A stretch of 64,000 nt of DNA from a virus (lineage: Duplodnaviria; Caudoviricetes). Shown here piece by piece: positions 1-64,000 of the stretch. The stretch lies in IMG/VR virus record IMGVR_UViG_3300028920_000023; one strand, given 5' to 3'. The position numbers and the translations under genes were made by a program. Below the pieces are notes generated by a model. The model worked only from the letters and a program-made list of their open reading frames with translations, had not been told where the DNA came from and made no database searches. Positions within the stretch are counted from its first letter, which is position 1, and every line of letters starts with the position of its first letter.

Positions 1-949
1 CATCCAGATGGACCTCGACACCAGCCTTATCAATCGTCGGATCAGGGTCAGACCAATCAATAACAATATTACGATTATTCTTAATATGCTCACCAGCCAA
101 CCACACATAACCCATCGTCTTCAAGCCAAGAATATCGAACTTAACAAAACCCAACTTAGATAACTGAGTACTCCTACCCTCAGTCCACTGACTAGTCCAA
201 GACTTATTATCACCCCTACCCATATACGACAACGGAACAATATTCTCAATAGGCCTATCAGCAATAATCAACCCACCAGCATGAGTACCCTGAGTCTTAA
301 TCTTACCAACAAGACGAAAAGCATAATCAACAATCTTCCTAGTAGTATCATCCCTCTCCCAATACTCATAAAAAGGTTTATACCTAGACAATTCCTTATG
401 CGCTTCAGCCCTAACCTCAGAAGGCAAAGACTTATCCTCAGCCTGCACCTTATACCTCTCAAGATCCTCCAAAGTCAAAGCATCAAACTCATCCGGAATC
501 AATTTACTAAACTTAATAACCTCCCTAAAATCCTCACCCATAGCCCTAGAAACATCCTGCAAAGCACTCTTCGGCTTATACGTAACCCAACTACCAACAC
601 TACAAACATTCTTATACTTATCATAAGCATACCTCTTAATATAATCCCTAGCATGAGGCAAAAAATCAATATCAATATCCGGAAAATCCGTCTGATATAC
701 CCATTTGTGCTCTATAGACTCAGACAAAGGATCAACAGGCGTCATACCCAATAACCAAGGAAGAACCAACCCATTCTTATTATCATCCCACCTCTTCTTA
801 TTGACATAATAATCCACCCAGCGCATAATAACGCCCTGCTTCTCAATCTCATAAAGCTCATCATCTAATCTATCATGATATTCTTCTGGGAGGTTTCTCT
901 TCTTTAATTCTTGCAGGGCTTCCTTCTTAACATCTTCCCAGCTAGCCAT
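1..949 (-). CDS. dnaE: DNA polymerase III alpha (DnaE-like), catalytic part; 3' end lies beyond the left edge of the window
   Basis: Manual translation from the ATG at 949 gives MASWEDVKKEALQELKKRNLPEEYHDRLDDELYEIEKQG...LLGMTPVDPL...DFPDIDIDF...GTHAGGLII...LGFVKFDILGL. These are DnaE catalytic motifs. Not in the ORF track because the ORF is open at the edge. Confidence 0.9.
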   Translation of the reverse strand, partial: MASWEDVKKEALQELKKRNLPEEYHDRLDDELYEIEKQGVIMRWVDYYVNKKRWDDNKNGLVLPWLLGMTPVDPLSESIEHKWVYQTDFPDIDIDFLPHARDYIKRYAYDKYKNVCSVGSWVTYKPKSALQDVSRAMGEDFREVIKFSKLIPDEFDALTLEDLERYKVQAEDKSLPSEVRAEAHKELSRYKPFYEYWERDDTTRKIVDYAFRLVGKIKTQGTHAGGLIIADRPIENIVPLSYMGRGDNKSWTSQWTEGRSTQLSKLGFVKFDILGLKTMGYVWLAGEHIKNNRNIVIDWSDPDPTIDKAGVEVHLD

Positions 950-1355
950 TATATTGTGGTTCCTTAGTCTTAGCAGTTACAGCAGTCATATCCGATAATT
1001 GCTTTATCACAGGATCATCCTGTACGAAATTTACAGAACACTTCTCATAACTAAGAAATAACTTACGAATCCTCTCAACAACCTCAGTATTCTTAATAGC
1101 TTTCCTCTTCCAATCACCACCTTCTCTAGCCAACATCATAGGCACGTACTTCCCACCAACATTAACCGTAGACTGCTTACGATGTTTAGGCAACACACTA
1201 GAAAGAGCCAACTCCACAGCCTTCAACTCAGCCTGATTATTAGTCATTTTAGGAACAGGAACAGACCTAGTCAGATTGTGCTTTTCATGATTAAGACGAA
1301 TCGTAATCGCAGCACCTCTCTTACCATAATTCCGACCATGAACCCACATAATCAT
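942..1355 (-). CDS. RNase HI-fold protein, probably catalytically degenerate
   Basis: TNNQAELKAV matches the RNase HI TNN-AEL-A motif. The first and third acidic catalytic positions read WVHGR and VGGKY instead of YTDG and TDS.Y. Confidence 0.7.
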   Translation of the reverse strand: MIMWVHGRNYGKRGAAITIRLNHEKHNLTRSVPVPKMTNNQAELKAVELALSSVLPKHRKQSTVNVGGKYVPMMLAREGGDWKRKAIKNTEVVERIRKLFLSYEKCSVNFVQDDPVIKQLSDMTAVTAKTKEPQYNG

Positions 1356-1720
1356 ATCTTTGGAACCTCCACACCATGTCTCTTCAACTCATCAACCTTC
1401 ATGTTACAAAACTCTACCAAAAGAGTTTTAGTCTCTAACGGATGAAGCTTATAATTATTTACAATGCGCTCAAGATTATCATATCGAGTATCATTTGCAA
1501 ACATCCTCAACCTCTCGGTCAAGGCCTCAGCAATATAAACCAAAGGTAAACAAATAATATGTGAAATATCTTCTCTGAATTTTTCATCATCCTCAGCAAG
1601 AACAGAATCTATAACATCCGGCCACTTATCTGTAATCTTAGAAATATCTAGGGGACCAGCATACATACGTATTGCATATAAGCTTTTCTTAGCTTCTGAA
1701 ACAAGCTTGTTCTTATCCAT
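1352..1720 (-). CDS. hypothetical protein (122 aa)
   Basis: ORF track; overlaps the next gene by 4 bp and has normal protein composition. Confidence 0.75.
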   Translation of the reverse strand: MDKNKLVSEAKKSLYAIRMYAGPLDISKITDKWPDVIDSVLAEDDEKFREDISHIICLPLVYIAEALTERLRMFANDTRYDNLERIVNNYKLHPLETKTLLVEFCNMKVDELKRHGVEVPKI

Positions 1721-1722
1721 AA

Positions 1723-3213
1723 TTAATCCATAGAAACATTCAACATATAACCACCACGACTAGGGCTCAGGAACCTATTGAAAGACAAACCCTTCCATTT
1801 CAAAGGATCCAAACTGTGAATGCCCAACAAGTAACACACCAAACTACCACCAGCAGAACCACGAGCAGGACCAACCGGCCAATTATGATGATCCGTAGAA
1901 CGTCTAACCAAATCCTGAGTAATTAAGAAATAAGAAGCAAAACCCTTCTCACAAAACCTCTTCAATTCAATCTCAACCTGCTCCCTATACGTCACCTCCC
2001 TGCCATCCATAGGATACTTCTTATCACACTTATCCAAACCACGCTTCTTAAGCTCCCCATAAACAGAAGAGACTAATTTATATTCAGCCTCCTCAGGCGT
2101 ACCTATCGTAGGCAACTTAGGATCTAAACTCGGCTTAAAAGTCTCACACTTTTCAGCAACCTCCAAAGTATTATCACAAGAACTCTCAAATAAACTCCTA
2201 TCAACAAAATCAGAATATAAACCCCTACTAAAAGTAGCCCTCAACTCTGCCCTAGTCTTAAGATACTGCTCACTAGAATTCACATGAAATAACCCAGGAT
2301 CATCATAAGTCATGTCCTGATCTATAGCCATCATCAACTTCTGAAGCATAAAATCACGACGATCCAAATAGTGGCTATCGTTTGATAGTACTGTTTTAAT
2401 ACCCATATTATCCGCAAGAGATGCCAACAATGCAAAAATCTCGGAATCATGCCTTTCCTCATTAAACATAATCCCAGGCATCTGAAGCTCTATATAATAA
2501 TCATCACCAAACACCTCTCTAAATTTCTTAATATAATCTACAGCACCAGTTGTAAATTTTTTAGAATCTAAATTACCTCTTACTAATTCATGACTTACCG
2601 GACCATTCAAACACCCAGACAATATAATCAGCCCCTCACAATGCTTAGCCAACACATCAAACCACACCCTCGGCTTATAGTAGAAACCATTCAGATAAGC
2701 ATGACGATTTATTTTCAAAAGATTCTCATACCCAGTCATATTCTTGCAGATGACTGTCAGATGTCTGTTTCTTCTGAAACGCATCTGTAAATCGGGATCT
2801 TCCTCACCGATATCTTTCATGGTAGCCCCCTGCGATATTAGTTGTTTCCTAAGGGGCTCGTAATCATTATAATAAATCTCACATCCTGAAAGGTATTTTA
2901 TATTATGTTGTTTGGATGCGAAATAAGCATCTGGGACGCTGTTTAGTGTTCCGTGCTCTGTTATGGCTATTGCCGGCCATTTGTTATCTTCGCATTTTTG
3001 GAAGTAGTCTTCTGGGGATGCAACCCCGTCTAGGATGCTGAATAGGGTATGGTTATGGAGGTGGACCATTTCTGTTGGTCCAGGATATAGTTTCTCTGCT
3101 TCTTCTGCTGATAATTCTTGTTCTAGTTCTTGTTCTCGTACTCTAATTTCAGCTTGCGGGGGTTTCTGTTCCGCTTGGGGTTTCTGTTCCGCTTGTGTCT
3201 GCGTCTGTTCCAT
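1723..3213 (-). CDS. dnaE: DNA polymerase III alpha (DnaE-like), N-terminal PHP part
   Basis: VHLHNHTLFSILDG, AITEHG, GCEIY, YYKPR, LSGCLNG, SNDSHY and RGSAGGSLVCYLLGI are PHP/DnaE motifs. The ORF stops at FNRFLSPSR, just before the PDIDIDF motif. Confidence 0.92.
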   Translation of the reverse strand: MEQTQTQAEQKPQAEQKPPQAEIRVREQELEQELSAEEAEKLYPGPTEMVHLHNHTLFSILDGVASPEDYFQKCEDNKWPAIAITEHGTLNSVPDAYFASKQHNIKYLSGCEIYYNDYEPLRKQLISQGATMKDIGEEDPDLQMRFRRNRHLTVICKNMTGYENLLKINRHAYLNGFYYKPRVWFDVLAKHCEGLIILSGCLNGPVSHELVRGNLDSKKFTTGAVDYIKKFREVFGDDYYIELQMPGIMFNEERHDSEIFALLASLADNMGIKTVLSNDSHYLDRRDFMLQKLMMAIDQDMTYDDPGLFHVNSSEQYLKTRAELRATFSRGLYSDFVDRSLFESSCDNTLEVAEKCETFKPSLDPKLPTIGTPEEAEYKLVSSVYGELKKRGLDKCDKKYPMDGREVTYREQVEIELKRFCEKGFASYFLITQDLVRRSTDHHNWPVGPARGSAGGSLVCYLLGIHSLDPLKWKGLSFNRFLSPSRGGYMLNVSMD

Positions 3214-3556
3214 TCGTGTCCGCCTTTTCTGTCTTCATCGTCTCTAATATCATCCGACGCAGAGGCGTAATCATCTTCCTGACCTCATTAAGGCCATTCC
3301 TAGCCCTTCGGCCTGCGGATTTATTATTACCATCAATAGATTTCTGGGCATTTGAGGCAATATCTTGTGCCACGTCAATAAGCTTCTGGAGCTCAGGATC
3401 ATATTCCTCAGTGACCTGTACCACATCCGTATCGACTTCCGCTGGTTTTCCTTCTGACATAGCTTTCTGAGCCTCCACGCAACCTTTGAGATGAAGATTA
3501 AACCCAGCGGAACTCGTACAGAGTTTACCGCATACGCATTGATGGAATTTGTTCAT
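3149..3556 (-). CDS. Hc1/histone H1-like small DNA-binding protein with an N-terminal Cys/His cluster
   Basis: GNNKSAGRRARNGLNEVRKMITPLRRMI resembles the GNKAAGTRARK motif of bacterial Hc1-like proteins. The start at 3556 overlaps the upstream stop (ATGA). Confidence 0.55.
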   Translation of the reverse strand: MNKFHQCVCGKLCTSSAGFNLHLKGCVEAQKAMSEGKPAEVDTDVVQVTEEYDPELQKLIDVAQDIASNAQKSIDGNNKSAGRRARNGLNEVRKMITPLRRMILETMKTEKADTNGTDADTSGTETPSGTETPAS

Positions 3557-6069
3557 ACCGACTCGGGATCTGTAGTTGAACAGGCATCGGGAGGCAAACA
3601 CATCCTATAAGTAACCGAGATAACACCAGTAATCCTACCAGGTCTTCTAACAGAATCCCAAAGACCAGCAAGAACGACCGCATCAACAGGCTCATCTCCA
3701 CTCTGATCATCACCTAAAATATTGATATAATGATCAAGCTTGATGTACTGTGTCAATGGATCAATATTATTGTCGTCATCCCGACCACCCGGATTATTAG
3801 CCTCCAGCCCATTGGTTACCGAAGTCACAAAATCCTGCACGTCACGAGTTATATACCTACCATCCCTAACAACCTGAGATCTAGTCAACAGATTACCGGC
3901 ATCATCATACTTATACTCATCATACAACGGAGGCGGATTCGCAGTACGATCACCATCCGGATCCACATGTGCACCATCAGGCCAAACATTACCCTTCGTG
4001 GAGACCCTAGCTATAATCCTCTTATGCTGAGAATCCAAAATCTCATAAGCATCACCAACAGCAGGACGATCAGTACCATCACCAAGCGTAGGCCAAGGAC
4101 GACGCAAAATCAAAGTATCAGAAGTATTATCACGAATAGTCCTACTAACACCAGCGAAAGCACCATCAACCATCGTAACCCGATAACCATTATTAGCAGG
4201 AAAATCCCCACCATCATCATTATCGCGTTCACGCCACTGACCAGCAACCCAAGACTGACCAGAATCAATCAAATTACGCCTAGTAGAAGCAACCTGAGTA
4301 ACAGTCCCAGAACCATCCGCAGGAGGACCATCCGGAGTAGTAGAAGACAAAGCCGTCAAACTATCACTCAAATTATTATGAATCGTATGACCATCACCAC
4401 GAAGATTATCCCTCTTATTCTCATAAGGTTCCCGATCACCAGGCCACTCCTGACGAGTAGACCTATTAGACACCGGATCACCCTGACGACGCTCAAGCGT
4501 AACCAAATCGAAAGTATAATAATTCCTCAAAGAATACTCAGCATTCGAAGAATTACGCGCAACACGAACAGCCGCAGTCAAATCCAACAAATACATATTC
4601 ACAGCCTGCCTATGAACCTTCACAGGCGTCAAATACTCATAATCCTTATTAATATTACCACGGAACTGCTGAGTATGACTCCTGCCAATAATAGGAACAG
4701 TCAACTGGAAAATATCAACACTCACCCACGCCCCAGTCTCCAGCGGGTCTAAAGAACGAACAACATCCGGATCATAATACCACTGAATATTCCTAGAAGT
4801 ATCAAACCAAACCCTACAATCCGGAACAGCCGCATTAGAATCCCCAGAAGTAGCCGGAATCTCAGGACAATCACGCTGAACACAAATAGCAGACTCACCA
4901 CCAACCGAAACCGGCAACCACCCAGTATTACCACCATCATTAAACACCTTCACCCACAAAGTATCATTCTCAGTGGGCTCATCAGAACCAACCGCATCAC
5001 CACTACTCCGACCATAAATCGCACCAATCGGAGCATAAACATAACCCTCAGGACTACCAGCACCAAACTTTACATTGTCGCCAGTAACGAATCCAGAAAT
5101 ATTAGCAGTAGCATTTCCAGGAGCATTAGCAGCATTACTAACACTCCCAGCGATAATATGATTCGTAGCAACCACATCACCATAGACATCCAAACCCTCT
5201 TTAGAAAAAATGCCACGAACACCAGGACACTCACCAGCCTCGCCCGTATAAAACCTAATCGTCCCATCAGAAACCGTATCACCATCAACCCGCAACTCAA
5301 TAGCACAAGAACCATGCGCAGTAGGAGAATCTATACCACACTCAGCAGTCTCCTGAAACTGCACATTCTGACTAATAAACGAATGCTCAGAATCATCACC
5401 AGAAAAACCAACCATAGACTGAAAACGACCAAAAGTCTGACCCGACTGAACACGATACTCACGATTGCCACCAACGCTATCTAAATAAACATCCCCACCA
5501 GAAACCCACAACCTATTACCAAGACCACTAGAAACCTCACCAGTACCAATAAGAACATTACCCTCAGAATCACCACGCATCAACTCAGAAATAACACCAT
5601 CAGAATCCGTAGTAGCAAACTGAATATAACCAGACTTATCACCATCAACATCATTCTCCTTACGACCAGCAATAGTAGCAAAAGCAAAAGCCGAATAATC
5701 AGACTCAGCAGAACGACCACTAAACCTCAACTGAGGGCCAACATCCTTAGCAGGACAATTACAACTAATAAGACGAATATTACCAGCCAACTCACCAGAA
5801 TCAACAACATCAGATTCTAACTGGAAACCAGCACTACTACGATAAATCTTCTGGCCAAAAATCTCAAACTGATCTGAGTAAGTATCTACAAAGACTTTCT
5901 CAGTAGAACCCGTACCACCCCTGGAAATACCCAGAGGCTGGTCAGAATCCGCAATGGCATTAGTCAGAGCTAACTGATAAGCCTGTTCAGCCTTATCCGC
6001 AACCTCTTGGATAAGATCCTCATAACGCCTAATCCCATCACGACTATTCTCGCCCATAATCACCCCCAT
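3553..6069 (-). CDS. large (838 aa) putative virion/tail-fibre-related protein
   Basis: Long ORF rich in Gly/Ser/Asp/Thr and beta-type segments, with a WFDTSRNIQWYY segment of the kind seen in fibre proteins. The function is inferred. Confidence 0.5.
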   Translation of the reverse strand: MGVIMGENSRDGIRRYEDLIQEVADKAEQAYQLALTNAIADSDQPLGISRGGTGSTEKVFVDTYSDQFEIFGQKIYRSSAGFQLESDVVDSGELAGNIRLISCNCPAKDVGPQLRFSGRSAESDYSAFAFATIAGRKENDVDGDKSGYIQFATTDSDGVISELMRGDSEGNVLIGTGEVSSGLGNRLWVSGGDVYLDSVGGNREYRVQSGQTFGRFQSMVGFSGDDSEHSFISQNVQFQETAECGIDSPTAHGSCAIELRVDGDTVSDGTIRFYTGEAGECPGVRGIFSKEGLDVYGDVVATNHIIAGSVSNAANAPGNATANISGFVTGDNVKFGAGSPEGYVYAPIGAIYGRSSGDAVGSDEPTENDTLWVKVFNDGGNTGWLPVSVGGESAICVQRDCPEIPATSGDSNAAVPDCRVWFDTSRNIQWYYDPDVVRSLDPLETGAWVSVDIFQLTVPIIGRSHTQQFRGNINKDYEYLTPVKVHRQAVNMYLLDLTAAVRVARNSSNAEYSLRNYYTFDLVTLERRQGDPVSNRSTRQEWPGDREPYENKRDNLRGDGHTIHNNLSDSLTALSSTTPDGPPADGSGTVTQVASTRRNLIDSGQSWVAGQWRERDNDDGGDFPANNGYRVTMVDGAFAGVSRTIRDNTSDTLILRRPWPTLGDGTDRPAVGDAYEILDSQHKRIIARVSTKGNVWPDGAHVDPDGDRTANPPPLYDEYKYDDAGNLLTRSQVVRDGRYITRDVQDFVTSVTNGLEANNPGGRDDDNNIDPLTQYIKLDHYINILGDDQSGDEPVDAVVLAGLWDSVRRPGRITGVISVTYRMCLPPDACSTTDPESV

Positions 6070-6099
6070 TGGTATCTCTAATTATATTTGTAAAGGGGT

Positions 6100-6387
6100 C
6101 TAGAATAAAACACCCTCATTATCGATACACATAACATCCCGATAATCAATAAAAGCATAATCTGCACGATGTGGATCCTTCCTATCCGGCTCAATAATAT
6201 GGACAGGACAATGAAACTCAAAATAAGGACCCTCCTTATTAACCAGGATCCTATCACCAACCTCCAAACCAGAGACACCGCAGCCAATACCGACCACGGT
6301 GCCTCTAGAAGCATCTCCCTCTGATTCAAGCCTAATCAAGATATACGAGCCATAAGGCTTAACGGGCAATTCATTCTTCATCTTCAT
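6100..6387 (-). CDS. groES: GroES/Cpn10-like protein lacking the mobile loop
   Basis: VKPYGSYILIR...GTVVGIGCG...LEVGDRILV...FIDYRDVM follows the GroES pattern (iKPL.DRVLV..G.VVAVG.G..VkVGD.Vl..i..eDIL). Confidence 0.65.
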   Translation of the reverse strand: MKMKNELPVKPYGSYILIRLESEGDASRGTVVGIGCGVSGLEVGDRILVNKEGPYFEFHCPVHIIEPDRKDPHRADYAFIDYRDVMCIDNEGVLF

Positions 6388-7423
6388 GGAGTTCAGCAGC
6401 AGCCAAACAACCCTTGCTCACAGCGTGCAGAGGATCCGCAGCATGGCGAATCTCACCAATAGGAATCTGCAAATCATCCTTCTTCCTACCAAATTCTTTC
6501 CTCAAAAGATCAATAAAACCCTTAGGCATAGAAGTACCACCAGCATTAATAACCGGAACCGGCTCCGGAAACCTCACCTTATCGCGATTCTCATTAAAAC
6601 CACGAACAATACCATTAACAACATTCTCAATCATAATCTCATACATAATCTTAATAGTCTGATCAACCTTATTATCATAATTCATCAAAGACAAATCAAT
6701 CTTCTGCTTAGCATGAGCAATCGTAGTCGGAGTCTCAGCATAATCACCATTCGGATTAGACGGATCATAGCCAAACCGAACAGCCGCATCAGAATCCACC
6801 CTATCACCCGCACCAACCAAACAAAACTCAAAAATCGGAACACCAGCAAAACCAGCATGCACAGTAATCGTACCAGCACCCCAACTAATCCCAATAGCAG
6901 GACCAATCTCATCTAAAACCAAACACCTAGCCTCATTAATATGAAAAGCACTAATCTTACCACCACCAACAAACTTCTCAACCAACAACTTCACAATCTT
7001 CTTATGAAAATCAACATTCAAACGCTCATCATTCAAAGCCTTAGCCGTAGTACAATAATACAAAACCGTATCATCCTTCACATCCTGCCCCAACGCATTC
7101 ATAATAATCGACTTAACAATAATAGCCATAATCTCCTGAGCATTCTCATCCGTCTTAGAAACACCACCCTCAGCCATCGGGCGCTGTAAAGTCTTATTAA
7201 ACATATAAGCCAACTTCTCAGCCTTAGAGCCAATAGCAATCAACTGATCGCCATAAGGAACATAAGGAACACCCTGTTTCTTAAGAAGATTCTCAGTAAA
7301 TTTATCACCCCTACGCAAATCAATATAACCATTCACCTCATGAATGCTCTTAACCTCACCATCTTCCGTTTTCCAGGACAACACAATGTGCTTAGTACCT
7401 AAATCAAGTCCTAATCTATCCAT
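6371..7423 (-). CDS. actin-fold ATPase (MreB/FtsA/ParM-like)
   Basis: Phosphate-1 GLDLGTKH, connect-1 INEARC, phosphate-2-like GISWGAGT, adenosine NAGGTS, connect-2 PLHAVSKG. The ORF track extends to 7684, but that part overlaps another ORF; the Met at 7423 is the more likely start. Confidence 0.82.
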   Translation of the reverse strand: MDRLGLDLGTKHIVLSWKTEDGEVKSIHEVNGYIDLRRGDKFTENLLKKQGVPYVPYGDQLIAIGSKAEKLAYMFNKTLQRPMAEGGVSKTDENAQEIMAIIVKSIIMNALGQDVKDDTVLYYCTTAKALNDERLNVDFHKKIVKLLVEKFVGGGKISAFHINEARCLVLDEIGPAIGISWGAGTITVHAGFAGVPIFEFCLVGAGDRVDSDAAVRFGYDPSNPNGDYAETPTTIAHAKQKIDLSLMNYDNKVDQTIKIMYEIMIENVVNGIVRGFNENRDKVRFPEPVPVINAGGTSMPKGFIDLLRKEFGRKKDDLQIPIGEIRHAADPLHAVSKGCLAAAELHEDEE

Positions 7424-7448
7424 GATTGGTCTCCCGCTTTTCTTAATG

Positions 7449-7730
7449 TTATTTATTGGTTTGGTCTTGCCCGAGATTAACTTCGGGCGTTTTGAAATTT
7501 TCGAACTTATCTTCGAAGTCCTGTAATCTTTCCTCATCCGTAACGGCTGGAGGAGATTTAATAAATCCTTCTTGGTTATCGTGTGATCCGGATCTATGTT
7601 CGGTGATATCGGCTTTTTCGGAGTTCTTCCCGGAACCATGTGTGAATACGTGAATTTCCGGGACATTAATATTGACCTCCACAACGACTTTAGGAGGCCC
7701 CAACAGCCATCTGAGGAATCTACCTAACAT
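7449..7730 (-). CDS. hypothetical protein (93 aa)
   Basis: ORF track; fills the gap between neighbours and overlaps the upstream gene by a few bases. Confidence 0.55.
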   Translation of the reverse strand: MLGRFLRWLLGPPKVVVEVNINVPEIHVFTHGSGKNSEKADITEHRSGSHDNQEGFIKSPPAVTDEERLQDFEDKFENFKTPEVNLGQDQTNK

Positions 7731-8272
7731 CGTCTTATATTTGCAAATATCTTAGAGTACTCCCTAAAATCCTCCTCAAACTCAAACTCCAACCTATCTA
7801 TCTCAGTAAACGACTCACTCGGACTCCTAGAACCATCAGACATAAACCACTGAACAAAAACCTCATAAGCATTCCTACCAACCACAACACCCTTCCTATC
7901 ACCAGACCTAACCAAAACAGGAGGCTGCTTCACCTTATGCCTCCTCTCATCCCACAAACCATCTATCTTATTAACATCATCCCCATAATTAACAAGAGCA
8001 ACAATCCTAGCAAACTCATAAGATCTCCTAGGCTTCTCCCTAGACCTACACCACCACCCCTCACCAACATACTTCCACTGCAACTCCTCACCCGTATCAG
8101 GACTAGTAAACACAAACCAAGAAGTAGGAAACCTACCAATCTTATCAACAAAATCCCCCTCAAAATCAACACCACCCTTCTTATACCTAGAAATAAGCCT
8201 CTTACGATCCTCCTTATAAGGTTCCTCAGGACGCATTCTAGGAACAAATAACTCTCTAGGTCTTCTCTGCAT
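7724..8272 (-). CDS. hypothetical protein (182 aa)
   Basis: ORF track; codon bias matches neighbouring minus-strand genes. Confidence 0.7.
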   Translation of the reverse strand: MQRRPRELFVPRMRPEEPYKEDRKRLISRYKKGGVDFEGDFVDKIGRFPTSWFVFTSPDTGEELQWKYVGEGWWCRSREKPRRSYEFARIVALVNYGDDVNKIDGLWDERRHKVKQPPVLVRSGDRKGVVVGRNAYEVFVQWFMSDGSRSPSESFTEIDRLEFEFEEDFREYSKIFANIRRC

Positions 8273-8487
8273 AACTCTACTTACGCCTAAAAAGACCCCT
8301 AAGAGAATCAGTCAAACCACCCTTATAAAGAATACTCCGTATCGTCAAAACAATCATAGAAACATATACCAAAAACGGAATAAGAGATAACAACAACCAC
8401 CACCAAGAATATTGAAACGCATACAATCTCAATACGGTAACCGAGAAAAGAATACTGACAGAGATTATAATAACGGTTTTAAAATCG

Positions 8488-9651
8488 CTAATTTTTAGCT
8501 CCTTCTAATTCCGCGATGCGTTTCTTTAGATTTTGAATTTCCTCACTATTCTCCTGAGATTTCCGTATCGTGCTCTGCAGGCCAGCTGCTAAAATGGGCG
8601 TTATTTTGCCATAATCTATCATTTGATAAATAGGCTTCCCATCATCATCTTCTGCATCCGGCACACCCGTAACAGCTGCTGGAATAACTAATTGTAATTC
8701 ATCAGCAATAAAGCCTAATTGTACAGTCTGTTTTGGATCAGAAATAAATTCAAATAATCGTGGTTTAAGTTGCATCACTTGTTGTGCGGCTTGAAGATCT
8801 GGAATATACCTGATATTGTCCTTTAATCGTCGGTCAGAAGCTGAACCGTAAGTCGTTGACGGTCCAGCTTGTGTAACGGAGATAGAACCACAATTCGTCG
8901 TATCTCTCACAAAACCAATTGCGTCTCCATCTGCAGCGCTTCGATTCACCTGTATACCCACATAACCAAGTGAGGCATAAGCTACGTCGATAATAATGCC
9001 GTTATTTACTGTACCGCAATCAATCTCTAATTTACCCGCATTTTCCTGAGCATTCTTATTGATAAGAATTTGACCATTAGTGTCAATACGCATAGATTCA
9101 ACCCAGGTCGTATCACCACCGCTGGTAGTTGATCGATACCAGACGTGTTCTGCGTTTCCGTTGTCATTTATGAGGTAGAGTGCTGCTTTGGCGGAGTCGT
9201 GGTGTTCCCATGCTCCACCAGAGCTTTGATAGGAGTTGGCTGCTAGACTTATTCTTTGGGTGCTTCCTGAATTTTGTGCGGCTACGTTTATTGAGCCGAT
9301 TCTTAGAGCGGTTGTTCCTGTATTCCAGACGTCTGGTGCTGTTCCGATTCCTACGTTTCCTTCTGGGTTGATTTGTAGGGCTAGGTCTGGGTCTGTACTG
9401 TCTGTGAGGTTGTTTATTTGTAAATTACCATTATAACTAGTCAATTCCCATCCAGGCGAGGTATTATCCTCCTGAATCAACAAAGAAGGAGCACCGCTAA
9501 ATAAAGTCAAACTCTCTAGTGTAGGATTCTGGTCTAATGGACCAGTTGCACCTGTGTTGCCCTGAGGCCCCGTGGGTCCTGTTACCCCCGTCGGACCCGT
9601 CGGTCCTGTAGCACCCCGAAAAGTAATATTCTGTAAAGTACTAGTGCCCAT
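8488..9651 (-). CDS. tail/virion fibre protein with a short collagen-like N-terminus and a C-terminal intramolecular chaperone (peptidase S74-like)
   Basis: [10 protein letters not shown] repeats; SDRRLKDNI...LKPRLFEF...LGFIADEL...IDYGKITPILAAGLQ chaperone signature. Confidence 0.85.
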   Translation of the reverse strand: MGTSTLQNITFRGATGPTGPTGVTGPTGPQGNTGATGPLDQNPTLESLTLFSGAPSLLIQEDNTSPGWELTSYNGNLQINNLTDSTDPDLALQINPEGNVGIGTAPDVWNTGTTALRIGSINVAAQNSGSTQRISLAANSYQSSGGAWEHHDSAKAALYLINDNGNAEHVWYRSTTSGGDTTWVESMRIDTNGQILINKNAQENAGKLEIDCGTVNNGIIIDVAYASLGYVGIQVNRSAADGDAIGFVRDTTNCGSISVTQAGPSTTYGSASDRRLKDNIRYIPDLQAAQQVMQLKPRLFEFISDPKQTVQLGFIADELQLVIPAAVTGVPDAEDDDGKPIYQMIDYGKITPILAAGLQSTIRKSQENSEEIQNLKKRIAELEGAKN

Positions 9652-9663
9652 ATAAATCTCCTC

Positions 9664-10236
9664 TCACGATATTTTTGATATACCATAATTCCAAGCAGCC
9701 TGCCAATTACAATATGGAGAAAATCTCTCAAACATAAACTCAGCATCCTCAGCTGTATCCCTATCATACCAAATATCATGCCAAATACAATCGAACTTTC
9801 TAGACGGAACCCACGTAAAAGCATCTCCATGAAAAATCTCAACATTCGGAAAATAAGGACCAACAAGATCAATAACCTCCTGATGCTTCTCCAACACACT
9901 AATCCTATCAGCCTTACCAGAATCAATCAACATCCCAATGTGCAGACCCAAACCAAGACCAGTAAACAAAACATCACCATAAGCATTCTCCAATAAGACC
10001 TCACAAGATAATTGCTCAATCTCAATATCTGTCATCATAACCCTGCCATCGTAAGTAAGCAAAGTAGACCCAGTCTCTTCACTCTTGTACACCTCAAAAG
10101 CACCAACCTTATTGGGTCTAATCTCAATCATGACAAAAATACCGTGAGGAATATCCATGATAAAGAAAAAACAACTAGGATCATTATCAATACGTACCAG
10201 CGGATCAGGAATAACAGACGCAGCCCAACTAACCAC
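9664..10236 (-). CDS. class I SAM-dependent methyltransferase (spermidine-synthase-like fold)
   Basis: DVLFTGLGLG (motif I), SVLEKHQEVI, FHGDAF, FDCIWHDIW. The true start may be the ATG at 10131. Confidence 0.8.
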   Translation of the reverse strand: MVSWAASVIPDPLVRIDNDPSCFFFIMDIPHGIFVMIEIRPNKVGAFEVYKSEETGSTLLTYDGRVMMTDIEIEQLSCEVLLENAYGDVLFTGLGLGLHIGMLIDSGKADRISVLEKHQEVIDLVGPYFPNVEIFHGDAFTWVPSRKFDCIWHDIWYDRDTAEDAEFMFERFSPYCNWQAAWNYGISKIS

Positions 10237-11182
10237 CTACGACCGCTACGGCATCTTCAACAACAACACACAAGCAACATACTTCCTACCACCAGCCCAA
10301 ACAGGACTATCCTACACATTCATAGTCACAAATACAGGCTCACTAACATTCTACACAGCCTCTGGAGATAGGTTCATAACACAAGGACTGACCGGAATAG
10401 AAGGTGGTTATATCACAAGTGCAACGATCGGAAGTCGAATAAAAATAATCGCCCTAGACGATATAATATGGACAGCGATGATAATAACAGGCTCCTGGGA
10501 AATAGAAACAGAAATATCACCAGGAACAACAGACATCACACTAGGTGCAGGCTGTACAAGCTGCGTAGAAGAATTCCCAGGAAGTGGACCAGTCAACGAA
10601 CTTGCAAATTCCAACGATCTTTCATCCTCTACCTGGGAAAAGAACAACCTAGCTGTGGCTTCAGACAGCAATCAAATAGACTGCTTCTGTAACCCAAACT
10701 CATGGAAAGTAACAGACTCAGATGGATCCAACACAGGATCACTAAGAATATTATCATACGATCTTGGATTATCTTTCGGGCAAGCTACAGACTTATGGAT
10801 GTCAATGTTCGTAAAGAAAATAGACAACGTAAGACCCTTCCTACAAATGACAGGCATATTCAGAAGCGGAATCAACGTAGGATATCTGGTTGACTTTGAC
10901 AATGAAACTATGATCCCCTATGCCGGAGGAGGCGTAAGCTCATTCCAACTGGAAAACATGAACTGCGACGGATGGTATAGAGCTGCATTCTATAGTGACG
11001 TATCTCTATTACAACCGGGTGCAGCTAACGTCACAATAACATTCGGTCCAGCAGGAGCAACAACCGGAACCGTATTAGATCCAAGCGTAACGGGAAGCAC
11101 ATATATGGCCGGGTTTATGCTGACTTATCATACTTTCGGTTCCGATACACCATTACCAGATTACAACGGAGCAACAGCATGA
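10157..11182 (+). CDS. putative virion structural/fibre-associated protein
   Basis: Beta-rich. Its N-terminal LPPAQTGLSYTF...W module is shared with the next gene, and NELANSNDLSSSTW...GWYR resembles carbohydrate-binding/spike-type domains. Confidence 0.5.
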   Translation: MIKKKQLGSLSIRTSGSGITDAAQLTTYDRYGIFNNNTQATYFLPPAQTGLSYTFIVTNTGSLTFYTASGDRFITQGLTGIEGGYITSATIGSRIKIIALDDIIWTAMIITGSWEIETEISPGTTDITLGAGCTSCVEEFPGSGPVNELANSNDLSSSTWEKNNLAVASDSNQIDCFCNPNSWKVTDSDGSNTGSLRILSYDLGLSFGQATDLWMSMFVKKIDNVRPFLQMTGIFRSGINVGYLVDFDNETMIPYAGGGVSSFQLENMNCDGWYRAAFYSDVSLLQPGAANVTITFGPAGATTGTVLDPSVTGSTYMAGFMLTYHTFGSDTPLPDYNGATA

Positions 11183-11538
11183 GCCTCTTATCCCTAAAAC
11201 AATTTGGAAATTATGATATAACACATTCCACGGCTTCATCTACGAATCCTAATATCATAACCTCGGATGATAAGTTCACAGTTTATACAAACAAAGGAGC
11301 ATCAGAATTAAATGTACATGAATTACCAGCTCCGGAAGGAGGATTAGAATATTATTTTGCAGTTTATTCTTCCGTCGGCATAGAAATTCAGGCTAGCTCA
11401 GGGCAAATCCAGATTGATGACGTATTAAGCACAGATGGCATAATATCCAGCACACAGGTGGGGGCTTTTTTGATCATTCTAGGATTAGATAATTCCACAT
11501 GGCTCGCTACTTCAGTTGTGGGGACCTGGGTTCCTTAG
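11179..11538 (+). CDS. small beta-rich protein, paralogous to the N-terminal module of 10157-11182
   Basis: LPAPEGGLEYYFAV...WLATSVVGTW aligns by eye with LPPAQTGLSYTFIV...WTAMIITGSW; 4-bp overlap with the upstream gene. Confidence 0.65.
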   Translation: MSLLSLKQFGNYDITHSTASSTNPNIITSDDKFTVYTNKGASELNVHELPAPEGGLEYYFAVYSSVGIEIQASSGQIQIDDVLSTDGIISSTQVGAFLIILGLDNSTWLATSVVGTWVP

Positions 11539-11546
11539 GAGGTTTT

Positions 11547-12401
11547 ATGAACAAATTATATGGTGCTTTTGCTCTAATCTTCCTCACAGGGTGCATAGCA
11601 GACAACAATACAAGACAGACCCAAGGACCATCTATCGATCCAATAACAATAAACGTCCCAAAAACTGAAACCGTAAACCTAGACAAGGTCGTAGACGATA
11701 CAGCCGCCAGAGTCTCCTCGGATATAAAAACAGAAGTCAGTAAAAACAACAGCCAATTATCTGGATGGATAAATGGTATGATCCATCAGTTAAAAACAGA
11801 TATAGGAAAACTATTCGAAGCACACGTACAAGCGACCCTGAATGCATCAAACGAAATGTCAGCAAACATCAGAACCAATATGAGCGAGCTGATTAAAGCA
11901 CAAATATCCCTATCAACACAACTGCAAATGCAAAACAAAATCAACGCAGAACTAAGAGCAGAACTAAACACCAAAATAGGAGTCATAGAAGAACTTAAAA
12001 TAGCCAACTCCTCCCTAAAAGCAGAAGTCAAAGCCCAAGGGCAAATCGCAGCTAATGCCCAAATCGGCAAAAACACATTCGAACAACAAATAAAGGATAT
12101 AAAACAAACCTTCGAATCCAAAGCTGGCAGAGACGTCAACATGTATCCTCCACAAGCAGTAGAGACAATAAAATCAACCTATCATTTCTTTCTAGGAATT
12201 ATAGGAGCATTATGCACATTGGCGACAACTATTATAGGTATGAGCTTCAAGTATTCTAGACAAAGAGCAGAGAGAAGATTTGAATTAGAACGAAAACGAA
12301 GCGACGAAATACACGAATTGTTAACTAGTGCTCTAGTTTACGTCCCAAAAGAAAGGGCTGAACAAATAGAGACACGTATGCAGAGGAAACACAATGGTTA
12401 G
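11547..12401 (+). CDS. lipoprotein with a long coiled coil and a C-terminal transmembrane helix
   Basis: AGGAGG RBS before the ATG at 11547; signal MNKLYGAFALIFLTGC (lipobox); hydrophobic FFLGIIGALCTLATTIIGM near the C-terminus. Confidence 0.75.
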   Translation: MNKLYGAFALIFLTGCIADNNTRQTQGPSIDPITINVPKTETVNLDKVVDDTAARVSSDIKTEVSKNNSQLSGWINGMIHQLKTDIGKLFEAHVQATLNASNEMSANIRTNMSELIKAQISLSTQLQMQNKINAELRAELNTKIGVIEELKIANSSLKAEVKAQGQIAANAQIGKNTFEQQIKDIKQTFESKAGRDVNMYPPQAVETIKSTYHFFLGIIGALCTLATTIIGMSFKYSRQRAERRFELERKRSDEIHELLTSALVYVPKERAEQIETRMQRKHNG

Positions 12402-12550
12402 ATATTTCCTCACCCAAAGCAGGATGATCATAAACGAATATAACCGTAGGAAGAAACTTGGCCAAGACGCCGAAAAATGGTTAGAAGAAAAATTATCTAA
12501 TAAAGACTTTTACTTAACAAACAAGGTTAACGAATTGAAAGAAAAACAAA

Positions 12551-12955
12551 ATGGTTAAAGTGATCAGACTGAGCTTAGCCGCCGGACAGACATACGAGAA
12601 CGTGAACATATATCTACCACACGAGCAAGTAGGGGATATCCCAAACCACTTCGAGGATGCACAACTAGTATTCAGAGATAATATAGACACTTATATCGTA
12701 CCGATTTACCAAGTAAGACTTATACAACTTAATAAACATAACCGTAGATTTCCATCAGATATCTCATACAGATATTCACATATTGCTTTATATGGGGATT
12801 TGACATTTGGGCCTATCTGGGCTTTGTCTTCAGCGGATGCGCTTAATAAAGCTAATATCCCAGTATTTCACGAAGCGTATGAACAATTTACTTTCGCCTG
12901 TAATGATGGGACGTTCGTAACCACTGACTTCAACGTGATCCAAATAAAGGTATAA
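12551..12955 (+). CDS. hypothetical protein (134 aa)
   Basis: ORF track. Confidence 0.65.
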   Translation: MVKVIRLSLAAGQTYENVNIYLPHEQVGDIPNHFEDAQLVFRDNIDTYIVPIYQVRLIQLNKHNRRFPSDISYRYSHIALYGDLTFGPIWALSSADALNKANIPVFHEAYEQFTFACNDGTFVTTDFNVIQIKV

Positions 12956-13090
12956 AAATGGATGATCTAGAGGAGAAATTAGACAAGGTATTGGGCCTAG
13001 AGGGCCTGGTATCCAAAGGCTCTACCAAAGGTGCATCCAAAGGACCCACCAAAGACACAATGGCTCATGATTATGATGAAGACAGTCAAT

Positions 13091-13285
13091 CTAAAGAAGA
13101 AGAGAACCCCGAGAATAAGTGATCAGTAATAAATCTACTTTCATTTGTTCTATATTCCTATGACAGTTTTCTGCACATCGTGCTCTAATTAATCCAATGT
13201 GTTTGTTAATTTCTTCATCCTGTTCCAACATTATTCTCTTTCGCAATGACAACTCGATCTGGCTCAAGAGCATATCTTTGTTCAT
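13091..13285 (-). CDS. small hypothetical protein (64 aa, MNKDMLLSQ...)
   Basis: AAGGAGG RBS upstream of the ATG at 13285. The longer ORF in the track is an antisense shadow of the fibre gene. Confidence 0.45.
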   Translation of the reverse strand: MNKDMLLSQIELSLRKRIMLEQDEEINKHIGLIRARCAENCHRNIEQMKVDLLLITYSRGSLLL

Positions 13286-13340
13286 GTTCTGACCCTCCTT
13301 TAATATATTCTTACAAAGATAAAAGTAAGGAGAATAAAAT

Positions 13341-14849
13341 ATGAAAATTATTACTTCTGATGGTTCAGTATTATCTGGGGAAATAGGACCAACCGGTCCT
13401 CTTGGACCAACCGGACCAGAAGGACCACTAAACCAAAACCCAACACTAGAAAGCCTCACTTTATTCAGCAACGCCCCATCCCTACTCATACAAGAAGATA
13501 ATACCTCTCCAGGATGGGAATTAACAAGTAATAATGGCAACTTACAAATAAACAATCTGACAGACAGTACAAACCCAGAAACAGTATTGCAAGCCAGCAC
13601 TGACAGCATAATAACACTCCACAACGCTACCAATGGAACATTCTTAATCGGTGGAACCACACAGCCAGATGCAACGTTTGGAACAGTACTACAAATAGAA
13701 AACGATCAAACAGCAGCAAACTCCCTAATATTCCGTAAAGACACGAGCGGAACAGAACAAACCGTAGGCAGGATTGTAGCTAAAAGTGGAAATTCCTTGG
13801 CCTCGTATGATCGTCTAGCCCAAATTGATTTCGCTCAGGACGCCGCAGACAACAGCACGGGGATGATGTTATTCTATACTGGTGGGGCAGGCGGTACCTT
13901 CACCGAGAAAATGCGGATTGATTCTGACGGTTTTCTAGGATTAGGAGTTGCTCCAGAATCGGATATTAACACCAATTTCAAAGCACTCCGAATAGGCTCC
14001 AGATTAATTGTCCAATATGATGAATCTGGTGATTATTGCGGGTTAATGTATAACCGCTATCGTGCTGCCTCGTCATGGGCAAGTATGGAAACTGGGGTAG
14101 GTGCGTGGCATCACTTTGAAGCTAACGGGGCGCAAACATTTGGATATTTTGCATCGGGTAGCGGCGATGCGGTAAACCGCATGGTTATTGATGAGAACGG
14201 ACACTTAACGAATTATAGTAATATATATGCAAGTAGCACAGGTACAGATTGTGCTATTGTATCAACGGATGGTGCGACAAATGCAAACGAACTTATCATG
14301 TACTTCAACCATTCTAGCAGCCGTGCAGAAATTATTGCGGTACAGCAAAACGTAGGATATCGCGCACTCTGGCTAAATCCAAACGGATCTGGTGTTGTGA
14401 TCGGTAATCCTACAGGTGGTGACAAAGGAACAGGTACATTAAATGCGCAAGGAGTATACGATGACAATGTTCTGTTGACATGTTACGTAGGAGAAGCCTA
14501 CGCCACAGGAGATATCAACATAGCCAAATGGGATGCTTTAGTCCCAGACCAAACCGATACAGATGTAAATGGAGTAGAACGCACAATAAAGAAGACTCAT
14601 GAGAGAGCACGTTATATAAAAGATAATCTCTGGATGTTAGATCCTCGGAAATACGGAGATTTCTTTAAAGAAAAAAGACATCTAGCAGGCATGCCAAGTT
14701 TCGAAACCTGGAAGCACGGCGACATGCCTATCGGAGACCTAACATGCCGATTATGGGAATGCTGTGAATTATTAACTGTGCATATCCATAAATTAGAATC
14801 ACAAATAACAGAATTAAAGACAGAAATAGAAAAATTAAAAGCATCCTAA
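13341..14849 (+). CDS. tail/virion fibre protein (collagen-like start, shared N-terminal module, coiled-coil C-terminus)
   Basis: GPTGPLGPTGPEGPLNQNPTLESLTLFS module shared with 8488 and 26758; repeated EKMRIDSDG-type fibre motifs. Confidence 0.8.
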   Translation: MKIITSDGSVLSGEIGPTGPLGPTGPEGPLNQNPTLESLTLFSNAPSLLIQEDNTSPGWELTSNNGNLQINNLTDSTNPETVLQASTDSIITLHNATNGTFLIGGTTQPDATFGTVLQIENDQTAANSLIFRKDTSGTEQTVGRIVAKSGNSLASYDRLAQIDFAQDAADNSTGMMLFYTGGAGGTFTEKMRIDSDGFLGLGVAPESDINTNFKALRIGSRLIVQYDESGDYCGLMYNRYRAASSWASMETGVGAWHHFEANGAQTFGYFASGSGDAVNRMVIDENGHLTNYSNIYASSTGTDCAIVSTDGATNANELIMYFNHSSSRAEIIAVQQNVGYRALWLNPNGSGVVIGNPTGGDKGTGTLNAQGVYDDNVLLTCYVGEAYATGDINIAKWDALVPDQTDTDVNGVERTIKKTHERARYIKDNLWMLDPRKYGDFFKEKRHLAGMPSFETWKHGDMPIGDLTCRLWECCELLTVHIHKLESQITELKTEIEKLKAS

Positions 14850-14884
14850 CAGATAAATAATCCTAAACACCTAAGGAGTCCAAC

Positions 14885-16507
14885 ATGAACGCCATAGTCA
14901 TAATTTGTATCGGAAAAGCCCATCAGCAATTCTACCAAATATCAAAACCAACAATAGAAGCATACGCAAGAAAAGTAGGAGCAGAACTAATAGAAATAAC
15001 AGAACAAACAACAAACACAATAAGCCCACACTTCGAAAAATTCCAAATCTACGACCTCCTCATAAAATACCAACGAATCCTATACTTAGACATAGACCTC
15101 ATCATAAGAGACGACTGCCCAAACCTCTTCGAACTAGTACCAGAAGACAAAATCGGGCTCTTCGACGAAAGCCCACACAAAAACCACATCCGGCACATGG
15201 TAGAAGCAAGCCAAACCTACAAAATCAAAATCGAAAAAGACTACGACGGATCCTACTACAACACCGGCGTATTCATCCTCTCCAGAATGCACCGAGACCT
15301 ATTCCAACCACCAACCATACAAAGCATCCACAACCACCAAGACCAAAGCTACCTCAACCTAAAAATCCAACAAACACACACCCGAGTCCACAAACTACAC
15401 CACAGACTCAACAGAACACCAATCGTAGACGAAACCACCGGAGACCACAGACTAAACGCCCACATCATCCACTACGCAGGAATATTACAAAACGCACAGA
15501 GAGTAATGCACAACGACCTCCAAAGATGGAAACAAGGCGAAACACAAATACAACCAAAAGCCATACTAGCAATAGGAGCAAGACTAGGCGACATAACCTG
15601 CGCAGAACCAATAATCAGATATCTAGCCACAAAACAATACCCAGAATATGAAATAACAATCTTAAGCAATCAACCAAGAATATTCGCACATCTAGGCCAA
15701 AGAGCCACACTAGCCACCTTCGAAGGACATAAACGAGACCCCGACCAAGCATACCTCATCAAAAACATAATGCTACCCCAAGAACACCCCATATGGCAAT
15801 ACATGACAGCCAATAACATGCACACCGTAGACTGGATGGCAATAAACTGCCTCAAACACACACTACCAGACCAAGACAAACAAATACAACTAGCAGCAAG
15901 CCCACAAGGCAACCAAGAAATAGACGAAATATTCATACAATACGGCTACAAACCAGAAGAAACAATCCTAATACACCCAGGACGAAGCTGGGCATCCAAA
16001 ACATTCCCAGCACGATACTGGAACAAAATCATCAACGGACTAATCAAAAAAGGACACAAACCAGTAATCATAGGAAAAGACATAACAGAAAAAATCCAAG
16101 GCAAAAAACTACCCAACCTAGGAACAGTAGAAGGACTCGAAATACCAGAAAACACCCCAGACCTAAGAAACCTACTCTCCATAGACAGCCTCATCTCAAT
16201 AATATCCAGAGCACCAATCCTAATATCAAACGACTCCGCACCCATCCACATAGCCGGAGCATTCAACAACCACATAATACTAATACCAACCTGCAAACAC
16301 CCCGACTTCATACTCCCATGGAGAAACGGAAGCAAATACCACAAAGCACAAGCACTATACAACCAACCCATGTGGGAAGCACCCTGCAAAAGCCCACAAA
16401 ACACACTCAATTATGAACTAGAAACAATACCAGAAGGACACAACATCCTAGAATACCTCCCAGACCCCAGCAAAATCATCAAAACAGCAGAAGAGATCAC
16501 CAAATGA
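14885..16507 (+). CDS. two-domain glycosyltransferase (GT-A/GT8-like plus GT9 heptosyltransferase-like)
   Basis: RILYLDIDL DxD motif, YYNTGVFIL and HIIHYAG; C-terminal LIHPGRSWASKTFP...LISNDSAPIHIAGAF. Confidence 0.85.
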   Translation: MNAIVIICIGKAHQQFYQISKPTIEAYARKVGAELIEITEQTTNTISPHFEKFQIYDLLIKYQRILYLDIDLIIRDDCPNLFELVPEDKIGLFDESPHKNHIRHMVEASQTYKIKIEKDYDGSYYNTGVFILSRMHRDLFQPPTIQSIHNHQDQSYLNLKIQQTHTRVHKLHHRLNRTPIVDETTGDHRLNAHIIHYAGILQNAQRVMHNDLQRWKQGETQIQPKAILAIGARLGDITCAEPIIRYLATKQYPEYEITILSNQPRIFAHLGQRATLATFEGHKRDPDQAYLIKNIMLPQEHPIWQYMTANNMHTVDWMAINCLKHTLPDQDKQIQLAASPQGNQEIDEIFIQYGYKPEETILIHPGRSWASKTFPARYWNKIINGLIKKGHKPVIIGKDITEKIQGKKLPNLGTVEGLEIPENTPDLRNLLSIDSLISIISRAPILISNDSAPIHIAGAFNNHIILIPTCKHPDFILPWRNGSKYHKAQALYNQPMWEAPCKSPQNTLNYELETIPEGHNILEYLPDPSKIIKTAEEITK

Positions 16508-17787
16508 AAACAGCACTAATGACACTAACAATCGGAACATACTTCAGAAGTATGTCCATAACAGCACACAAATATATGCAAGCCTACGCCCACAAAATAG
16601 GCGCAGACTTCATCGACATAGACGAAAGCCAATACTCACACTGCCACTACGACAAATTCAGAATATACGAACTATTAGAACAATACGACAGAATAATATA
16701 CCTAGACGGAGACATCCTAATAACACCCGAAAGCCCCAACCTATTTGACATCGTACCCCAAGACAAATTCGGTGCCCTATACGAAGGAAAATACGCCACC
16801 GACGAAGAACGACAAAAACACCACCAAGTAATACTCAAAGCAAGCCAAGAACACGAAATACAACTACCAGAAAACTACAAATTCATAAACGCAGGAATAA
16901 TGATCATATCAAAATGCCACAGAGAATTATTCGCACCACCACAAAAAATCGTCCATATGGAATACGGCGACCAACCACTAATGGTACTAAGAATAGCAAA
17001 CAGTAACACAGAAATATTCGACATCGGACCAGACCTCAACAGAATGCCATACCTAGACAGACTAGGAAAACCAAGAACAGAAAGCCACATCATACACTAC
17101 GCAGGACTAAACAACCCACACGAACTAATGAAAAGAGACATACACCACATAGAGAACGAAACAGGACCGAAAATAATCTACGTCCTAAACATCAACAACT
17201 ACATGCCAAAATTATGCGAAATAACCATACCAAGTATACAAGCCTATGCAGATAGAATCGGAGCAAGACTTCACATAATAACAGAAAGACAATATCCAGA
17301 ATGGCCAATCGTCTATGAGAAAACCCAATTATGGGACCTAGGAAAAGACAACGAATGGACAATCTTCATAGACGCAGACGTAATAATCGGAAAAGACCTA
17401 CCAGACCTGACAGAATACATGGGGCTAAACGAAGTAGGAATGCACATGTCCTACGACTACGATAAACACCTCCCAAGCGATTATCTCGTAAACAAAGACA
17501 GAAGGAACATCGGAATCGTCGGCAGCTTTCTCGTAACCCATAAAACATGCCATAGAATATGGGAACCATTCGAAGAAACAGTCCACAACATAAAAAGAAG
17601 ACTAGCCTGCAATGAGACAAAAGACCACCTAATACACGAATACAAACTCAGCAGAAACCTAGCAAGATACGGCTTTAAACACAGAGGAATAACAGAAATA
17701 AGCGACGACTTCCTACACTTAAGTGCCACAGTAGAAGACAACGACACACTAGGAAGAGCTAGAGAATTCGCAGAAAGAAGATGCTAA
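16504..17787 (+). CDS. glycosyltransferase with tandem GT-A/GT8-like domains
   Basis: IIYLDGDI, FINAGIMII, HIIHYAG; second domain with YADRIGA and IFIDADVII. Confidence 0.8.
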   Translation: MKTALMTLTIGTYFRSMSITAHKYMQAYAHKIGADFIDIDESQYSHCHYDKFRIYELLEQYDRIIYLDGDILITPESPNLFDIVPQDKFGALYEGKYATDEERQKHHQVILKASQEHEIQLPENYKFINAGIMIISKCHRELFAPPQKIVHMEYGDQPLMVLRIANSNTEIFDIGPDLNRMPYLDRLGKPRTESHIIHYAGLNNPHELMKRDIHHIENETGPKIIYVLNINNYMPKLCEITIPSIQAYADRIGARLHIITERQYPEWPIVYEKTQLWDLGKDNEWTIFIDADVIIGKDLPDLTEYMGLNEVGMHMSYDYDKHLPSDYLVNKDRRNIGIVGSFLVTHKTCHRIWEPFEETVHNIKRRLACNETKDHLIHEYKLSRNLARYGFKHRGITEISDDFLHLSATVEDNDTLGRAREFAERRC

Positions 17788-19370
17788 TTCCAATCATTAA
17801 GCATATTACGAATCTCATTACATACAACATCAACCTCAGGCAAATAATCCATAATATCACCATTCACCCAGTCAATATCCTGGCCATGCACCATAGTAGG
17901 ACGAGAATCGATATCGGCACAAACCAACCGCTTATATAAAGACGCAGACTTATAAGTCTGATGACCATACCTATACGGAATAACATGATCAGGAGCCTTG
18001 CAAGTCGGAATCAATGCAATATAATTATCAAAAGCACCAGCAATATGAACCGGAGCAGAATCATTAGTCAACAACACCTTAGCCTTGCTAACTAGAGCAA
18101 AAATACCACCCAAAGACAATAAATTGATTGTATTAATCACATCGGAAGGAATATTATCAAGCTTCACAACACCCTGCTCATCAGAAATATGTTTACCAAT
18201 TAAAATAACCCGACCGACCTTAGACAACTCGCGAACAACCTCTTCCCAATATTCCTTAGGAAAAGTCTTAGAAGGCCAACCCCTACCAGCATGAACCAAA
18301 ACACAATTATCAAAATCCAAATCAGAACCAACTACCTTCTCAAGCTCCTCATAATCTTCCTTAAGAACCTTCAATTTAATATGCTTACAATCATTCGGAA
18401 TAGTCCCCCTCAGACTCATGACACTGCTGTAGTCCGTCGTATGCATCTGATTAGGAGAAACATAACGCCAAGACGGACAACCATGCTTGGCCATCGTATG
18501 AATCTCGTAATATGAGGTATCATCTTTGGGCTTGAAGGTGCCCATATCGTACACCGGAACAGGAAGATGCATAAACGCCCTGGGATACCAAGTAGTCACG
18601 TGTATTCTAGCATCTGGATAAGCTTTTTCAATAATATAACGGATTACGGGTTCAGCGCAAATCTGATCACCTAAACCTCCATGAACCTGGACATTAATAT
18701 TAAAAGGATAATCTGATAAATTGCTTCTCCAAGAAGCCAAATCTTTCTCGACAAGGTTAAAAACAGTTCCAATATTTGGACAACCAGCATAATGAACAAT
18801 ATAACTTGCTAACCTATGCTTACCGACGAAATCTAGAACCGTCATCCTATTAAAATTATACTCAAGTTCAAATATTTCAACTTTAGATTTCTTGAACATT
18901 AAATTTAGAAATGATTGCTCATAAAAATTGCTAATTTCATTCATAGGCTTTACAAACAAATGTTTATGACACCTAGAAATGACAAGAACGCCAGTATTGT
19001 AATAATCATTATCCCAATTTAGTTGTACATTATATTGCTGTTTAATAGCTTGGATAGCACCAGAACGGTCAGCGAATCTTCCTTCATTAAAGGCACCCAA
19101 TTTATCTTCTGGAACGATATCAAACAAATTCGGACAATCTTCTCTAACAATTAAATCTGTATCCATATAGATAATTCTATGGTAGACGTTTAGATAATAA
19201 TATATCTGGAATTTTTCGAAATGTGGTGTAGTTTGTGAGATCTGTTGTTGATCAATAACAATAAAATCGGCACCAATTCTCTTGGCATAGGCTTCCAGAG
19301 TAGGATGCGTCAGTTTTGCTAAAGACTGATGATTCTGACCAATTGCGATCGTTATTATTGCTGTTTTCAT
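17784..19370 (-). CDS. two-domain glycosyltransferase (GT8-like plus GT9-like), paralog of 14885-16507
   Basis: RIIYMDTDL, YYNTGVLVI, YIVHYAG; VHAGRGWPSKTFP...LLTNDSAPVHIAGAF. Confidence 0.85.
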   Translation of the reverse strand: MKTAIITIAIGQNHQSLAKLTHPTLEAYAKRIGADFIVIDQQQISQTTPHFEKFQIYYYLNVYHRIIYMDTDLIVREDCPNLFDIVPEDKLGAFNEGRFADRSGAIQAIKQQYNVQLNWDNDYYNTGVLVISRCHKHLFVKPMNEISNFYEQSFLNLMFKKSKVEIFELEYNFNRMTVLDFVGKHRLASYIVHYAGCPNIGTVFNLVEKDLASWRSNLSDYPFNINVQVHGGLGDQICAEPVIRYIIEKAYPDARIHVTTWYPRAFMHLPVPVYDMGTFKPKDDTSYYEIHTMAKHGCPSWRYVSPNQMHTTDYSSVMSLRGTIPNDCKHIKLKVLKEDYEELEKVVGSDLDFDNCVLVHAGRGWPSKTFPKEYWEEVVRELSKVGRVILIGKHISDEQGVVKLDNIPSDVINTINLLSLGGIFALVSKAKVLLTNDSAPVHIAGAFDNYIALIPTCKAPDHVIPYRYGHQTYKSASLYKRLVCADIDSRPTMVHGQDIDWVNGDIMDYLPEVDVVCNEIRNMLNDWN

Positions 19371-20248
19371 AGATTAGGACCAATAGGACCGGATTTAAGA
19401 TGCTTTTCCCAGAAACGAGCGTTACCAGTTATGTTCTGCCAAATCTCGTTTTTAAAAACAGTGTCATCAAAACAATTTTGCCATGATGAGGGTTGTGGTT
19501 TTACCTTGGGTCTTATCTTGTGTAAGTTCTTAAAACCATGCACATCATCGTCTTCATGTGTTATTTGTTCTACATTATCAAAATCATGGTCATAAGGTTC
19601 TTCTCCTAGAAATTCGTAAATGCATTCCATCGTGTTTTCTGGACTATTTGTCAATTTTTCATAATCAACAAAATACATATGATTAAGCCAGCCACGAAGA
19701 ATAGAATCATTAATAGCATTAAATGCCCTTCCGATAGGCTCACCATCGGAAATGAAAACTCTAATTCTATTTAATGCTATTCTCATCTTAAGAGGATCAT
19801 CATCCTGCGGAATACGACCCAAAGCTGAGGTCATTCTGAATAATTTCTCAAAGGAGGTAATAACGTCCCTAAGGTCTCTAACCGTGACCAGACATTTAAA
19901 ATCACCTATTAGGGCTTGAGCTAATTCAAAGAATGAGGGCCAGCCTCTGTTCTTGTCGAAACAGACTGGTTTATCGGTGTGTTGGAAAGATGCCTGTAGA
20001 ACGGCATTTAGGACGTTTTCTTTGACTTTTTCACAAAGGTCGTTGTCCCATGCTTTGAACATGGGGTTGGTATTCCAGGTGTTTTTCATCTGGACAAGTA
20101 AGTCTAACGTACCCGAGGATGGTGTTACGTAGAACTTTGGATTTTGTCCCAGGATATTCATAAGCAGGGTTGACCCACTACGGGGCAACCCTGATACTAG
20201 GTGTATTGTTTTCATGTTATTATGTACTTGCGATATAGTCCAAACCAA
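19367..20248 (-). CDS. PAPS-dependent sulfotransferase
   Basis: 5'-PSB loop [41 protein letters not shown]. The true start may be MKTIH. Confidence 0.88.
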
Positions 20249-21863
20249 TTCTGTTAGTGGGCAAGAAACTCGGGTCTAAATTAATTCCGGCTATATTACT
20301 GTTCCAGTACAATTTATCGTTCTCCTGAATATCCCCAATAGCTCTTACTGATGGCGAGAACTGATTAAAAGACATTGCCACGGACGTTGGACTTGATCTG
20401 TTTTGTATTGTATTATCACCTAATCGACCAGGATATCCGTAGGCATTATTAGTATTAGAATTATTTCCCCAATTCCAGACAGAACCATCTTCCTTAACCA
20501 AACAGGAAGCAGTGCAATCTGTATTGAAGAAAGAATGATTGCCAACCACACTAACAGGACTTGTTCTAACCAATATAGTATTATCCCCTACGCTATCATA
20601 AACGCCGTATACGGGATGCGCAACATCATATTTATTCTCACCCCAAGCCCAAACCTCACCATTGGCCTTCAACCCAGATATCGTGTTAGTTAAACTACTC
20701 ATTACCCTAATAAACGAATGATTACCAGCTACACTAACGGGGCTAGATTCTTTCGCATACCCATTACCAAGACCTGCCTGACCAGCAAGACCACCAGCCC
20801 AAGTCCATGCGCTCCCATCAGCCTTAAGACCAATCATTGCTCTACCACCAGCGATCTGAACAAAAGCATGATCACCATGCACACTGGTAGGGCTAGACCT
20901 ATTAATAGGAGTTTCATCACCAACTATATAATATCCATTATCCTGTCTGCCCCACCCCCAAGCAGAACCATCGGCCTTCAAAGCAAGAAAACCATCTATA
21001 AAACCATGCGTGACCTGAATAAACGAATGATTACCTATAACACTAGTAGGACTAGATTTATTTGTAATTGTACCATCACATACTACACCATAATAATTAA
21101 AGCCCCAAGCCCAAACAGTACCATCAGCCTTCAAACCAATATTAGTCTGATAACCAGCAACCACAGATATAAAAGAATGATTACCAACAACACTTACAGG
21201 ACTAGATTTATTATCAGGAGTATTATCGCCCAATTGACCACTATCATTAGTACCCCAACTCCAAGCAGTACCATCAGCCTTCAACGCAACAGTATGATAT
21301 TTACCCATACCACCAAAAGATACAAAAGAATGGTTACCAACAACACTCACAGGACTAGAAACATTATCAGCAGCATTATTACCCAACTGCCCCACATTAT
21401 TAAGGCCACTCATCCAAATACCACCAGTATAACCATCTAATACAGTCAAATTATTAGCAGACAAAGCAACCTTAGAATTGGTAAAATAATTAAAAGAATC
21501 AGGACTAAAGAAACAATCTTTAGTCTTAACACCATCACCAAGAGTCCTCTGAATACCATTCAAAGTAACATTCACATAATCAGCCGGAGTAGAACCAATC
21601 TGCACACCAGTATTCTGCTGATCACCAGAAATAAAAGACGTAACCTTAGTAGTCTCACTAACCAACCCACCACGACCAATCGGACCAGTAGGACCAGTAG
21701 GACCAGTCGGACCAGTAGGACCAGCAGAACCAGCAGGACCAGTCGGACCAGCCACAGCAGGACCAGTAGGGCCAGTAGGGCCGGTAGGGCCAGTCGGGCC
21801 AGTAGGACCAATTACACCTTGTGGTCCAAGAAAAACACCATCAGTAATCGATGAACCAGCCAT
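20220..21863 (-). CDS. collagen-like / RCC1-repeat beta-propeller protein (paralog 1)
   Basis: N-terminal GPT repeats; seven RCC1-like repeats ([16 protein letters not shown]...[12 protein letters not shown]). Confidence 0.88.
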
Positions 21864-21871
21864 GAGTCACC

Positions 21872-23446
21872 TCAGACAAAGTAATTGAAATCAACCCTAT
21901 CAGTCGTAGACAAGCCAACACCGGAAATATTACTATTATAATACAAATAATCATTAGCGCTTATATCAGCATGGGCTCTAGGCGGTGCAGTAAAAGGGAA
22001 ACTCTGCACAGCAGACGCCGGAGTAGATCTATCATTAACATCATTAGTGCCAAGTCTACCATTCGAATTATTGCCCCAACCCCATGGAATACCATCACTA
22101 TCTAAACCACCCATCATAGCAATATCAACAAAGGTATGAAAACCGGATACCAAAACAGGGCTGGTCCTAGTTAATGTAGTACCATCACCAGCAGAATCAT
22201 CATTATAGGGCTTACCCCAAGCCCAAAGCTGACCACCAAACTTCAAACCAGTCATAATACCACGAGGACCACTAGCTATCTTAATAAACGAATGTCCACC
22301 AACCACACTAGTGGGGCTACTTCTAGGATTCGAGGTACCATCACCAACAGTATCATTCAAACCACCCCAAGCCCAAACAGAACCATCAGACTTCAAACCA
22401 GCCGAAATAACACCGCCAGCAATTTGTGTAAAGACATGATCACCAACCACACTAGTGGGACTACTGCGAGGGTTCGTAGTACCATCACCCAAAAACGGAC
22501 GTGTAGCATCCTGAAAACCCCAAGCCCACACAGTGCCACCGGATTTCAGGCCAGCAAATCCGGGGAAATCACTATAACCAAGGCCAACAATCTCTGAAAA
22601 AGCATGGTTCCCAACAACCTGCCCTGGAGCATCTCCTGGACCGCCACCATTAAAATAAGTATTATTACCTAATTGCCCATACTTATTATTACCCCAAGAA
22701 TAAGTATAACTTCCTTCTAATGCAACAATAGAATCACCAGCAGCAGCTACTCGATCAAAAGTGTGATCTCCACTTACGCTGGTAGGGCTCGACCTAGGAA
22801 AGGAAGGATCAAATCCCCACCACCACGCAGCCCCTAAAGTATCTATAGCCACAGTATGCCTATAACCAACTGCAATATGAGAAAATTGAAAATCACCAAT
22901 CACACTAACGGGACTAAGTGACCCAATAAAATCAGTATAATCATTACCCAATTGACCATAATTATTCTTGCCAGTAGTCCAGACATAACCATAATTATTA
23001 CCACCGGTCAGGAAAGCGCTATGATACTGGCCAAAGACAGCCTTACTCCAATAATAATTATTGCCAGAAGCAGGAGCAACAGAACTAAAGAAACAATCCG
23101 CATCTGCAGAAGCATCACCAACCTCTTGCCGGACACCATTCAAAAAGACAGAAACAGCCTTGTGCGGATTATTTGAGATCTGTAAATTATTATTACTGTG
23201 AATATTAGGATAAGTAGTATTGGCACCAGGAGACAGATCCTTGTCATCCTTCGTAAACAAATAACCAGAGCCCGTAGGACCAGTCAAACCAGGGCCAGTA
23301 GGCCCTGTCGTTTGAGGACCAGTTGGGCCAGTCGGGCCGGTAGCGCCTACGGGGCCAGTAGGACCAGTAGGACCACCCAAACCAGGACCAGTCGGACCAG
23401 TCGGGCCAGCAAAACTATCACTATTTAATGAAGAGCCCATGGTCAA
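21872..23446 (-). CDS. collagen-like / RCC1-repeat protein (paralog 2)
   Basis: Same architecture; [12 protein letters not shown] and RSSPTSVVG repeats. Confidence 0.88.
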
Positions 23447-25077
23447 TCCTCAACGTAGTTTAAATCAACACGATCAGAAGGAGAAAGATCAAAACCCGCG
23501 ATGTTGCTATTCCAATACAGATAATCATCTTTGCTAATATTATAAACAGACCTAGGTACAACAACAAAAGGATAGGAAGAATTCACAACTGTTATCGGAC
23601 TATTAATACCCTCGTTAATATAACCATTTCCAATATTGCCATACTTATTATCACCCCATGCCCAAATCTGTCCATCATCCTTGACACCAACAGTAGAAGT
23701 TGGAACATTGGTGAAGCTATGATCACCAATTACACTAGTTGGACTACTTCTAGAATTGGAAGTATTATCACCTACGGAACCATAAGCCCACGAATAAATA
23801 AATTGCCCACCCCACGACCATAACGATCCGTCAGCTTTCTTTCCACCAACAGTCTTGTTCCCACCGCCAAATACACTGACAAAACTATGTTCTCCGGCAA
23901 CGGAAGTGGGACTAGAACGGCTATTTGTAGTATTATCACCTACACCAACACCGTAAGTGCCACTCCCACCCCAGCCCCAAACCGTTCCATCAGCCTTTAA
24001 GCCTAGAGAAATAAGAGTAGAGGCAATATCTATAAAACTATGATTTCCGATCACACTAACAGGGCTAGACCTATGATATTGAAAATCACTATAACCTTCA
24101 CCCAAATTACCATAATAATTAGCACCCCAACACCACGCAGTACCATCGGCTTTCAAAGCAACAAAATGATTAACACCATACTCAGCCCCACCAACAACCT
24201 TAATAAAACTATGGTTACCAATTACACTAGTAGGACTGCTCCTGGAATAAATAAAACCATTATACCCATCACCAATAATACCAGACTCATTAATACCCCA
24301 ACACCAAACTGTCCCATCAGACCTCAGACCAGCCGCATTTCGATTTGTCCGAGTAACCTGAACAAAATTATGACCACCAACAACAGAAGTAGGACTAGAA
24401 CGATTACTAGTATCACCAACACCTAACTGACCATACGAATTAGAACCCCAAGCCCAAGCAGAACCATCAATCTTAATAGCCACCACACTACCATTATAAA
24501 TACTACCACTAACAAACCTATGACCACCAACAACACTAGTAGGACTAGTCCTATTGGTAGCATAACCATCACCAATAGCACCAGAATTACCTCGACCCAT
24601 AACCCAAGCCGTGCCACCAACACCATTACTACTACCACCAGCAATAATCAACGTATTATATAAAGGCTTAAAAACCAAAGTCTCATATCTATAACCACTA
24701 AAATTATCAGAAGAAAAGAAAACATCCTTAGTCCTAACACCATCACCCACAACACGCTGAAAACCATTAATCAACGTACTAACATAACCACGAGGAGATC
24801 CACTAACCTGCAACCCCGTATTCTGAGCATAACCACTAATAGTAGAAGAAACAGACAAATCCTTATCAATACTTACAAAACCACTACCAGGACCAGTAGG
24901 ACCAGTAACTTCTGCACCCGTAGGACCAGTAGGACCAACAGCCGCCGTAGGACCCAAAGGACCAGTAACACCAGAACCAGTCGGGCCAGTAGGACCAGCA
25001 ACAACCTCATCCGAAGGACCAGTAGGGCCAACCGGGCCAGGAGAACCAACAATATCAATAAAAATAGAAGAACCCAT
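23443..25077 (-). CDS. collagen-like / RCC1-repeat protein (paralog 3)
   Basis: Same architecture. Confidence 0.88.
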
Positions 25078-25078
25078 A

Positions 25079-26632
25079 TTAGTCCTTAACGTAATCTAGA
25101 TCAACACGATCAGAAGGAGAAAGATCAAAACCAGCAATATTACTATTCCAATACAAATAATCATTAACCGCTATATTGTCAATAAACTTAGGGGTAGGTT
25201 GAAAAGCAGATGGAGTTAGAATAACGCTAGTTGGGCTAGATCTACCTGATGTATCTCCTAACCCCAATTGCCCAGTACCATTAGAACCCCAAATCCAAGC
25301 AGTACCATCAGACTTTAAACCAACATCCTCAGTCAGAACATTAGCAAAAGAATGATTACCAAATACACTGACAGGACTGGACTTTTCCCCAATCGAATTA
25401 TCTCCGGCATTGCCAGCATAAACTCTACCCCAAGACCACATGGTACCATCGGACTTAAGACCTCTAGACATCCCATGTCTACTATTTATAATCCTAATAA
25501 AACTATGATTACCGAGAACACTAGTCGGACTAGAACGGCTCACTAGATTAACGGCAAAAGCACCCCAAGCCCAAACCGTTCCATCACTTTTTAACCCATT
25601 ACTAGTAGTACCACCAGCGATCTGTATAAAACTATGATTCCCAACAACACTGACAGGACTTCTTTTATCAATAACAGTACCATCACCAAGCTGCCCACTA
25701 CCATTTTGACCCCAAGCCCAGACAGTACCATCAGGCTTCAGAGCCATTACACCTTCATCACAAGCCGTAATCTGCGAAAAATAATGATCACCGATAACAG
25801 AAGTAGGACTAGAGCGAGAAGTAAGAGTCCCATCACCAACATCAGTACCCCAACACCATAAAGTCCCATCAGCCCTTAAAGCAGCCATAACCTGTCTAGA
25901 ACCGACAACATCGACAAAATTATGACCACCAACAACACTAGTGGGACTAGAACGACTAACATTATAATTATCACCAATAGTCCCAGGACCGAAAAAAGAC
26001 CCGCCCCAACACCAAACACTACCATCAGCCTTAATAGCGGCCATAGTATAACGACCACCAGCAGTAATCTTTCTAAACTTATGATTACCAGCAACCGCTA
26101 CAAAAAGAGACCTGTTAGACCTATTAGTAGCCTCACCATTAGCACCCCAATAACCATAACCACAACAATAAGCCTTACCTGCATTAGCACCAGAACCACC
26201 AACAATTAAACCAGAATTTTCAAAACCAATACTAATACTCATATCATATCTATAACCACTGAAATTATCAGAAGAAAAGAAAGTATTCTCAGATCTAACA
26301 CCATCACCAACAACCTGCTGAAAACCATTAATCAACGTACTAACATAACCACGAGGAGACTCACTAACCTGCAACCCCGTATTCTGAGCATAACCGCTAG
26401 TAGCAGAAGGAGACAAACCCTTATCAACACCAACAAAACCACTACCAGGACCAGTAGGACCAGCCACCTGTGCACCCGTAGGACCAGTCGGACCAACAGC
26501 AGCCGTAGGACCCAAAGGACCAGTAACACCAGAACCAGTCGAACCAGCAGGCCCAGTAATACCAGGACCAGTCGGACCAGTCGGACCGGTACTACCAACA
26601 ATATAAATCGAAGTCAAAGACGAACCAGGCAT
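25079..26632 (-). CDS. collagen-like / RCC1-repeat protein (paralog 4)
   Basis: Same architecture; the N- and C-terminal flanks are nearly identical to those of paralog 3. Confidence 0.88.
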   Translation of the reverse strand: MPGSSLTSIYIVGSTGPTGPTGPGITGPAGSTGSGVTGPLGPTAAVGPTGPTGAQVAGPTGPGSGFVGVDKGLSPSATSGYAQNTGLQVSESPRGYVSTLINGFQQVVGDGVRSENTFFSSDNFSGYRYDMSISIGFENSGLIVGGSGANAGKAYCCGYGYWGANGEATNRSNRSLFVAVAGNHKFRKITAGGRYTMAAIKADGSVWCWGGSFFGPGTIGDNYNVSRSSPTSVVGGHNFVDVVGSRQVMAALRADGTLWCWGTDVGDGTLTSRSSPTSVIGDHYFSQITACDEGVMALKPDGTVWAWGQNGSGQLGDGTVIDKRSPVSVVGNHSFIQIAGGTTSNGLKSDGTVWAWGAFAVNLVSRSSPTSVLGNHSFIRIINSRHGMSRGLKSDGTMWSWGRVYAGNAGDNSIGEKSSPVSVFGNHSFANVLTEDVGLKSDGTAWIWGSNGTGQLGLGDTSGRSSPTSVILTPSAFQPTPKFIDNIAVNDYLYWNSNIAGFDLSPSDRVDLDYVKD

Positions 26633-26757
26633 ATCAGACCCCTATTAAAAACCTACCTTATATTTGAAAATTCAAACCTAAAACAAAGAAAGAATAGGAT
26701 CAACATCAAACAACGACATTATAATCCCACAAGGTGCAGCAATAACAGGAAATAAAC

Positions 26758-28125
26758 ATGAAAATCATCACCTCAGACGGCACCACAAAATCAGGAATAG
26801 CAGGCCCCACAGGCCCCACAGGCCCAACCGGACCAGAAGGACCACTAAACCAAAACCCAACACTAGAAAGCCTCACCCTATTCAGTTCAGCACCGTCCCT
26901 ACTCATACAAGAAGACAATACCTCACCCGGATGGGAATTAACAAGTGATAATGGCAACCTCCAAATAAATAATCTGACAGACTCAACAAACCCACAAACA
27001 ATACTACAAGCCAACACAGAATTATTAACAATAAACGCAGCAACAAGTTTGGACGGTGCAGTAACAATAAACGATTCTGGATCGAATGTAAACTTTAGAA
27101 TAGCATCAGACGTATCAACACACGCATTCTTCATACAAGGCAGTAACGGGAACATAGGAATAAACAATAGCACCCCCGCTAGCAATTCAGGATTTAGTAA
27201 TGCACTAGAATTGACACAAACGACCGATGGTTGGGATCTGATGTTTAACAACCCATCCGCAGGTACGAGCACCTCAATTGGAGCCATAACAGCAAATCGC
27301 GACTCTGATGTATTAACGGCCTTACTGTTCAGTGCAGATGGCGCGACGGACTCTGGTGTAATGAGATTCTTTACGCAGCCGACTGGCGGTGCACTAACCG
27401 AGCGTATGCGCATTGACTCTAACGGGAATGTAGGTATCGGGGGCACACCGGTTTCGGACTGGGACGGTCGTTATGCAGTGCAATTTGGTGACAAGGGTTC
27501 ATTGTCTTCAACTAAATCTGGCAATCCAAATGTGTATCTTACGGCAAACTTAGCGTTTGATGATCCAAACTGGGAATATCTAAGTGGGTACATCGGCGGA
27601 ATGTATCAAATAGATAGGGGTTGGCACTATTGGTATACAACCACTGATGCCACGCAATCTGCGGGGGCGACAGCAACACTAGCCCAGCGAATGTCGCTAG
27701 ATACAGGCGGACGGCTATACCTACCATCCCTGCTCCAAACAACATACTCGGGTTTGACCGTAGAAATTGATACGGCTAATGGCGGACTATACGTCGAAAC
27801 AAGCACGAGAAAGACAAAGACGAATATTCGGGATGTTGACGGTAAAGCGTGGAATGACATCTATTCTTTGCGTGTTAGGTGTTTTGATAGTCTGGATGGG
27901 AAGCATAACGGTATGGTCGGCCTTGTGGCAGAGGAAGCCGCACAGATCAACCCTCGGTTTGTAGTGTTTGACGGCGAAGGCGCGCCACTAGGCATCGATA
28001 GGAAGAACATACTATATGCGCTCGTGAAGTGTCAGCAGGACCATAGAGGGAAGTTGCAAACGGCAAAAGCTAAGGTGCAAGAACTCGAGTCCCGCATCGC
28101 AGCATTGGAGGCAGCGAATAACTAA
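26758..28125 (+). CDS. tail/virion fibre protein with a C-terminal intramolecular chaperone (S74-like)
   Basis: Shared N-terminal module; TSTRKTKTNIRDV...GLVAEEAAQINPRFV...ELESRIAALE. Confidence 0.82.
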   Translation: MKIITSDGTTKSGIAGPTGPTGPTGPEGPLNQNPTLESLTLFSSAPSLLIQEDNTSPGWELTSDNGNLQINNLTDSTNPQTILQANTELLTINAATSLDGAVTINDSGSNVNFRIASDVSTHAFFIQGSNGNIGINNSTPASNSGFSNALELTQTTDGWDLMFNNPSAGTSTSIGAITANRDSDVLTALLFSADGATDSGVMRFFTQPTGGALTERMRIDSNGNVGIGGTPVSDWDGRYAVQFGDKGSLSSTKSGNPNVYLTANLAFDDPNWEYLSGYIGGMYQIDRGWHYWYTTTDATQSAGATATLAQRMSLDTGGRLYLPSLLQTTYSGLTVEIDTANGGLYVETSTRKTKTNIRDVDGKAWNDIYSLRVRCFDSLDGKHNGMVGLVAEEAAQINPRFVVFDGEGAPLGIDRKNILYALVKCQQDHRGKLQTAKAKVQELESRIAALEAANN

Positions 28126-28197
28126 TGCTCGGTCACGGCACCATTGTTGATAAAAGCAGAGCTTGAAGCTCGTATTATAGCTTTAGAGGCGCAGTAA

Positions 28198-28226
28198 TTT
28201 ACAAAACACCTCTCGCCGTATATAAA
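28198..28226 (+). promoter_or_regulatory. sigma70-like promoter
   Basis: TTTACA (28198-28203), 17 bp, TATAAA (28221-28226), at the start of a long gene-free interval. Confidence 0.5.
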
Positions 28227-28234
28227 AGCACAAG

Positions 28235-28640
28235 TCTTTAGAAAGGCAGCCACGCGACAATCCCCGCTGGTATAGGAGCGTGTGGAGACGCACATTGTGC
28301 GTTCGTTGGACTTTAACTAACGCAGCCTCGGGGGTCTTCAGCAGAGACGCTGTCGTAAAATCCCAGTAAGACGGAGGCCCGCCAGTAAATCTTAGATTCT
28401 ATAGCTGGCACAACTTAACGCATAACCATTATGGTGAGGACCAACCTGGCAACAGGAAGGTTTCCAGAAAGCAAGGACTTTCTGGGCGGATGAGGGCCTT
28501 TGCTGGGTCACAACCACAAGACAAGATCTTGACCGGTTGCGATACAAAGCACCCGTTGAGGAGACAAGAGAACAACCGCCAACAAACCACGCTAATCCCG
28601 AGTGGTTAATAACGGCTCTTGAGCCCTCTGCGCACCACCA
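28235..28640 (+). ncRNA. candidate structured non-coding RNA, family unknown
   Basis: No convincing ORF. Several hairpins, including CCTG-GCAA-CAGG (GNRA loop, 28445-28456) and CCAGAAAG/CTTTCTGG (28464-28485). Lies downstream of a promoter. Boundaries are approximate. Confidence 0.4.
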
Positions 28641-28986
28641 AAACCAAACAGGAGGAAACACAAGCCTATCAGCAACAACAAAATACCGACATGCTGTCAA
28701 AACACAACAAAACAACAGCTAACCGCGCAACAGCACAGCCAACAAACACAAAACAACAGCAAACCAAAAAACAGCAAACGGCACGCTACCACGAAAGTAG
28801 GCTTGTAAGAATCTGTTTGGGAAAAACACCAAAATAGCCAAAGAAAAAGAAACATATCACGTCAGAATTTTTCTTGGTTATTGTTTTATGGGGGGCGGAT
28901 GCGGATGCGAGGGAGAATCTCTATCCCAAATACAATTGCACAATGTGCACACTAGACAAACACCCACCAAAAGATAAACAAACAAC

Positions 28987-29589
28987 ATGAACGAACATAA
29001 CACAAACCAACCAATACACCTCAGCGGCGGCTCCAAACATTGGGCCGCCAACAGCCCAATCGCCAGCAAATACCTAGAAAACAAAGACAATAGCAAAAAC
29101 ATAAAACAAATGAACAAATATGCAAACATCCTAGACAGCATACTGCCCAGAAAAAAGCCACATAACGCAGAACTCTACGCAAAAGAAACACAACTCAACG
29201 AACGAGAAAAACAACTCAACGAACGAGAAAAACAAGTAACAATAAAAGAACAAGTCCTAAAAGCAGCAAAAACAAAAGACCTAGAAAAAATTCTACTAAA
29301 ACTCATAGAAGACAAAAAACAAGCAGAAGAACTCGCCGCCAAAACTCAAGCCGAAATCCAACAAGCCAGAAAAGCAATAACAGACCTCCAACAAAAAACC
29401 ACCCAAATAGACCAACTAAAATCACAAAACTGCTCCATACAAGCAGAACTAGAAGACCTACAAGAAGAAAACAAACGTCTAAAAGCAGAAATGTACGACA
29501 AAGACAAAAACATAGAAACTCTAAAGAAAAAACTAAGAGACAAACAAGGCGACTTCGGAGTCAACCGAGGCAGAATACTAGACCTATAA
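28987..29589 (+). CDS. coiled-coil protein (200 aa)
   Basis: Heptad-like K/E/Q-rich sequence with a duplicated QLNEREK. The start is uncertain. Confidence 0.65.
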   Translation: MNEHNTNQPIHLSGGSKHWAANSPIASKYLENKDNSKNIKQMNKYANILDSILPRKKPHNAELYAKETQLNEREKQLNEREKQVTIKEQVLKAAKTKDLEKILLKLIEDKKQAEELAAKTQAEIQQARKAITDLQQKTTQIDQLKSQNCSIQAELEDLQEENKRLKAEMYDKDKNIETLKKKLRDKQGDFGVNRGRILDL

Positions 29590-29628
29590 TTCACGTGAAA
29601 TATATAGGAAAAAGCAGATGAGAACAAC

Positions 29629-31440
29629 ATGCCACTACCAATCAGACTATCATCAAAACCAAAAGACGGAGACCAAATAGCAGACCGTCAAGGCAACATA
29701 TACGAATATAGAGCCAAAGACGACAACTGGCGCAAAATAGGCATCATAAAACAACCAGACACCGTCAACGAAGAACAAAACGGTCTAATCACACCCCAAA
29801 CATATAACCAACTCACAGAGCTAAAACAACTGCTAGACCAAGGCGTAGACCTCAGCAAAACAAAAATCTACATCGGAAACAGACCAGACAACCCATACTT
29901 CTACTACTTCCACAGCAGCGACGACCTCATCAAATTCAAACCAGAAACAGACCTAGAAAACAAGAAATATCTCAGAATAGAATTCGACAGAGCAAGATTC
30001 GCACAGAAAGTAATGCGCACACAGTGCATAGGACCACAAGGACTGCCCGGACCCAAAGGACGACCCGGAAAAGACGGAATACCCGCACCAAACGAAAAAA
30101 CACAACGAGCAACCAAACTAACACAAACAACCTTCACCTTCAAAACCAAAGTACCAACACCACACGAAAACCAACCAATAAGCCTACGCATATACAAACA
30201 ACAAGAACAAATAATCGAAATACTAATACCACTACAAGGACAAACCGGCACAGAAGGAATAATCTACAACGATACAGACGAATACCAAGTAGACCAACAA
30301 CAAACAACCATAACCCTAGACGAAAACAACAACCTAGAAGGAACGATACACCTATCCAAAGGAACATTCGAACCAACAAACATCCTAGACTGGAGCTACA
30401 AAGCAAGACAAAGAGGACCAAAAGGAGATAAAGGAGAAGACGGAGACCCCCTGCTAGAAATAGTAGAAGAAAACATGATAGACGACTTCCTATCATTCAA
30501 CAACTACATAGCCTCCCTACGCATAAACAGCAAAGAAAACATCTACCTCCTGCAATCAAGCGTATCAGAGAAAATCTGCGCCTCCAACCTCAAAATAACA
30601 AACGCAAACACCCAAGTCGGAGACATACAAAACAGACACACACTAGCCATAGAAATGACGACCAGCCGATGTAAAGACATTGGATACTACAAATTCAAAC
30701 CCAGAGAATACGAAACACCAGAACTCGAATTCCCAGGATGGACCCCAATCGTAACATGCCAAGACAAACGAAGATACGAATTCAGCAAATTCAGATGGTT
30801 TGACGAAATAGAAAACAACATCGAAACAGACCAACCAAACTGCCTAAGCGCAGGACTCGCATTCACAATACTAGGCGACCCAAAACCGCCAACCTTGTGT
30901 TGCAAAGACGATTTCTTCATCTGCAACAACCTAGGAGACTTCTGTCAAATAGACGGAATACCCACAGCATCACCAGCAGACACACCCCCAACACCAAGCT
31001 CATCCAGCACAGTACCGCCAGGAGAGTCCAGCTCGTCCTCATCTGGTGTAACACCACCAGGTGAATCCAGCTCCAGCGGACCGAGCCAAGGTTCACCAAG
31101 CTCCTCAAGCTCCTCAAGTTCAAGCTCCAGCTCAGAAAGCACCTCGAGCAGTTCCTCGAGCTGTAGCTCTTCAAGTTGCAGCTCTTCGAGCTCATCATCC
31201 GAAAGTTCATCCAGCAGTTCGGAATCCCAAAGCAGCTCTTCCAGCAGCTCCTCGGAAAGCTCATCAAGCAGCTCCTTCAAGTCAAGTTCATCATCAAGCT
31301 CATCTAGTTCAAGCAGCGAATCTAGAAGCAGCTCGAGTTCTAGTTCAAGTTCTAGCAGCTCAAATAGCTCAAGCTCAAGTTCAAGCTCCATCGAAAAGCC
31401 AGATGGCGGTGGCGGCGTTCTCCCATTGGATGGATCATAA
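29629..31440 (+). CDS. putative virion protein with short collagen-like motifs and a Ser-rich C-terminal tract
   Basis: GPQGLPGPKGRPG and GPKGDKGEDG motifs; a tract of roughly 120 residues dominated by Ser near the C-terminus. Confidence 0.7.
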   Translation: MPLPIRLSSKPKDGDQIADRQGNIYEYRAKDDNWRKIGIIKQPDTVNEEQNGLITPQTYNQLTELKQLLDQGVDLSKTKIYIGNRPDNPYFYYFHSSDDLIKFKPETDLENKKYLRIEFDRARFAQKVMRTQCIGPQGLPGPKGRPGKDGIPAPNEKTQRATKLTQTTFTFKTKVPTPHENQPISLRIYKQQEQIIEILIPLQGQTGTEGIIYNDTDEYQVDQQQTTITLDENNNLEGTIHLSKGTFEPTNILDWSYKARQRGPKGDKGEDGDPLLEIVEENMIDDFLSFNNYIASLRINSKENIYLLQSSVSEKICASNLKITNANTQVGDIQNRHTLAIEMTTSRCKDIGYYKFKPREYETPELEFPGWTPIVTCQDKRRYEFSKFRWFDEIENNIETDQPNCLSAGLAFTILGDPKPPTLCCKDDFFICNNLGDFCQIDGIPTASPADTPPTPSSSSTVPPGESSSSSSGVTPPGESSSSGPSQGSPSSSSSSSSSSSSESTSSSSSSCSSSSCSSSSSSSESSSSSSESQSSSSSSSSESSSSSSFKSSSSSSSSSSSSESRSSSSSSSSSSSSNSSSSSSSSIEKPDGGGGVLPLDGS

Positions 31441-31472
31441 CCAAAAATATAAACAGATAAGCGGAGAAGCCA

Positions 31473-31904
31473 ATGATAGAATTCAAAGACCAACTAGAAC
31501 AAATACTAGAAGAGCAAATAGAAACAGGCGACCCCTGCGAAGACCTAATATCCATAGCAACAGAACTAATGGACCAAATAAGTAACCTACAAAAAAGTTT
31601 AGACGACGCACAACTGCAATTAAGAAACATCGTAGAAAAACTTAACTGCACATTGGGCATGGAAATCCGCAAAAAACAACCAAAAATGCATATCTCACTA
31701 GACAACAACTCATGCACCTGCGGATATAAATCCAAAGACCTAAGCTGTAAACCCAACCTAGAAAACGGTAGATGGGAAATAGGAGGAAGACTAGGCAGAG
31801 GCTTCGTGAAAAACTTCCCACAATCAACCAAACTAACAAGCGACGTCAAACCCCTAGCAAATTCCGTAGTAACATTCTTCAAAAAACATTACAGGACATT
31901 ATAA
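31473..31904 (+). CDS. hypothetical protein (143 aa)
   Basis: ORF track; GGAG RBS. Confidence 0.75.
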   Translation: MIEFKDQLEQILEEQIETGDPCEDLISIATELMDQISNLQKSLDDAQLQLRNIVEKLNCTLGMEIRKKQPKMHISLDNNSCTCGYKSKDLSCKPNLENGRWEIGGRLGRGFVKNFPQSTKLTSDVKPLANSVVTFFKKHYRTL

Positions 31905-31905
31905 A

Positions 31906-32232
31906 ATGGACGAAATAAGACCAGTAAGCATAAAAGAAATAAACCTCATCGCAGGCGCAATGAGCGGAACAAGCCATGTACTAACAGAAAACAAAAACCT
32001 AACAGAAGACACCACAATAACCACCAGAAAACAACTCATAAAAGCACTAAAAGAAGGCAGAATACCAGGAAACGCAATACTAGAATGGTCAGACGATCAA
32101 GGAACACTCAGAGCAAATATCATCGACTACCTCCTATACAAAAAAGTAAGAGCCAGAGACGTGCAAACCAACGAATCCCTACTAATACAAAACCAAGACC
32201 TCCAAGACGGAAGCTGGAGGTTACTTCATTGA
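31906..32232 (+). CDS. hypothetical protein (108 aa)
   Basis: ORF track; tight packing with neighbours. Confidence 0.7.
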   Translation: MDEIRPVSIKEINLIAGAMSGTSHVLTENKNLTEDTTITTRKQLIKALKEGRIPGNAILEWSDDQGTLRANIIDYLLYKKVRARDVQTNESLLIQNQDLQDGSWRLLH

Positions 32233-33995
32233 ATGAAGAACTCAACCAGAACTTAGACAACGTATGCAAACGATTTGAAGAAATCTGTTGGCGACTTAAT
32301 ATAGAACCAAACCTAGTCACAGACGAACCAGAAATACAATCCTACACCATAGACAAAGCACATACACAAGAAATAAAAGACGAAATACAACCATACGCAG
32401 ATTCACACGAAATACAACTAGAAGCAGAAGACGGAAAATTCATATTCACAGTAGGCGTCCTCTCCGACGGACACTGGGCCAAACTATCTCCAAAAAGAGA
32501 CAACATGAGCCCCTTCGCAAATCCAGAAGACGCCAAGAAAGTCAAGAAAAAGAAAACAATATTCCAGCAAAACAAAGAACTAGAAGAAATGATAGACGAA
32601 GGACTACAGCCGAAAATCATAGCCGTAGACCTAGACGGAACACTAGCTAAACTATACGACAAATATGACCCAAACAGCATACCAGACCCAAGACCGCACG
32701 CCAAAGAAGCAATAAGAGCACTACGTGCAAAAGGTTACAGAGTAATAATAAACACCGTGCGTGGAGATACCAAACTCATACAAAAATGGCTGGACAAACA
32801 CGGAATCAAAGTAGACCAAATCAACCACAACCCAGACCAACCAGAAAACTCAAGCCACAAAATCTGCGCAGACATCTATATCGATGACAAAGCCATAGAC
32901 GGAAGAAAATCCTGGAAAGAAATAGAAAAACAAATAACCGGAAGGCTCAAAGAAGACCAATACAAAAGCCCAACCGGAAAACACAGAAGATCACAAACAA
33001 CCTATCCTAGCAGCTTCAGCAAATCCAAATCGTTCGGAGGCGTAACAGAAGCAAGAGCCAACAACATCTCCGGCAGCTCCATACCAATGCAACTGGAAAT
33101 ACCCATAGATTATGGGATAAACTCTGCACAGCGTTCCAACTCAGACGGTGAGAAAAAGAAAATACGTCCCTATAACAAAAGGAAAGACGCCACAGACAAT
33201 CCAACAGCAATAGAAGACGAAGACCTACAAGAAAGAAATATCGTAACAACTAAACGCGGACGCACCAACGATACATCAGTCAGAAGACTGACCACAAGAA
33301 GAATAGTACCAGACCTAGACCACGGACCAGAAAAAACAGACGGTCCAGAAGGGTTCTCAGGATCAACCCTGACAGACAGAATAAACAAATCCATAAGCAG
33401 AATCTCAAAAGACAACGTCAAATACCCGGAACCGGACCCAATGCAGGACGCAGCAAAAGAAGTAAATATGCGTCCTCTGGGAGTATTTGGACCAGCAGAT
33501 AAAAGACAACCGAATGGTGGTCCAGTATCGAACGTAAGCATCCAACATCCCAACGATAGAAGCTTCGACAATACAGCTCCTAAAATTACCGTTACTGGGA
33601 AAAGACGTTCTAGTCCAAAACCACCCAAAGCGGTTGTTAGGGATAGGTCAGATCCTCTGAGACAGGCGGATTATGATAATCCTACTGGCGCTGCTTCTGT
33701 GGAGGAGGGTTTGGTCCGTCCTGAAGATGGTTATGAGTTTATGCAATTGTTAGCTAGAGATCTTGGTCTTTCTGTAGAGCCTCGGAAGATTAAGATGCCA
33801 CATAGAACATTTGTGAAGATATGTGATGGTACTCTGAGGTTAGAGTATGATGATCCTGATAATATTGACAGAGTTGGTGAGTTGACTATATATAAACGTG
33901 GTCGTAAAATTTCGTCTACCCGTGTGGATCTCGGTAAAGATACAATAGTTGATGAGATCGGTGAAGAGGTTCTAGATGCCAATTCTAGACAATGA
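32229..33995 (+). CDS. protein with a central HAD-superfamily phosphatase domain and a long low-complexity tail
   Basis: IIAVDLDGTL (motif I), IINTVRG (motif II), DIYIDDKAI (motif IV). The TTG at 32229 overlaps the upstream stop; the ORF track extends to 32085. Confidence 0.75.
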   Translation: MNEELNQNLDNVCKRFEEICWRLNIEPNLVTDEPEIQSYTIDKAHTQEIKDEIQPYADSHEIQLEAEDGKFIFTVGVLSDGHWAKLSPKRDNMSPFANPEDAKKVKKKKTIFQQNKELEEMIDEGLQPKIIAVDLDGTLAKLYDKYDPNSIPDPRPHAKEAIRALRAKGYRVIINTVRGDTKLIQKWLDKHGIKVDQINHNPDQPENSSHKICADIYIDDKAIDGRKSWKEIEKQITGRLKEDQYKSPTGKHRRSQTTYPSSFSKSKSFGGVTEARANNISGSSIPMQLEIPIDYGINSAQRSNSDGEKKKIRPYNKRKDATDNPTAIEDEDLQERNIVTTKRGRTNDTSVRRLTTRRIVPDLDHGPEKTDGPEGFSGSTLTDRINKSISRISKDNVKYPEPDPMQDAAKEVNMRPLGVFGPADKRQPNGGPVSNVSIQHPNDRSFDNTAPKITVTGKRRSSPKPPKAVVRDRSDPLRQADYDNPTGAASVEEGLVRPEDGYEFMQLLARDLGLSVEPRKIKMPHRTFVKICDGTLRLEYDDPDNIDRVGELTIYKRGRKISSTRVDLGKDTIVDEIGEEVLDANSRQ

Positions 33996-34593
33996 TAATC
34001 GGATTCGTTTGGATCCGGCTGGTTATGAATTCGCAGATGTGAATGGGTTAACCGGCCAGAAGCACGATTCGTATCCTGCTCCTGGGCAGCAGCCTCGTTA
34101 TGATTGGATGCGAAGCTACCTGATTGGGTTGCTAGCCAACCAATCTTCTATTTATGAGCCTGTGGAGAAGAGGATTGGTACATTCTGGTTTGATAAGAAC
34201 GAATGGGCTCTGAAGGTATGGGATGGTGATAATTGGGCAGATCTGTCTTTATTTATTAATGTTAATGGTCAGACTTTGGCAGAGTGGGTATCTGAGTCGC
34301 AGCCTAAGATTGATTCTGTTCAGCCTACGTTGACCTTTAGTGGTAAGTCCAATAGTGATCATGTTGTTCTTTTGCCAGTTCCCGAGGAGCTTATTGATGA
34401 TATTGTGTCTTCTATGAGGCCGGTTGTGTATATCAATGGTATACAGGTTGATCCTCGAAATTCTAAGTTTGTTAGTGGTATTCCGACGCATGTTAGTTTA
34501 TTAAATGGTGTAGAGGTTAATACTGATGAGGAGTTCACGGTGATTGTTGAGAATTTTGATGTGTTTATTGAGGAAGACATCGTAGTTAACTAA
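33976..34593 (+). CDS. putative structural protein (205 aa)
   Basis: ORF track; GTFWFDKNEWALKVWDGDNW is typical of fibre/baseplate segments. Confidence 0.55.
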   Translation: MPILDNDNRIRLDPAGYEFADVNGLTGQKHDSYPAPGQQPRYDWMRSYLIGLLANQSSIYEPVEKRIGTFWFDKNEWALKVWDGDNWADLSLFINVNGQTLAEWVSESQPKIDSVQPTLTFSGKSNSDHVVLLPVPEELIDDIVSSMRPVVYINGIQVDPRNSKFVSGIPTHVSLLNGVEVNTDEEFTVIVENFDVFIEEDIVVN

Positions 34594-34600
34594 GGAGAAT

Positions 34601-35722
34601 TTGATGAGCAAGATCAATCTCAAAGATTCTATTCCGTTTTATGTTCCTGGGGATGATTTGGACTCTTCTCAATTGAGAAGGGGTCCACAGGGCATTATTG
34701 AATTTCTTGTCCGAGATAGGTGTAAAAGGCTCGTTACTAAGATTATAGAACCGAATATTGTTAAGATTTCGGCAAAGGAAATGTTGTCCCATCGTCTTCC
34801 TTCAAGCGAGGTCTGGGATCAACAGGCAAATGGTGGTGTAGGAGCGTGGGTAAGTAGTAACCTTGATCCAGATGAGGATTTTAGTGCTAGGTATGTTCTG
34901 TTAGGTGCTTCTTTTGATGAGAATGGTATTCCGTTAGACCAGCAGGATGATCGTTTTTATCAGGTTGATGAAGTTACAGGTCAGACTATTCCGATTAGAT
35001 TGACTCCTGGTGCTGAGTATGATGGTGGTTTGATTAATGCGATTCCTTTGGCTGAGCCTGATCGTCCTTTGAAGAAGATTGAGAATATTGATTTTGATCC
35101 GACTTATCAGCCTGCTGGTAATCCGTTGTTACAGGATGATGTTCGTGCTTTGAATAATATTGCGGTTTTGAGTACTACTCTTAGGCTTGATGAGTATAAT
35201 GGTTTTGGTCAGACGGATAGTGATTTCTTTACTATTACTGAGATTGCTTTAGCTGGTGGTAGAAAGTTTAATTCTATTGATGATTGTGAGTGCACGCCGC
35301 GAAGTTTGTTTTTACAGGGTATTGACTCTGGTTCCGGAACGACTGGTGCTACGGAATCTGGCGAGGTTCCAGTGGCTGCTATTGCTAATGGTAGTGATGT
35401 TGTTTCTATTGATCCTAGTGTGACTAACGTGGATTTGATCAAGGAGGGTGATCAGATTAAGTTGGTTGGTGTGGATGATACTAAATCTGAATGTTCGATT
35501 AATCAGGTTTCTCCGTTTTATTTGGTTTTGACTAAGTTGGCTGGTGGTAGGGACATTCAGTTGGATAGGACTCCGGTTGATACTAATGATGATCCTATTA
35601 CTGGGAGTGTTGGTCTTTATAAGGATACTTTGAGGATTTTTAGTCATAGGGTTTTGACTGTTCCTGTCAAAAAGTCTAGTAATTTTGAAATAGAGATAAA
35701 GTGGCGCATAATTTTTAATTAA
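34601..35722 (+). CDS. putative tail-collar/baseplate-associated structural protein
   Basis: TITEIALAGG...IFSHRVLTVPVKKSSNFEIEIKWRIIF resembles the ending of phage tail-collar/fibre-attachment proteins; AAGGAG RBS. Confidence 0.5.
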   Translation: MMSKINLKDSIPFYVPGDDLDSSQLRRGPQGIIEFLVRDRCKRLVTKIIEPNIVKISAKEMLSHRLPSSEVWDQQANGGVGAWVSSNLDPDEDFSARYVLLGASFDENGIPLDQQDDRFYQVDEVTGQTIPIRLTPGAEYDGGLINAIPLAEPDRPLKKIENIDFDPTYQPAGNPLLQDDVRALNNIAVLSTTLRLDEYNGFGQTDSDFFTITEIALAGGRKFNSIDDCECTPRSLFLQGIDSGSGTTGATESGEVPVAAIANGSDVVSIDPSVTNVDLIKEGDQIKLVGVDDTKSECSINQVSPFYLVLTKLAGGRDIQLDRTPVDTNDDPITGSVGLYKDTLRIFSHRVLTVPVKKSSNFEIEIKWRIIFN

Positions 35723-35772
35723 TATCAAAGTTGTTGCTCTTTTCAGAAGTAAATAAAAGAAAGGAGCAACTT

Positions 35773-37140
35773 ATGCCATCTGGAAAAAAGATTAATTGGT
35801 CTGCATATGATGATTTAATACGTATAGAATTACCAAAAACCACAATCGCGTCATTCCGCAATAAATTCTTAAAACATATCTCAGCAAAGGCTATAGGGGC
35901 CAGAGCCAGAAAATTAGGTATAAAACCAGCTAAAAAGTCAAAGCTGGACGAAAGACATAAGAAGACAATATCAGAAAGCTTGATGAAAGAAACACCAGAA
36001 TTAATAAACAAAATAAAAGAATTACGAGACAGGAATTCAACAAAGGAAATCGCCAAGATACTGGGATGTAGCATATCTCTGGTAAACCGAATAATCAAAA
36101 GACAGAACATTAAATTAAGTAAGGAAGGAAAAATAAGAGTCAGAACACAAATTAGTAGTAAACAAAAAGGCAAGATTCCATGGAATAAAGGCATGGAAAT
36201 GCCCCTAGAGTTCAGAATAAAGGTGGCCATATCAAGACAAAAACAATCTGGAAGACTCTCCAAAATACAACAATCTTTTTACAGAACACTAGATGAATTA
36301 GGGGTTAATTATTTAGAAGAAACTAATGAGAAATGTAGATTTGGGCCGTGGACTTTCGATTGCAGAATAATAGAACCGGGGTATGATATTCTGGTCGAGG
36401 TCCAGGGTGGGTATATCCATTCCTTACCGAAGAACATTCATAAGGATGAAGCTAAAGCGACCTATATGAGGAGATATTTCCCAGACATACCGATAAAATA
36501 CATTTGGGAACATGAGTTTGGCGCGGCCAATAGGATCAAGATGAAGGTCCTTCAATGGATAGGCAGGAGAAATATAGAGCAAGTTGATTTTAATTTCAGG
36601 GATGTTACAATTTCCTATATTGAGACTAGTGAAGCGCGAGAATTTGTATCTGCTTTTCATTATTTGGAGAAAATGGTCGGAAAGACATGCATTGGGGCGA
36701 AATTAGGGGACAAAATTATTGCGGTGTCAGTATGGGGGGCACCTACGAGATATGAGACTGCATCTAGATTAAATGTCAAATTAAACAGATGTTTGGAGTT
36801 ACGTAGGTTTGTGGTTCATGATGCATATCATAAGAAGAATTTTGCATCATGGTTTTTGGCTAGGTCAATACCATTGTTACAAGGTCCAGAAGTATTGGTT
36901 AGCTTTGCAGATGTTGGCTTTGGCCATCATGGTACGATTTATAAAGCGAACAATTGGGAGTATGATGGAATGACGGAACCATCATATTTTTATATTGACC
37001 AGGATGGGTATGTGATATTAAAGAAGACATTATATAATCAGGCACGTAAGATGCATATGACTGAATCGGATTTTGCTGAGACATATAATTACAGGAAGGT
37101 ACCAACACCAGGAAAGAAACGGTTCATAAAGAGGTTATAA
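35773..37140 (+). CDS. fusion: DNA-binding region, PD-(D/E)XK/Vsr-like endonuclease and Mom-like GNAT-fold DNA-modification domain
   Basis: IPWNKG (NUMOD3-like); FDCRI...LVEVQGGYIH...KDEAK...IWEHE (Vsr/DUF559-like); EAREFVSAFHYL...LELRRF...SWFLARS...LVSFAD...GHHGTIYKANNW (Mom-like). AAGGAG RBS before 35773. Confidence 0.75.
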   Translation: MPSGKKINWSAYDDLIRIELPKTTIASFRNKFLKHISAKAIGARARKLGIKPAKKSKLDERHKKTISESLMKETPELINKIKELRDRNSTKEIAKILGCSISLVNRIIKRQNIKLSKEGKIRVRTQISSKQKGKIPWNKGMEMPLEFRIKVAISRQKQSGRLSKIQQSFYRTLDELGVNYLEETNEKCRFGPWTFDCRIIEPGYDILVEVQGGYIHSLPKNIHKDEAKATYMRRYFPDIPIKYIWEHEFGAANRIKMKVLQWIGRRNIEQVDFNFRDVTISYIETSEAREFVSAFHYLEKMVGKTCIGAKLGDKIIAVSVWGAPTRYETASRLNVKLNRCLELRRFVVHDAYHKKNFASWFLARSIPLLQGPEVLVSFADVGFGHHGTIYKANNWEYDGMTEPSYFYIDQDGYVILKKTLYNQARKMHMTESDFAETYNYRKVPTPGKKRFIKRL

Positions 37141-37206
37141 GTTTTTGGTGTTCGGTATATTTTGGGCGAGGGTTTTTCCTCGCCCAGTCTGTACAGGAGA
37201 TAGAAC

Positions 37207-37539
37207 ATGAGGCGATTTGTATTTGGTTTGGTTTGTTTGTTGTGTCTGTTTGTTTTTGTCGGTTGTAATGATGCTACTGTTGTTTCAAATAATCTGTCGA
37301 AAGCTGCGGATAATTTTGAGGTTATACGTAGAATTGTGTTCTATAATGGTATAACTGGAGAATATATATTCGTTATTGAGGGTGCCTGTTCGATCGCAGA
37401 CCAGGGCAGTCAGCTGGAGGTCACGGTTAAAACGGGTGAGAATGAGTATAAGAAACACTTTCTTGGACTTTCCGATAACGTAACATATTTTGCTGAACAA
37501 ATTGAACCAAAGAAGACAGATAGTATCATTATAGTGTAA
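37207..37539 (+). CDS. phage lipoprotein
   Basis: Signal with lipobox FVGC; ADNFEVIRRIVFYNGITG...YKKHFLGLSDNVTYF resembles a widespread phage lipoprotein family. Confidence 0.75.
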   Translation: MRRFVFGLVCLLCLFVFVGCNDATVVSNNLSKAADNFEVIRRIVFYNGITGEYIFVIEGACSIADQGSQLEVTVKTGENEYKKHFLGLSDNVTYFAEQIEPKKTDSIIIV

Positions 37540-37592
37540 CATTTAAGCCGTCGGTAATTGTTCCTGATGTTAGCATTAAGTAGGGAAGATTT

Positions 37593-37805
37593 ATGATAAT
37601 TTATGGGGTATTCAAGCGCCATAAATTCGGTTTACGTTTGCAGGATTTATTCCTAAAGCGGGAACATGCAGCGAGTTTCATTAATTTGCAGTGTAATTCG
37701 AAGGGCGTTAGATGCCGATGGAGCGAGATTAAGGGTGGTGAATGGGAGATACTTCCGGTACGTGTGAATACCCGTGATATCACGAAATCAATCCAAATGC
37801 TCTAA
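37593..37805 (+). CDS. small hypothetical protein (70 aa)
   Basis: ORF track; weak support. Confidence 0.4.
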   Translation: MIIYGVFKRHKFGLRLQDLFLKREHAASFINLQCNSKGVRCRWSEIKGGEWEILPVRVNTRDITKSIQML

Positions 37806-37843
37806 CTACTTTTGTTTTTTCTGTTATCTGGTATGTATCGTAT

Positions 37844-37997
37844 GTGGTGGTTCTTTGACAATCTAGTCCTGTGGGTTTTCAGGCTACACGGTCGCCTAGA
37901 GATTATCCAGAAGTGATAATCGAAGATGAACCATGGGGTTCCGCCCAGCACGCATCACCCACAGGAATGCTTATCCCGCGTGTGTACGGGCGCGTGG
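37844..37997 (+). repeat. 154-bp block (structured leader plus first repeat), copy 1
   Basis: Identical to 38464-38617 (offset 620 bp). Confidence 0.92.
37867..37966 (+). ncRNA. candidate tracrRNA/omegaRNA-like scaffold, copy 1
   Basis: A 10-bp closing stem TCCTGTGGGT/ACCCACAGGA encloses hairpins AGGC/GCCT, GATTATC/GATAATC and GAACC/GGTTC, plus a possible anti-repeat CGCCCAGCACGC. Confidence 0.65.
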
Positions 37998-38407
37998 CCA
38001 GGGGAATTGGCCGTCCGCACTAGTTTAGAACCTATCCCGCGTGTGTACGGGCGCGTGGTCGGACAATCATCGGCCTGATATATGTTCCGCGTGCGTACGG
38101 GCGCGTGGCGTGAGCGCAACCGTCCAGAACCACAGTGTTTGGTCCGCGTGCGTTGGGCGCGTGGAAAGTCCCGAATGATGCCCACCCGTTCCTCCGGTTT
38201 GGTCCGCGTGCGTATGGGCGCGTGGGAAAATATGCATCAGAAAGGCGTTTCTCGTCAGTTTGGTCCGCGTGCGTACGGGCGCGTGGCAGAGCCAAACAAC
38301 GGGACACAGAAGAATGCCATCTGATCTGCGTGTGTACGGGCGCGTGGACAGGACAAAAAAGAGCCACGGAAGACAGCAGTTTGGTCCGCGTGCATACGGG
38401 CGTGTGG
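37969..38407 (+). CRISPR. CRISPR-like array A: 8 repeats, 7 spacers (32, 21, 28, 32, 32, 32, 31 nt)
   Basis: Consensus repeat GTTTGGTCCGCGTG(T/C)GTACGGGCGCGTGG (29 nt), with a conserved 3' 22-nt hairpin core and unique spacers. Confidence 0.9.
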
Positions 38408-38463
38408 TATGGTGGATTTATCGAGTCACTTTCATCTTTTGGATTGTCTGGTATTCCGTAGTC

Positions 38464-38617
38464 GTGGTGGTTCTTTGACAATCTAGTCCTGTGGGTTTTC
38501 AGGCTACACGGTCGCCTAGAGATTATCCAGAAGTGATAATCGAAGATGAACCATGGGGTTCCGCCCAGCACGCATCACCCACAGGAATGCTTATCCCGCG
38601 TGTGTACGGGCGCGTGG
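38464..38617 (+). repeat. 154-bp block (structured leader plus first repeat), copy 2
   Basis: Identical to 37844-37997. Confidence 0.92.
38487..38586 (+). ncRNA. candidate tracrRNA/omegaRNA-like scaffold, copy 2
   Basis: Same stems as copy 1. Confidence 0.65.
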
Positions 38618-39318
38618 GACAAAGACGAAAAGTGAATAGGTATTCTCACACCTATCCCGCGTGTGTACGGGCGCGTGGCTTGGCTCCTGTTACTGAGAGC
38701 CAAACTAAGACTCGGGCCTCACCGTTTGGTCCGCGTGTGTACGGGCGCGTGGAACCCTGGACCCGTACAGTACTTCAGCGCGTTGTTTGGTCCGCGTGTG
38801 TACGGGCGCGTGGGAATGCTGAGAGACAGAGGAAATGGCACTGGAGTTTGGTCCGCGTGTGTACGGGCGCGTGGAGGTCTTGCTGATCTGTAATGGGAAG
38901 CCATCTGTTTGGTCCGCGTGTGTACGGGCGCGTGGGAGATCCCGGTCGCGGGTGGTCCGGCAGGGTAATGTTTGGTCCGCGTGTATACGGGCGCGTGGGG
39001 TCGATGGTTGTCCTGCTTCGTTTTAGCTCAGTTTGGTCCGCGTGTATACGGGCGCGTGGCTGGCAGACCTCATCTGGTCTTCCTGCAAAGCGTTTGGTCC
39101 GCGTGCGTACGGGCGCGTGGTGAGGCCAGGGGTATTATCCAAGCATTCCAAAGGGTCCGCGTGCGTACGGGCGCGTGGGTAGACGAGGCCGCTAAGGATC
39201 TGCCCCGCGTGGAGGCCGCGATCGAACGTAATGACCCAGGCAACTGTCCAGCGTGTGTACGGGCGCGTGGCTCCTTCAAGAACCCATTGGTCTGTCCCGC
39301 GTGCGTACGGGCGCGTGG
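38589..39318 (+). CRISPR. CRISPR-like array B: 12 full repeats plus 1 collapsed repeat; spacers mostly 32 nt (range about 19-45)
   Basis: Same repeat; period about 61 bp; degenerates toward the 3' end. Confidence 0.92.
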
Positions 39319-39337
39319 TATGGTGGATTTATCGATC

Positions 39338-39418
39338 GCGGGGACATGGCATGGCCGCTGGGACCGGGAAAGCGCGCCCGGCTCTCGAAGTGAGGTTCGA
39401 TTCCTCCGCCCTGCACCA
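39338..39418 (+). tRNA. tRNA-like element with a non-canonical anticodon arm
   Basis: Acceptor-like stem GCGGGGA/GCCCTGC plus A-CCA end; T-loop GAGG-TTCGATT-CCTC. The central hairpin CCGGG/CCCGG has an 8-nt loop that does not fit the anticodon consensus. Confidence 0.4.
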
Positions 39419-39513
39419 ATTTAGAGCGACTTCACCCACCAAAAATCTCGGACGTTGATGCACAAGTTTCACATATAACACACAACGATACAAAATATCA
39501 AAGGAGAACAACC

Positions 39514-41211
39514 ATGGCCAAGAAGAAAGACACACACGCACACACAGAACATTACTACGTCAGCATCAAAGACCCCACAAAGGAACAGACATATAACAAC
39601 AAAGGAGAACCAGAAAAAGACACAGAACTATACGAGCAAGTAATGACAGATATTCGGATGTACCGCAAAACAACACAAAAACTAGGCGCATTCTATCTAG
39701 TGCACCTCTTCGCCACAGCCCAAACAGACCTAGATAACCTCGCAGAACAAATCGACAAAAATGAAGCACTCGACGTAATGCGAGAATCACTAAGATCCAA
39801 CGTCAAACGACTACTAGGCAAACAAGACAGACTCGACGAAGCCCTCCAAGAAGCAGAAGTAGCATTCACAGAAGCCTGTATCGACCTAGAAACAGCAGGA
39901 GAAGTAAAACCAACACAAAAACAGAAACTAGAAGCAGCTGTACGCAAAGCCGAGAAACAATACGAACAAATCAGAAAGAAACACCCAACAACCGCCATAC
40001 AAGACGCAGAAGAACAAGTCCAAAAAGCCAAAGCAACCTACGCCAAAACCAAAACCAAAGACGACCTCGAAGCGCTCAGGAACGCAGAAACACGCCTCAG
40101 AGGAATCAAGAAAAGAACCGAAGAAGAAGCACGCAGAATCGAAGCACTACGCCAAAATGGCAAGATATTGACAGTCAAAGAAACAGAAAGAGCCTACATC
40201 CACGGCTACCTGATGCCAGAATGGAAGCCGTTCATAGCCGAATCCATCACAAGCACAACACGCGGCATCCTACACAGAATCATGGGCTCCAAAGACCCAG
40301 AAATAACAAACCTGCCCAGAGAATACCTAGCAGCCAACGGCGTAAGAGGCACCCCAGAATTCAAAGAAATCGGAATAGAAATCAAGAACACCGAATATAG
40401 ACCCACAGAAGACGGATTTGGAATATTAACAGAAATACGCAAAGGACAACCAATAGAACTAAGATTCTATAGAAAGAGAAGAAAAGGCAAGAAAATGAAA
40501 ATGGACCCACACAAATTCTTTATACTCAAGAAACTAGGATTCATACCAAACCAAAACGGAGAAAGAAAAGCCGACTGGAAACCAGGAACATGTTTCCTCA
40601 CAACAGACCGTCAAGGAAAACGCCTAGCAATAAGACTAACCTACACCAGACCAAACAAACAAAGAAACCTAAACCCAGACCGCACAATGCGAGTAGACTT
40701 CCACGAAGACCTATATAACAAAGACAAATACATGTGCATGCACATGGAAAGCGGCTTCCTACCAACAGACAACGTCAGCTACCTCGCATCACTAGACCAA
40801 GTCAAAAACACAACATGGTCCTCCAAAACCATGTACGAAGACATGCGAGGACTAAACCAACAGAAACTCGAAATAGAACAATTATGGAGAAACAAAAGCA
40901 CTAACAGGCACGTAAGAGAAAGATTATCCAAAAGGAAACAGAACCTACAAAAGAGACAAACCGGAACCCAAAGACGATGGCGAGGAACAATAAACCAAAC
41001 CATCCGCAAACAAGCAGAAAGATGGAACTGTGGCAAAATCATAATGGGGCACCTACCAGACAAATTCTATGGCTTCCCATGGCCACAAAGTAACTTCAAG
41101 CTAGCCCTAACATCCAAACTCAAAGAATACGGAATACAAATCACCTGGATAGACGATGTCAAGGTAGGAAAAACCAAAACAAAACGCAAAAAAGAACCCG
41201 TCTGTCTCTAA
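39514..41211 (+). CDS. TnpB/Cas12-like (type V-like) RNA-guided effector, predicted nuclease-dead (565 aa)
   Basis: WED-like segments (PEFKEIGIEIKN; GTCFLTTDRQGKRLAIRLTY); RuvC-I-like LNPDRTMRVDF; bridge-helix-like segment; RuvC-II-like QAERWNCGKIIMGHL; WPQSNFKLALTSKLKEYGIQITWI; adjacent to the arrays; AAGGAG RBS. Confidence 0.75.
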   Translation: MAKKKDTHAHTEHYYVSIKDPTKEQTYNNKGEPEKDTELYEQVMTDIRMYRKTTQKLGAFYLVHLFATAQTDLDNLAEQIDKNEALDVMRESLRSNVKRLLGKQDRLDEALQEAEVAFTEACIDLETAGEVKPTQKQKLEAAVRKAEKQYEQIRKKHPTTAIQDAEEQVQKAKATYAKTKTKDDLEALRNAETRLRGIKKRTEEEARRIEALRQNGKILTVKETERAYIHGYLMPEWKPFIAESITSTTRGILHRIMGSKDPEITNLPREYLAANGVRGTPEFKEIGIEIKNTEYRPTEDGFGILTEIRKGQPIELRFYRKRRKGKKMKMDPHKFFILKKLGFIPNQNGERKADWKPGTCFLTTDRQGKRLAIRLTYTRPNKQRNLNPDRTMRVDFHEDLYNKDKYMCMHMESGFLPTDNVSYLASLDQVKNTTWSSKTMYEDMRGLNQQKLEIEQLWRNKSTNRHVRERLSKRKQNLQKRQTGTQRRWRGTINQTIRKQAERWNCGKIIMGHLPDKFYGFPWPQSNFKLALTSKLKEYGIQITWIDDVKVGKTKTKRKKEPVCL

Positions 41212-41237
41212 AGCTAACAACATCCACAGGAGGAAAC

Positions 41238-42032
41238 ATGGCCACCAAACTAACGCTAACACTGAACGACATCAAAACCAAACCAATCGAAAAACTCGCA
41301 GCCAAAGCTGCCGATAGAAAAGAAATAGACACCAACGAATGTGCCACTATCAAAGAAGTATTCGTACAGATCGCCGACCAACACAACGACGATCTAGAGA
41401 AAATATCCGTATTCCTACCACTGCTATCCAGAACACAAATGAAAGAATTATTCGAAGTATTGAAAAGAAACACCAATATAACCTCAAACTTCCTAAGAGC
41501 ACTACAATGTTACGGTCAAAACTTCACGCCAGTGGACTACGAATATAGAATGGCAGGGCACCTTGTATTCGGAATCAAAAACGGATTCGACGTAAACAAA
41601 TGGAAGACACTAGACACCCAAACAAGAGCAAGACTGAACAACCCAAACGAAATAGTGACCGTACTAAACAACAAACACACACCCGAACAAATACAAATAA
41701 AAGACCTAGACGGATGGAGGATGGACCTCCTAGTATCAAAAACAGGCATCCGAGGCATAGAATGCCAAAAGAAATACCTCTGCACCAAAAACGTAAAAAA
41801 GAAACTACCGAAAGCAACAAACGGGAACATCAAGACCCTAGCCAGATCAGACCCAGAAGATCACAGCTTGCTAGAAGCTGTGGCGGACAAGAAACGCCAC
41901 GAAGTGCATACAAATAGCTGGGTCATCATGTCCGCAAGCGGACACGCCATACTAGTAACAGAACAAGAAATGAAAACAATGTTAAACGAGAATTACTCAG
42001 TAGTCCTAAGGCCCAGACCAAAATCAGCCTAA
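41238..42032 (+). CDS. hypothetical protein (264 aa), probably co-transcribed with the effector
   Basis: 26 bp after the effector stop, with an AGGAGG RBS; no recognisable motif. Confidence 0.8.
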   Translation: MATKLTLTLNDIKTKPIEKLAAKAADRKEIDTNECATIKEVFVQIADQHNDDLEKISVFLPLLSRTQMKELFEVLKRNTNITSNFLRALQCYGQNFTPVDYEYRMAGHLVFGIKNGFDVNKWKTLDTQTRARLNNPNEIVTVLNNKHTPEQIQIKDLDGWRMDLLVSKTGIRGIECQKKYLCTKNVKKKLPKATNGNIKTLARSDPEDHSLLEAVADKKRHEVHTNSWVIMSASGHAILVTEQEMKTMLNENYSVVLRPRPKSA

Positions 42033-42340
42033 GGAACCTCATCAATCTCCCTAGCAATCTCATCAACTTCATCATAACCCTGATCGATAAACTCCTCTTC
42101 ATCCTCAGAGAGTTTATCGATCAGGGCTTGAAATTCACCCACATGCGCACGCTCTTCATCAGCAATATCCTGGATAACCTTCTTGACTTCCTCATCCCCA
42201 CAAGCAGCCGCATGCGCATCGTACGTACTAGCTGCCTCTTCCTCCGCAGCGATATCCTTACGCAACGCACGAATTAACTCGTCCTTGGTGTACTTCCTAG
42301 GAGCATCCATCTGGTTATGTGGATTCGTGAATTCAGCCAT
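42029..42340 (-). CDS. ferritin-like / rubrerythrin-like four-helix protein
   Basis: ELIRALRKDIAAEEEA..TY...IQDIADEERAHVGEF: E...E and ExxH di-iron pattern. Confidence 0.8.
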   Translation of the reverse strand: MAEFTNPHNQMDAPRKYTKDELIRALRKDIAAEEEAASTYDAHAAACGDEEVKKVIQDIADEERAHVGEFQALIDKLSEDEEEFIDQGYDEVDEIAREIDEVP

Positions 42341-42364
42341 AATAAGTCTCCGTTTTAATTATAT

Positions 42365-43285
42365 TTAAATGTTCAAAATCTGATAAGACTCAGAACCACT
42401 AGTAAAATCAACCTCTAATTTAGCTTGGTTCATATACCTAAAATACTTATTACCATTGTTATGCACACCGGTATCGACCCCAGCCTCAATACCGCACATA
42501 TTCGGTCTCGCCCACATTTTCGCCTTAGCCGAGCTAGCACCATAACTCGTATCAGAACTACCGTGTGCATCCATCAAGAAAATCAAAGACGAAATGAACG
42601 AGAAATAAAACTTATCCTGACCATTATTATCAGTATCTGAGATCACACTAACAGAAGCTAACTTAATCGGCTTCTCCGCAACAATCTCCTTAATCTTATC
42701 ACCACGGCTCTTCCACTGAGAAGCCGACTCATAAGAACCATTAGTAACACCAAAATTCTCCATTAAATACCAATCATCCTCGCCCAAACTAGACGGATCC
42801 AAGTTCGGATTCCAAGTGGAATTTGGATAACTAACGTCATTAGTCTCATCAAGAACATGCGACGGATTCCAAGCATTGGCAAAAACAACCAAACCATACC
42901 TATGTAAGAAATCGACCTTCTCATTCAAAGCCTCACGACCATTCGTAGCCGCAGTACCAAAATCATAACCAGCCTGATCTAAGAAGACGCCATTAACACC
43001 CAAAGCAATCCACTGCCCAACATCAATCTTAAAAGATTCAAAAGTCTGAGCGACATCCACATATCCAAACACCATAACTCTATCGTTGACCTCCAAAATC
43101 CTAGGGATTATAACTTTAGAATTATTATAATCACCATGAGTAGGATCCTGAACTCCACTACCAAGGACTATTAGATCATAACAAGCCATTTCTTGTGCTA
43201 CCAGCTCGTTATTCCATTGGTTAGCTGCACTATTGAATGAGTTCGGGTAACCGTAATAGATCAGAAGATTTGAAGGCTTGCTCAT
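42365..43285 (-). CDS. TIM-barrel glycoside-hydrolase-like protein (GH114/PelA-like fold)
   Basis: LLIYYG, YDLIVL, VFGYV and GVFLDQAGYDFG; paralog of the C-terminal part of 54135-55619. Confidence 0.6.
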   Translation of the reverse strand: MSKPSNLLIYYGYPNSFNSAANQWNNELVAQEMACYDLIVLGSGVQDPTHGDYNNSKVIIPRILEVNDRVMVFGYVDVAQTFESFKIDVGQWIALGVNGVFLDQAGYDFGTAATNGREALNEKVDFLHRYGLVVFANAWNPSHVLDETNDVSYPNSTWNPNLDPSSLGEDDWYLMENFGVTNGSYESASQWKSRGDKIKEIVAEKPIKLASVSVISDTDNNGQDKFYFSFISSLIFLMDAHGSSDTSYGASSAKAKMWARPNMCGIEAGVDTGVHNNGNKYFRYMNQAKLEVDFTSGSESYQILNI

Positions 43286-43356
43286 GTGGTAATCCCCCTT
43301 TGTTGTCCATCCTAATTTTGAGGGGAAGAATATGTTTCATACGTCGCACCCGTTTC

Positions 43357-45009
43357 TCAGGTCTCAACAGACTCCCTAAACCACTCGGGAAACAAATAAC
43401 TATCCTGATAAAACAACCTAAAAAACTGCGAATCTAAAACATAAGTATCCGAACGATCATTCTCATGACGCACAGTCCGACCACAAGACTGCAATAACTT
43501 AGTAACAGTCCTCCAAGAATAATAACCAGGAGACAACTCCATCCTAGCAGCAATCTGCGGATCATTCTTAGGCGGGTAAGGAATCTTACAAATAATCTGA
43601 AACCTACCCAAATCATCCTTCAAATCCAAACCCTCATGCATCGCAGGAGCAATAATCACACTATCGCGAGTATTCTTATGCTTCTCCAAAAGAACCCGCT
43701 TATCACCAGAAAATTCCGGAGAATTCTGATAAAGGAACCTACACCTAACATCCTTATCACACTCCTTTAACAACATCCTACAAATCTCAAAATTATGAGT
43801 ATGAATAATACCCCTCTTCCCCTCATAAGACTTACAAATCATATTCACACAATCAATCAACTTAGGAAAAACCTTCTCCTTATTATTATAAGTAATAGGA
43901 CCACAATCACTAACATACACCGGGCGATTCTTAGCAGGAAACGTACTAGAGACCCTAATCAGCTTAGCCTCATCCCTAGGAATAGCCAAAGCATCGCAAA
44001 TAATATTCTTAGACAAAATAGTAGCACTCATAAACAAAAATTTATCAGCATAAACATACAAATACTTGTTCACAAAATCATCAACAAAAATAGGCTTAAA
44101 AGTAACCGACCTAAACAAACCATCAGCTTTAACCTTAAACTCACAAACCCACTTACTTGGATCAGACTTCATAAACATAGAAAACTTATGCTGCAACCTT
44201 TTCCACAAATCAACAGCATCTAAGTCCTCAGTCAATTTAGCAATGTGCAAATTAGACTCAATACGCTCCAATAAATTAATATCCGTGAAAAACTCAATAT
44301 ACTCAGCCGGCGAATCTAACTCCGGAAATTCTATGCCCCTGAAATCTTTATCATTAAGAGAAATCTCAATAAACTGAAGAAGAACATCCTCAGTACCATG
44401 GGCCTCATCAATAATCATCAATTCACGTGGACCAAACTGCTTAGAAAAAGCAGACTGATACAAAAAAGAATGAAAATTCATAAGACAAATATTACTAGCC
44501 TTAGCCTTCCACAACTGCAAATAATAAGCACAAGTAAACTTCCCAAGCTCCGTACAATATTTCAACTTAGACTCATCCTTCCTCTTACACTCACCCTTAT
44601 CACAACGCACATCCTGGCGAGATAAATCCCGATACCTAGACAAATCCCCAGGATCAACAGAAAAAGTCGGATCATTCAAAACCTGCTCATAATATTCACA
44701 CGGATAAGCATTTCTTCCCTTCAATTCCACCATCGGGTAAGAAGACAAATGCTTACCGCCCTCACCAAAATCCGCACTTAACTGATCTTGGAGGAACTTC
44801 TGAGGTGCTAAATAAAAGGAATTCTTAGCAAGCTGCGCTATAGTATATCCTATAGCGCTTTTACCAGCTCCGGTCGGTGCCTCGATAAATACAAACCGGC
44901 AACCTTGTTTAAAAAATTCGAGCGCCTTCCTAATTACCTCGAATTGTCCAGAACGATAAGAAGACATCGGAAAGATTTCATCAACAACTTCATCATTAAC
45001 ATCAAGCAT
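43357..45009 (-). CDS. dinG: DinG/XPD-family SF2 helicase
   Basis: IEAPTGAGKS, Cys cluster, IIDEAH, FMSAT, EGLDL, QSCGRTVRHEND. Confidence 0.88.
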   Translation of the reverse strand: MLDVNDEVVDEIFPMSSYRSGQFEVIRKALEFFKQGCRFVFIEAPTGAGKSAIGYTIAQLAKNSFYLAPQKFLQDQLSADFGEGGKHLSSYPMVELKGRNAYPCEYYEQVLNDPTFSVDPGDLSRYRDLSRQDVRCDKGECKRKDESKLKYCTELGKFTCAYYLQLWKAKASNICLMNFHSFLYQSAFSKQFGPRELMIIDEAHGTEDVLLQFIEISLNDKDFRGIEFPELDSPAEYIEFFTDINLLERIESNLHIAKLTEDLDAVDLWKRLQHKFSMFMKSDPSKWVCEFKVKADGLFRSVTFKPIFVDDFVNKYLYVYADKFLFMSATILSKNIICDALAIPRDEAKLIRVSSTFPAKNRPVYVSDCGPITYNNKEKVFPKLIDCVNMICKSYEGKRGIIHTHNFEICRMLLKECDKDVRCRFLYQNSPEFSGDKRVLLEKHKNTRDSVIIAPAMHEGLDLKDDLGRFQIICKIPYPPKNDPQIAARMELSPGYYSWRTVTKLLQSCGRTVRHENDRSDTYVLDSQFFRLFYQDSYLFPEWFRESVET

Positions 45010-45023
45010 GGCGAGTTCTCACA

Positions 45024-46106
45024 ATGGGCAAAATACTAATCACAGCGGATATCCACAACGGCATACCAGGGAAATTGGACGACACACTCTGGGCCATGAA
45101 AATCATGAGCGATTATGCCGAAAAACACGATATCAAAAAAGTTCTGGTATTAGGTGATCTCTTTCACGACCGTGTCAACCTTAATATCGAGGTCTACAGC
45201 CGCGTCTATGATCTAATGGAACAAGCCAAAGAAAAACAACAAGAATGGATCTGCTTCCCAGGCAACCACGATATGTACCTCAAAAACTCCTGGGACGTAA
45301 ACTCGGTACACCCCCTACGCCACGTCATGAAAGTAATAGAAAACACAGACATAATAAAACTATACGAACAGAGATTCCATATCCTGCCCTTTGTACACCG
45401 CGAACAAGAATATATGGAAATATTGTCAGAACTAAACCAAGCAGCCACAGAAGACGATATAATGCTCACGCACATTGGGGTAAGCGGAGCAACAATGAAC
45501 ATCTGCTTCCTAATACAAAACTGGAACACAGTCAACTTCTCACAAACCAAATACAAAAGAATCTACACAGGACACTTCCACTGCCACCAACAAGTAGGAG
45601 AAAAACTATGGTACCCAGGAAGCCCAATACCATTCAGATTCGATGAAGGAGAAGCAGACCACGGATTCATAATATACGACACCGAAGAAAACGAACACCA
45701 ATTCATAAAAACATTCGACATCTACCAAGAATTCTCAGACACAAGACCACCAGATTATATAACCATAGTCGATACAGATATAGAAGAACTAGCAGAAATA
45801 GCCAAAGACAATAAAGTCAAGGTCCTCATAACACAGGACCACACAAGTAACGAACTGCTAGATATAAAGAAAGCACTGGAAGACGAGGGAGCCATAACAG
45901 TAAAATTCGGCGACCAAAAAGAAGCGCCAGAAGAGAACAAAGTGCAGGACCAAATACAAAACTCAGGAAAAATCGAAGACATATTCCAATCCTGGATAGA
46001 TAACAACAGCCCAAAATGGGCCGACAGAGACACAATGTTAGCATGCTTCGAGGACATCAGACAAGAAGCAGAAGAAAAATACACAGCCGAGACCGAAGAT
46101 GATTGA
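45024..46106 (+). CDS. sbcD: Mre11/SbcD-like metallophosphoesterase nuclease
   Basis: TADIH, LGDLFH, PGNHD, THIG, YTGHFH. Confidence 0.92.
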   Translation: MGKILITADIHNGIPGKLDDTLWAMKIMSDYAEKHDIKKVLVLGDLFHDRVNLNIEVYSRVYDLMEQAKEKQQEWICFPGNHDMYLKNSWDVNSVHPLRHVMKVIENTDIIKLYEQRFHILPFVHREQEYMEILSELNQAATEDDIMLTHIGVSGATMNICFLIQNWNTVNFSQTKYKRIYTGHFHCHQQVGEKLWYPGSPIPFRFDEGEADHGFIIYDTEENEHQFIKTFDIYQEFSDTRPPDYITIVDTDIEELAEIAKDNKVKVLITQDHTSNELLDIKKALEDEGAITVKFGDQKEAPEENKVQDQIQNSGKIEDIFQSWIDNNSPKWADRDTMLACFEDIRQEAEEKYTAETEDD

Positions 46107-48456
46107 AATAAAAGAACTCTACCTCAGAAACTTCCTATCCTATGGCGATTACGACACCGTCATAAACCTAGAAGGCCTAGGACCCCTACTTATCCTAGGC
46201 GAAATAGACGGAGACGAAGAAAGGAAAAACTCCAACGGATCAGGAAAAAGCACAATACCAGACGCAATAATCTGGGCACTATTCGGAAGATTACCCTACA
46301 AAGACAGACCAGCAGACCACGTAATAAACTGGGAAACAGGCAAAAACTGTATCGTAAGAGTAAAAACCAAAGACGGATATACAATAACACGAACCAGAAA
46401 AATGGAAAACAGCAACGACCTCCTCATACACCAACCAAACGGAGACGACATATCAAGCGCCACAAACACTAACGCACAAAAGAAATTAGAGAAACTATTC
46501 GACCTAGACTACGAAATATTCGTATCAAGCATGTTCTTCACACAATTCGACAAACCACTACTAGAAAAATCCGACATCAAACGCAAAAAAGCCCTAGAAA
46601 GGATGCTAGGACTACAGAAATACGAAGCATACGCCCAAGTAGCCAAAGAAAGAGCCAGCATAGCAGAAGAAGAACAATCCAAACTAAGAGCAGCCTACGA
46701 AGAACTAGAACAACAAACAATAAGAATCGGCCAAAGAATCGAAGAAACAAAACAAGAACAAAGAGAATACCAACAACAAAAACAACACAGAATATCCGAA
46801 AAAACACAACAAAAGAAAGACACAGACAAAATATACGACGAAAAAGCCAAACAAGCAAGAGAACAACTAGAAACCGCAGAAAAAGAAAGAGACGCAATAA
46901 AAACATACGACATAAAAGACCTAGAGAAAAAATGGAAAAGACACCAAAGCCAACTAGACAAAATAACACAATCAATAGCCGAAAAAGACAAACTAACACA
47001 AGAACTGCACGCAGAGCAGACCAAACTAGAAATCTATGAAAAAGAAGATCCACAGACAACAATCGAAGAAGACATCAAACGAATAAAAACACGACTCGAA
47101 GAAGCAGAAAAACAATCAGAAAACTCGAAAACATACAACATACCAGAACTACGAAAAACAGAACGAACAAGACAAGAAAGAATAAAAGAAAAACAAGAAC
47201 TCCAAGAAGAATTAAACTACGTAGAAACAAAGAAATATCACAAACAAGAAGAACAAAAAAGACTACAGAACACCCTAGACCAATGGTCAGAACAATGGTC
47301 AGAAAAATCAATATGCCCAGAATGTGAACAAGAAGTAACCAAAGAACATATCGATACAAAAATCAAACAATTAAAAGACAAAATTAAAACTATCACAGAA
47401 GAAATAAAAGAACTAGAAAACACAGCACACCAAATCAAAGAAGCAATAAAAAATTACGTTATAGAAGACCCAGAAATAACTATTGAGCAAGCAAACCGTA
47501 TAAACGAAATGACAGAACAAAGAAAAGAACAAATAAAAATCATCCAGGAAGACCTCGCCACAGCCATAAACAGACGAAAAGATCTAGATAAACTAAAAAT
47601 AGAAAAACACAGGATCATATCCAACGCCACATCCAGGATAGAACAATTAGAATCCGAAATACAAATCAGAGAAACAGGAATAGAAAAACTCAAGAAAAGA
47701 GCAGAGGAAAAAGAACCAAAACCAACACTAATCGAAGCCCAAAATATCCAAAACCAATTCAATGAGAAAGACAGAGAAGTACAAAACATACGCTCCAAAA
47801 TAGAAGAATATTATGAACGCAAAAAAGAAGAAAAAGAAAGACTCACAAAAGAAATAGAAGACATAAAGAAAGAAAAAGACCCATACGACAACATAATCAA
47901 CAAACTCGGTCTAGATCTAAAAGAAACCAGAAAGAAATTAACAGAATCCAAAGCAATTGTCGATGGTTACGATATGTTAGTAAAACACCTAGGATTCATC
48001 AGAAGATCATTCTCGGATAGGAATAAAATCAAAGCATATACAGTAAAACGACTAATCCCACATCTAAACGAGAGAATAACTTATTATTTACAGGCAATGG
48101 GCTGTGACTTCAGGCTTGAATTTAACGAGTATCTACAAGCCAAAACAGAAACATATCCGTATGAGTTCTGGTCCGGAGGAGAACGAAGAAGGATCGACTT
48201 AGCATTAATGCTAGCGATACACAAGCTGCACAATCTGATATATTCCAGACAATGCAATATTTTGGTATTTGATGAGGTAGAAAGATCTTTGGAACCAAGT
48301 GGGATAGAAGCATTCGTGGAACTAATATTTAATGAATTCAACGATAAAACTGTTCTGGTCATCTCTCATTCAGATCAGATGAGAGATGCCTTCCCAACCA
48401 AAATGCTAGTCCGTAGGAAAAGTAGATATGCTTCCATTATAGAAGAAGTTCGGTAA
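46099..48456 (+). CDS. sbcC: Rad50/SbcC-like ABC ATPase
   Basis: Walker A NGSGKS, long coiled coil with a CPEC zinc hook, signature WSGGE, Walker B VFDE, ISH. Confidence 0.93.
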   Translation: MIEIKELYLRNFLSYGDYDTVINLEGLGPLLILGEIDGDEERKNSNGSGKSTIPDAIIWALFGRLPYKDRPADHVINWETGKNCIVRVKTKDGYTITRTRKMENSNDLLIHQPNGDDISSATNTNAQKKLEKLFDLDYEIFVSSMFFTQFDKPLLEKSDIKRKKALERMLGLQKYEAYAQVAKERASIAEEEQSKLRAAYEELEQQTIRIGQRIEETKQEQREYQQQKQHRISEKTQQKKDTDKIYDEKAKQAREQLETAEKERDAIKTYDIKDLEKKWKRHQSQLDKITQSIAEKDKLTQELHAEQTKLEIYEKEDPQTTIEEDIKRIKTRLEEAEKQSENSKTYNIPELRKTERTRQERIKEKQELQEELNYVETKKYHKQEEQKRLQNTLDQWSEQWSEKSICPECEQEVTKEHIDTKIKQLKDKIKTITEEIKELENTAHQIKEAIKNYVIEDPEITIEQANRINEMTEQRKEQIKIIQEDLATAINRRKDLDKLKIEKHRIISNATSRIEQLESEIQIRETGIEKLKKRAEEKEPKPTLIEAQNIQNQFNEKDREVQNIRSKIEEYYERKKEEKERLTKEIEDIKKEKDPYDNIINKLGLDLKETRKKLTESKAIVDGYDMLVKHLGFIRRSFSDRNKIKAYTVKRLIPHLNERITYYLQAMGCDFRLEFNEYLQAKTETYPYEFWSGGERRRIDLALMLAIHKLHNLIYSRQCNILVFDEVERSLEPSGIEAFVELIFNEFNDKTVLVISHSDQMRDAFPTKMLVRRKSRYASIIEEVR

Positions 48457-48479
48457 CCCCAAGATCGAAAGGGAAATAC

Positions 48480-48848
48480 ATGTTTGTTTTGCGATCATAC
48501 CAAGGTTATCTAGGAGTAGGAGTAGATCACGAAAGGCCAGACGACGCAATCTCATTCTCGCGCTACGAGGATGCGGCCTGGCTCAAATCGGAGATGGGAT
48601 TGGCCGAATACGAAATCGAGAAACACGACAAAAGCACATCATTATCTGAGATCTCCCATATGCTACGTGAATGCACTCGGTTATGGCCTACCGGAGAACA
48701 CCATCGTCATGCTCTGACGATTGATGACAATAAACTTTCCTTAAATCTTCGGATCAATAACCAATGGTCATCTTTCACCTTTTCTGATGATAATCTAACA
48801 AAACCTGTCGATGAGATTATCTCCGAAATTAAGAAACTAATTGAATAA
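48480..48848 (+). CDS. hypothetical protein (122 aa)
   Basis: ORF track. Confidence 0.65.
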   Translation: MFVLRSYQGYLGVGVDHERPDDAISFSRYEDAAWLKSEMGLAEYEIEKHDKSTSLSEISHMLRECTRLWPTGEHHRHALTIDDNKLSLNLRINNQWSSFTFSDDNLTKPVDEIISEIKKLIE

Positions 48849-48930
48849 TTGTGAGATTAATTATTTAATTTCTAGATATACTTTCTATTAGTAAAATCTG
48901 CGATACTAAGCCATAAACAGCGGAGAAAAC

Positions 48931-49434
48931 GTGATGGAAACATATGCTTTTCCCCTACGAACAGGGGACATCCGGATACAACCGAACCCCGTGCTGTTGT
49001 CTCTCCTGAAAGAAGAAAAACAAGAAACAGAAGAAGACCCGATCACAGAAGAAGACCCGATCACAGAAGAAGACCCGATCACAGAAGAAGACCCGATCAC
49101 AGAAGAAGACCCGATCACAGAAGAAGACCCGATCACAGAAGAAGGACCCCTGGAGAACATAGGAGAAGGCACGGGATGTATACGCTTCCTATGTAACAAA
49201 GAAATATCAATGAAGATAACAGGAAACGGCCTCGACGGAGATGACAGAATAGTCTGGGACAAACGCCTCCTGGAGACCGTCAGAGAAGCCAGAGAGAAAT
49301 TCTACGAATTATTGAAACTAGGGTACGCAGCATTCTCCGTCAAGAAAAACGGCAGAAAATCAAACCGCAGGATGCACAAATTCGACCCGCGAGTAGAAGA
49401 AATCATCATGGTCGCCCCACAGGCAGCAGGATAA
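48931..49434 (+). CDS. hypothetical protein with an (EEDPIT)6 repeat
   Basis: ORF track; the repeat is in frame. Confidence 0.7.
   Translation: MMETYAFPLRTGDIRIQPNPVLLSLLKEEKQETEEDPITEEDPITEEDPITEEDPITEEDPITEEDPITEEGPLENIGEGTGCIRFLCNKEISMKITGNGLDGDDRIVWDKRLLETVREAREKFYELLKLGYAAFSVKKNGRKSNRRMHKFDPRVEEIIMVAPQAAG
49027..49134 (+). repeat. tandem repeat, 6 x 18 bp (ACAGAAGAAGACCCGATC)
   Basis: Six perfect copies followed by a partial copy. Confidence 0.95.
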
Positions 49435-49445
49435 CGGAGAACAAA

Positions 49446-50165
49446 ATGGTCTACGGGACATCAAGTGACATCATTATCTCGGACTCCCAAACAACCTGTG
49501 ATTATGAACCAGAAACCTGGCAAACAGGAACATCATCAGACGCCACAACACTAAATATGCCGATTCGGAAAGAATACCTATTAAACCCGAATTATGTAAC
49601 TAATTATGAAACTAATTACAAAATAGATAATATTATAACATACAAACCAGAAAACTGGAAAATAAAATTATTAAATAATTCTATATCTTCGACAGGTGGG
49701 TTTCTTAATATAAACGACGGTACCAACTACACAATCGACACATCAGATTATACTATCCAATGGAGATGGGGACATCGAGGATTAACCCAGAATATAAAAA
49801 CCAGTAGAAGCGAACGATTCCACAAACAAAGAAACTCAGAACCAGAACTAAGGGCCAGAGCACTCCTCCGAGAACTCATAAGCCCAGAAAAATACCAGAG
49901 ATACCTAAAAACAGGCCACCTGATGGTACAAGGCAGATCCGGACTCATGTACCGCATCAGGGGCGACGAACAAATGACCAGAGTCTACATCGTAGACGTA
50001 GATGGAAAATATCATCACCTGGAAGACCTCTGTGTAGTATTCAAGGACAATGGACTACCCTACACAGACGCCGTAATCATGCGGATGATGCTCATTGAGA
50101 ATGATGAGTTCGCATTCAGGTCCAAAGCGAACGTATTCAGCAGTCAAAGGAGAGCCATCGCATGA
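49446..50165 (+). CDS. hypothetical protein (239 aa)
   Basis: ORF track; GGAG RBS; globular-looking C-terminal half. Confidence 0.7.
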   Translation: MVYGTSSDIIISDSQTTCDYEPETWQTGTSSDATTLNMPIRKEYLLNPNYVTNYETNYKIDNIITYKPENWKIKLLNNSISSTGGFLNINDGTNYTIDTSDYTIQWRWGHRGLTQNIKTSRSERFHKQRNSEPELRARALLRELISPEKYQRYLKTGHLMVQGRSGLMYRIRGDEQMTRVYIVDVDGKYHHLEDLCVVFKDNGLPYTDAVIMRMMLIENDEFAFRSKANVFSSQRRAIA

Positions 50166-50527
50166 GACAAACATTCGAATTCTATTGTAATGATTGTCAT
50201 GGCTACATACTAGTCAGGCTTAGTATGGTAAAAGACCAAAATATCCTGGTCGTATGCCCGAACTGCAGAAGAGAACATCCCAGGGTTATAAAAGGCGGTG
50301 AACTGAAATCAGAATTATTCAAAGACAAACACGGATTTTATTGTTATGGAGATGACAGGTACGCAAATAATGACGTCCTGAGCAGAAATCATATGGAAAA
50401 TACTGGGGAAAGAATATTACCAATGAAATCCGCTTATAGCAAAGAAAGGCGATTACATGTTGTTGAAAAAGCTGGTTTCATGGCTGAAAGGTGGCTTGAA
50501 AAAGCAGAAAGAGAAAAACATGGGTAA
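50162..50527 (+). CDS. zinc-ribbon protein
   Basis: CNDC...CPNC. Confidence 0.7.
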   Translation: MRQTFEFYCNDCHGYILVRLSMVKDQNILVVCPNCRREHPRVIKGGELKSELFKDKHGFYCYGDDRYANNDVLSRNHMENTGERILPMKSAYSKERRLHVVEKAGFMAERWLEKAEREKHG

Positions 50528-50918
50528 AACAGAAAAAAGACTACCGAAATCCAAAAAGACCCACAGAAAAGATTTCGACAATCTAAGATTCCAATATTAC
50601 GACGATAAGGACGTAATACACATTCACGACGATCACCACGGGGAAGACAAACTTAGATTCGTATACGACGCCCAAAAATTCCAAATACTCATAGAGGATA
50701 TCCTAAGAACATTACATACCCACACATCGCCATTCTATATCGAAGGAAATCCAGAAGAAGACGATCATCTAGACGAAGACCTATCCCCAGTTTGTTTGCA
50801 ATTTGTCTGTACAATAGAAGGATGGGAAGTGGAACTGACAACAAAAGACAGCACAAACGGGAATAAAATAAACTCGGAACTAAACGATTTTCTCCACGAT
50901 TTCATAAATTCATACTAG
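50520..50918 (+). CDS. hypothetical protein
   Basis: Likely start MGKTEK at 50520, overlapping the upstream stop region. Confidence 0.65.
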   Translation: MGKTEKRLPKSKKTHRKDFDNLRFQYYDDKDVIHIHDDHHGEDKLRFVYDAQKFQILIEDILRTLHTHTSPFYIEGNPEEDDHLDEDLSPVCLQFVCTIEGWEVELTTKDSTNGNKINSELNDFLHDFINSY

Positions 50919-50927
50919 GGGGTACTG

Positions 50928-51119
50928 ATGGAATTACAAAGATGCACGATCTGTGACGAAGAAATGCCCCTAGACGAATTTCCATCAAATGGCAACGATG
51001 GAAAAAGAAAACAATGTAAGAAATGTATGAGAGAACTCAACAGGCGATGGCGAAAAGAGAACAGAGAAAAAGTAAGCCTTTATAACAAAAGAAGAAGATC
51101 TAAGACTGGAATGGTATAG
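50928..51119 (+). CDS. small zinc-finger protein
   Basis: CTIC...LDEF...CKKC, like the N-terminal Zn fingers of phage HNH/endonuclease VII proteins, but with no nuclease domain. Confidence 0.6.
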   Translation: MELQRCTICDEEMPLDEFPSNGNDGKRKQCKKCMRELNRRWRKENREKVSLYNKRRRSKTGMV

Positions 51120-51528
51120 ACGGCATATCCTGGAGACGACTATAGAGAGACAAACCAGCATCCGGATCATAATCTTTCTCTTCCGGTTCATCAGTCATTT
51201 CTCGATACGACGGAAGAAGAGAAGCAATATGCTGAGTCAAATCCTCAATTGTCTCTCTATCAGCATCTATGGTCCTAGATAGAATTCTACGTATTACACC
51301 AATATCCTCATCTGTAATTCCAGAATGAGCTAACTCCTGGAACACAGCCCTTATAGCTTCTTTTTCATCTGGTGTTAATTCTGATACTTCTACGTCTTCC
51401 GGGAATAATTCACGCAGGTCTTCTTCTTTTAATGGAATACCGGCTTTATTCCAATAGAGGACCATCTCACTCAATGGAGATATTTTATTTCCGGATAATA
51501 CTATTTCTAAACTATCTTCGAGTTTCAT
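51100..51528 (-). CDS. hypothetical protein (142 aa)
   Basis: ORF track. Confidence 0.65.
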   Translation of the reverse strand: MKLEDSLEIVLSGNKISPLSEMVLYWNKAGIPLKEEDLRELFPEDVEVSELTPDEKEAIRAVFQELAHSGITDEDIGVIRRILSRTIDADRETIEDLTQHIASLLPSYREMTDEPEEKDYDPDAGLSLYSRLQDMPSIPFQS

Positions 51529-51875
51529 ACTTTATTTTTGACAGTATCGATAATCCTACAGCCGCAACCAGGGTCATTCAACATATCCCCACCACAGACA
51601 AGAACACCCCTACTATCACGAAAAGTTGAGACATTCTTACAGCAAATAGGGCAATAAGCTGTTTTCAGCTTTTTCAAACCGGATATCAATATTTTCTTTT
51701 GTTCTTTCAGAGAACGGCCTTTTCCCTTGGCCTGAGAACGAAGCCTATCCTCTATCCTCTTAGAAACAGTATCAACCTCATCTGGAGCAGAATGTCCGCA
51801 TTCTAGGATGAAAGAACCATCCTTGTCAACTGACTTCACTCCCTGGGTTTTCCCACATTCTAAGCAGTATATCAT
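51525..51875 (-). CDS. Cys-rich zinc-binding protein
   Basis: CLEC...CGH; CPIC...C...C. Confidence 0.65.
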   Translation of the reverse strand: MIYCLECGKTQGVKSVDKDGSFILECGHSAPDEVDTVSKRIEDRLRSQAKGKGRSLKEQKKILISGLKKLKTAYCPICCKNVSTFRDSRGVLVCGGDMLNDPGCGCRIIDTVKNKV

Positions 51876-51921
51876 GTTGCACCTCCATCATACTTTTATC
51901 ATGCACAGTGTAGCATGAAAA

Positions 51922-52197
51922 TTAATCAAAATCAACTAAAGAAACATTCTTTCCAGCAAGCTTATGTCCACAATCAGATAAAAAACGTAAAACACCATCC
52001 GTAAGAAACAAATGACATCTAATCCTCCCAAAATTCAAAAGAGAAGGCGTAAACGTCGGCTTATCCAAATTACCATTAAAAATCCAAGAAGGATAATTCG
52101 GAACACCAACGTAAAATACATGACTAATCTCACACCCAGGGCAATAAAACATATACCCCTTGCCACCACTAAAATCACACTCAATCAACGTCTTCAT
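51922..52197 (-). CDS. DUF6527-like small Zn-binding protein
   Basis: FYCPGC...H...WIFNGNLDKPTFTPSLL...RCHLFLTDG..FLSDCGH. Confidence 0.7.
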   Translation of the reverse strand: MKTLIECDFSGGKGYMFYCPGCEISHVFYVGVPNYPSWIFNGNLDKPTFTPSLLNFGRIRCHLFLTDGVLRFLSDCGHKLAGKNVSLVDFD

Positions 52198-52994
52198 GCT
52201 AGAAACGGCTTATCTACCCTAGTACCCTCAGCCTGGGGAACCTGCCAATAACCACTAGAAGACAAATCCTTCTGAGTCTTCTTAACAAGATCCTTAAGAG
52301 ACGTCCTCAACCTCATCTTACGCATATTTCGAATAAGAAAATGTGTAAGAGCACCACAAGGACGACCACCAACCTCAGTATCAGCACTAGTCTGCTCAGC
52401 CCTACAGCCAGAAATAAACCCAACATCCAAATCGCCACCACGAATCAAATCCCTAAACTTAGCAGTCAAACTCAAAAGAGATAAAGAACGCTTCCTCCAC
52501 TCCAAATCCGGCGGAGTAGGATACATTCTAGGAACCTGGATAACATCAGACAAATCCCTAGTCAACGTACCACTATGACAACAATCAGCCACCCAATAAA
52601 ACCTAGTGCCCTTCTTAACCTTATTTTTAAAATGATTATAAAGCCAATCATCAGTAATCATATGCTTGGCAGACCAATCAAAATCAACAGGACAAATAAC
52701 CTCATCCAAACCATCAATTTCCTCATTATACTTATCCCGAGAAGTAACCTGGACACCATGCCCACTAAAATGAAAAAAGATCCTATCCTTAGGACCAGCA
52801 TCCGTCAGCCAATACAACCTCTGTTTAATCGCCTCCGTAGTAGCACGCCCATCACACAAGAGACGAATCTGATTATACTTAAAACGGTACCTCGAAACCA
52901 AAACCTCCCCCATATCCATAGCATCATTAACACAACCACGCAGAGGAGACTTCGGATAAGCATTAATTCCAACCACCAGAGCTTTGTCACCCAT
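52194..52994 (-). CDS. metacaspase (peptidase C14)
   Basis: ALVVGINAY..LRGCVNDA; His in HFSGHG; Cys in ADCCHSG. Confidence 0.92.
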   Translation of the reverse strand: MGDKALVVGINAYPKSPLRGCVNDAMDMGEVLVSRYRFKYNQIRLLCDGRATTEAIKQRLYWLTDAGPKDRIFFHFSGHGVQVTSRDKYNEEIDGLDEVICPVDFDWSAKHMITDDWLYNHFKNKVKKGTRFYWVADCCHSGTLTRDLSDVIQVPRMYPTPPDLEWRKRSLSLLSLTAKFRDLIRGGDLDVGFISGCRAEQTSADTEVGGRPCGALTHFLIRNMRKMRLRTSLKDLVKKTQKDLSSSGYWQVPQAEGTRVDKPFLA

Positions 52995-53241
52995 TTTCAG
53001 GATCCCCTTTCATTGTATTTTTATTTATAAATTCCAAGATGTGAAAAACACACAAATTCAAAACCATATTCTCATGCTGAAACACAAAATCTTTGCCCAA
53101 ATTATTACAAATCAAATCCAACTTATCATTATCCAAATCATCCAACTCAATAGACATAGAACCATCATCATGATGCAAGAACGCAGAAGACGATACAAGA
53201 TCGAAATTTTTCTTTCTATTCCACATAAACATATCTACCAA
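52987..53241 (-). CDS. hypothetical protein (84 aa)
   Basis: ORF track; overlaps the metacaspase start. Confidence 0.5.
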   Translation of the reverse strand: MVDMFMWNRKKNFDLVSSSAFLHHDDGSMSIELDDLDNDKLDLICNNLGKDFVFQHENMVLNLCVFHILEFINKNTMKGDPENG

Positions 53242-53263
53242 ATATACAACGGAGGATTAAAAA

Positions 53264-54157
53264 ATGATAATCACAATATCAGCCATCATAATTATCCTTC
53301 TAATATGGTCACTCTGGATATCCAGAGGAGCACGATCCTGGAGATACAGACCACACAAAGCATGGTCCAGAATAGCATACTGGGCAGGCGACGTATACGT
53401 ACTAAGATACAACTTCTTCGGATTATTCAAAATACCATTTATAGCCTGGGGCAAACACGAAGACAAAGTAGGATATAAAGAATTCCTAGAAGCACTCAAG
53501 CTCACAAAACAAGGAGATATACTCCTAGCAACACACGACGGCTACATCCTAAGTAATAGCGCAATACCAGGACTATTTAAACACGCAGCCATAATAACCA
53601 AAACCCCAGAAGACTTATCCCAATTCGAACTCGTAGAAGCCATAAGCGACGGCGTCGTAAAAAGACACCCACTCTACGCCAAAGCAGACGACGTAATAAT
53701 CGTAAGACCAAAGAACGTAACAGACGCAGATAGAAAAGAAGCAGCAGAGATAGCAGAAAAATTAGTAGGTTGCCGATACGACTCATCCTTCGAATTCAAC
53801 ATAGAAGAAGAATTAGAAAGAATAAGTGACTCAGCCACAGACGACTACGTAGCAGAAAACGCCAGAGAACTCCACACCGCTGAAGAGAACTTCAAACAAG
53901 ACTACGATATAGCATTCAGCTGCACAGAAACAGTAGCCACAGCCTGGTGGAAACACAGAAGGGTGCTGGGTATAAGCAGAAAGAAAGTAAGAGGAAGAGA
54001 ATGTATCGTAGCGGATCAGTTTGTCAATAGGGATATGGAGGTAATATGGACTAACGTAGAACCAGAATACGCTAAAAAGAAGAACCTCCCAGAAGAAGGA
54101 GTCAGAGAAATAGAACACTATTGGGAAGACAAAATCAAAACTTCGTTATCGAACTAG
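53264..54157 (+). CDS. membrane-anchored permuted NlpC/P60 (YiiX/YebB-like) amidase
   Basis: N-terminal TM helix; GDILL...KHAAI...VEAISDGV...GCRYD...FSCTETV, with His before Cys (permuted order). Confidence 0.8.
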   Translation: MIITISAIIIILLIWSLWISRGARSWRYRPHKAWSRIAYWAGDVYVLRYNFFGLFKIPFIAWGKHEDKVGYKEFLEALKLTKQGDILLATHDGYILSNSAIPGLFKHAAIITKTPEDLSQFELVEAISDGVVKRHPLYAKADDVIIVRPKNVTDADRKEAAEIAEKLVGCRYDSSFEFNIEEELERISDSATDDYVAENARELHTAEENFKQDYDIAFSCTETVATAWWKHRRVLGISRKKVRGRECIVADQFVNRDMEVIWTNVEPEYAKKKNLPEEGVREIEHYWEDKIKTSLSN

Positions 54158-55619
54158 ATTGAGCAGAAGCACTAAAATCTAAAGTCAACTTAGCAAATTC
54201 AACGAAGCGGTGATAAACATCACTATCACCAGCATCAACCTGGATATCAGGGGAAAGAGACCAAACCCTACCAACATTACTCATATCAGGCCTAGTCCAA
54301 TAAGTAACAGTAGCACCAGCACCATAACTAGTATCAGAAGTACCAAAAGCACCCAAGGACCACATCAAAGCAGAAATAAAGCCAAAATTAAACAAACTCT
54401 GACCACTACCATTACCATTGTTAATAACACCAACACCAGCAAAATTCACACCATAAGTATATCTCAGACTCAATAAACGCAAACCCCTCGTAACCCAACT
54501 AGAAACAGATTCATAACCCTGTGTAAAACTCGTAGTATTAATAGGGAAACTCTCCATAAGAATCCAATCATTCTGAGTCAAACTAGACTCAACCAGATCA
54601 GAATTATAAGTTGAATTAGGATAAGTAACATCATTCTCAGTGCCCAGTATATGATTGGTATTCCAAGCATTTGCAAAAACCAACAACTCACTAGTGTCAG
54701 TACCACCACTTAGATCATCAGCATGGACAAAATCAACTCGCTGATTAAACTGTTCCCTGGTAACTCCAAAATCATAACCAGCCTCATCGATGAAAATACC
54801 ATCAATATTAAGATCACGCCACTGATTTACTTTAGTCTTGAAATTAGAGAAAGATTGATTAGCAGAAACATAACCAAAAACCAAAGTATTAGGATTCAAA
54901 GCCTGAACACGCGGAATAATAATCTCAGAATTACTATAATCCGGATGAGTTGGATTCTGCACGCCATCCCCAAGCACAACTAACCTGAATTTTGCCATAT
55001 CCTGAGCAACTTTTTCATTATTCCAGACATTCACGCCGCTATTGAAAGAATTCGGATATCCGTAATAAATCAACAAATCGCTAGGGCGAGTAAATCTAGC
55101 TTCTACTACCTCCTGATTATGATACCCAAGTTTAGCATGGATATTCTCCAAATTTGCTATTCTATTGGTATTTCCCTGTACCAGCCCATCCTCACCTAAG
55201 AGCGGAGAATGACCTGACAAATACAAAGGACTATCAGTATCGTTATAAATCTCGCGACGATGTATCAATATCTGCATATTATGCCACGGACCAGATATGT
55301 TGGTTAACGGATCAGTAACTTCAATATTAGCATCAAGATAATATTCCAAATCCTGAGGAGTATAATCAGTATAATCATGGGCCGCAATGAGACCACCAGC
55401 AGGGTCAGTAGTATCCCCATCCAGAATAGTCTTTTCACCAGCAGATAAAGCGCTCTGGAAAATGACATCAACCCTATCGGGGTCATCATTATTACCTATA
55501 GTTATCCCGATAAGGATAGTAACAATAGAAGAATTTTCGATCTCCATATGGAATTTCGATTGGTTTATTGAACTATTGGGAAAATCGTCATTTATAGAAT
55601 ATGTATAGGTGGTAGCCAT
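54135..55619 (-). CDS. protein with an N-terminal extension and a TIM-barrel glycoside-hydrolase-like domain
   Basis: LLIYYGYPNSFNS...WNNEKVAQDMA...GIFIDEAGYDFG, strongly similar to 42365-43285. Confidence 0.65.
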   Translation of the reverse strand: MATTYTYSINDDFPNSSINQSKFHMEIENSSIVTILIGITIGNNDDPDRVDVIFQSALSAGEKTILDGDTTDPAGGLIAAHDYTDYTPQDLEYYLDANIEVTDPLTNISGPWHNMQILIHRREIYNDTDSPLYLSGHSPLLGEDGLVQGNTNRIANLENIHAKLGYHNQEVVEARFTRPSDLLIYYGYPNSFNSGVNVWNNEKVAQDMAKFRLVVLGDGVQNPTHPDYSNSEIIIPRVQALNPNTLVFGYVSANQSFSNFKTKVNQWRDLNIDGIFIDEAGYDFGVTREQFNQRVDFVHADDLSGGTDTSELLVFANAWNTNHILGTENDVTYPNSTYNSDLVESSLTQNDWILMESFPINTTSFTQGYESVSSWVTRGLRLLSLRYTYGVNFAGVGVINNGNGSGQSLFNFGFISALMWSLGAFGTSDTSYGAGATVTYWTRPDMSNVGRVWSLSPDIQVDAGDSDVYHRFVEFAKLTLDFSASAQSSSITKF

Positions 55620-55627
55620 GATGCCTC

Positions 55628-64000
<8,373 letters not shown>

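Follow-up and report, generated by a model that had tools for sequence, protein, structure and literature searches.

The locus described here raises the question of what a virus might do with a set of CRISPR arrays and an effector that lacks most of its DNA-cutting site. It belongs to a huge (jumbo) phage of 354 kb, whose three source runs are apparently DNA from marine sediment, and it was analysed within a stretch of 64,000 nucleotides, referred to below as the window. An earlier reading of this DNA, made from the sequence alone, had described two arrays of a 29-nt repeat followed by ORFs of 565 and 264 aa, all on the + strand, and had proposed that the larger ORF encodes a programmable protein that binds DNA without cutting it. 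The arrangement itself is confirmed by the coordinates (Table 1) and by comparison with shuffled sequence; what the protein is, and what it may do, is taken up step by step below.

Table 1. Features of the locus, with positions counted from the first nucleotide of the window
Feature	Position	Strand	Remarks
Scaffold copy 1	37844..37968	+	structured RNA-like, 125 nt; directly upstream of array 1
CRISPR array 1	37969..38407	+	8 repeats, 7 spacers; one repeat (38137-38163) with a 2-nt deletion
17-nt trailer TATGGTGGATTTATCGA, copy 1	38408..38424	+	directly 3' of array 1
Scaffold copy 2	38464..38588	+	identical to copy 1; directly upstream of array 2
CRISPR array 2	38589..39318	+	12 repeats, 11 spacers
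17-nt trailer, copy 2	39319..39335	+	identical to copy 1; directly 3' of array 2
tRNA-like element	39338..39418	+	acceptor-like stem, canonical T-loop, encoded CCA
565-aa Cas12f-like ORF	39514..41211	+	AGGAG-type ribosome-binding site
264-aa ORF (ORF264)	41238..42032	+	26 nt after the effector stop codon; GGAGG ribosome-binding site

Arrays, scaffolds and a tRNA-like element

The consensus of the 29-nt repeat is GTTTGGTCCGCGTGTGTACGGGCGCGTGG. Its 22-nt core is found 19 times in the window, always on the + strand and between 37976 and 39318, and not once in 100 shuffled versions of the window; the copy with the 2-nt deletion is the 20th. Together the two arrays hold 18 spacers, in keeping with the 18-19 guides originally estimated. 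Most spacers are 31-34 nt long, and six are irregular (19, 21, 28, 29, 45 and 63 nt). Conservation within the repeat is much stronger over its last 22 nt (3') than over its first 7 nt (5'), and the 3' end can form an 8-bp hairpin on the + strand only (-11.8 versus -4.6 kcal/mol); the 3' portion of the repeat is also the part that is retained in type V guides. The trailer TATGGTGGATTTATCGA has no further copy in the window beyond the two array ends.

There is no sign of ongoing spacer uptake, given that the arrays are identical between samples and that several repeat-spacer units are irregular or decayed. Wherever they are covered, the arrays are the same in four contigs from different samples: L001, L002 and L004 share an identical array 2, and L003 has the 3' part of it unchanged. 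The absence of adaptation genes (cas1/cas2) and of Tn7 genes from the window, as first claimed, also held among the ORFs that were scanned. The domain scan took in 55 non-overlapping ORFs of at least 120 aa, minus three spurious frames over the arrays, at an E limit of 0.001 for most ORFs and of 1 for those beside the locus, and it found no Cas1, Cas2, Cas4, Tn7 or sigma-factor domain and none of the tnsB, tnsC and tniQ Pfam families. The HTH-type matches were weak and confined to a Mom-fusion ORF (35731-37140).

Each array is headed by a scaffold, and the duplication of these scaffold-plus-array units was correctly recognised at the outset: positions 37844-37997 are repeated exactly at 38464-38617, a 154-nt duplicate that takes in the whole scaffold, and similar units occur in relatives. 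The scaffold is predicted to fold into a closing stem of 9-10 bp around three hairpins (MFE -52.5 kcal/mol, z -2.1), and comparable three-hairpin regions stand ahead of the first repeat in relatives. Related earlier notes had also proposed an anti-repeat in this scaffold. For this window the proposal is unsupported, since complementarity between scaffold and repeat is no better than in shuffles (p=0.41); in two relatives it is significant (L005, p=0.01; L007, p=0.004).

Downstream of array 2 lies an element that had been called tRNA-like from its sequence, a description that stands for part of the molecule. Its MFE structure is cloverleaf-like, with the T-loop GGTTCGATTCC and an encoded CCA, and the likeness is limited to the T-arm, the acceptor and the CCA. 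It is not detectable as a tRNA, and a real tRNA at 39338-39418 is not supported: ARAGORN calls none, and the best Rfam match, tRNA-Sec, reaches 13.5 bits (E 4.4), where the gathering score is 47. In stability the fold does not exceed those of shuffles.

A Cas12f-like protein with an incomplete RuvC site

The 565-aa protein has no match in Pfam, PHROG or NCBIfam, and its affiliation emerges from comparison with its own family. An exhaustive HMMER search gathered 66 related clusters (at 50% identity), and the resulting profile matches solved Cas12f chains in the PDB with E-values of 3e-23 to 1e-17. Individual values are 3e-23 for OsCas12f, 6e-20 for SpCas12f1, 2e-18 for AsCas12f, 1.5e-14 for dCas12f and 3e-11 for TnpB. 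An AlphaFold model built with the family alignment (pLDDT 81.6, pTM 0.68) was submitted to Foldseek, a check that the sequence-only reading had suggested, and all of the top 20 matches were Cas12f or dCas12f (E 1e-11 to 1e-8). VIA-align places the model, which has a recognisable WED-REC-RuvC architecture, in the Cas12f/TnpB superfamily with Z scores of 15-18 over residues 3-555; the best match is the natural dCas12f 9n9c (Z 18.0, 328 of 346 residues aligned, model residues 3-546). As modelled, then, the protein has a Cas12f-like fold along its whole length.

The catalytic site is another matter. The RuvC-I motif MRVDFH aligns with the GVDMG strand of solved Cas12f and keeps its Asp, whereas RuvC-II, IIMGHL, aligns with IQMEDL and has Gly in place of the Glu. 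The chain ends 22 residues beyond the YKA..GI strand and has neither CxxC pairs nor a Zn ribbon or RuvC-III, so that only the Asp of the D-E-D triad is left. A helical insertion rich in Ala, Glu and Lys occupies about residues 71-200 (~130 aa) of the REC region and is confined to this protein. Profile, model and motif alignment thus agree with what had been read from the letters: a TnpB/Cas12-type effector with a non-functional RuvC site, the Asp kept and the Glu gone, lacking Zn ribbon and RuvC-III and carrying a long helical insertion. With most of the DNA-cutting site missing and arrays adjoining the gene, the protein most likely binds matching DNA and leaves it uncut.

Relatives on other phages and mobile elements

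The family to which the protein belongs is large and phage-borne, and the literature searched mentions it only briefly. Loss of the nuclease site is not peculiar to this member. Among family members the column of the RuvC-II Glu is occupied by G, K, L or N, that of the RuvC-I Asp is not conserved, and in 44 of the 46 aligned members the chain stops no more than 41 residues beyond the YKA..GI strand. One relative, P0004, continues for 78 residues and, like P0008, retains a CxxC remnant. Other columns (R278, H491, W493, G507, P515, W523, Y534, K535 and G540) are at least 90% conserved, and such strong conservation of non-catalytic positions argues for a selected function other than that of a nuclease.

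The sequence-only reading had staked its case beforehand on homologs being linked to such arrays, and relatives do carry scaffolds and arrays of the same kind. All family loci for which DNA is available lie in phage or mobile-element contexts, and seven of these eight (the window included) have arrays in the orientation of the gene or, where the contig stops, a first repeat. Repeats and gene share a strand at every array-bearing locus, and the array period is 61 nt wherever more than one repeat is seen. The guide units themselves vary by member, from arrays to scaffold-headed mini-arrays to scaffold-like units without an array. In L005 the gene is surrounded by three scaffold-plus-mini-array units; in L010 it is followed, after 80 nt, by an array of 7 repeats, and in L133, an IMG/VR viral contig, by one of 11 repeats after about 120 nt. 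The contigs of L006, L007/L008 and L009 end in the structured region, with the first repeat reached in L006 and L007/L008.

Repeats of 29 nt with spacers of 32 nt are unusual for type V-F, and they raise the possibility that these are orphan arrays that feed a Cascade-type (type I-E-like) system of the host, the Cas12f-like protein being unrelated or without a role. The 61-nt period is indeed like that of type I-E and holds across the family, the window has no adaptation genes, and the L010 repeat may resemble I-E repeats. Only this 29/32 geometry agrees, however, and a type I-E-style array is not borne out for the window: the repeat has no match to the CRISPR-DR families of Rfam, it ends in a hairpin that leaves no 8-nt handle, and arrays with this repeat were found neither in 185,579 species genomes nor in other genome, viral and metagenome collections. 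Moreover, the arrays adjoin the gene and are co-oriented with it at seven of the eight loci with DNA (first repeats at contig ends counted), the repeat sequences differ among phages and travel with the protein, and the arrays are preceded by structured scaffolds, whose anti-repeats are significant in two relatives. Arrays serving a host Cascade are therefore a very improbable reading.

Nearly as improbable is a decaying relic, a cassette that came from a source of higher GC and has lost its function. The arrays have about 60% GC in a phage of 40%, some of their repeat units are irregular or collapsed, no spacer turnover is seen between samples, and the nuclease is dead. Yet the 565-aa ORF is intact, the non-catalytic residues of the family are strongly conserved, and the same architecture recurs in distant relatives of 25-30% identity. 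The two scaffold copies are also 100% identical over 154 nt while the spacers differ, which argues for constraint or homogenisation.

Possible function and published counterparts

We favor the view, at a probability of roughly 0.65, that the phage carries here a CRISPR module free of adaptation genes, whose effector is a natural nuclease-dead Cas12f acting as an RNA-guided, non-cutting DNA binder. Transcription of the + strand would run through scaffold, array, scaffold and array, and the repeat-spacer units would give rise to guides in which the hairpin at the 3' end of the repeat stays beside the spacer. Within the guide RNA, the 125-nt scaffold may be the portion to which the effector binds, acting in cis on the first unit and possibly in trans elsewhere. 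These guides would be taken up by the 565-aa protein, probably as a dimer like Cas12f, which once loaded with RNA would bind complementary DNA without cutting it, serving as a roadblock or repressor on the DNA of the host or of competing mobile elements during infection. Spacer searches, also suggested at the outset, yielded no convincing target: the five spacers searched had no match in IMG/VR, the spacers have none in the window itself, and the single match, 22 nt in a pdxH-like gene on a metagenome contig, would be expected by chance about 0.05-0.1 times on a rough estimate.

The combination had originally been thought to match no recognised subtype. It proves less unprecedented than that, because a C-terminally truncated dCas12f and an array-associated cluster have been published (PMC13472631). 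Bacterial dCas12f have only recently been shown to be RNA-guided transcription regulators. The natural dCas12f of Bacteroidota (PDB 9n9c/9n9m; 'Exapted CRISPR-Cas12f homologs drive RNA-guided transcription', Nature 2026, PMC13472631) is truncated, binds DNA with guide RNAs and works via a partner, bringing sigma-E to its site and starting transcription. The phage protein shares with it the Cas12f fold and the loss, by C-terminal truncation, of part of the RuvC site. No other structure matches the model better, coverage is nearly complete, and the two chains stop at an equivalent position beyond the YKA..G strand. That said, the family profile scores 85 bits on nuclease-active Cas12f and 57 on 9n9c, so a common origin of the truncation is not established. 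The phage protein also differs in its length of 565 aa, owing to the helical insertion, in being carried by a 354-kb phage rather than a Bacteroidota chromosome, and in having two arrays with 18 spacers where the bacterial proteins have stand-alone single guides. The same paper briefly notes an uncharacterised dCas12f cluster that adjoins CRISPR arrays preceded by putative gRNAs; for this cluster, repression of transcription is proposed (PMC13472631). Compared by its described layout, this cluster matches the present architecture of dead Cas12f, arrays and upstream structured region.

The sigma-E precedent suggests another way in which the effector could work, namely that it recruits a partner to the target, either ORF264 or a transcription factor of phage or host, instead of simply blocking it. 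Published dCas12f does act via a partner (PMC13472631), ORF264 follows the effector closely and has its own ribosome-binding site, the closest relative (P0002) has a 245-aa ORF in the same position that overlaps the effector stop codon, and the helical insertion specific to this protein could be an interaction surface. We consider recruitment unlikely all the same. Members of the sigma-E clade have an operonic rpoE (sigma-E with CTD) and/or an HTH partner (PMC13472631), whereas this locus has neither gene, and there is no sigma factor among the scanned ORFs of the window. ORF264 gave no family, homolog or fold lead, with no sigma, HTH or other domain, other family loci show no conserved neighbour, and a role for ORF264 as partner of the effector, which related earlier notes had proposed, is not supported.

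In sequence, the closest relatives of the phage protein are the type V-F Cas12f proteins (AsCas12f, SpCas12f1, OsCas12f and Un1Cas12f1), which have the same fold and likewise an array adjoining the gene; the long structured region could fill the role of their tracrRNA. The phage locus departs from them in the lost catalytic Glu, in the missing Zn ribbon (TNB) and RuvC-III, in its 29-nt repeats, in the lack of cas1, cas2 and cas4, and in the direct fusion of the scaffold to the first repeat of each array. TldRs, some of them phage-encoded, are also small, RuvC-dead, C-terminally shortened proteins of the TnpB family, and they are described as repressing genes of the host through binding directed by RNA. 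In origin TldRs go back to TnpB, and they work with one omega-RNA-like guide; they are not known to use CRISPR arrays. The arrays present here, and a profile score of 85 bits on Cas12f against 46 on TnpB, led us to reject a TldR identity. Cas12k (type V-K CAST), Cas12m and Cas12c resemble the proposed effector in binding DNA uncut, and their structural match is weaker (VIA-align Z 9-11). Cas12m and Cas12c have an intact RuvC domain, and Cas12k is tied to Tn7-like genes; a Cas12k CAST was rejected because the tnsB, tnsC and tniQ families were not found in the scanned ORFs.

The locus and its family suggest that phages, including one of 354 kb, carry the same kind of miniature DNA binder equipped with multi-guide arrays, which would let viruses interfere, in a programmable manner and without DNA breaks, with the genomes of hosts or competitors. 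A fuller version of this idea can be put forward only tentatively: a multiplexed natural CRISPR-interference device, made of a dead miniature Cas12f and two scaffold-headed arrays, possibly with a third unit elsewhere in the genome, that silences genes of the host or of rival phages during infection with the aid of a cis-fused scaffold, a tRNA-like 3' signal and ORF264 as partner. Were this so, a scaffold joined in cis to the leading guide of each array would be a new intermediate between CRISPR arrays and single guide RNAs, the tRNA-like 3' element would be a new kind of processing or stabilising signal, and ORF264 would be a new partner of unknown fold that adds a function. Putative RNA-guided DNA binders of 360-440 aa are of practical interest as compact programmable binders, and the variety of guide units among family members is relevant to the published proposal that CRISPR arrays gave rise to single guide RNAs.

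The effector and its nuclease site

The locus is a phage-borne variant of the natural nuclease-dead Cas12f (dCas12f) systems, and its function is predicted from sequence and from a structural model. What had been observed in the sequence alone was confirmed, and the sequence-only reading of the locus, as a predicted nuclease-dead effector with arrays of its own, is supported.

Searches of Pfam, PHROGs and NCBIfam with the 565-aa effector, ORF565, gave no significant match, a word-indexed search of 5.8 billion proteins returned only the protein itself, and a tblastn comparison with 50,697 deposited phage genomes was negative. HMMER, run exhaustively over 1.84 billion cluster representatives, recovered 66 relatives at E <= 0.001, most of them 360-500 aa long, which align to query residues ~200-550 and share the end point of the query. 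A profile built from 46 of the 66 (A1) matched the solved structures of OsCas12f (3e-23), SpCas12f1 (6e-20) and AsCas12f (~2e-18), as well as 9n9c, the natural 'nuclease-deactivated Cas12f' (1.5e-14), and a TnpB (3e-11).

An AlphaFold model of ORF565 from the single sequence was unusable (pLDDT 41); with the A1 alignment the prediction was confident (pLDDT 81.6, pTM 0.68). The best 20 Foldseek matches of the ORF565 model in the PDB are all Cas12f or dCas12f (E 1e-11 to 1e-8), with Cas12m, Cas12g and TnpB below them. VIA-align ranked dCas12f 9n9c first (Z 18.0, rmsd 4.6 Å, 328/346 residues, model residues 3-546), ahead of SpCas12f1 (Z 15.7), AsCas12f (15.6) and OsCas12f (15.2), and gave weaker matches to TnpB (Z about 11) and Cas12k (about 10.9). 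The profile matches to Cas12f and the uniform Foldseek result bear out the claim of a TnpB/Cas12-like effector. By sequence, the A1 profile places the family closer to active Cas12f than to 9n9c, whereas the modeled structure of ORF565 has 9n9c as its nearest neighbor. The long helical insertion rich in Ala, Glu and Lys is indeed present; it spans query residues ~71-200, and the relatives lack it.

HMMER alignment to solved Cas12f proteins sets the ORF565 motif MRVDFH on the GVDMG strand and IIMGHL on IQMEDL, so that the RuvC-I Asp is present and the RuvC-II Glu is replaced by Gly, exactly as had been read from the sequence. Across the family, the RuvC-I Asp column holds S, E, C, T or N and the RuvC-II Glu column G, K, L or N. 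All but two of the 46 aligned members end no more than 41 residues past the YKA..GI strand; one relative, P0004, runs 78 residues past it, and a CxxC remnant is kept in P0004 and in a second relative, P0008. These early ends imply that the Zn-ribbon/TNB domain and RuvC-III are missing, in agreement with the earlier claim for ORF565. Conservation of at least 90% at non-catalytic family columns (R278, H491, W493, G507, P515, W523, Y534, K535 and G540) speaks for a retained function that would be other than nuclease activity.

Arrays, scaffolds and neighboring elements

The duplicated scaffold-plus-array units described from the sequence rest on an exact 154-nt duplicate, made up of the structured scaffold and the directly adjoining first repeat. 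The two units are identical in build, each consisting of a scaffold followed by an array. The 29-nt repeat has the consensus GTTTGGTCCGCGTGTGTACGGGCGCGTGG; its 3' 22 nt are almost invariant, and its 5' 7 nt vary, chiefly near the array ends (first two and last three units). The 22-nt core occurs 19 times in the window, always on the + strand and within the array stretch, and not once in 100 shuffled windows, while a 20th repeat copy carries a 2-base deletion. These copies establish the two + strand arrays that had been proposed, the first with 8 repeats and 7 spacers and the second with 12 repeats and 11 spacers, and the resulting count of 18 spacers agrees with the expected 18-19 guides. Spacers are mostly 31-34 nt long, which sets the period at 61 nt; the six irregular ones measure 19, 21, 28, 29, 45 and 63 nt. 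Beyond its last repeat, each array has the same 17 nt, a sequence unique within the window to these two sites. G+C content is ~60% in the arrays versus ~40% in the surrounding region.

Features of the window, with positions and strand
Feature	Position	Strand	Remarks
Histone H1-like Hc1 domain protein	3149-3601	-	
Volactin-like protein	6371-7684	-	E 3.5e-41
Four tandem RCC1-repeat paralogs	20220-26632	-	~520-545 aa; one with collagen-repeat N-terminus
HTH region + Mom-like domain fusion	35731-37140	+	469 aa; PF25680, E 1e-21
Two scaffold/array units	37844-39335	+	
Scaffold, first unit	37844-37968	+	125 nt; head of unit
Repeat copy with deletion	38137-38163		
Scaffold, second unit	38464-38588	+	125 nt; head of unit
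Spacer matching L132	38999-39030		
tRNA-like element	39338-39418	+	
ORF565	39514-41211	+	565 aa; AGGAG-type ribosome-binding site
ORF264	41238-42032	+	264 aa; AGGAG-type ribosome-binding site
DinG/XPD-type helicase	43357-45009	-	Helicase_C_2, ResIII, DEAD_2
Tandem repeat, 18-nt period	49027-49143	+	inside ORF 48931-49434
Caspase-domain protein	52194-52994	-	Peptidase_C14, E 6e-31

The + strand repeat RNA forms an 8-bp hairpin (-11.8 kcal/mol) whose end is the 3' end of the repeat, and folding of the opposite strand is weak (-4.6 kcal/mol). This strand-specific hairpin fits + strand transcription and guides that would, in the manner of type V systems, keep the hairpin beside the spacer. No sigma-70 promoter was found for the arrays.

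The tRNA-like element claimed between the arrays and ORF565 does have a cloverleaf-like fold, a canonical T-loop and an encoded CCA. Its identity as a tRNA or tmRNA was rejected: ARAGORN made no call, and the best Rfam tRNA model reached 13.5 bits (E 4.4). The fold is no more stable than those of shuffled sequences. One might speculate that it is a tRNA-derived processing or end signal.

ORF264 yielded no domain in Pfam, PHROGs or NCBIfam, no homolog and no fold lead in the Atlas. A predicted complex of ORF565 with ORF264 scored 0.01, a value that counts neither for nor against binding. The sole pointer to a link with the effector is a hint from P0002, the closest effector relative, which has a 245-aa ORF at the equivalent position. 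Along ORF565 and ORF264 (39400-42000, +), the coding strand shows an A-over-T skew that is very strong (0.5-0.73) and well above most of the surroundings, a hint that the cassette differs in origin or codon use.

Related loci and spacer matches

The association of effector and array recurs among the homologs, with arrays at three family loci (L005, L010 and L133), a first repeat at L006 and L007/L008, and none at L011. At L005, whose protein P0003 has 27% identity, the ~135-nt scaffold occurs in three copies, 93% alike, placed on both sides of the gene, and each copy is followed by a mini-array with a 29-nt repeat and a 61-nt period. L010, a 169-kb NCBI MAG contig that encodes P0007 and has a phage integrase nearby, carries an array of 7 repeats that lies 80 nt downstream of the gene. 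An 11-repeat array lies ~120 nt downstream of the gene in L133, an IMG/VR viral contig and the one IMG/VR locus recovered with a sub-alignment of the family. The short contigs L006, L007/L008 and L009 each end inside a structured region beside the gene, which in L006 and L007/L008 leads into the first repeat at the contig end; contig ends in such repeats and structured regions are typical assembler breakpoints. Repeats vary between the family loci, but all are 29 nt long with a G-rich 3' end, and they always lie on the strand of the gene. The gene neighborhoods of the effector relatives are phage- or mobile-element-like.

Beside the P0070 gene, L011 has two hairpin-rich, scaffold-like copies of 71 nt, 77% alike, which lie 400 nt downstream (L011:9656-9876) and look like stand-alone guide-RNA scaffolds. 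In L133, the cassette is flanked by several genes of 15-nt (pentapeptide) repeats (1-260 and 2500-4900).

Pairing between scaffold and repeat was assessed with RNAduplex against 500 dinucleotide shuffles; L005 (p=0.01) and L007 (p=0.004) showed significant pairing, and L006 (p=0.22) did not. An anti-repeat in the window's own scaffold is not supported, its pairing being no better than that of shuffles (p=0.41). For the family, these results make a tracr-like role of the scaffold plausible; for the window locus this role is unproven.

The exact repeat core had no match in genome, viral or metagenome collections, and a relaxed repeat pattern gave single chance matches only, in GC-rich genomes. 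No spacer has a self-target in the rest of the window, and a search of IMG/VR with the first 22 nt of five spacers found nothing. Among the other retrieved loci, the spacers matched only L132, a 55-kb metagenome contig (Ga0213861_10000138), where the first 22 nt of one spacer match positions 1231-1252, on the coding strand of a pdxH-like ORF (pyridoxamine-phosphate-oxidase-like), and the last 10 nt mismatch. Guides of published dCas12f need as few as 14-16 nt (PMC13472631). The chance expectation of the 22-nt match, roughly estimated from collection size at ~0.05-0.1, is borderline, and as a spacer target the pdxH-like gene is a lead only.

Comparison with natural dCas12f and the carrier phage

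Nuclease-dead Cas12f proteins with a C-terminal truncation have already been published (PMC13472631; structures 9n9c and others), and the majority of them act with sigma-E to start transcription (PMC13472631). A separate dCas12f cluster sits beside CRISPR arrays that have putative gRNAs upstream of them; it has been noted without experiments, and its proposed role, in a Chitinophagaceae MAG, is repression of an efflux operon (PMC13472631). The window locus is predicted to work like dCas12f of this kind. Unlike the published dCas12f, the window locus sits on a huge phage, carries 18 spacers in duplicated arrays that are each headed by a scaffold, lacks a sigma or HTH partner, and encodes a protein with a large helical insertion. 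No paper describing this phage-borne family was found in the literature searched.

The largest contig encoding ORF565 is 354,787 bp long, and DNA of the locus is present in three marine-sediment metagenome runs and in no RNA run. A domain scan of window ORFs of at least 120 aa found no Cas1, Cas2, Cas4, Tn7 or sigma domains, which upholds the earlier statement that the window is free of cas1/cas2 and Tn7 genes. Window genes include a PHP/DNA polymerase III alpha fragment, glycosyl- and sulfotransferases and an SbcCD-like pair. The RCC1-repeat paralogs adjoin genes with tail-fibre chaperone (Peptidase_S74) domains, and the cluster is probably a bank of receptor-binding proteins. The DinG/XPD-type helicase lies 1.3 kb downstream of the cassette in convergent orientation and is not conserved beside the effector relatives. 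Proteins with Mom domains also occur near P0002, and the 18-nt tandem repeat produced serial short matches in the spacer BLAST.

The arrays are identical, wherever covered, in four contigs from different samples, so no spacer turnover is visible. Separate contigs of 921 nt in metagenome run X2 and 10.7 kb in run X3 have a portion of the scaffold in common with the window, at one mismatch, corresponding to window positions 38517-38569 and 37879 onward, and run on into a repeat end and a spacer absent from the window; one X3 contig reaches the scaffold from a different upstream flank. These contigs show that there is at least one further (third) scaffold/array unit, lying outside the window in the same phage or in a relative.

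Follow-up and report, generated by a model that had tools for sequence, protein, structure and literature searches.

Cas12f and dCas12f proteins require a scaffold RNA of about 100-200 nt. The solved Cas12f and dCas12f complexes all carry a long sgRNA or gRNA (structure titles; PMC13472631), and Hoffmann et al. (Nature 2026, PMC13472631) describe dCas12f loci that sit beside CRISPR arrays and have a non-coding RNA with covariation encoded ahead of the array. For inactivated Cas12f proteins a scenario has been put forward in which the array is minimized, a half repeat becomes fused to the tracrRNA, and the resulting omegaRNA is duplicated into arrays (Altae-Tran et al., PNAS 2023, PMC10691335). 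Viruses also carry mini-arrays devoid of cas genes, in which the repeats are identical to those of the host and the host effector is used (PMC11656645). Here we describe a phage locus in which two short CRISPR arrays, each headed by the same structured element, precede a gene for a Cas12f-like protein. On balance, and judging from sequence, we favor the view that this 125-nt element is the non-coding guide-RNA scaffold of a phage-encoded, nuclease-dead Cas12f-like protein, which is the best explanation of its genomic context, fold statistics, sequence constraint, comparative topology and a third, partial copy.

The window, that is, the whole stretch of 64,000 nt that was analyzed, is a portion of a giant phage from marine sediment (IMGVR_UViG_3300028920_000023). 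The record carrying the protein, P0001, is a contig of 354,787 bp, and the runs that bear this DNA are marine-sediment metagenomes. The effector gene is located within a conserved phage replication/repair block (Table 1), starting 195 nt past array 2, and its neighbors encode a DNA polymerase III alpha-like protein, SbcCD/Mre11-like proteins, a helicase, an RDF-like protein, a homing-endonuclease/Mom fusion and a giant collagen-like protein; the RDF-like and homing-endonuclease/Mom fusion genes are the ones found just upstream of the leader/array units. Neither cas1/cas2 nor a transposase family was detected among the neighboring ORFs scanned, and nothing in them points to the IS200/IS605 transposon end that marks a TnpB omegaRNA. 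An Rfam scan of 36000-41000 (E up to 1) gave no match, ARAGORN called no tRNA or tmRNA over the window, and a blastn search of the whole region against INPHARED phages returned the RDF-like gene as the sole match, with the spacers unmatched. Conserved structured non-coding elements at the locus amount to the leader and the 84-nt tRNA-like piece only; the latter may mark a site of RNase P/Z processing or be what is left of an att site, and the identical 17 nt after both arrays are either a duplicated trailer or a fixed guide. Outside the arrays the phage has a GC content of about 41% (41.4%). Positions 1-56000 of the window show a strong strand bias, with AT skew reaching +0.6 and negative GC skew across long plus-strand gene blocks. 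At the far end, a minus-strand ORF of collagen repeats, longer than 2,270 aa (57175-64000; Pfam Collagen, E 5e-296), accounts for a jump in GC to 62%, and a BclA-C-like collagen protein lies beside it at 55628-57178.

Table 1. Features of the array locus and its immediate surroundings, in coordinates of the window.
Feature	Position	Strand	Remarks
Leader (candidate scaffold), copy 1, 125 nt	37844..37968	+	Closing stem and three hairpins
Array 1	37969..38407	+	Eight 29-nt repeats, several mutated; spacers mostly 32 nt, two shortened
17-nt sequence after last repeat of array 1 (trailer or fixed guide slot)	38408..38424	+	
Upstream flank of unit 2, diverged	38425..38463	+	About 69% identity over 35 columns to 37807-37842
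Leader (candidate scaffold), copy 2	38464..38588	+	Identical to copy 1
Array 2	38589..39318	+	Twelve repeats plus one collapsed repeat inside 39179-39240
17-nt trailer, second copy	39319..39335	+	
tRNA-like element, 84 nt	39336..39419	+	T-arm-like GGTTCGATTCC, acceptor-like stem, encoded CCA
P0001, predicted nuclease-dead Cas12f/TnpB-like protein, 565 aa	39514..41211	+	Presumed user of scaffold and guides
ORF, family unassigned, 264 aa	41238..42032	+	Directly downstream of P0001

The stretches 37844-37997 and 38464-38617 are identical at 154 of 154 positions and comprise the 125-nt leader together with the first 29-nt repeat (R1). This exact repeat had been proposed in a sequence-only reading of the window, along with differing spacers and the details of a fold, and the computation bears it out throughout: a repeat search gives 100% over 154 nt; every spacer differs between array 1 and array 2; 37867-37876 is the perfect reverse complement of 37957-37966, forming a 10-bp closing stem that stops 2 nt before repeat 1 (start 37969); and inside it AGGC (37881-84) pairs with GCCT (37894-97), GATTATC (37901-07) with GATAATC (37915-21), and GAACC (37928-32) with GGTTC (37937-41). 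That the structure is unusual was also claimed, and it does exceed expectation, since the 107 nt of leader from 37862 to 37968 fold at -40.5 kcal/mol (z -3.76), a value equaled by 0 of 200 shuffles. Leader plus R1 gives z -3.45, again with none of 200 shuffles as good, and the full 154 nt, with the unpaired 5' end included, reach a z of only -1.5. In the predicted fold the closing stem surrounds the three hairpins, and the hairpin of the repeat follows 2 nt on. The leader stems being Watson-Crick throughout, the minus strand folds just as well (z -3.40), and the leader alone therefore gives no strand information.

The most conventional account would make the element an ordinary CRISPR leader that holds an array promoter and/or spacer-integration signals, its identity between copies stemming from recent duplication or gene conversion and its stems being incidental or regulatory. 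We regard this as unlikely, if a serious contender. Its position is that of a canonical leader, ending at 37968 directly upstream of R1 (37969) on the transcribed strand, and a TTGACA is present at 37855-60; paralogous CRISPR leaders within one genome are, moreover, often highly conserved. Against this stand the absence of any called sigma-70-like promoter inside the leader (a consensus that may not be the host's), the lack of cas1/cas2 among the ORFs scanned nearby, and a composition and structure (GC 50% vs 41% for the phage, fold z -3.8) unlike those of typical leaders, which are AT-rich, weakly structured and promoter-bearing. The comparison of leader and repeat speaks for an ordinary leader, in that no significant anti-repeat was found: the best leader-repeat duplex (-24 kcal/mol) is no better than those of shuffled leaders (389/1000, p 0.39), and an anti-repeat scan of 8 kb on both strands produced no outlier. 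A leader-repeat match of 5+6 bp at 37942-53 is indistinguishable from chance, given that the repeat, being GC-rich and self-complementary, can pair with a wide range of sequences.

The arrays themselves bear on the same question. In both arrays R1 and R2 have a variant 5' part in common, which is what the gain of a single spacer per array at the leader end would produce, and the spacing of 29-nt repeats and 32-nt spacers is the geometry of type I-E; both points agree with an ordinary leader. The invariant portion of the repeat is its 3' part beside the spacer, the 5' eight bases being variable, and the collapsed repeat of array 2 retains this 3' part. On the plus strand the repeat forms a hairpin of 8 bp with three G-U pairs (-11.8 kcal/mol, 93% of the ensemble); on the minus strand it is essentially unfolded (-4.6 kcal/mol). 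It follows from this plus-only hairpin, from the 3' conservation and from the same-strand arrays of relatives that the element is a leader and not a trailer. The converse, with the arrays read on the minus strand and the element as their trailer, was rejected on the same grounds of hairpin asymmetry, repeat conservation pattern and orientation in the relatives. Tracr-independent Cas12 enzymes have repeats with a guide-adjacent hairpin of their own, and the hairpin seen here might likewise allow the crRNA to act without any scaffold. The 18 spacers are all different and regularly sized, with a mean GC of 52.8% vs 41.4% for the phage, and a comparison with the rest of the window gave only chance matches of at most 11 nt. 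In this comparison, 10-nt matches to spacer 6 at 18-nt steps revealed an 18-nt tandem repeat at 49027-49143. In run X2 the depths of the two arrays differ (70 vs 40), a hint that the arrays are heterogeneous within the population.

The sequence-only reading held that the whole unit had been duplicated, unless the second copy were an assembly artifact; an independent contig and bridging unitigs show the tandem copies to be real. A JGI contig from a separate assembly (L002) carries both units letter-for-letter, and a 526-nt unitig spans array 1 into leader 2 in three runs. MEGAHIT k141 contigs break or start exactly within the 154-nt repeat, and the depth of the leader unitig is about 1.6-2.8x that of its flanks. 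The duplicated unit is longer than 154 nt, since about 35 nt upstream can be aligned at 69% with gaps and the 17-nt trailer is common to both arrays, so that flank, leader, array and trailer were duplicated in tandem. Complete identity over leader and R1 (154/154), despite a flank that has drifted to 69% and the replacement of all spacers, therefore requires selection or gene conversion; being identical, the two leader copies carry no covariation information.

A third, partial copy of the leader lies outside the window and is seen at 30-nt loose contig ends in runs X2 and X3. Past the base equivalent to 37949 / 38569 it runs on through TT and the 3' half of the repeat (13 nt) into a new spacer, and upstream of the base equivalent to 37879 it gives way to a different sequence with its own 7-bp hairpin. 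The three hairpins are kept, the closing stem is lost, and CGCCC is brought beside GGGCG. The leaders of the window depart from the placement of a TnpB omegaRNA in that they stand upstream of the gene and have a 29-nt repeat between leader and spacer 1; the third copy comes close to an omegaRNA, its core abutting the half repeat. By its sequence, this union of core and half repeat matches the tracr-half-repeat fusion that the published scenario (PMC10691335) places after the loss of RuvC-III from Cas12f, and it counts against an ordinary leader. The third copy probably belongs to the same phage genome, though it may instead stem from a co-occurring relative.

Although P0001 has no Pfam, NCBIfam or PHROG match, an exhaustive phmmer search yielded 67 relatives, and a profile built from P0001 and 53 homologues recovered Cas12f (E 2e-23), the dCas12f-gRNA structure 9n9c (E 7e-15) and TnpB (3e-11) from the PDB. 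A single-sequence AlphaFold model was unusable (pLDDT 41), and an alignment-based model was taken instead (pLDDT 83.3, pTM 0.70). The top Foldseek matches of this model are all Cas12f, dCas12f and TnpB chains, with E down to 3e-12, and a structure search of the ESM Atlas led to TnpB/Cas12f clusters. P0001 is closest to Cas12f1-type effectors, and is about 10-15% identical to the solved Cas12f and dCas12f proteins; a 190-aa helical N-terminal extension precedes a core of about 370 aa. The column of the RuvC-I Asp varies freely across 54 homologues in the HMMER alignment, the position of the RuvC-II Glu is a Gly in P0001, and proteins of this family stop short of the zinc ribbon and RuvC-III, about 20 residues past the last strand matched to Cas12f. 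Alignment and model together indicate that P0001 is a nuclease-dead, C-terminally truncated Cas12f-like protein. Since all solved members of this fold use a long structured guide RNA, the locus should encode one. The protein also bears on the earlier suggestion that the locus represents an intermediate between a TnpB omegaRNA and a CRISPR array, which probably has the direction wrong: with its closest affinity to Cas12f1 and its C-terminal truncation, P0001 fits the published scenario of nuclease loss in Cas12f (PMC10691335), and a derived state on the way from Cas12f to dCas12f, with re-fusion of scaffold and repeat, is more likely than a primitive omegaRNA-to-array intermediate.

Relatives of P0001 for which DNA was examined are 25-32% identical to it and mostly viral. 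A search for related loci in IMG/VR with P0001, P0003, P0004 and the full alignment found nothing, and protein P0002 has no homologue in the relatives' flanks. Array and gene share a strand in all the relatives examined, and there the leader comes after the gene, as opposed to before it in this phage. In L006 there are three mini-arrays with a 29-nt repeat and a period of 61, each following a leader of about 130 nt, one of which starts at the stop codon of the gene. L011 has the gene, an 80-nt leader and seven repeats (period 61), L015 the gene, a 118-nt leader and eleven repeats (period 61), and L018 the gene, a leader of about 100 nt and then two arrays, first a type I-E-like mini-array and next one with a period of 66; in L017 the array lies 0.9 kb downstream, and in L013 structured units are found on both sides of the gene. 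Leader lengths range overall from 80 to 135 nt, and none of these leaders has sequence similarity to that of this phage. In L006 unit B, L011, L015, L018 and L013 the placement is that of an omegaRNA, at or past the 3' end of the gene. No array was seen in L014 or on the short contigs L007, L008 and L010. P0003, the closest relative (32% identity), is followed, like P0001, by an ORF, here of 245 aa, and a relative 61% identical to P0003 has no comparable array on its 1.9-kb contig (L063). On that contig, copies of a short GCGTG(A/G)G motif spaced 22-30 nt apart flank the gene on either side (50-170 and 1655-1795), and they may be extremely reduced repeat-guide units. The array of L015 is followed by four paralogous pentapeptide-repeat-like genes with 15-nt periodicity (2530-4756).

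The folds of these leaders are more telling than their sequences. L018 and L013 both have a long-range closing stem around three hairpins, the topology of this phage's leader, and the L013 units fold at z -3.2 to -4.1. Between the paralogous copies of L013, hairpin 2 shows two compensatory pairs (C-G to G-C, U-A to C-G), and hairpin 1 has wholly given way to a different sequence, which is itself predicted to form a hairpin. Of the columns in the three paralogous L006 leaders 61% are paired, yet 12 of the 17 variable ones lie outside pairs (Fisher p 0.008). The shared three-hairpin topology and the compensatory changes argue against an ordinary leader. Minimum free energy folds of L006, L011 and L015 also show a leader segment pairing with repeat 1 over 10-15 bp, several G-U pairs among them; compared with shuffles, this anti-repeat duplex reaches p 0.017-0.048 (L006 A/B, L011, L015) and p 0.078 (L006 copy C). 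It is 8-10 kcal/mol better on the plus than on the minus strand because of the G-U pairs, and this pairing therefore makes the leaders of L006, L011 and L015 look like a tracrRNA fused in cis to its array. In L013, the repeated scaffold-like units (8-bp closing stem, three hairpins) at 47-139, 1529-1630 and 1677-1769 flank the gene; they have no classical CRISPR repeats and resemble the omegaRNA arrays of inactivated Cas12f. The proposal of a tracr-like scaffold in this phage is partly supported, by the structure and constraint of the element, the effector beside it and the comparable units of relatives; it gains no support from an anti-repeat, none being statistically detectable in this leader.

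The relation of the arrays to host systems admits a further explanation, namely that arrays and leader form a counter-defense decoy: they would mimic host class 1 repeats, and the dead Cas12f-like protein together with the leader RNA would sequester host crRNAs or Cas proteins, much as RNA anti-CRISPRs or the phage dCas9-tracrRNA pair do. Over its 3' 13 nt the repeat is indeed identical to the core of canonical type I-C repeats (43 loci, diverse bacteria), relatives L011 and L018 have I-E-like repeats, and reviews cover repeat mimics in viruses as well as a phage-borne dCas9 that brings its own tracrRNA (PMC11656645). We nevertheless consider a decoy improbable, as the repeat is without the ATTGAAAC handle of type I-C that effector complexes of this type need, a decoy has no need of 18 different, regularly sized spacers, and no host carrying the repeat was found. 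The repeat pattern has no match in IMG/VR or in the genomes of 185,579 species (GTDB), a result that also tells against an ordinary leader, and in JGI metagenomes it gave a single chance match on an unrelated GC-rich contig; a looser pattern of the repeat core returned ordinary type I-C arrays only, and nothing in IMG/VR. Given the missing handle, the type I-E spacing and a repeat that occurs in no sequenced genome, use by a host Cascade is therefore unlikely. An origin of the repeat in host arrays, or filling of the arrays by a host integrase, is possible, and with a 29/32 geometry resembling type I-E a host Cas1-Cas2 module may serve them.

Least convincing is a role at the level of DNA, with the nested inverted repeats as binding or recombination sites, for instance for cassette exchange or the tandem duplication itself, and no function as RNA: the stems could form a palindrome set, given the equal fold of both strands, the RDF-like and homing-endonuclease/Mom fusion genes lie just upstream, and the unit exists in two copies plus an incomplete third one elsewhere, but the relatives' leaders use G-U pairs that exist only in plus-strand RNA and always lie between the Cas12f-like gene and the array, on the strand of the gene, and we think it very improbable.

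If the leader is a guide-RNA scaffold, as we favor, transcription would run on the plus strand through the leader into the array, from a promoter that is probably located upstream of the leader or at its edge. The leader would fold as a multiloop, with the 10-bp closing stem and three hairpins, and be bound by the protein, and the G-U-rich 8-bp hairpin in the 3' part of the repeat, abutting the spacer, would position the guide. More speculatively, scaffold, R1 and spacer 1 could act together in cis as a natural single guide; repeat-spacer units further along carry no scaffold of their own, and might use this one in trans or after processing. The complex would be expected to bind complementary DNA without cutting, as a repressor, blocker or recruiter, and its targets would probably be higher in GC than the phage. 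After tandem duplication of the whole unit, the scaffold would have been kept identical through selection or gene conversion. As a tentative extension, about which we remain doubtful, this could be a hybrid system in a giant phage, in which a nuclease-dead Cas12f-like protein of class 2 reads arrays of class 1 geometry via a cis scaffold at the head of each array, serving as a multiplexed, re-programmable regulator of host or rival DNA. Type I-E spacing and an I-C-like hairpin would then be combined, perhaps because a host Cas1-Cas2 filled the arrays.

Should the leader prove to be such a scaffold, the locus and its mostly viral relatives would represent a distinct, previously uncharacterized branch of nuclease-dead, RNA-guided Cas12f-like DNA binders that keeps multi-spacer arrays, and would show a scaffold RNA sitting in cis at the array head. 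Several stages of the re-fusion of tracrRNA and repeat, from full arrays through duplicated units to half-repeat fusion, would be present in one genome. It would also add a very compact (core of about 370 aa) and naturally multiplexed DNA-binding system, and raise the question of what a megaphage silences or activates with 18 guides of non-phage base composition.

Among known systems, the locus resembles dCas12f (PMC13472631) in the Cas12f fold with a C-terminal truncation that removes part of RuvC, in the nearby array with a predicted structured RNA just upstream and the guide at the 3' end, and in presumably binding rather than cleaving DNA. It is unlike dCas12f in its giant-phage setting, where neither a sigma-E nor an HTH partner was seen, in a protein without Pfam match and with a long helical N-terminal extension, and in its 29/32-nt array geometry and duplicated scaffold-array unit. 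With the scenario for inactivated Cas12f (PMC10691335) it shares the loss of RuvC-III, short arrays, a scaffold adjoining the first repeat, one copy with its scaffold core set directly against a half repeat, and duplication of whole scaffold units, which is also seen in L013; that scenario concerns bacterial RpoE-linked proteins, whereas here, in a phage, full repeat-spacer arrays persist alongside the scaffold. A scaffold of about 100-150 nt between effector gene and array, in the order 5'-scaffold-repeat-spacer-3', is reminiscent of the tracrRNA or sgRNA of type V-F Cas12f, as is the anti-repeat in the leaders of relatives L006, L011 and L015. This phage differs from type V-F, where the repeat is 36-37 nt and unstructured, by a 29-nt repeat with its own hairpin, by a leader without significant anti-repeat, and by a scaffold that precedes the gene and is joined in cis to the array. 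TldR (Wiegand et al. 2024; bioRxiv 10.1101/2023.11.30.569447) is likewise phage-borne, with a RuvC-defective, C-terminally truncated TnpB fold and an adjacent structured guide RNA; unlike this locus it has one fixed guide and no CRISPR array, and it derives from TnpB rather than being Cas12f-like. The virus-borne mini-arrays (PMC11656645) offer a parallel in viral arrays without Cas1/2 whose repeats resemble host class 1 repeats, from which the present one differs by a repeat in no sequenced genome, lacking the I-C handle and accompanied by a class 2-like protein of its own. Systems of this kind are already described for bacteria (PMC13472631, PMC10691335), and what is new is the phage family, the class 1-like arrays and the duplicated cis scaffold.

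Follow-up and report, generated by a model that had tools for sequence, protein, structure and literature searches.

The window analysed here, a 64-kb stretch of DNA that is part of a giant phage, contains two tandem plus-strand units between an RDF-like gene (37207-37539) and a 565-aa open reading frame (39514-41211), each consisting of a non-repeat element, referred to here as the scaffold, and an array of repeats (Table 1). The scaffold and the first 29-nt repeat of its array together make up a 154-nt exact duplicate (37844-37997 and 38464-38617; 100% identity, family D3), of which the scaffold accounts for 125 nt. While the flanks and spacers differ between the two units, these 154 nt were kept identical, so that the same scaffold-plus-repeat segment lies upstream of the P0001 gene at the head of both the 8-repeat and the 12-repeat array.

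Table 1 Features of the scaffold-array locus in the window and of the related modules in locus L004
Feature	Position	Strand	Remarks
Scaffold copy 1	37844-37968	+	125 nt, abuts repeat 1
Scaffold copy 2	38464-38588	+	100% identical to copy 1 (family D3)
Array 1	37969-38407	+	8 repeats of 29 nt, spacers ~32 nt
Array 2	38589-39318	+	12 repeats, final two irregular; spacers ~32 nt
Candidate anti-repeat, copy 1 (CGCCC and GCACGC around a single A; CGCCCAGCACGC)	37942-37953	+	best 12-nt scaffold match to the repeat
Candidate anti-repeat, copy 2	38562-38573	+	identical to copy 1, part of the 154-nt exact duplicate
CCAUG, possible short anti-repeat to the last 5 nt of the repeat (CGUGG)	37931-37935	+	5 bp, one of them G-U, directly at the spacer; not significant
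P0001, Cas12f-like protein of 565 aa, dead RuvC motifs, truncated C-terminus	39514-41211	+	presumed guide-RNA user
L004 scaffold-plus-mini-array modules	3520-3802, 5213-5586, 6261-6541		three copies, scaffold ~130 nt

Within the repeat, the 22 nt at the 3' end form an 8-bp hairpin that directly adjoins the spacer (-11.8 to -14.0 kcal/mol) and has GCGUG in both arms. Because three of its pairs are G-U, this hairpin exists only on the plus strand. The first two repeats of each array (37969-38058 and 38589-38678) carry the 5' heptamers GCTTATC and ACCTATC and later repeats carry GTTTGGT; the 22-nt core is constant despite this change, and the first spacers of arrays 1 and 2 differ. Comparison of the 20 spacers with the rest of the 64-kb window revealed no convincing match (best 13-16 nt with 1-2 mismatches, E ~1 or worse). 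Each array is followed by a shared 17-nt tail, TATGGTGGATTTATCGA (38408-38424 and 39319-39335), which bears a loose resemblance to the beginning of the scaffold region (TATGTGGTGGTTC), holds a near copy of the GATTATC hairpin arm and may be the stub of another scaffold copy. A tRNA-like ending, with a GGTTCGATTCC T-loop, an acceptor 3' strand and CCA, lies at 39338-39418, where neither ARAGORN nor Rfam calls anything. Across the entire window, ARAGORN reported no tRNA and Rfam had no matches when run at gathering thresholds; relaxing the Rfam cutoff to E<=5 for 37780-39450 gave a meaningless miRNA match as the sole result.

An AlphaFold model of P0001 (mean pLDDT 69) gave Cas12f and dCas12f structures as top Foldseek matches (E 1.5e-11 to 1e-8), with Cas12m2 structures among the weaker ones (E 5e-6). 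We found 66 remote homologues, all with at most 32% identity, and as close relatives only identical copies. In the alignment of the relatives, acidic residues are absent at the presumed RuvC motif positions and the proteins end soon after the last conserved block; P0001 is predicted from its sequence to be nuclease-dead. A published group of dead Cas12f homologues includes members near CRISPR arrays (PMC13472631), and the P0001 locus is consistent with this group. Compared with the sigma-E dCas12f proteins, P0001 has an extra N-terminal extension of ~230 aa. No sigma-factor domain was detected in the adjacent 264-aa open reading frame or in the other scanned neighbours.

The surroundings of the locus are phage genes. 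A protein identical to P0001 is encoded on a 354,787-bp contig, and the other P0001-bearing contigs represent the same phage (no more than 1 mismatch over 8.7-10.9 kb). The minus strand encodes a helicase of 550 aa at 43357-45009 that fits the PADLOC model of the type IV-A-associated DinG (E 1.5e-61). This DinG-like gene is 2 kb away from the gene for the dead Cas12f-like protein, has SbcCD-like genes (45024-48456) as neighbours, and may simply encode a phage replication or repair helicase.

We scanned contig collections for the repeat pattern. Viral contigs yielded nothing; genome contigs, among the matches listed, and metagenome contigs yielded only single chance matches in GC-rich DNA, and no arrays. 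Likewise, the viral, genome (among the matches listed) and metagenome collections revealed no diverged relative of either the scaffold or the repeat of the window, and the two copies in the window are identical. The closest relative of P0001, P0002, shares 32% identity with it. P0068, which is 61% identical to P0002, is encoded on a 1.9-kb contig (L007) without arrays. On both sides of its gene (1-290 and 1668-1937), GCGTGAG or GCGTGGG recurs every 20-30 nt, and the GGGCCAAGTGGCCC hairpin occurs three times on this contig, with no conventional array. The homologue loci L005, L006 and L008 contained no arrays.

Two further homologue loci carry arrays. The first, the metagenomic locus L004, encodes P0003, a singleton with 27% identity to P0001, and contains three scaffold-plus-mini-array modules, each with 3-4 repeats of 29 nt and spacers of 32 nt, i.e. 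with the same 61-nt period as in the window. One of the module copies overlaps the 3' end of the effector gene region. As in the window, a homologous effector is thus accompanied by several copies of a conserved scaffold directly before the mini-arrays; the scaffold sequences themselves do not align, and a MAFFT comparison was uninformative. In the second locus, L131 (2225-2675), the P0017 gene is followed by 161 nt and then by an array of at least five 32-nt repeats, within which the contig ends.

Scaffold copy 1 has a minimum free energy (MFE) of -41.3 kcal/mol (z -2.45; 2/200 shuffles fold as well), and its predicted structure comprises a 10-bp closing stem (37867-37876 with 37957-37966) that encloses hairpins. 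Because it folds better than shuffles, has been kept identical and adjoins a gene of a large-guide-RNA protein family, the scaffold is probably a real RNA. The same 125 nt could, however, be a mere CRISPR leader, supplying a promoter and integration signals to an effector that uses short crRNAs, and any complementarity to the repeat would then be irrelevant. Arrays within one genome typically share a conserved leader, and the element is indeed conserved between arrays, directly before the first repeat, in both the window and L004. Moreover, Cas12a, Cas12j and Cas12m use short crRNAs composed of a repeat hairpin and a spacer, and a 3'-end repeat hairpin flush with the spacer, as seen here, is typical of crRNA-only type V effectors; Cas12m2 is also among the weaker fold matches of P0001. 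In contrast to a leader, the element is structured and not AT-rich, its GC content being similar to that of the arrays; a search of it for a sigma-70-like promoter (a promoter type that may not be the host's) was negative, and no adaptation genes were seen among the scanned neighbours of either the window locus or L004. The best fold matches are furthermore Cas12f proteins, which depend on large RNAs: Cas12f1 functions with a single ~200-nt RNA (PMC12255294), and its tracrRNA:crRNA contains a long repeat/anti-repeat stem and a short stem of 5-7 bp (PMC11246509). Since the effector has a Cas12f fold, the 29-nt repeat alone is unlikely to suffice, and a role of the element as leader only appears improbable to us.

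The candidate anti-repeat CGCCCAGCACGC was present in both scaffold copies at the positions given in the original prediction (Table 1). A sliding 12-nt RNAduplex scan ranked it first among all scaffold sites for pairing with the repeat (-17.2 kcal/mol with the T and -18.8 kcal/mol with the C variant of the repeat), and it is the best compact repeat-complementary site of the 125 nt. The proposed pairing was reproduced as well: GCACGC forms 6 bp with GCGUG(C/U) and CGCCC forms 5 bp with GGGCG, separated by a 1x4 internal loop in which a single scaffold nucleotide faces four nucleotides (GUAC) of the repeat. Both repeat variants can pair, the T variant through a G-U pair, because the opposite scaffold base is a G. 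As the variants also preserve the repeat hairpin, they do not discriminate between the hairpin and the duplex with the scaffold. The 12-mer is located in the 3' third of the scaffold, 24 nt from the paired part of repeat 1.

The segment had also been described as unpaired, which applies to G37948-G37952 and C37942-G37943, whereas the rest of it is paired in the predicted fold and in the ensemble. CCCA (37944-37947) pairs with UGGG (37934-37937), C37953 is part of a GAUG/CAUC helix, and opening of the whole 12-mer costs 5.8 kcal/mol. An alternative GAACC/GGUUC hairpin that leaves the segment free is the fold taken once the segment is forced open, but not the unforced predicted fold.

To assess whether this complementarity exceeds chance, the observed best pairing energies for the T and C repeat variants were compared with those of dinucleotide shuffles of the scaffold. 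With 12-nt windows, 17/200 (T) and 2/200 (C) shuffles paired as well, i.e. 1-8.5%. The fraction rose to 32/200 (T) and 12/200 (C) for 16-nt windows and to 45/200 (T) and 23/200 (C) for 24-nt windows (together 6-23%), and reached 22-39% for the whole scaffold (389/1000 for T, 216/1000 for C). Across the whole 64 kb and both strands, 1.1% of GC-rich 24-nt windows pair with the repeat equally well. In a scaffold-by-repeat matrix based on 16-nt windows, the cognate pair scored -20.2 and the non-cognate L004 scaffold on the window's repeat -20.3. A search for a better anti-repeat elsewhere in the 64 kb returned many chance windows at -26 to -32 kcal/mol, none of them meaningfully placed. The match between 12-mer and repeat is at best marginally better than chance, and an anti-repeat role is for this reason plausible and unproven.

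These numbers lend weight to the possibility that the complementarity is accidental and that the scaffold acts only in cis, with scaffold, repeat 1 and spacer 1 together forming a natural single guide RNA. The 8-bp hairpin of the repeat would then be a functional guide-adjacent stem, the 12-mer part of a scaffold junction or internal loop, and the downstream units unused relics, a reservoir, or handled without base pairing. Besides the shuffle tests, most of which were not significant, and the ~1% of equally good GC-rich windows, a repeat that is GC-rich and nearly palindromic easily finds short complements, and the repeat variants preserve the strand-specific G-U pairs of the hairpin. In line with this, the characterised sigma-E dCas12f proteins work with single guide RNAs, and the search for a tracrRNA of theirs was negative (Hoffmann et al. 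2026, PMC13472631), and one published locus mixes full-length guide RNAs with CRISPR arrays that have scaffold-like repeats (PMC13472631). On the other hand, accidental complementarity would leave 18 well-conserved repeat-spacer units without a route to the scaffold, and the site is still the scaffold's best match, placed like the strong anti-repeat of L004. We regard chance as a serious possibility that falls short of being probable.

The scaffold of L004 contains an anti-repeat (3603-3626) with 15+5 bp to its own repeat, a duplex energy of -34.3 kcal/mol and a net energy of -16 kcal/mol. Only 1/200 shuffles reached this value, and none of 100 did in the scaffold-by-repeat matrix. As a few other windows in L004 as a whole score equally well, we put its p-value at roughly 0.005-0.05. 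The L004 anti-repeat forms in the MFE fold together with repeat 1 and, like the 12-mer, occupies the 3' part of the scaffold, 26 nt from the paired part of repeat 1 compared to 24 nt in the window. In contrast to this significant match, the window has 6+5 bp and a net energy of about 0. The 161 nt between gene and array in L131 showed no long anti-repeat.

According to the original prediction, the hairpin of the repeat could face competition from a duplex between scaffold and repeat. We calculated the balance as the duplex energy plus the cost of opening the scaffold minus the ensemble energy of the repeat hairpin (-11.4 to -14.0 kcal/mol). For a 13-nt site (37942-37954), a duplex energy of -18.3 to -19.9 kcal/mol and an opening cost of +5.8 kcal/mol resulted in a net energy of -1.1 to 0.0 kcal/mol. 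Extension to 24 nt with CCAUG:CGUGG shifted the balance to +1.8 to +2.6 kcal/mol. Competition is thus thermodynamically defensible, but only as a tie (-1.1 to +2.6 kcal/mol), and because the balance for the naked RNA is ~0, the protein would have to choose the conformer. RNAcofold, which had been proposed as a check, never formed the duplex when the scaffold was folded with four repeat-spacer units, and forcing it cost 2-8 kcal/mol. However, this method is biased against the duplex because the closing stem and the duplex cannot be represented together, and the opening-cost balance was therefore used instead.

The scaffold could also meet the repeat in a different register, in which CACGC (37949-37953) would pair with GCGUG in the 3' arm of the repeat, forming a short pseudoknot like that of Cas12f1 or Cas12b in place of pairing with the 5' arm. 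As GCGUG occurs in both hairpin arms, this register gives a 5-bp Watson-Crick match with an offset of 1 from the spacer, and the short stem of Cas12f1 measures 5-7 bp (PMC11246509). A parallel was seen in the two other array-bearing loci, where the loop of a scaffold hairpin complements the final 6-7 nt of the repeat, directly adjoining the spacer. In L004, UCCACC (3528-3533) lies in the 7-nt loop of a GC-rich hairpin, and in L131, CUCUCAG (2305-2311) forms the 7-nt loop of a GGGCC/GGCCC hairpin and matches the last 7 nt of the repeat, an arrangement that recalls the short repeat/anti-repeat pseudoknot of Cas12f1 and Cas12b (PMC11246509). This parallel was noticed after the fact, and the corresponding segment in the window is not in a hairpin loop. 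Moreover, 5 bp is at chance level, as 35% of shuffles yield a flush 5-bp site. A search for a short anti-repeat of 5-7 bp in the window scaffold yielded only chance-level candidates, CCAUG (flush) and CACGC (offset 1), neither convincing, and we consider pairing in this register very unlikely.

Taken together, we favour the interpretation that the 12-mer is a functional, possibly eroded, long anti-repeat, to which we assign a probability of about 40%. In its favour are its position in the scaffold, the analogous element in L004, the precedent in the Cas12f family, and the 18 conserved downstream units, which would otherwise lack a scaffold. Against it stand the weak statistics, the net energy of ~0, the partial pairing of the segment within the scaffold, the well-kept repeat hairpin, the tracrRNA-free characterised dCas12f proteins, and the lack of a long anti-repeat in the 161 nt between gene and array of L131. 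The more general idea that the scaffold is tracr-like gains support from the Cas12f fold of P0001, the repeat/anti-repeat stems of Cas12f1 (PMC11246509) and the strong anti-repeat of L004.

With the 12-mer as an anti-repeat, the scaffold would be transcribed on the plus strand as one RNA with the array, and the 125-nt structured RNA would most likely serve as a tracrRNA- or omegaRNA-like guide body for the phage's predicted nuclease-dead Cas12f-like protein. The 12-mer would represent the counterpart, probably weakened, of the long anti-repeat in Cas12f tracrRNAs and could form its 11-bp interrupted duplex in vivo with the 5' arm and the loop-proximal part of any repeat. Its pairing with repeat 1, which lies 24 nt downstream, would occur in cis and create a pseudoknot that spans the closing stem; the remaining 18 repeat-spacer units would be bound in trans and so be joined to a scaffold. 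The 12-mer may in this way act in guide loading or processing. A broader proposal is that such scaffold-plus-array modules are natural hybrids of the single- and dual-guide formats, in which spacer 1 is used in cis and further units are captured in trans by a bipartite anti-repeat, here poised against the repeat hairpin so that the dead Cas12f-like protein or cell conditions select which guides are loaded; we consider this doubtful.

A tracr-like anti-repeat would be a known kind of feature, in a variant with the scaffold fused upstream of the array, as a duplicated module, in a phage and with a dead Cas12f-like protein. Like type V-F Cas12f1 systems, the window combines a small Cas12f-fold effector with a structured RNA of >100 nt encoded beside an array, a 3' segment of this RNA that is complementary to the repeat, and a guide 3' of the repeat. 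Thus, as expected of a tracrRNA, the scaffold lies beside an array, and the Cas12f-like model of P0001 suggests that the protein belongs to a tracr-dependent effector class. In contrast to Cas12f1, the complementarity in the window comprises only 11 bp, is interrupted and not clearly above chance, and is accompanied by no significant short anti-repeat. The window repeat has a strong hairpin of its own, the scaffold directly adjoins repeat 1, shares its strand and is present in one copy for each array, and the effector is phage-encoded and predicted to be nuclease-dead.

The sigma-E dCas12f systems (PMC13472631; structure preprint 10.1101/2025.06.10.658880) resemble the locus in that their effector is RuvC-dead and C-terminally truncated and their scaffold is contiguous with the first guide. 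Their guide RNAs, however, are 85-105 nt long and encoded downstream of the gene with fixed guides of 14-16 nt (PMC13472631), whereas the RNA in the window lies upstream of the gene and departs from the single-guide format in being followed by arrays of 8 and 12 repeats. Of their operon partner rpoE (sigma-E), no counterpart was seen among the scanned neighbours in the window.

If the anti-repeat reading holds, the window and L004 systems would show how one scaffold lets a nuclease-dead Cas12f-like regulator draw on many array guides. They would stand between the Cas12f nucleases with their dual guides and the sigma-E dCas12f proteins with their fixed single guides, and would provide a compact format for RNA-guided DNA binding that is naturally multiplexed. 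If the complementarity is due to chance, use of the guides is probably limited to spacer 1 in each module, and the arrays have to be explained differently. The comparisons with L004 and L131 and the quantitative controls are the most useful new findings.

Apart from the locus, the end of the window (57175-64000) differs in composition from what precedes it, with the GC content rising from ~0.40 to 0.62. Several frames on both strands remain open there for more than 6 kb, and open reading frames of more than 2100 codons run past the window end. The region represents either foreign DNA or a single gene of very large size and odd composition.

Follow-up and report, generated by a model that had tools for sequence, protein, structure and literature searches.

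Two CRISPR arrays in the genome of this giant phage hold different spacers and end in the same 17 nucleotides, raising the question of whether this terminal sequence is a guide kept for a target, a signal acting in cis, or a remnant of how the locus was built. The 17-mer, TATGGTGGATTTATCGA, lies on the plus strand at 38408–38424 (copy A) and 39319–39335 (copy B) of the 64-kb window, the whole stretch of DNA analyzed here. Each copy directly abuts a terminal repeat, that of array A at 38379–38407 and that of array B at 39290–39318. A search of the window at ≤3 mismatches returns exactly these two matches, with a chance mean of 0.26. As the original prediction stated, the sequences part right after the 17-mer, with GTCAC following copy A and TCGCG following copy B, and in array A this is where the second duplicated unit starts. 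Both arrays and both 17-mers are present letter for letter in an independent JGI assembly, and array B with its 17-mer is found in the ENA and Logan assemblies. The independent assemblies agree, which rules out an assembly artefact as the source of the two copies and confirms that an identical 17-nt sequence follows the last repeat of both arrays. We read this sequence as the trailer-end relic of a tandem-copied unit, perhaps used as an incidental extra guide, and put the probability of this reading at roughly 60%.

Two tandem units upstream of a Cas12f-like gene

The locus consists of two tandem units, each composed of an upstream flank, a 125-nt tracr-like scaffold, and an array with a 61-bp period, which stand before the gene for a RuvC-dead, C-terminally truncated Cas12f-like protein and a conserved partner gene, all on the plus strand. 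The upstream flank of unit A (37808–37843), a likely promoter region, contains a TCTGGTAT island followed by a 9-nt variable gap and the scaffold. The flank of unit B (38428–38463) begins 3 nt after copy A of the 17-mer; the gap between island and scaffold is kept in length between the units, but not in sequence. The scaffold RNA of unit A (37844–37968) is identical to that of unit B (38464–38588) and has a predicted fold of −40.5 kcal/mol, with a 10-bp closing stem (37867–37876/37957–37966) and three hairpins. The identity between the units forms a 154-nt tract that runs from the scaffold through the first repeat, to 38617 in unit B. Within the scaffold, a 12-nt anti-repeat-like segment (37942–37953, second copy 38562–38573) is predicted to form a duplex of −18.6 to −22.8 kcal/mol with all 20 repeat cores, and the two terminal repeats, at −20.5 and −20.2 kcal/mol, are predicted to pair as well as the others.

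Array A (37969–38407) contains eight repeats of 29 nt and seven spacers, mostly of 32 nt, and array B (38589–39318) contains 12 repeats and, near 39199–39213, a partial one that has collapsed. The arrays have no spacer in common, and the longest word common to their spacers is 10 nt. A 10-mer, AGAGCCAAAC, is common to spacer 6 of array A (38287–38318) and spacer 2 of array B (38679–38723), and part of it is complementary to the 5′ end of the repeat. The repeat folds at −11.8 kcal/mol on the plus strand versus −4.6 kcal/mol on the minus strand. This fold, the neighboring protein with a Cas12f fold, and the pairing of the terminal repeats with the anti-repeat bear out the proposed repeat-then-spacer order, which places the 17-mer in a guide slot. 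A minus-strand reading, with the 17-mer as a leader-anchoring sequence, was rejected in view of plus-strand folding, repeat variants that keep G-U pairs, and the decay of scaffold-distal repeats in related loci. We also rejected the possibility that the unit B tail makes up the first half of a 32-nt spacer with a decayed repeat behind it, since such a repeat aligns no better than shuffles (p = 0.48).

A tRNA-like element (39338–39418, plus strand) follows unit B, and in the window only unit B. It has a canonical T-loop, the only such motif in the window, an acceptor-like stem, and an encoded CCA, with no valid D or anticodon arm. Neither ARAGORN nor Rfam calls it at normal thresholds, and it is called only at a relaxed score. 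Eight related loci show no such element behind their arrays. The predicted fold allows the CACCA at the 3′ end of the element to pair with the TGGTG in the 17-mer.

The gene at 39514–41211 encodes a 565-aa protein with 67 distant relatives and no Pfam match. In a search with its structural model (pLDDT 84), the top 20 Foldseek matches are all Cas12f or dCas12f, with E-values of 4.5e-11 to 4.3e-10 for the top matches. An alignment of 61 sequences shows no conservation of the acidic residues of RuvC-I and RuvC-II, and most family members end within ~25 residues of the last RuvC-II strand. From the lost acidic residues and the stop after RuvC-II, we infer that the effector binds DNA without cutting it, as described for dCas12f, which uses guides of 14–16 nt (PMC13472631). 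The marks of type V-F are thus only partly present: the Cas12f fold appears in the model, and a putative tracrRNA with anti-repeat next to a CRISPR array in sequence and prediction, but an intact RuvC D-E-D triad and a TNB zinc finger were not found in the family. Downstream, a 264-aa partner gene (41238–42032) has a homologue behind the effector of locus L006 (E = 2e-5). Partner homologues stand behind dead Cas12f genes in four other loci (L006:2470–3207, L016:6546–7271, L017:3175–3777, and L008:5636–6253), and the 264-aa protein aligns with those of L008, L016, and L017. It has no match in Pfam, the Atlas, or the PDB, and its structural model is only moderately confident (pLDDT 65).

The same architecture recurs in related loci: a scaffold, an array of 61-bp period, the effector and, often, the partner. 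The nearest relative is L006, with 32% protein identity, a homologous repeat, and two scaffold copies homologous to that of unit A; a longer anti-repeat is seen in L008. On a 548-kb phage contig, L016 carries two homologous scaffolds and arrays with two different 29-nt repeats, both of 61-bp period (L016:4050–4990 and L016:7280–7915). The arrays of L008, L015, L016, L097, L101, and L102 follow the 29 + 32 nt geometry that is usual for type I-E, and those of L019 and L105 have ~32 + 34 nt. No cas1 was found among the called genes of the family loci examined, which suggests that host adaptation machinery is used. In L018, duplicated 141-nt elements (L018:1–141 and L018:1631–1771) flank a family member that lacks a visible array and may be a single-guide form.

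The trailer end and the duplication junction

Array polarity can be read from the relatives. In L016, L101, L102, L105, and L097, repeats have decayed at the scaffold-distal end, so the scaffold side is where the arrays grow and the 17-mer lies at the trailer. Trailers are known to remain stable while inner spacers are lost or added (PMC8047081), which would explain why the two arrays match at their ends and differ inside. The conserved trailer, or anchor, ends described in that review resemble the present case in that the last repeat and its flank are fixed while inner spacers turn over, and terminal repeats there carry polymorphisms. Here, the two ends differ from those examples in being tandem copies within one phage genome, with a tail cut at a duplication junction.

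This junction is visible when unit B is slid onto unit A by 620 bp. Positions 38428–38454 are then identical to 37808–37834 at 20 of 27 sites, ungapped, and the full flanks (38428–38463 and 37808–37843) at 20 of 36; the match has a permutation p < 5e-5 in fixed register and p = 0.0075 as a best local alignment. The homology ends at 38428, and only 6 of the 17 sites of the 17-mer itself agree with the upstream DNA aligned to it. Because the flank homology of unit B starts 3 nt after copy A, the point at which the two tails diverge is the duplication junction, and 17 nt need not be a functional length. The original prediction had offered a shared processing or termination signal as one explanation of the 17-mer. 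This loses ground here: the 3′ boundary is explained by the junction, no terminator-like fold is present, and the sequence is absent from the array ends of related loci.

In the history we propose, an ancestral unit of upstream flank, scaffold RNA, array, and tail would have been duplicated or homogenised in tandem, with the copy ending right after the 17th base, where the sequences now part. Spacers would then have been gained at the scaffold end and inner spacers lost through recombination between repeats, a turnover assumed from known array behavior. Such arrays would keep matching ends only, scaffold and first repeat on one side and last repeat and tail on the other, around insides that now differ. 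Since both terminal repeats are intact, transcription probably extends into the tail, which may load on the dead Cas12f as an extra guide.

The substitution pattern bears on how surprising the identity of the two tails is. The terminal repeat cores differ at two of 22 sites, both CpG transitions; core B equals the consensus and core A carries both changes. All five types of point substitution in the 22-nt repeat cores of 37969–39318 are CpG transitions, and the 17-mer has one CpG, which makes its identity less surprising. The scaffold has ten CpGs with no change between the units, a sign that the unit was copied or converted recently. Deamination of methyl-cytosine would produce CpG transitions, as would selection for G-U pairs. 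The window also contains a Mom-family gene, at 35731–37140.

Three points count against a relic. The 17-mer is identical at 17 of 17 sites, more than the left flank at 20/27 (Fisher p = 0.023) or at 20/36 (p = 0.0005), and unremarkable beside the terminal repeat core at 20/22 (p = 0.31), all three comparisons being post hoc; a relic thus needs a left flank that is older than the copied tract or evolves faster. Two arrays without a common spacer take time to arise. The length of 17 nt is also close to the 14–16 nt of dCas12f guides (PMC13472631).

Conservation, targets, and alternative readings

The 17-mer is absent from 12 array ends of L006, L008, L015, and L016, where the best agreement is 6/17, and from the array ends of L097, L101, L102, and L105. 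The 98 kb of family loci contain a single match at ≤3 edits, against 1.07 expected from shuffled 17-mers. The three units of L008 and the two units of L016 have scaffolds in common within each locus, but not tails. In L016, a DUF2283 gene ends in a sequence resembling the 17-mer, which was rejected as being at chance level. With no match at related array ends and matches at chance level in the family, a fixed tail is not a feature of this family, whose nearest member by sequence has only 32% protein identity. Closer relatives by repeat, scaffold, or protein were not found, in collections that also do not contain this phage, so these blanks say little, and comparing the array with GenBank phages gave chance-level matches only. 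The original prediction held that a tail neither conserved in related loci nor present in processed RNA would be only a relic of the duplication; of these two, the lack of conservation stands, at the remote distance of 32% protein identity.

A target for the tail was sought in the 64-kb window, GTDB, and IMG/VR, with ~82% of the phage outside the window (the longest contig with the neighboring protein is 354,787 bp). In the window outside the arrays, there is no 8-nt seed match to the 17-mer and nothing above 12/17. The seeds of all 20 guide slots match the window no better than chance, which gives no sign of self-targeting by any guide, and a complete 208-kb relative genome shows no clear self-target. 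GTDB contains 76 exact matches versus 69 expected, scattered over taxa and genes and with no common flank, and IMG/VR contains seven unrelated viral matches, none near an array or effector. Within the window, the matches in the phage genome that the original prediction proposed to look for were not found above chance. A special pairing of the tail with the scaffold was also rejected, being within the range of other spacers. In L101, spacers at 5598–5660 and 6115–6146 contain textbook promoter boxes (TTGACA; TGnTATAAT), a sequence hint that guides may aim at promoters; the complete 208-kb genome contained no self-target.

How do other explanations fare beside these results? We consider it unlikely, though the strongest of the alternatives, that the tail is a lineage-specific fixed terminal guide: the repeat plus 17 nt would be processed and loaded on the dead Cas12f, which would always bind at the same site (a promoter of the phage or a gene of the host), and selection would have kept the guide in both units so that only a junction sparing the whole guide survived. 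The guide-slot position, the intact predicted scaffold pairing of both terminal repeats, the excess conservation over the left flank, and a length near that of dCas12f guides (PMC13472631) all suit this explanation, as does the finding that type V terminal repeats can yield working guides (PMC6610086). In unit B, the tRNA-like element, 2 nt downstream, could set the 3′ end, but unit A has no such element. The terminal repeats also carry no common special mark, and the absence of the 17-mer from related array ends and of any target in the sequence searched, given the empty seed search of the window and the scattered, chance-level GTDB matches without a common flank, tells against the conserved privileged guide originally suggested. 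A shade more doubtful is the fuller scheme in which a constant 17-nt guide in each array would keep a non-cutting complex of Cas12f and partner always on one promoter or host gene, with the tRNA-like element setting the 3′ end of the guide, and the variable spacers and fixed guide doing two jobs.

The same excess conservation could reflect a cis signal rather than a guide, with the tail acting as a 3′-end, processing, or promoter element in DNA or RNA, which we regard as improbable. The repeat end and tail together read TGn-TATGGT, resembling an extended −10 box that would serve the tRNA-like element and effector gene, or scaffold B. This TGn-TAnnnT pattern is present at both copies, and TGGTAT recurs in the conserved island that precedes each scaffold. 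With the repeat end fixed, however, only three bases have to agree for the pattern to appear (1 in 64), and the window contains TGGTAT 67 times. At the tail, which has no hairpin of its own, neither a terminator-like nor a sigma-70 promoter-like site is called, and the ends of relatives are different, that of L015 having a hairpin and a T run. Finally, the tail might fold back onto the terminal repeat and so silence an extraneous guide by keeping it from forming. Cas12a and Cas13 arrays are known to block extra guides in this way (PMC6610086, PMC13187072), and the predicted fold of unit A pairs the tail with the 5′ arm of the repeat and breaks its hairpin; unit B, however, keeps the normal hairpin and several ordinary spacers pair back equally, leaving this the least credible reading. 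Our preference remains for the trailer-end relic, and nothing shows that the 17-mer sequence was chosen for a target.

Comparison with known systems

CRISPR-associated transposons of type V-K carry a delocalised short homing guide, and an I-F3 transposon study has reportedly described an atypical terminal guide. The 17-mer resembles such homing guides in being a short fixed sequence next to a repeat, with a nuclease-dead effector beside it, and differs in having no marked repeat, no attachment-site match, and no conservation across the family. The guide is not conserved across related elements (L006, L008, L015, L016, L097, L101, L102, and L105), and the terminal repeat is neither atypical nor truncated, its cores being consensus (B) or carrying two CpG transitions (A). 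None of the ten neighboring ORFs (34.6–50.2 kb) has a Pfam family of the TnsB, TnsC, or TniQ transposition genes. The 17-mer fails these three marks of homing guides. For the fourth, a PAM-adjacent conserved target, the search covered the window, GTDB, and IMG/VR, where no match rose above chance.

Closer parallels are found among type V systems. In type V-A, a terminal repeat can give an extraneous crRNA, and Cas12a terminal repeats are usually mutated to block this (PMC6610086). The arrays described here share the repeat-then-spacer order that makes the post-repeat sequence a potential guide, and a terminal repeat that is competent by predicted pairing stands before non-array sequence; they differ in that both terminal repeats retain the parts that pair with the scaffold. 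The effector resembles natural nuclease-dead dCas12f, including an array-associated cluster (PMC13472631, PDB 9n9c), in its Cas12f fold, lost RuvC residues, C-terminal truncation, tightly linked partner gene, and expected short guides. In contrast to those systems, it is phage-borne, with a separate tracr-like scaffold and 29 + 32 nt arrays, and no efflux-promoter target was found. It shares the dead, C-truncated Cas12f of dCas12f-sigmaE systems, but an adjacent ECF sigma factor gene was not found, and the partner has no sigma-factor match in Pfam or in Foldseek with its pLDDT 65 model.

On the present reading, the 17-mer is an ordinary part of array anatomy, a case of known array behavior, and its value is that it fixes the polarity of the locus, with the scaffold as the growing end, and its duplication history. 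If it were a selected guide, it would point to the natural target of these putative non-cutting Cas12f-partner systems of phages, which is the chief question that they raise. The dead-Cas12f module around the 17-mer, a little-studied non-cutting Cas12f-like system, is a more unusual object than the 17-mer itself.

Follow-up and report, generated by a model that had tools for sequence, protein, structure and literature searches.

The window analysed here, a stretch of DNA of 64,000 nucleotides, looks like part of a giant phage given its Mom-domain, VG64-family, SbcCD-like and helicase genes, and proteins of the locus of interest were found on a contig of 354,787 bases, i.e. in a giant phage of about 355 kb. 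A block of plus-strand genes begins near 26758 and ends with the gene under study, orf264, which lies among the following features:

37969..39318, plus strand: two CRISPR-like arrays with a 29-nt repeat and a 61-nt period, upstream of the effector gene and on the same strand
39514..41211, plus strand: P0002, a TnpB/Cas12f-like gene of 565 aa, assigned from ESM Atlas features and a model, probably nuclease-dead; hereafter the effector
41228..41233, plus strand: Shine-Dalgarno-like AGGAGG, 4 nt (AAAC) before the orf264 ATG, read directly
41238..42032, plus strand: orf264 (P0001), ATG at 41238 and TAA at 42030-42032; 264 aa, 30 kDa, pI 9.3, no known family
42078..42126, no strand assigned: perfect 17-bp inverted repeat with a 15-nt loop, 45 nt past the orf264 stop and within a convergent 103-aa gene

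The stop codon of the effector (TAA, 41209-41211) is separated from the ATG of orf264 by a 26-nt gap (41212-41237), and the two genes are not in frame with each other. At its other end orf264 overlaps by 4 nt (42029-42032) with the stop of the convergent gene, which is on the minus strand and encodes a 103-aa ferritin/rubrerythrin-like protein, and it fills the space between the effector and this gene exactly. Re-reading the coordinates from the sequence bore out an earlier note on this DNA, which had described a 264-aa frame starting 26 bp past the effector stop, preceded by an AGGAGG ribosome-binding site and forming the last plus-strand gene before a convergent block. That note had also called the gene tightly coupled to the effector. 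The short gap does exist, but it is ordinary locally, as same-strand gaps in the window have a median of 23 nt and measure 26 nt or less in 21 of 37 pairs. Many genes of the window have a GGAG-type ribosome site at a similar distance from the start, and AGGAGG is not enriched window-wide (28 found vs 30 expected); of the 45 gene starts listed, that of orf264 matches Shine-Dalgarno best, and its spacing is right. In the same block, the stretch directly upstream of the arrays holds an HAD/PNKP-like gene, a fusion with a Mom domain and a member of the VG64 family; judging from such assignments, the block strings together functionally unrelated genes.

Since the plus strand is very T-poor (T content is 15% in orf264), stop codons are rare on it, and the gene status of orf264 therefore needed care. 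The rival to a real gene is a frame that stays open by chance, favoured by this extreme T depletion. It would fit with one alternative plus-strand frame carrying just 3 stops in 795 nt, with orf264 having no homolog, and with five contigs of the locus (see below) showing no sequence diversity. When 64-kb sequences were simulated 200 times with a Markov model at the dinucleotide composition of orf264 itself, the longest stop-free run averaged as much as 159 codons, yet it never exceeded 225, against 264 codons in orf264. The length of the frame is thus beyond chance, though the margin is smaller than in balanced DNA and falls short of orders of magnitude. With training on plus-strand genes of the window alone, a codon model that compares the annotated frame with the two shifted ones prefers the annotated frame of orf264 by 0.57 bit per codon, within the range of 0.33-0.92 bit per codon that ten bona fide genes reach under the same model with leave-one-out. 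Together with the start signal and the exact fit between the flanking genes, these results make a chance frame very improbable, and we hold orf264, with high confidence, to be a real protein-coding gene. It would then be a genuine lineage-restricted phage gene and the last cistron of a plus-strand block that also holds the arrays and the Cas12f/TnpB-like gene.

Judged from its sequence, the product of orf264 should be soluble and basic, with a mass of about 30 kDa. Neither the whole protein (Pfam, PHROGs, NCBIfam and PADLOC) nor three overlapping pieces of it (Pfam and PHROGs) gave anything other than sub-threshold family matches, with Myb-like and TFA2 segments among them, so that the absence of a recognisable motif, as remarked earlier, still holds. 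The neighbouring 306-aa, 205-aa and 373-aa ORFs have no Pfam or PHROG family either. A word-seeded search of 5.8 billion proteins matched orf264 to itself only, and an exhaustive HMMER (phmmer) search of 1.84 billion representatives likewise recovered the query alone; no relative was found by tblastn among GenBank phages (whole protein; the N-terminal 100 aa gave noise at E 8) or in a scan of IMG/VR, and PDB sequences returned noise only. The one alignment of some extent is to phrog_6293, a family of 91 positions and unknown function, in which residues 7-75 align to positions 21-89 (69 of the 91) and span most of the predicted helical N-terminal domain; the match is weak, and after several queries its E-value is no better than 0.011 with the whole protein and 0.0018 with residues 1-100; this family is absent from four related giant-phage records.

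Several specific identities were considered and rejected. A CdiA-CT EC869-like PD-(D/E)xK nuclease (PF21111) scored 16.6-18.4 bits against a cut-off of 27, with 24 of 123 positions aligned; the same short stretch of orf264 also matches 4zqu_A at E 0.22. An ECF sigma factor was dismissed because no Sigma70_r2 or r4 region was detected in the whole protein (Pfam and NCBIfam, E<=1) or in its three pieces (Pfam, E<=10), and TniQ and TnsC because there was no TniQ or AAA+ match in Pfam or NCBIfam and no Walker A motif in the translation. Neither a helix-turn-helix nor an RNase family was detected with Pfam, whether in the whole protein or in the three pieces. Models of the structure were unusable (AF2 single-sequence, pLDDT 39; ESM Atlas, pLDDT 0.45, with TM < 0.37 to anything), and a wide VIA-align search with residues 1-117 returned generic helical-repeat matches only, with Z up to 7.9. 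With low confidence, residues 1-100 are predicted to be helical; the middle of the protein (residues 101-200) is Lys-rich and basic, with a pI of 9.9, and the C-terminal part is predicted to be mixed alpha/beta. The 4 Cys of the protein form no CxxC pair, and no catalytic, metal-binding or nucleotide-binding motif was seen.

The effector is, in terms of sequence, as isolated as orf264. It has no Pfam match, no homolog was recovered in two word-seeded searches (one with residues 225-565 only), by tblastn among GenBank phages or in the IMG/VR scan, and no sequence alignment to a solved Cas12f or TnpB was obtained. Support for a TnpB/Cas12f-like fold comes from the ESM Atlas, in which its feature score to TnpB-type clusters is 0.94 and its model (pLDDT 0.65, pTM 0.50) aligns over 345-368 residues to TnpB/Cas12f1 clusters, with a TM of 0.52-0.56 by query and of 0.42-0.75 by hit (0.67-0.75 for most); an AF2 model, at pLDDT 41, could not be used. 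P0002 lacks CxxC pairs and zinc-ribbon cysteines and, as read by eye, terminates about 50 aa past 'IIMGHL', which presumably is about where TnpB proteins start their zinc ribbon. A dead Cas12f-like effector is therefore plausible, with residue equivalence read by eye rather than aligned, and the early end of P0002 would fit with dCas12f and TldR, for both of which C-terminal truncations are reported (PMC13472631, PMC13622181). TldR, whose RuvC is truncated, represses directly (PMC13622181), Cas12m protects through binding alone (PMC11013384), and a CRISPR-array-associated cluster of dCas12f proteins has been proposed to consist of repressors (PMC13472631). The locus would be similar to these systems in combining a probably nuclease-deficient protein of TnpB/Cas12 type with guides, here in a giant phage, but P0002 has no sequence-detectable relation to any of them, the resemblance being at the level of fold and features only. 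By analogy, guide-directed repression by binding alone would be its likeliest mode of action. If P0002 represses in this way, orf264 would be left without a necessary role.

The core of the array repeat was found neither in IMG/VR nor in any of 185,579 species genomes, and a looser pattern yielded ten single chance matches and no arrays. No spacer matched GenBank phages, and the longest exact match to the window outside the arrays is 11 nt, so that the targets probably lie outside this phage; against the fetched loci, no exact match exceeded 15 nt (17 nt with one mismatch). By eye, the spacers (37998-39149) look clearly GC-richer than the approximately 40-42% of the phage. Between array 2 and the effector there is a tRNA-like element, whose 3′ part (39393-39421) matches, at 93% over 29 nt and E 0.1, the T-arm region of annotated tRNA-Tyr genes from Stenotrophomonas and other phages; neither ARAGORN nor Rfam made a call there.

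The 26-nt gap between effector and orf264 contains no terminator-like and no convincing promoter-like site, from which we infer that orf264 is likely co-transcribed with the effector. The two are the only protein genes between the arrays and the inverted repeat at 42078-42126, which is the strongest local inverted repeat in 57 kb; no other spaced (stem-and-loop) inverted repeat there exceeds 13 nt or is perfect. A 126-nt RNA around the element is predicted to fold at -34.4 kcal/mol (z = -7.0), and none of 200 shuffled sequences folded as well. The plus-strand transcript probably ends at this hairpin; a terminator role is deduced rather than evident, because no U-tract follows and because the repeat is located inside a convergent coding region, where its arms encode ALIDKLS and EFIDQG of the 103-aa ferritin-like protein. 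The 19 nt past the last repeat of array 2 share the exact 10-nt word TTTATCGATC with both hairpin arms; words of this length are expected by chance (E 1.1), and it is a little unlikely that one should fall on the hairpin.

The distribution of the locus was surveyed in several ways. Five contigs from ENA, JGI and Logan (five samples or assemblies) match the window with 100% identity along as much as 5.5 kb (37800-43300); one of them spans both arrays fully, and there is neither spacer turnover nor microdiversity among the five, for which reason no dN/dS could be obtained for orf264. A neighbourhood comparison covered 115 loci around relatives of the neighbouring helicase, from IMG/VR and metagenomes, the best at about 40% identity, and orf264, the effector and the 103-aa and 306-aa genes are absent from all of them; the convergent neighbours are, in these 115 loci, as lineage-specific as orf264 and the effector. 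A further locus, reached via a relative of the upstream 636-aa gene in a record classed as a provirus (IMG/VR 3300013233_000856), holds the 636-, 205- and 373-aa genes in order at 39-60% identity, and there the arrays, the effector and orf264 are all missing. Neither orf264 nor the effector was found when five related giant-phage records were searched in full. Among the data searched, both genes thus appear, from sequence comparison, to be confined to this phage and to have the same phyletic pattern. Since neither has a detectable homolog, no comparison of effector-orf264 neighbourhoods is possible, and with both proteins being singletons the locus is beyond comparative genomics with the databases searched here.

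What, then, is the relation of orf264 to the effector? Beyond ordinary adjacency, nothing marks it as a partner, and because the median gap is 23 nt and the block contains unrelated genes, this adjacency is uninformative. We consider that orf264 is an independent orphan neighbour, unlinked to the effector, with a probability of roughly 55%. It is then most likely one of many orphan accessory proteins that giant phages carry, namely a non-enzymatic binding protein that would be made alongside the effector and not be required by it; the lack of any sigma, TniQ, AAA or helix-turn-helix family in orf264 counts for it. On the other side, the phyletic pattern common to both genes is as a co-inherited pair would show, only the two of them lie between the arrays and the hairpin, and a missing recognisable family is no evidence of independence; the known dCas12f partner was recognised only through being a sigma factor. 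A functional link of any kind between orf264 and the effector is possible at best. An accessory of the RNA-guided system is nevertheless the most probable single specific role for orf264, though less probable than an unlinked neighbour as a whole.

The idea that orf264 is a physical partner follows from the earlier remark that dead effectors often work through one. Such partners are real in the case of a sigma factor with dCas12f and of TniQ and TnsC with Cas12k, but TldR, Cas12m and array-linked dCas12f are described, or in the last case proposed, as repressors, no partner of theirs being named in the papers cited, and the generalisation therefore applies to only some of these proteins. A partner belonging to a family unseen so far would dock on the DNA-bound RNA-guided effector and supply the output, e.g. 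by bringing in, or blocking, an enzyme such as the RNA polymerase of the host or the phage, and so act on the DNA or transcription of the host or of a rival phage. The common strand, the 26-nt gap without a terminator, the hairpin after the pair and the identical phyletic pattern would all suit such a partner, as would the basic middle segment of orf264 and an effector that, by eye, is without the C-terminal RuvC/zinc-ribbon part and has no evident activity of its own; the pairing of sigma-E with dCas12f provides a precedent (PMC13472631). However, adjacency of this kind is typical in this genome, orf264 has no sigma, TniQ, ATPase or helix-turn-helix signature, and the published sigma-E gene, a member of a known family, sits upstream of dcas12f. 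An ESMFold2 prediction of the effector-orf264 complex scored 0.00 against a mark of 0.34, both chains having been folded without alignments, and is evidence neither way. On balance we regard a physical partner as unlikely. A link that does not involve binding, with orf264 as a cargo or regulator that is meaningful only with RNA-guided repression, or as a helper in guide-RNA maturation, seems somewhat less likely still. Precedents exist in TldR-fliC and TldR-opp (PMC13622181, its references 13 and 14) and in an hth gene beside dcas12f (PMC13472631), the protein is basic and probably co-transcribed, and a dead effector may need help with array processing. Yet a cargo of the replacement type should resemble a host protein, and nothing among 1.84 billion representatives is similar to orf264; helix-turn-helix and RNase families were looked for in it and not detected, and its predicted helical N-terminus (low confidence) is a misfit to the RRM start of Cas6-like proteins.

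It could also be that orf264 does not encode a separate protein but the missing C-terminal part of the effector, reached by a -1 frameshift, or a split TNB/RuvC-III piece. orf264 is indeed in the -1 frame of the effector and this frame is open back to 41094 (48 codons), overlapping the last 118 nt of the effector gene, which presumably ends about where the TnpB zinc ribbon begins, going by TnpB motifs. Against this, orf264 has its own AGGAGG and ATG, and the region 41094-41237 has no start codon and no slippery heptamer; in the overlap no X XXY YYZ heptamer was found, the A-runs being of 5-6 A and in the wrong register, and 48 open codons are unremarkable on so T-poor a strand. Moreover, no PF07282 or other TnpB-type match was obtained (whole protein, E<=1; three pieces, E<=10), no TnpB-type protein was among the matches of the exhaustive search, the 4 Cys include no CxxC, and 264 aa far exceed the 60-100 aa that are missing. 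We consider such a fusion or split most improbable.

The rpoE (sigma-E) genes that share an operon with the dcas12f gene (Hoffmann et al., Nature 2026, PMC13472631) are the model for the partner idea, and the likeness would consist in a small gene being in an operon with a C-terminally truncated, nuclease-dead Cas12f-like gene. The differences are that orf264 is without Sigma70 region 2 or 4, lies downstream rather than upstream of the effector, and occurs in a phage beside CRISPR-like arrays, and that, lacking conservation in any other genome, it offers no genetic linkage to measure. For TldR, a phage flagellin gene is known to adjoin the repressor gene (PMC13622181). With the orphan (singleton) genes of huge phages, orf264 has in common the short gaps, a ribosome site of its own, the lack of a family and the restriction to one lineage, but unlike them it directly follows an RNA-guided effector, which gives it a testable candidate role that most orphans lack. 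Should orf264 be a true partner, it would represent a second, unrelated way of giving a dead Cas12f-type protein an output and the first such in a phage, in a compact two-gene module that might serve as a tool. As the evidence stands, orf264 is a well-placed orphan, and the obvious first candidate to look at alongside the dCas12f-like system of this phage.

The base composition of the window bears on the history of both genes. Across all genes of 1-57200, in both orientations, A makes up approximately 50-69% and C 16-41% of third-codon positions read on the plus strand, and G and T frequently stay below 10%; an asymmetry of this kind, mutational or of replication type, is usually far weaker. 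The third positions of orf264 (A 0.48, C 0.34, G 0.13, T 0.06) fit the strand-wide bias, from which other segments deviate. Because orf264 and the effector both fit this bias, their composition suggests that they are long-term residents of the phage genome. Shared codon usage as a sign of a common foreign origin was considered and rejected, since A/C-rich third positions are found strand-wide. A few much less biased genes are located at 8488-9651, 12551-12955, 19367-20248, 26758-28125, 48480-48848 and 51100-51528, and may be recent arrivals. The region 33976-37539 on the plus strand, with the 205-aa, 373-aa and VG64-family genes and part of the Mom fusion, has the opposite bias, with third positions rich in T and G, which suggests that DNA just upstream of the arrays was recently inverted or inserted. 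At the far end of the window, 57562-63999 is a repeat of about 6.4 kb with a 9-nt period and 62% GC, for which TRF reports units of 18 and 27 nt in 358 and 239 copies (78% matches); on the minus strand it encodes Gly-X-Y (GPT-type) collagen-like repeats in an ORF of more than 2,100 codons that runs off the window.
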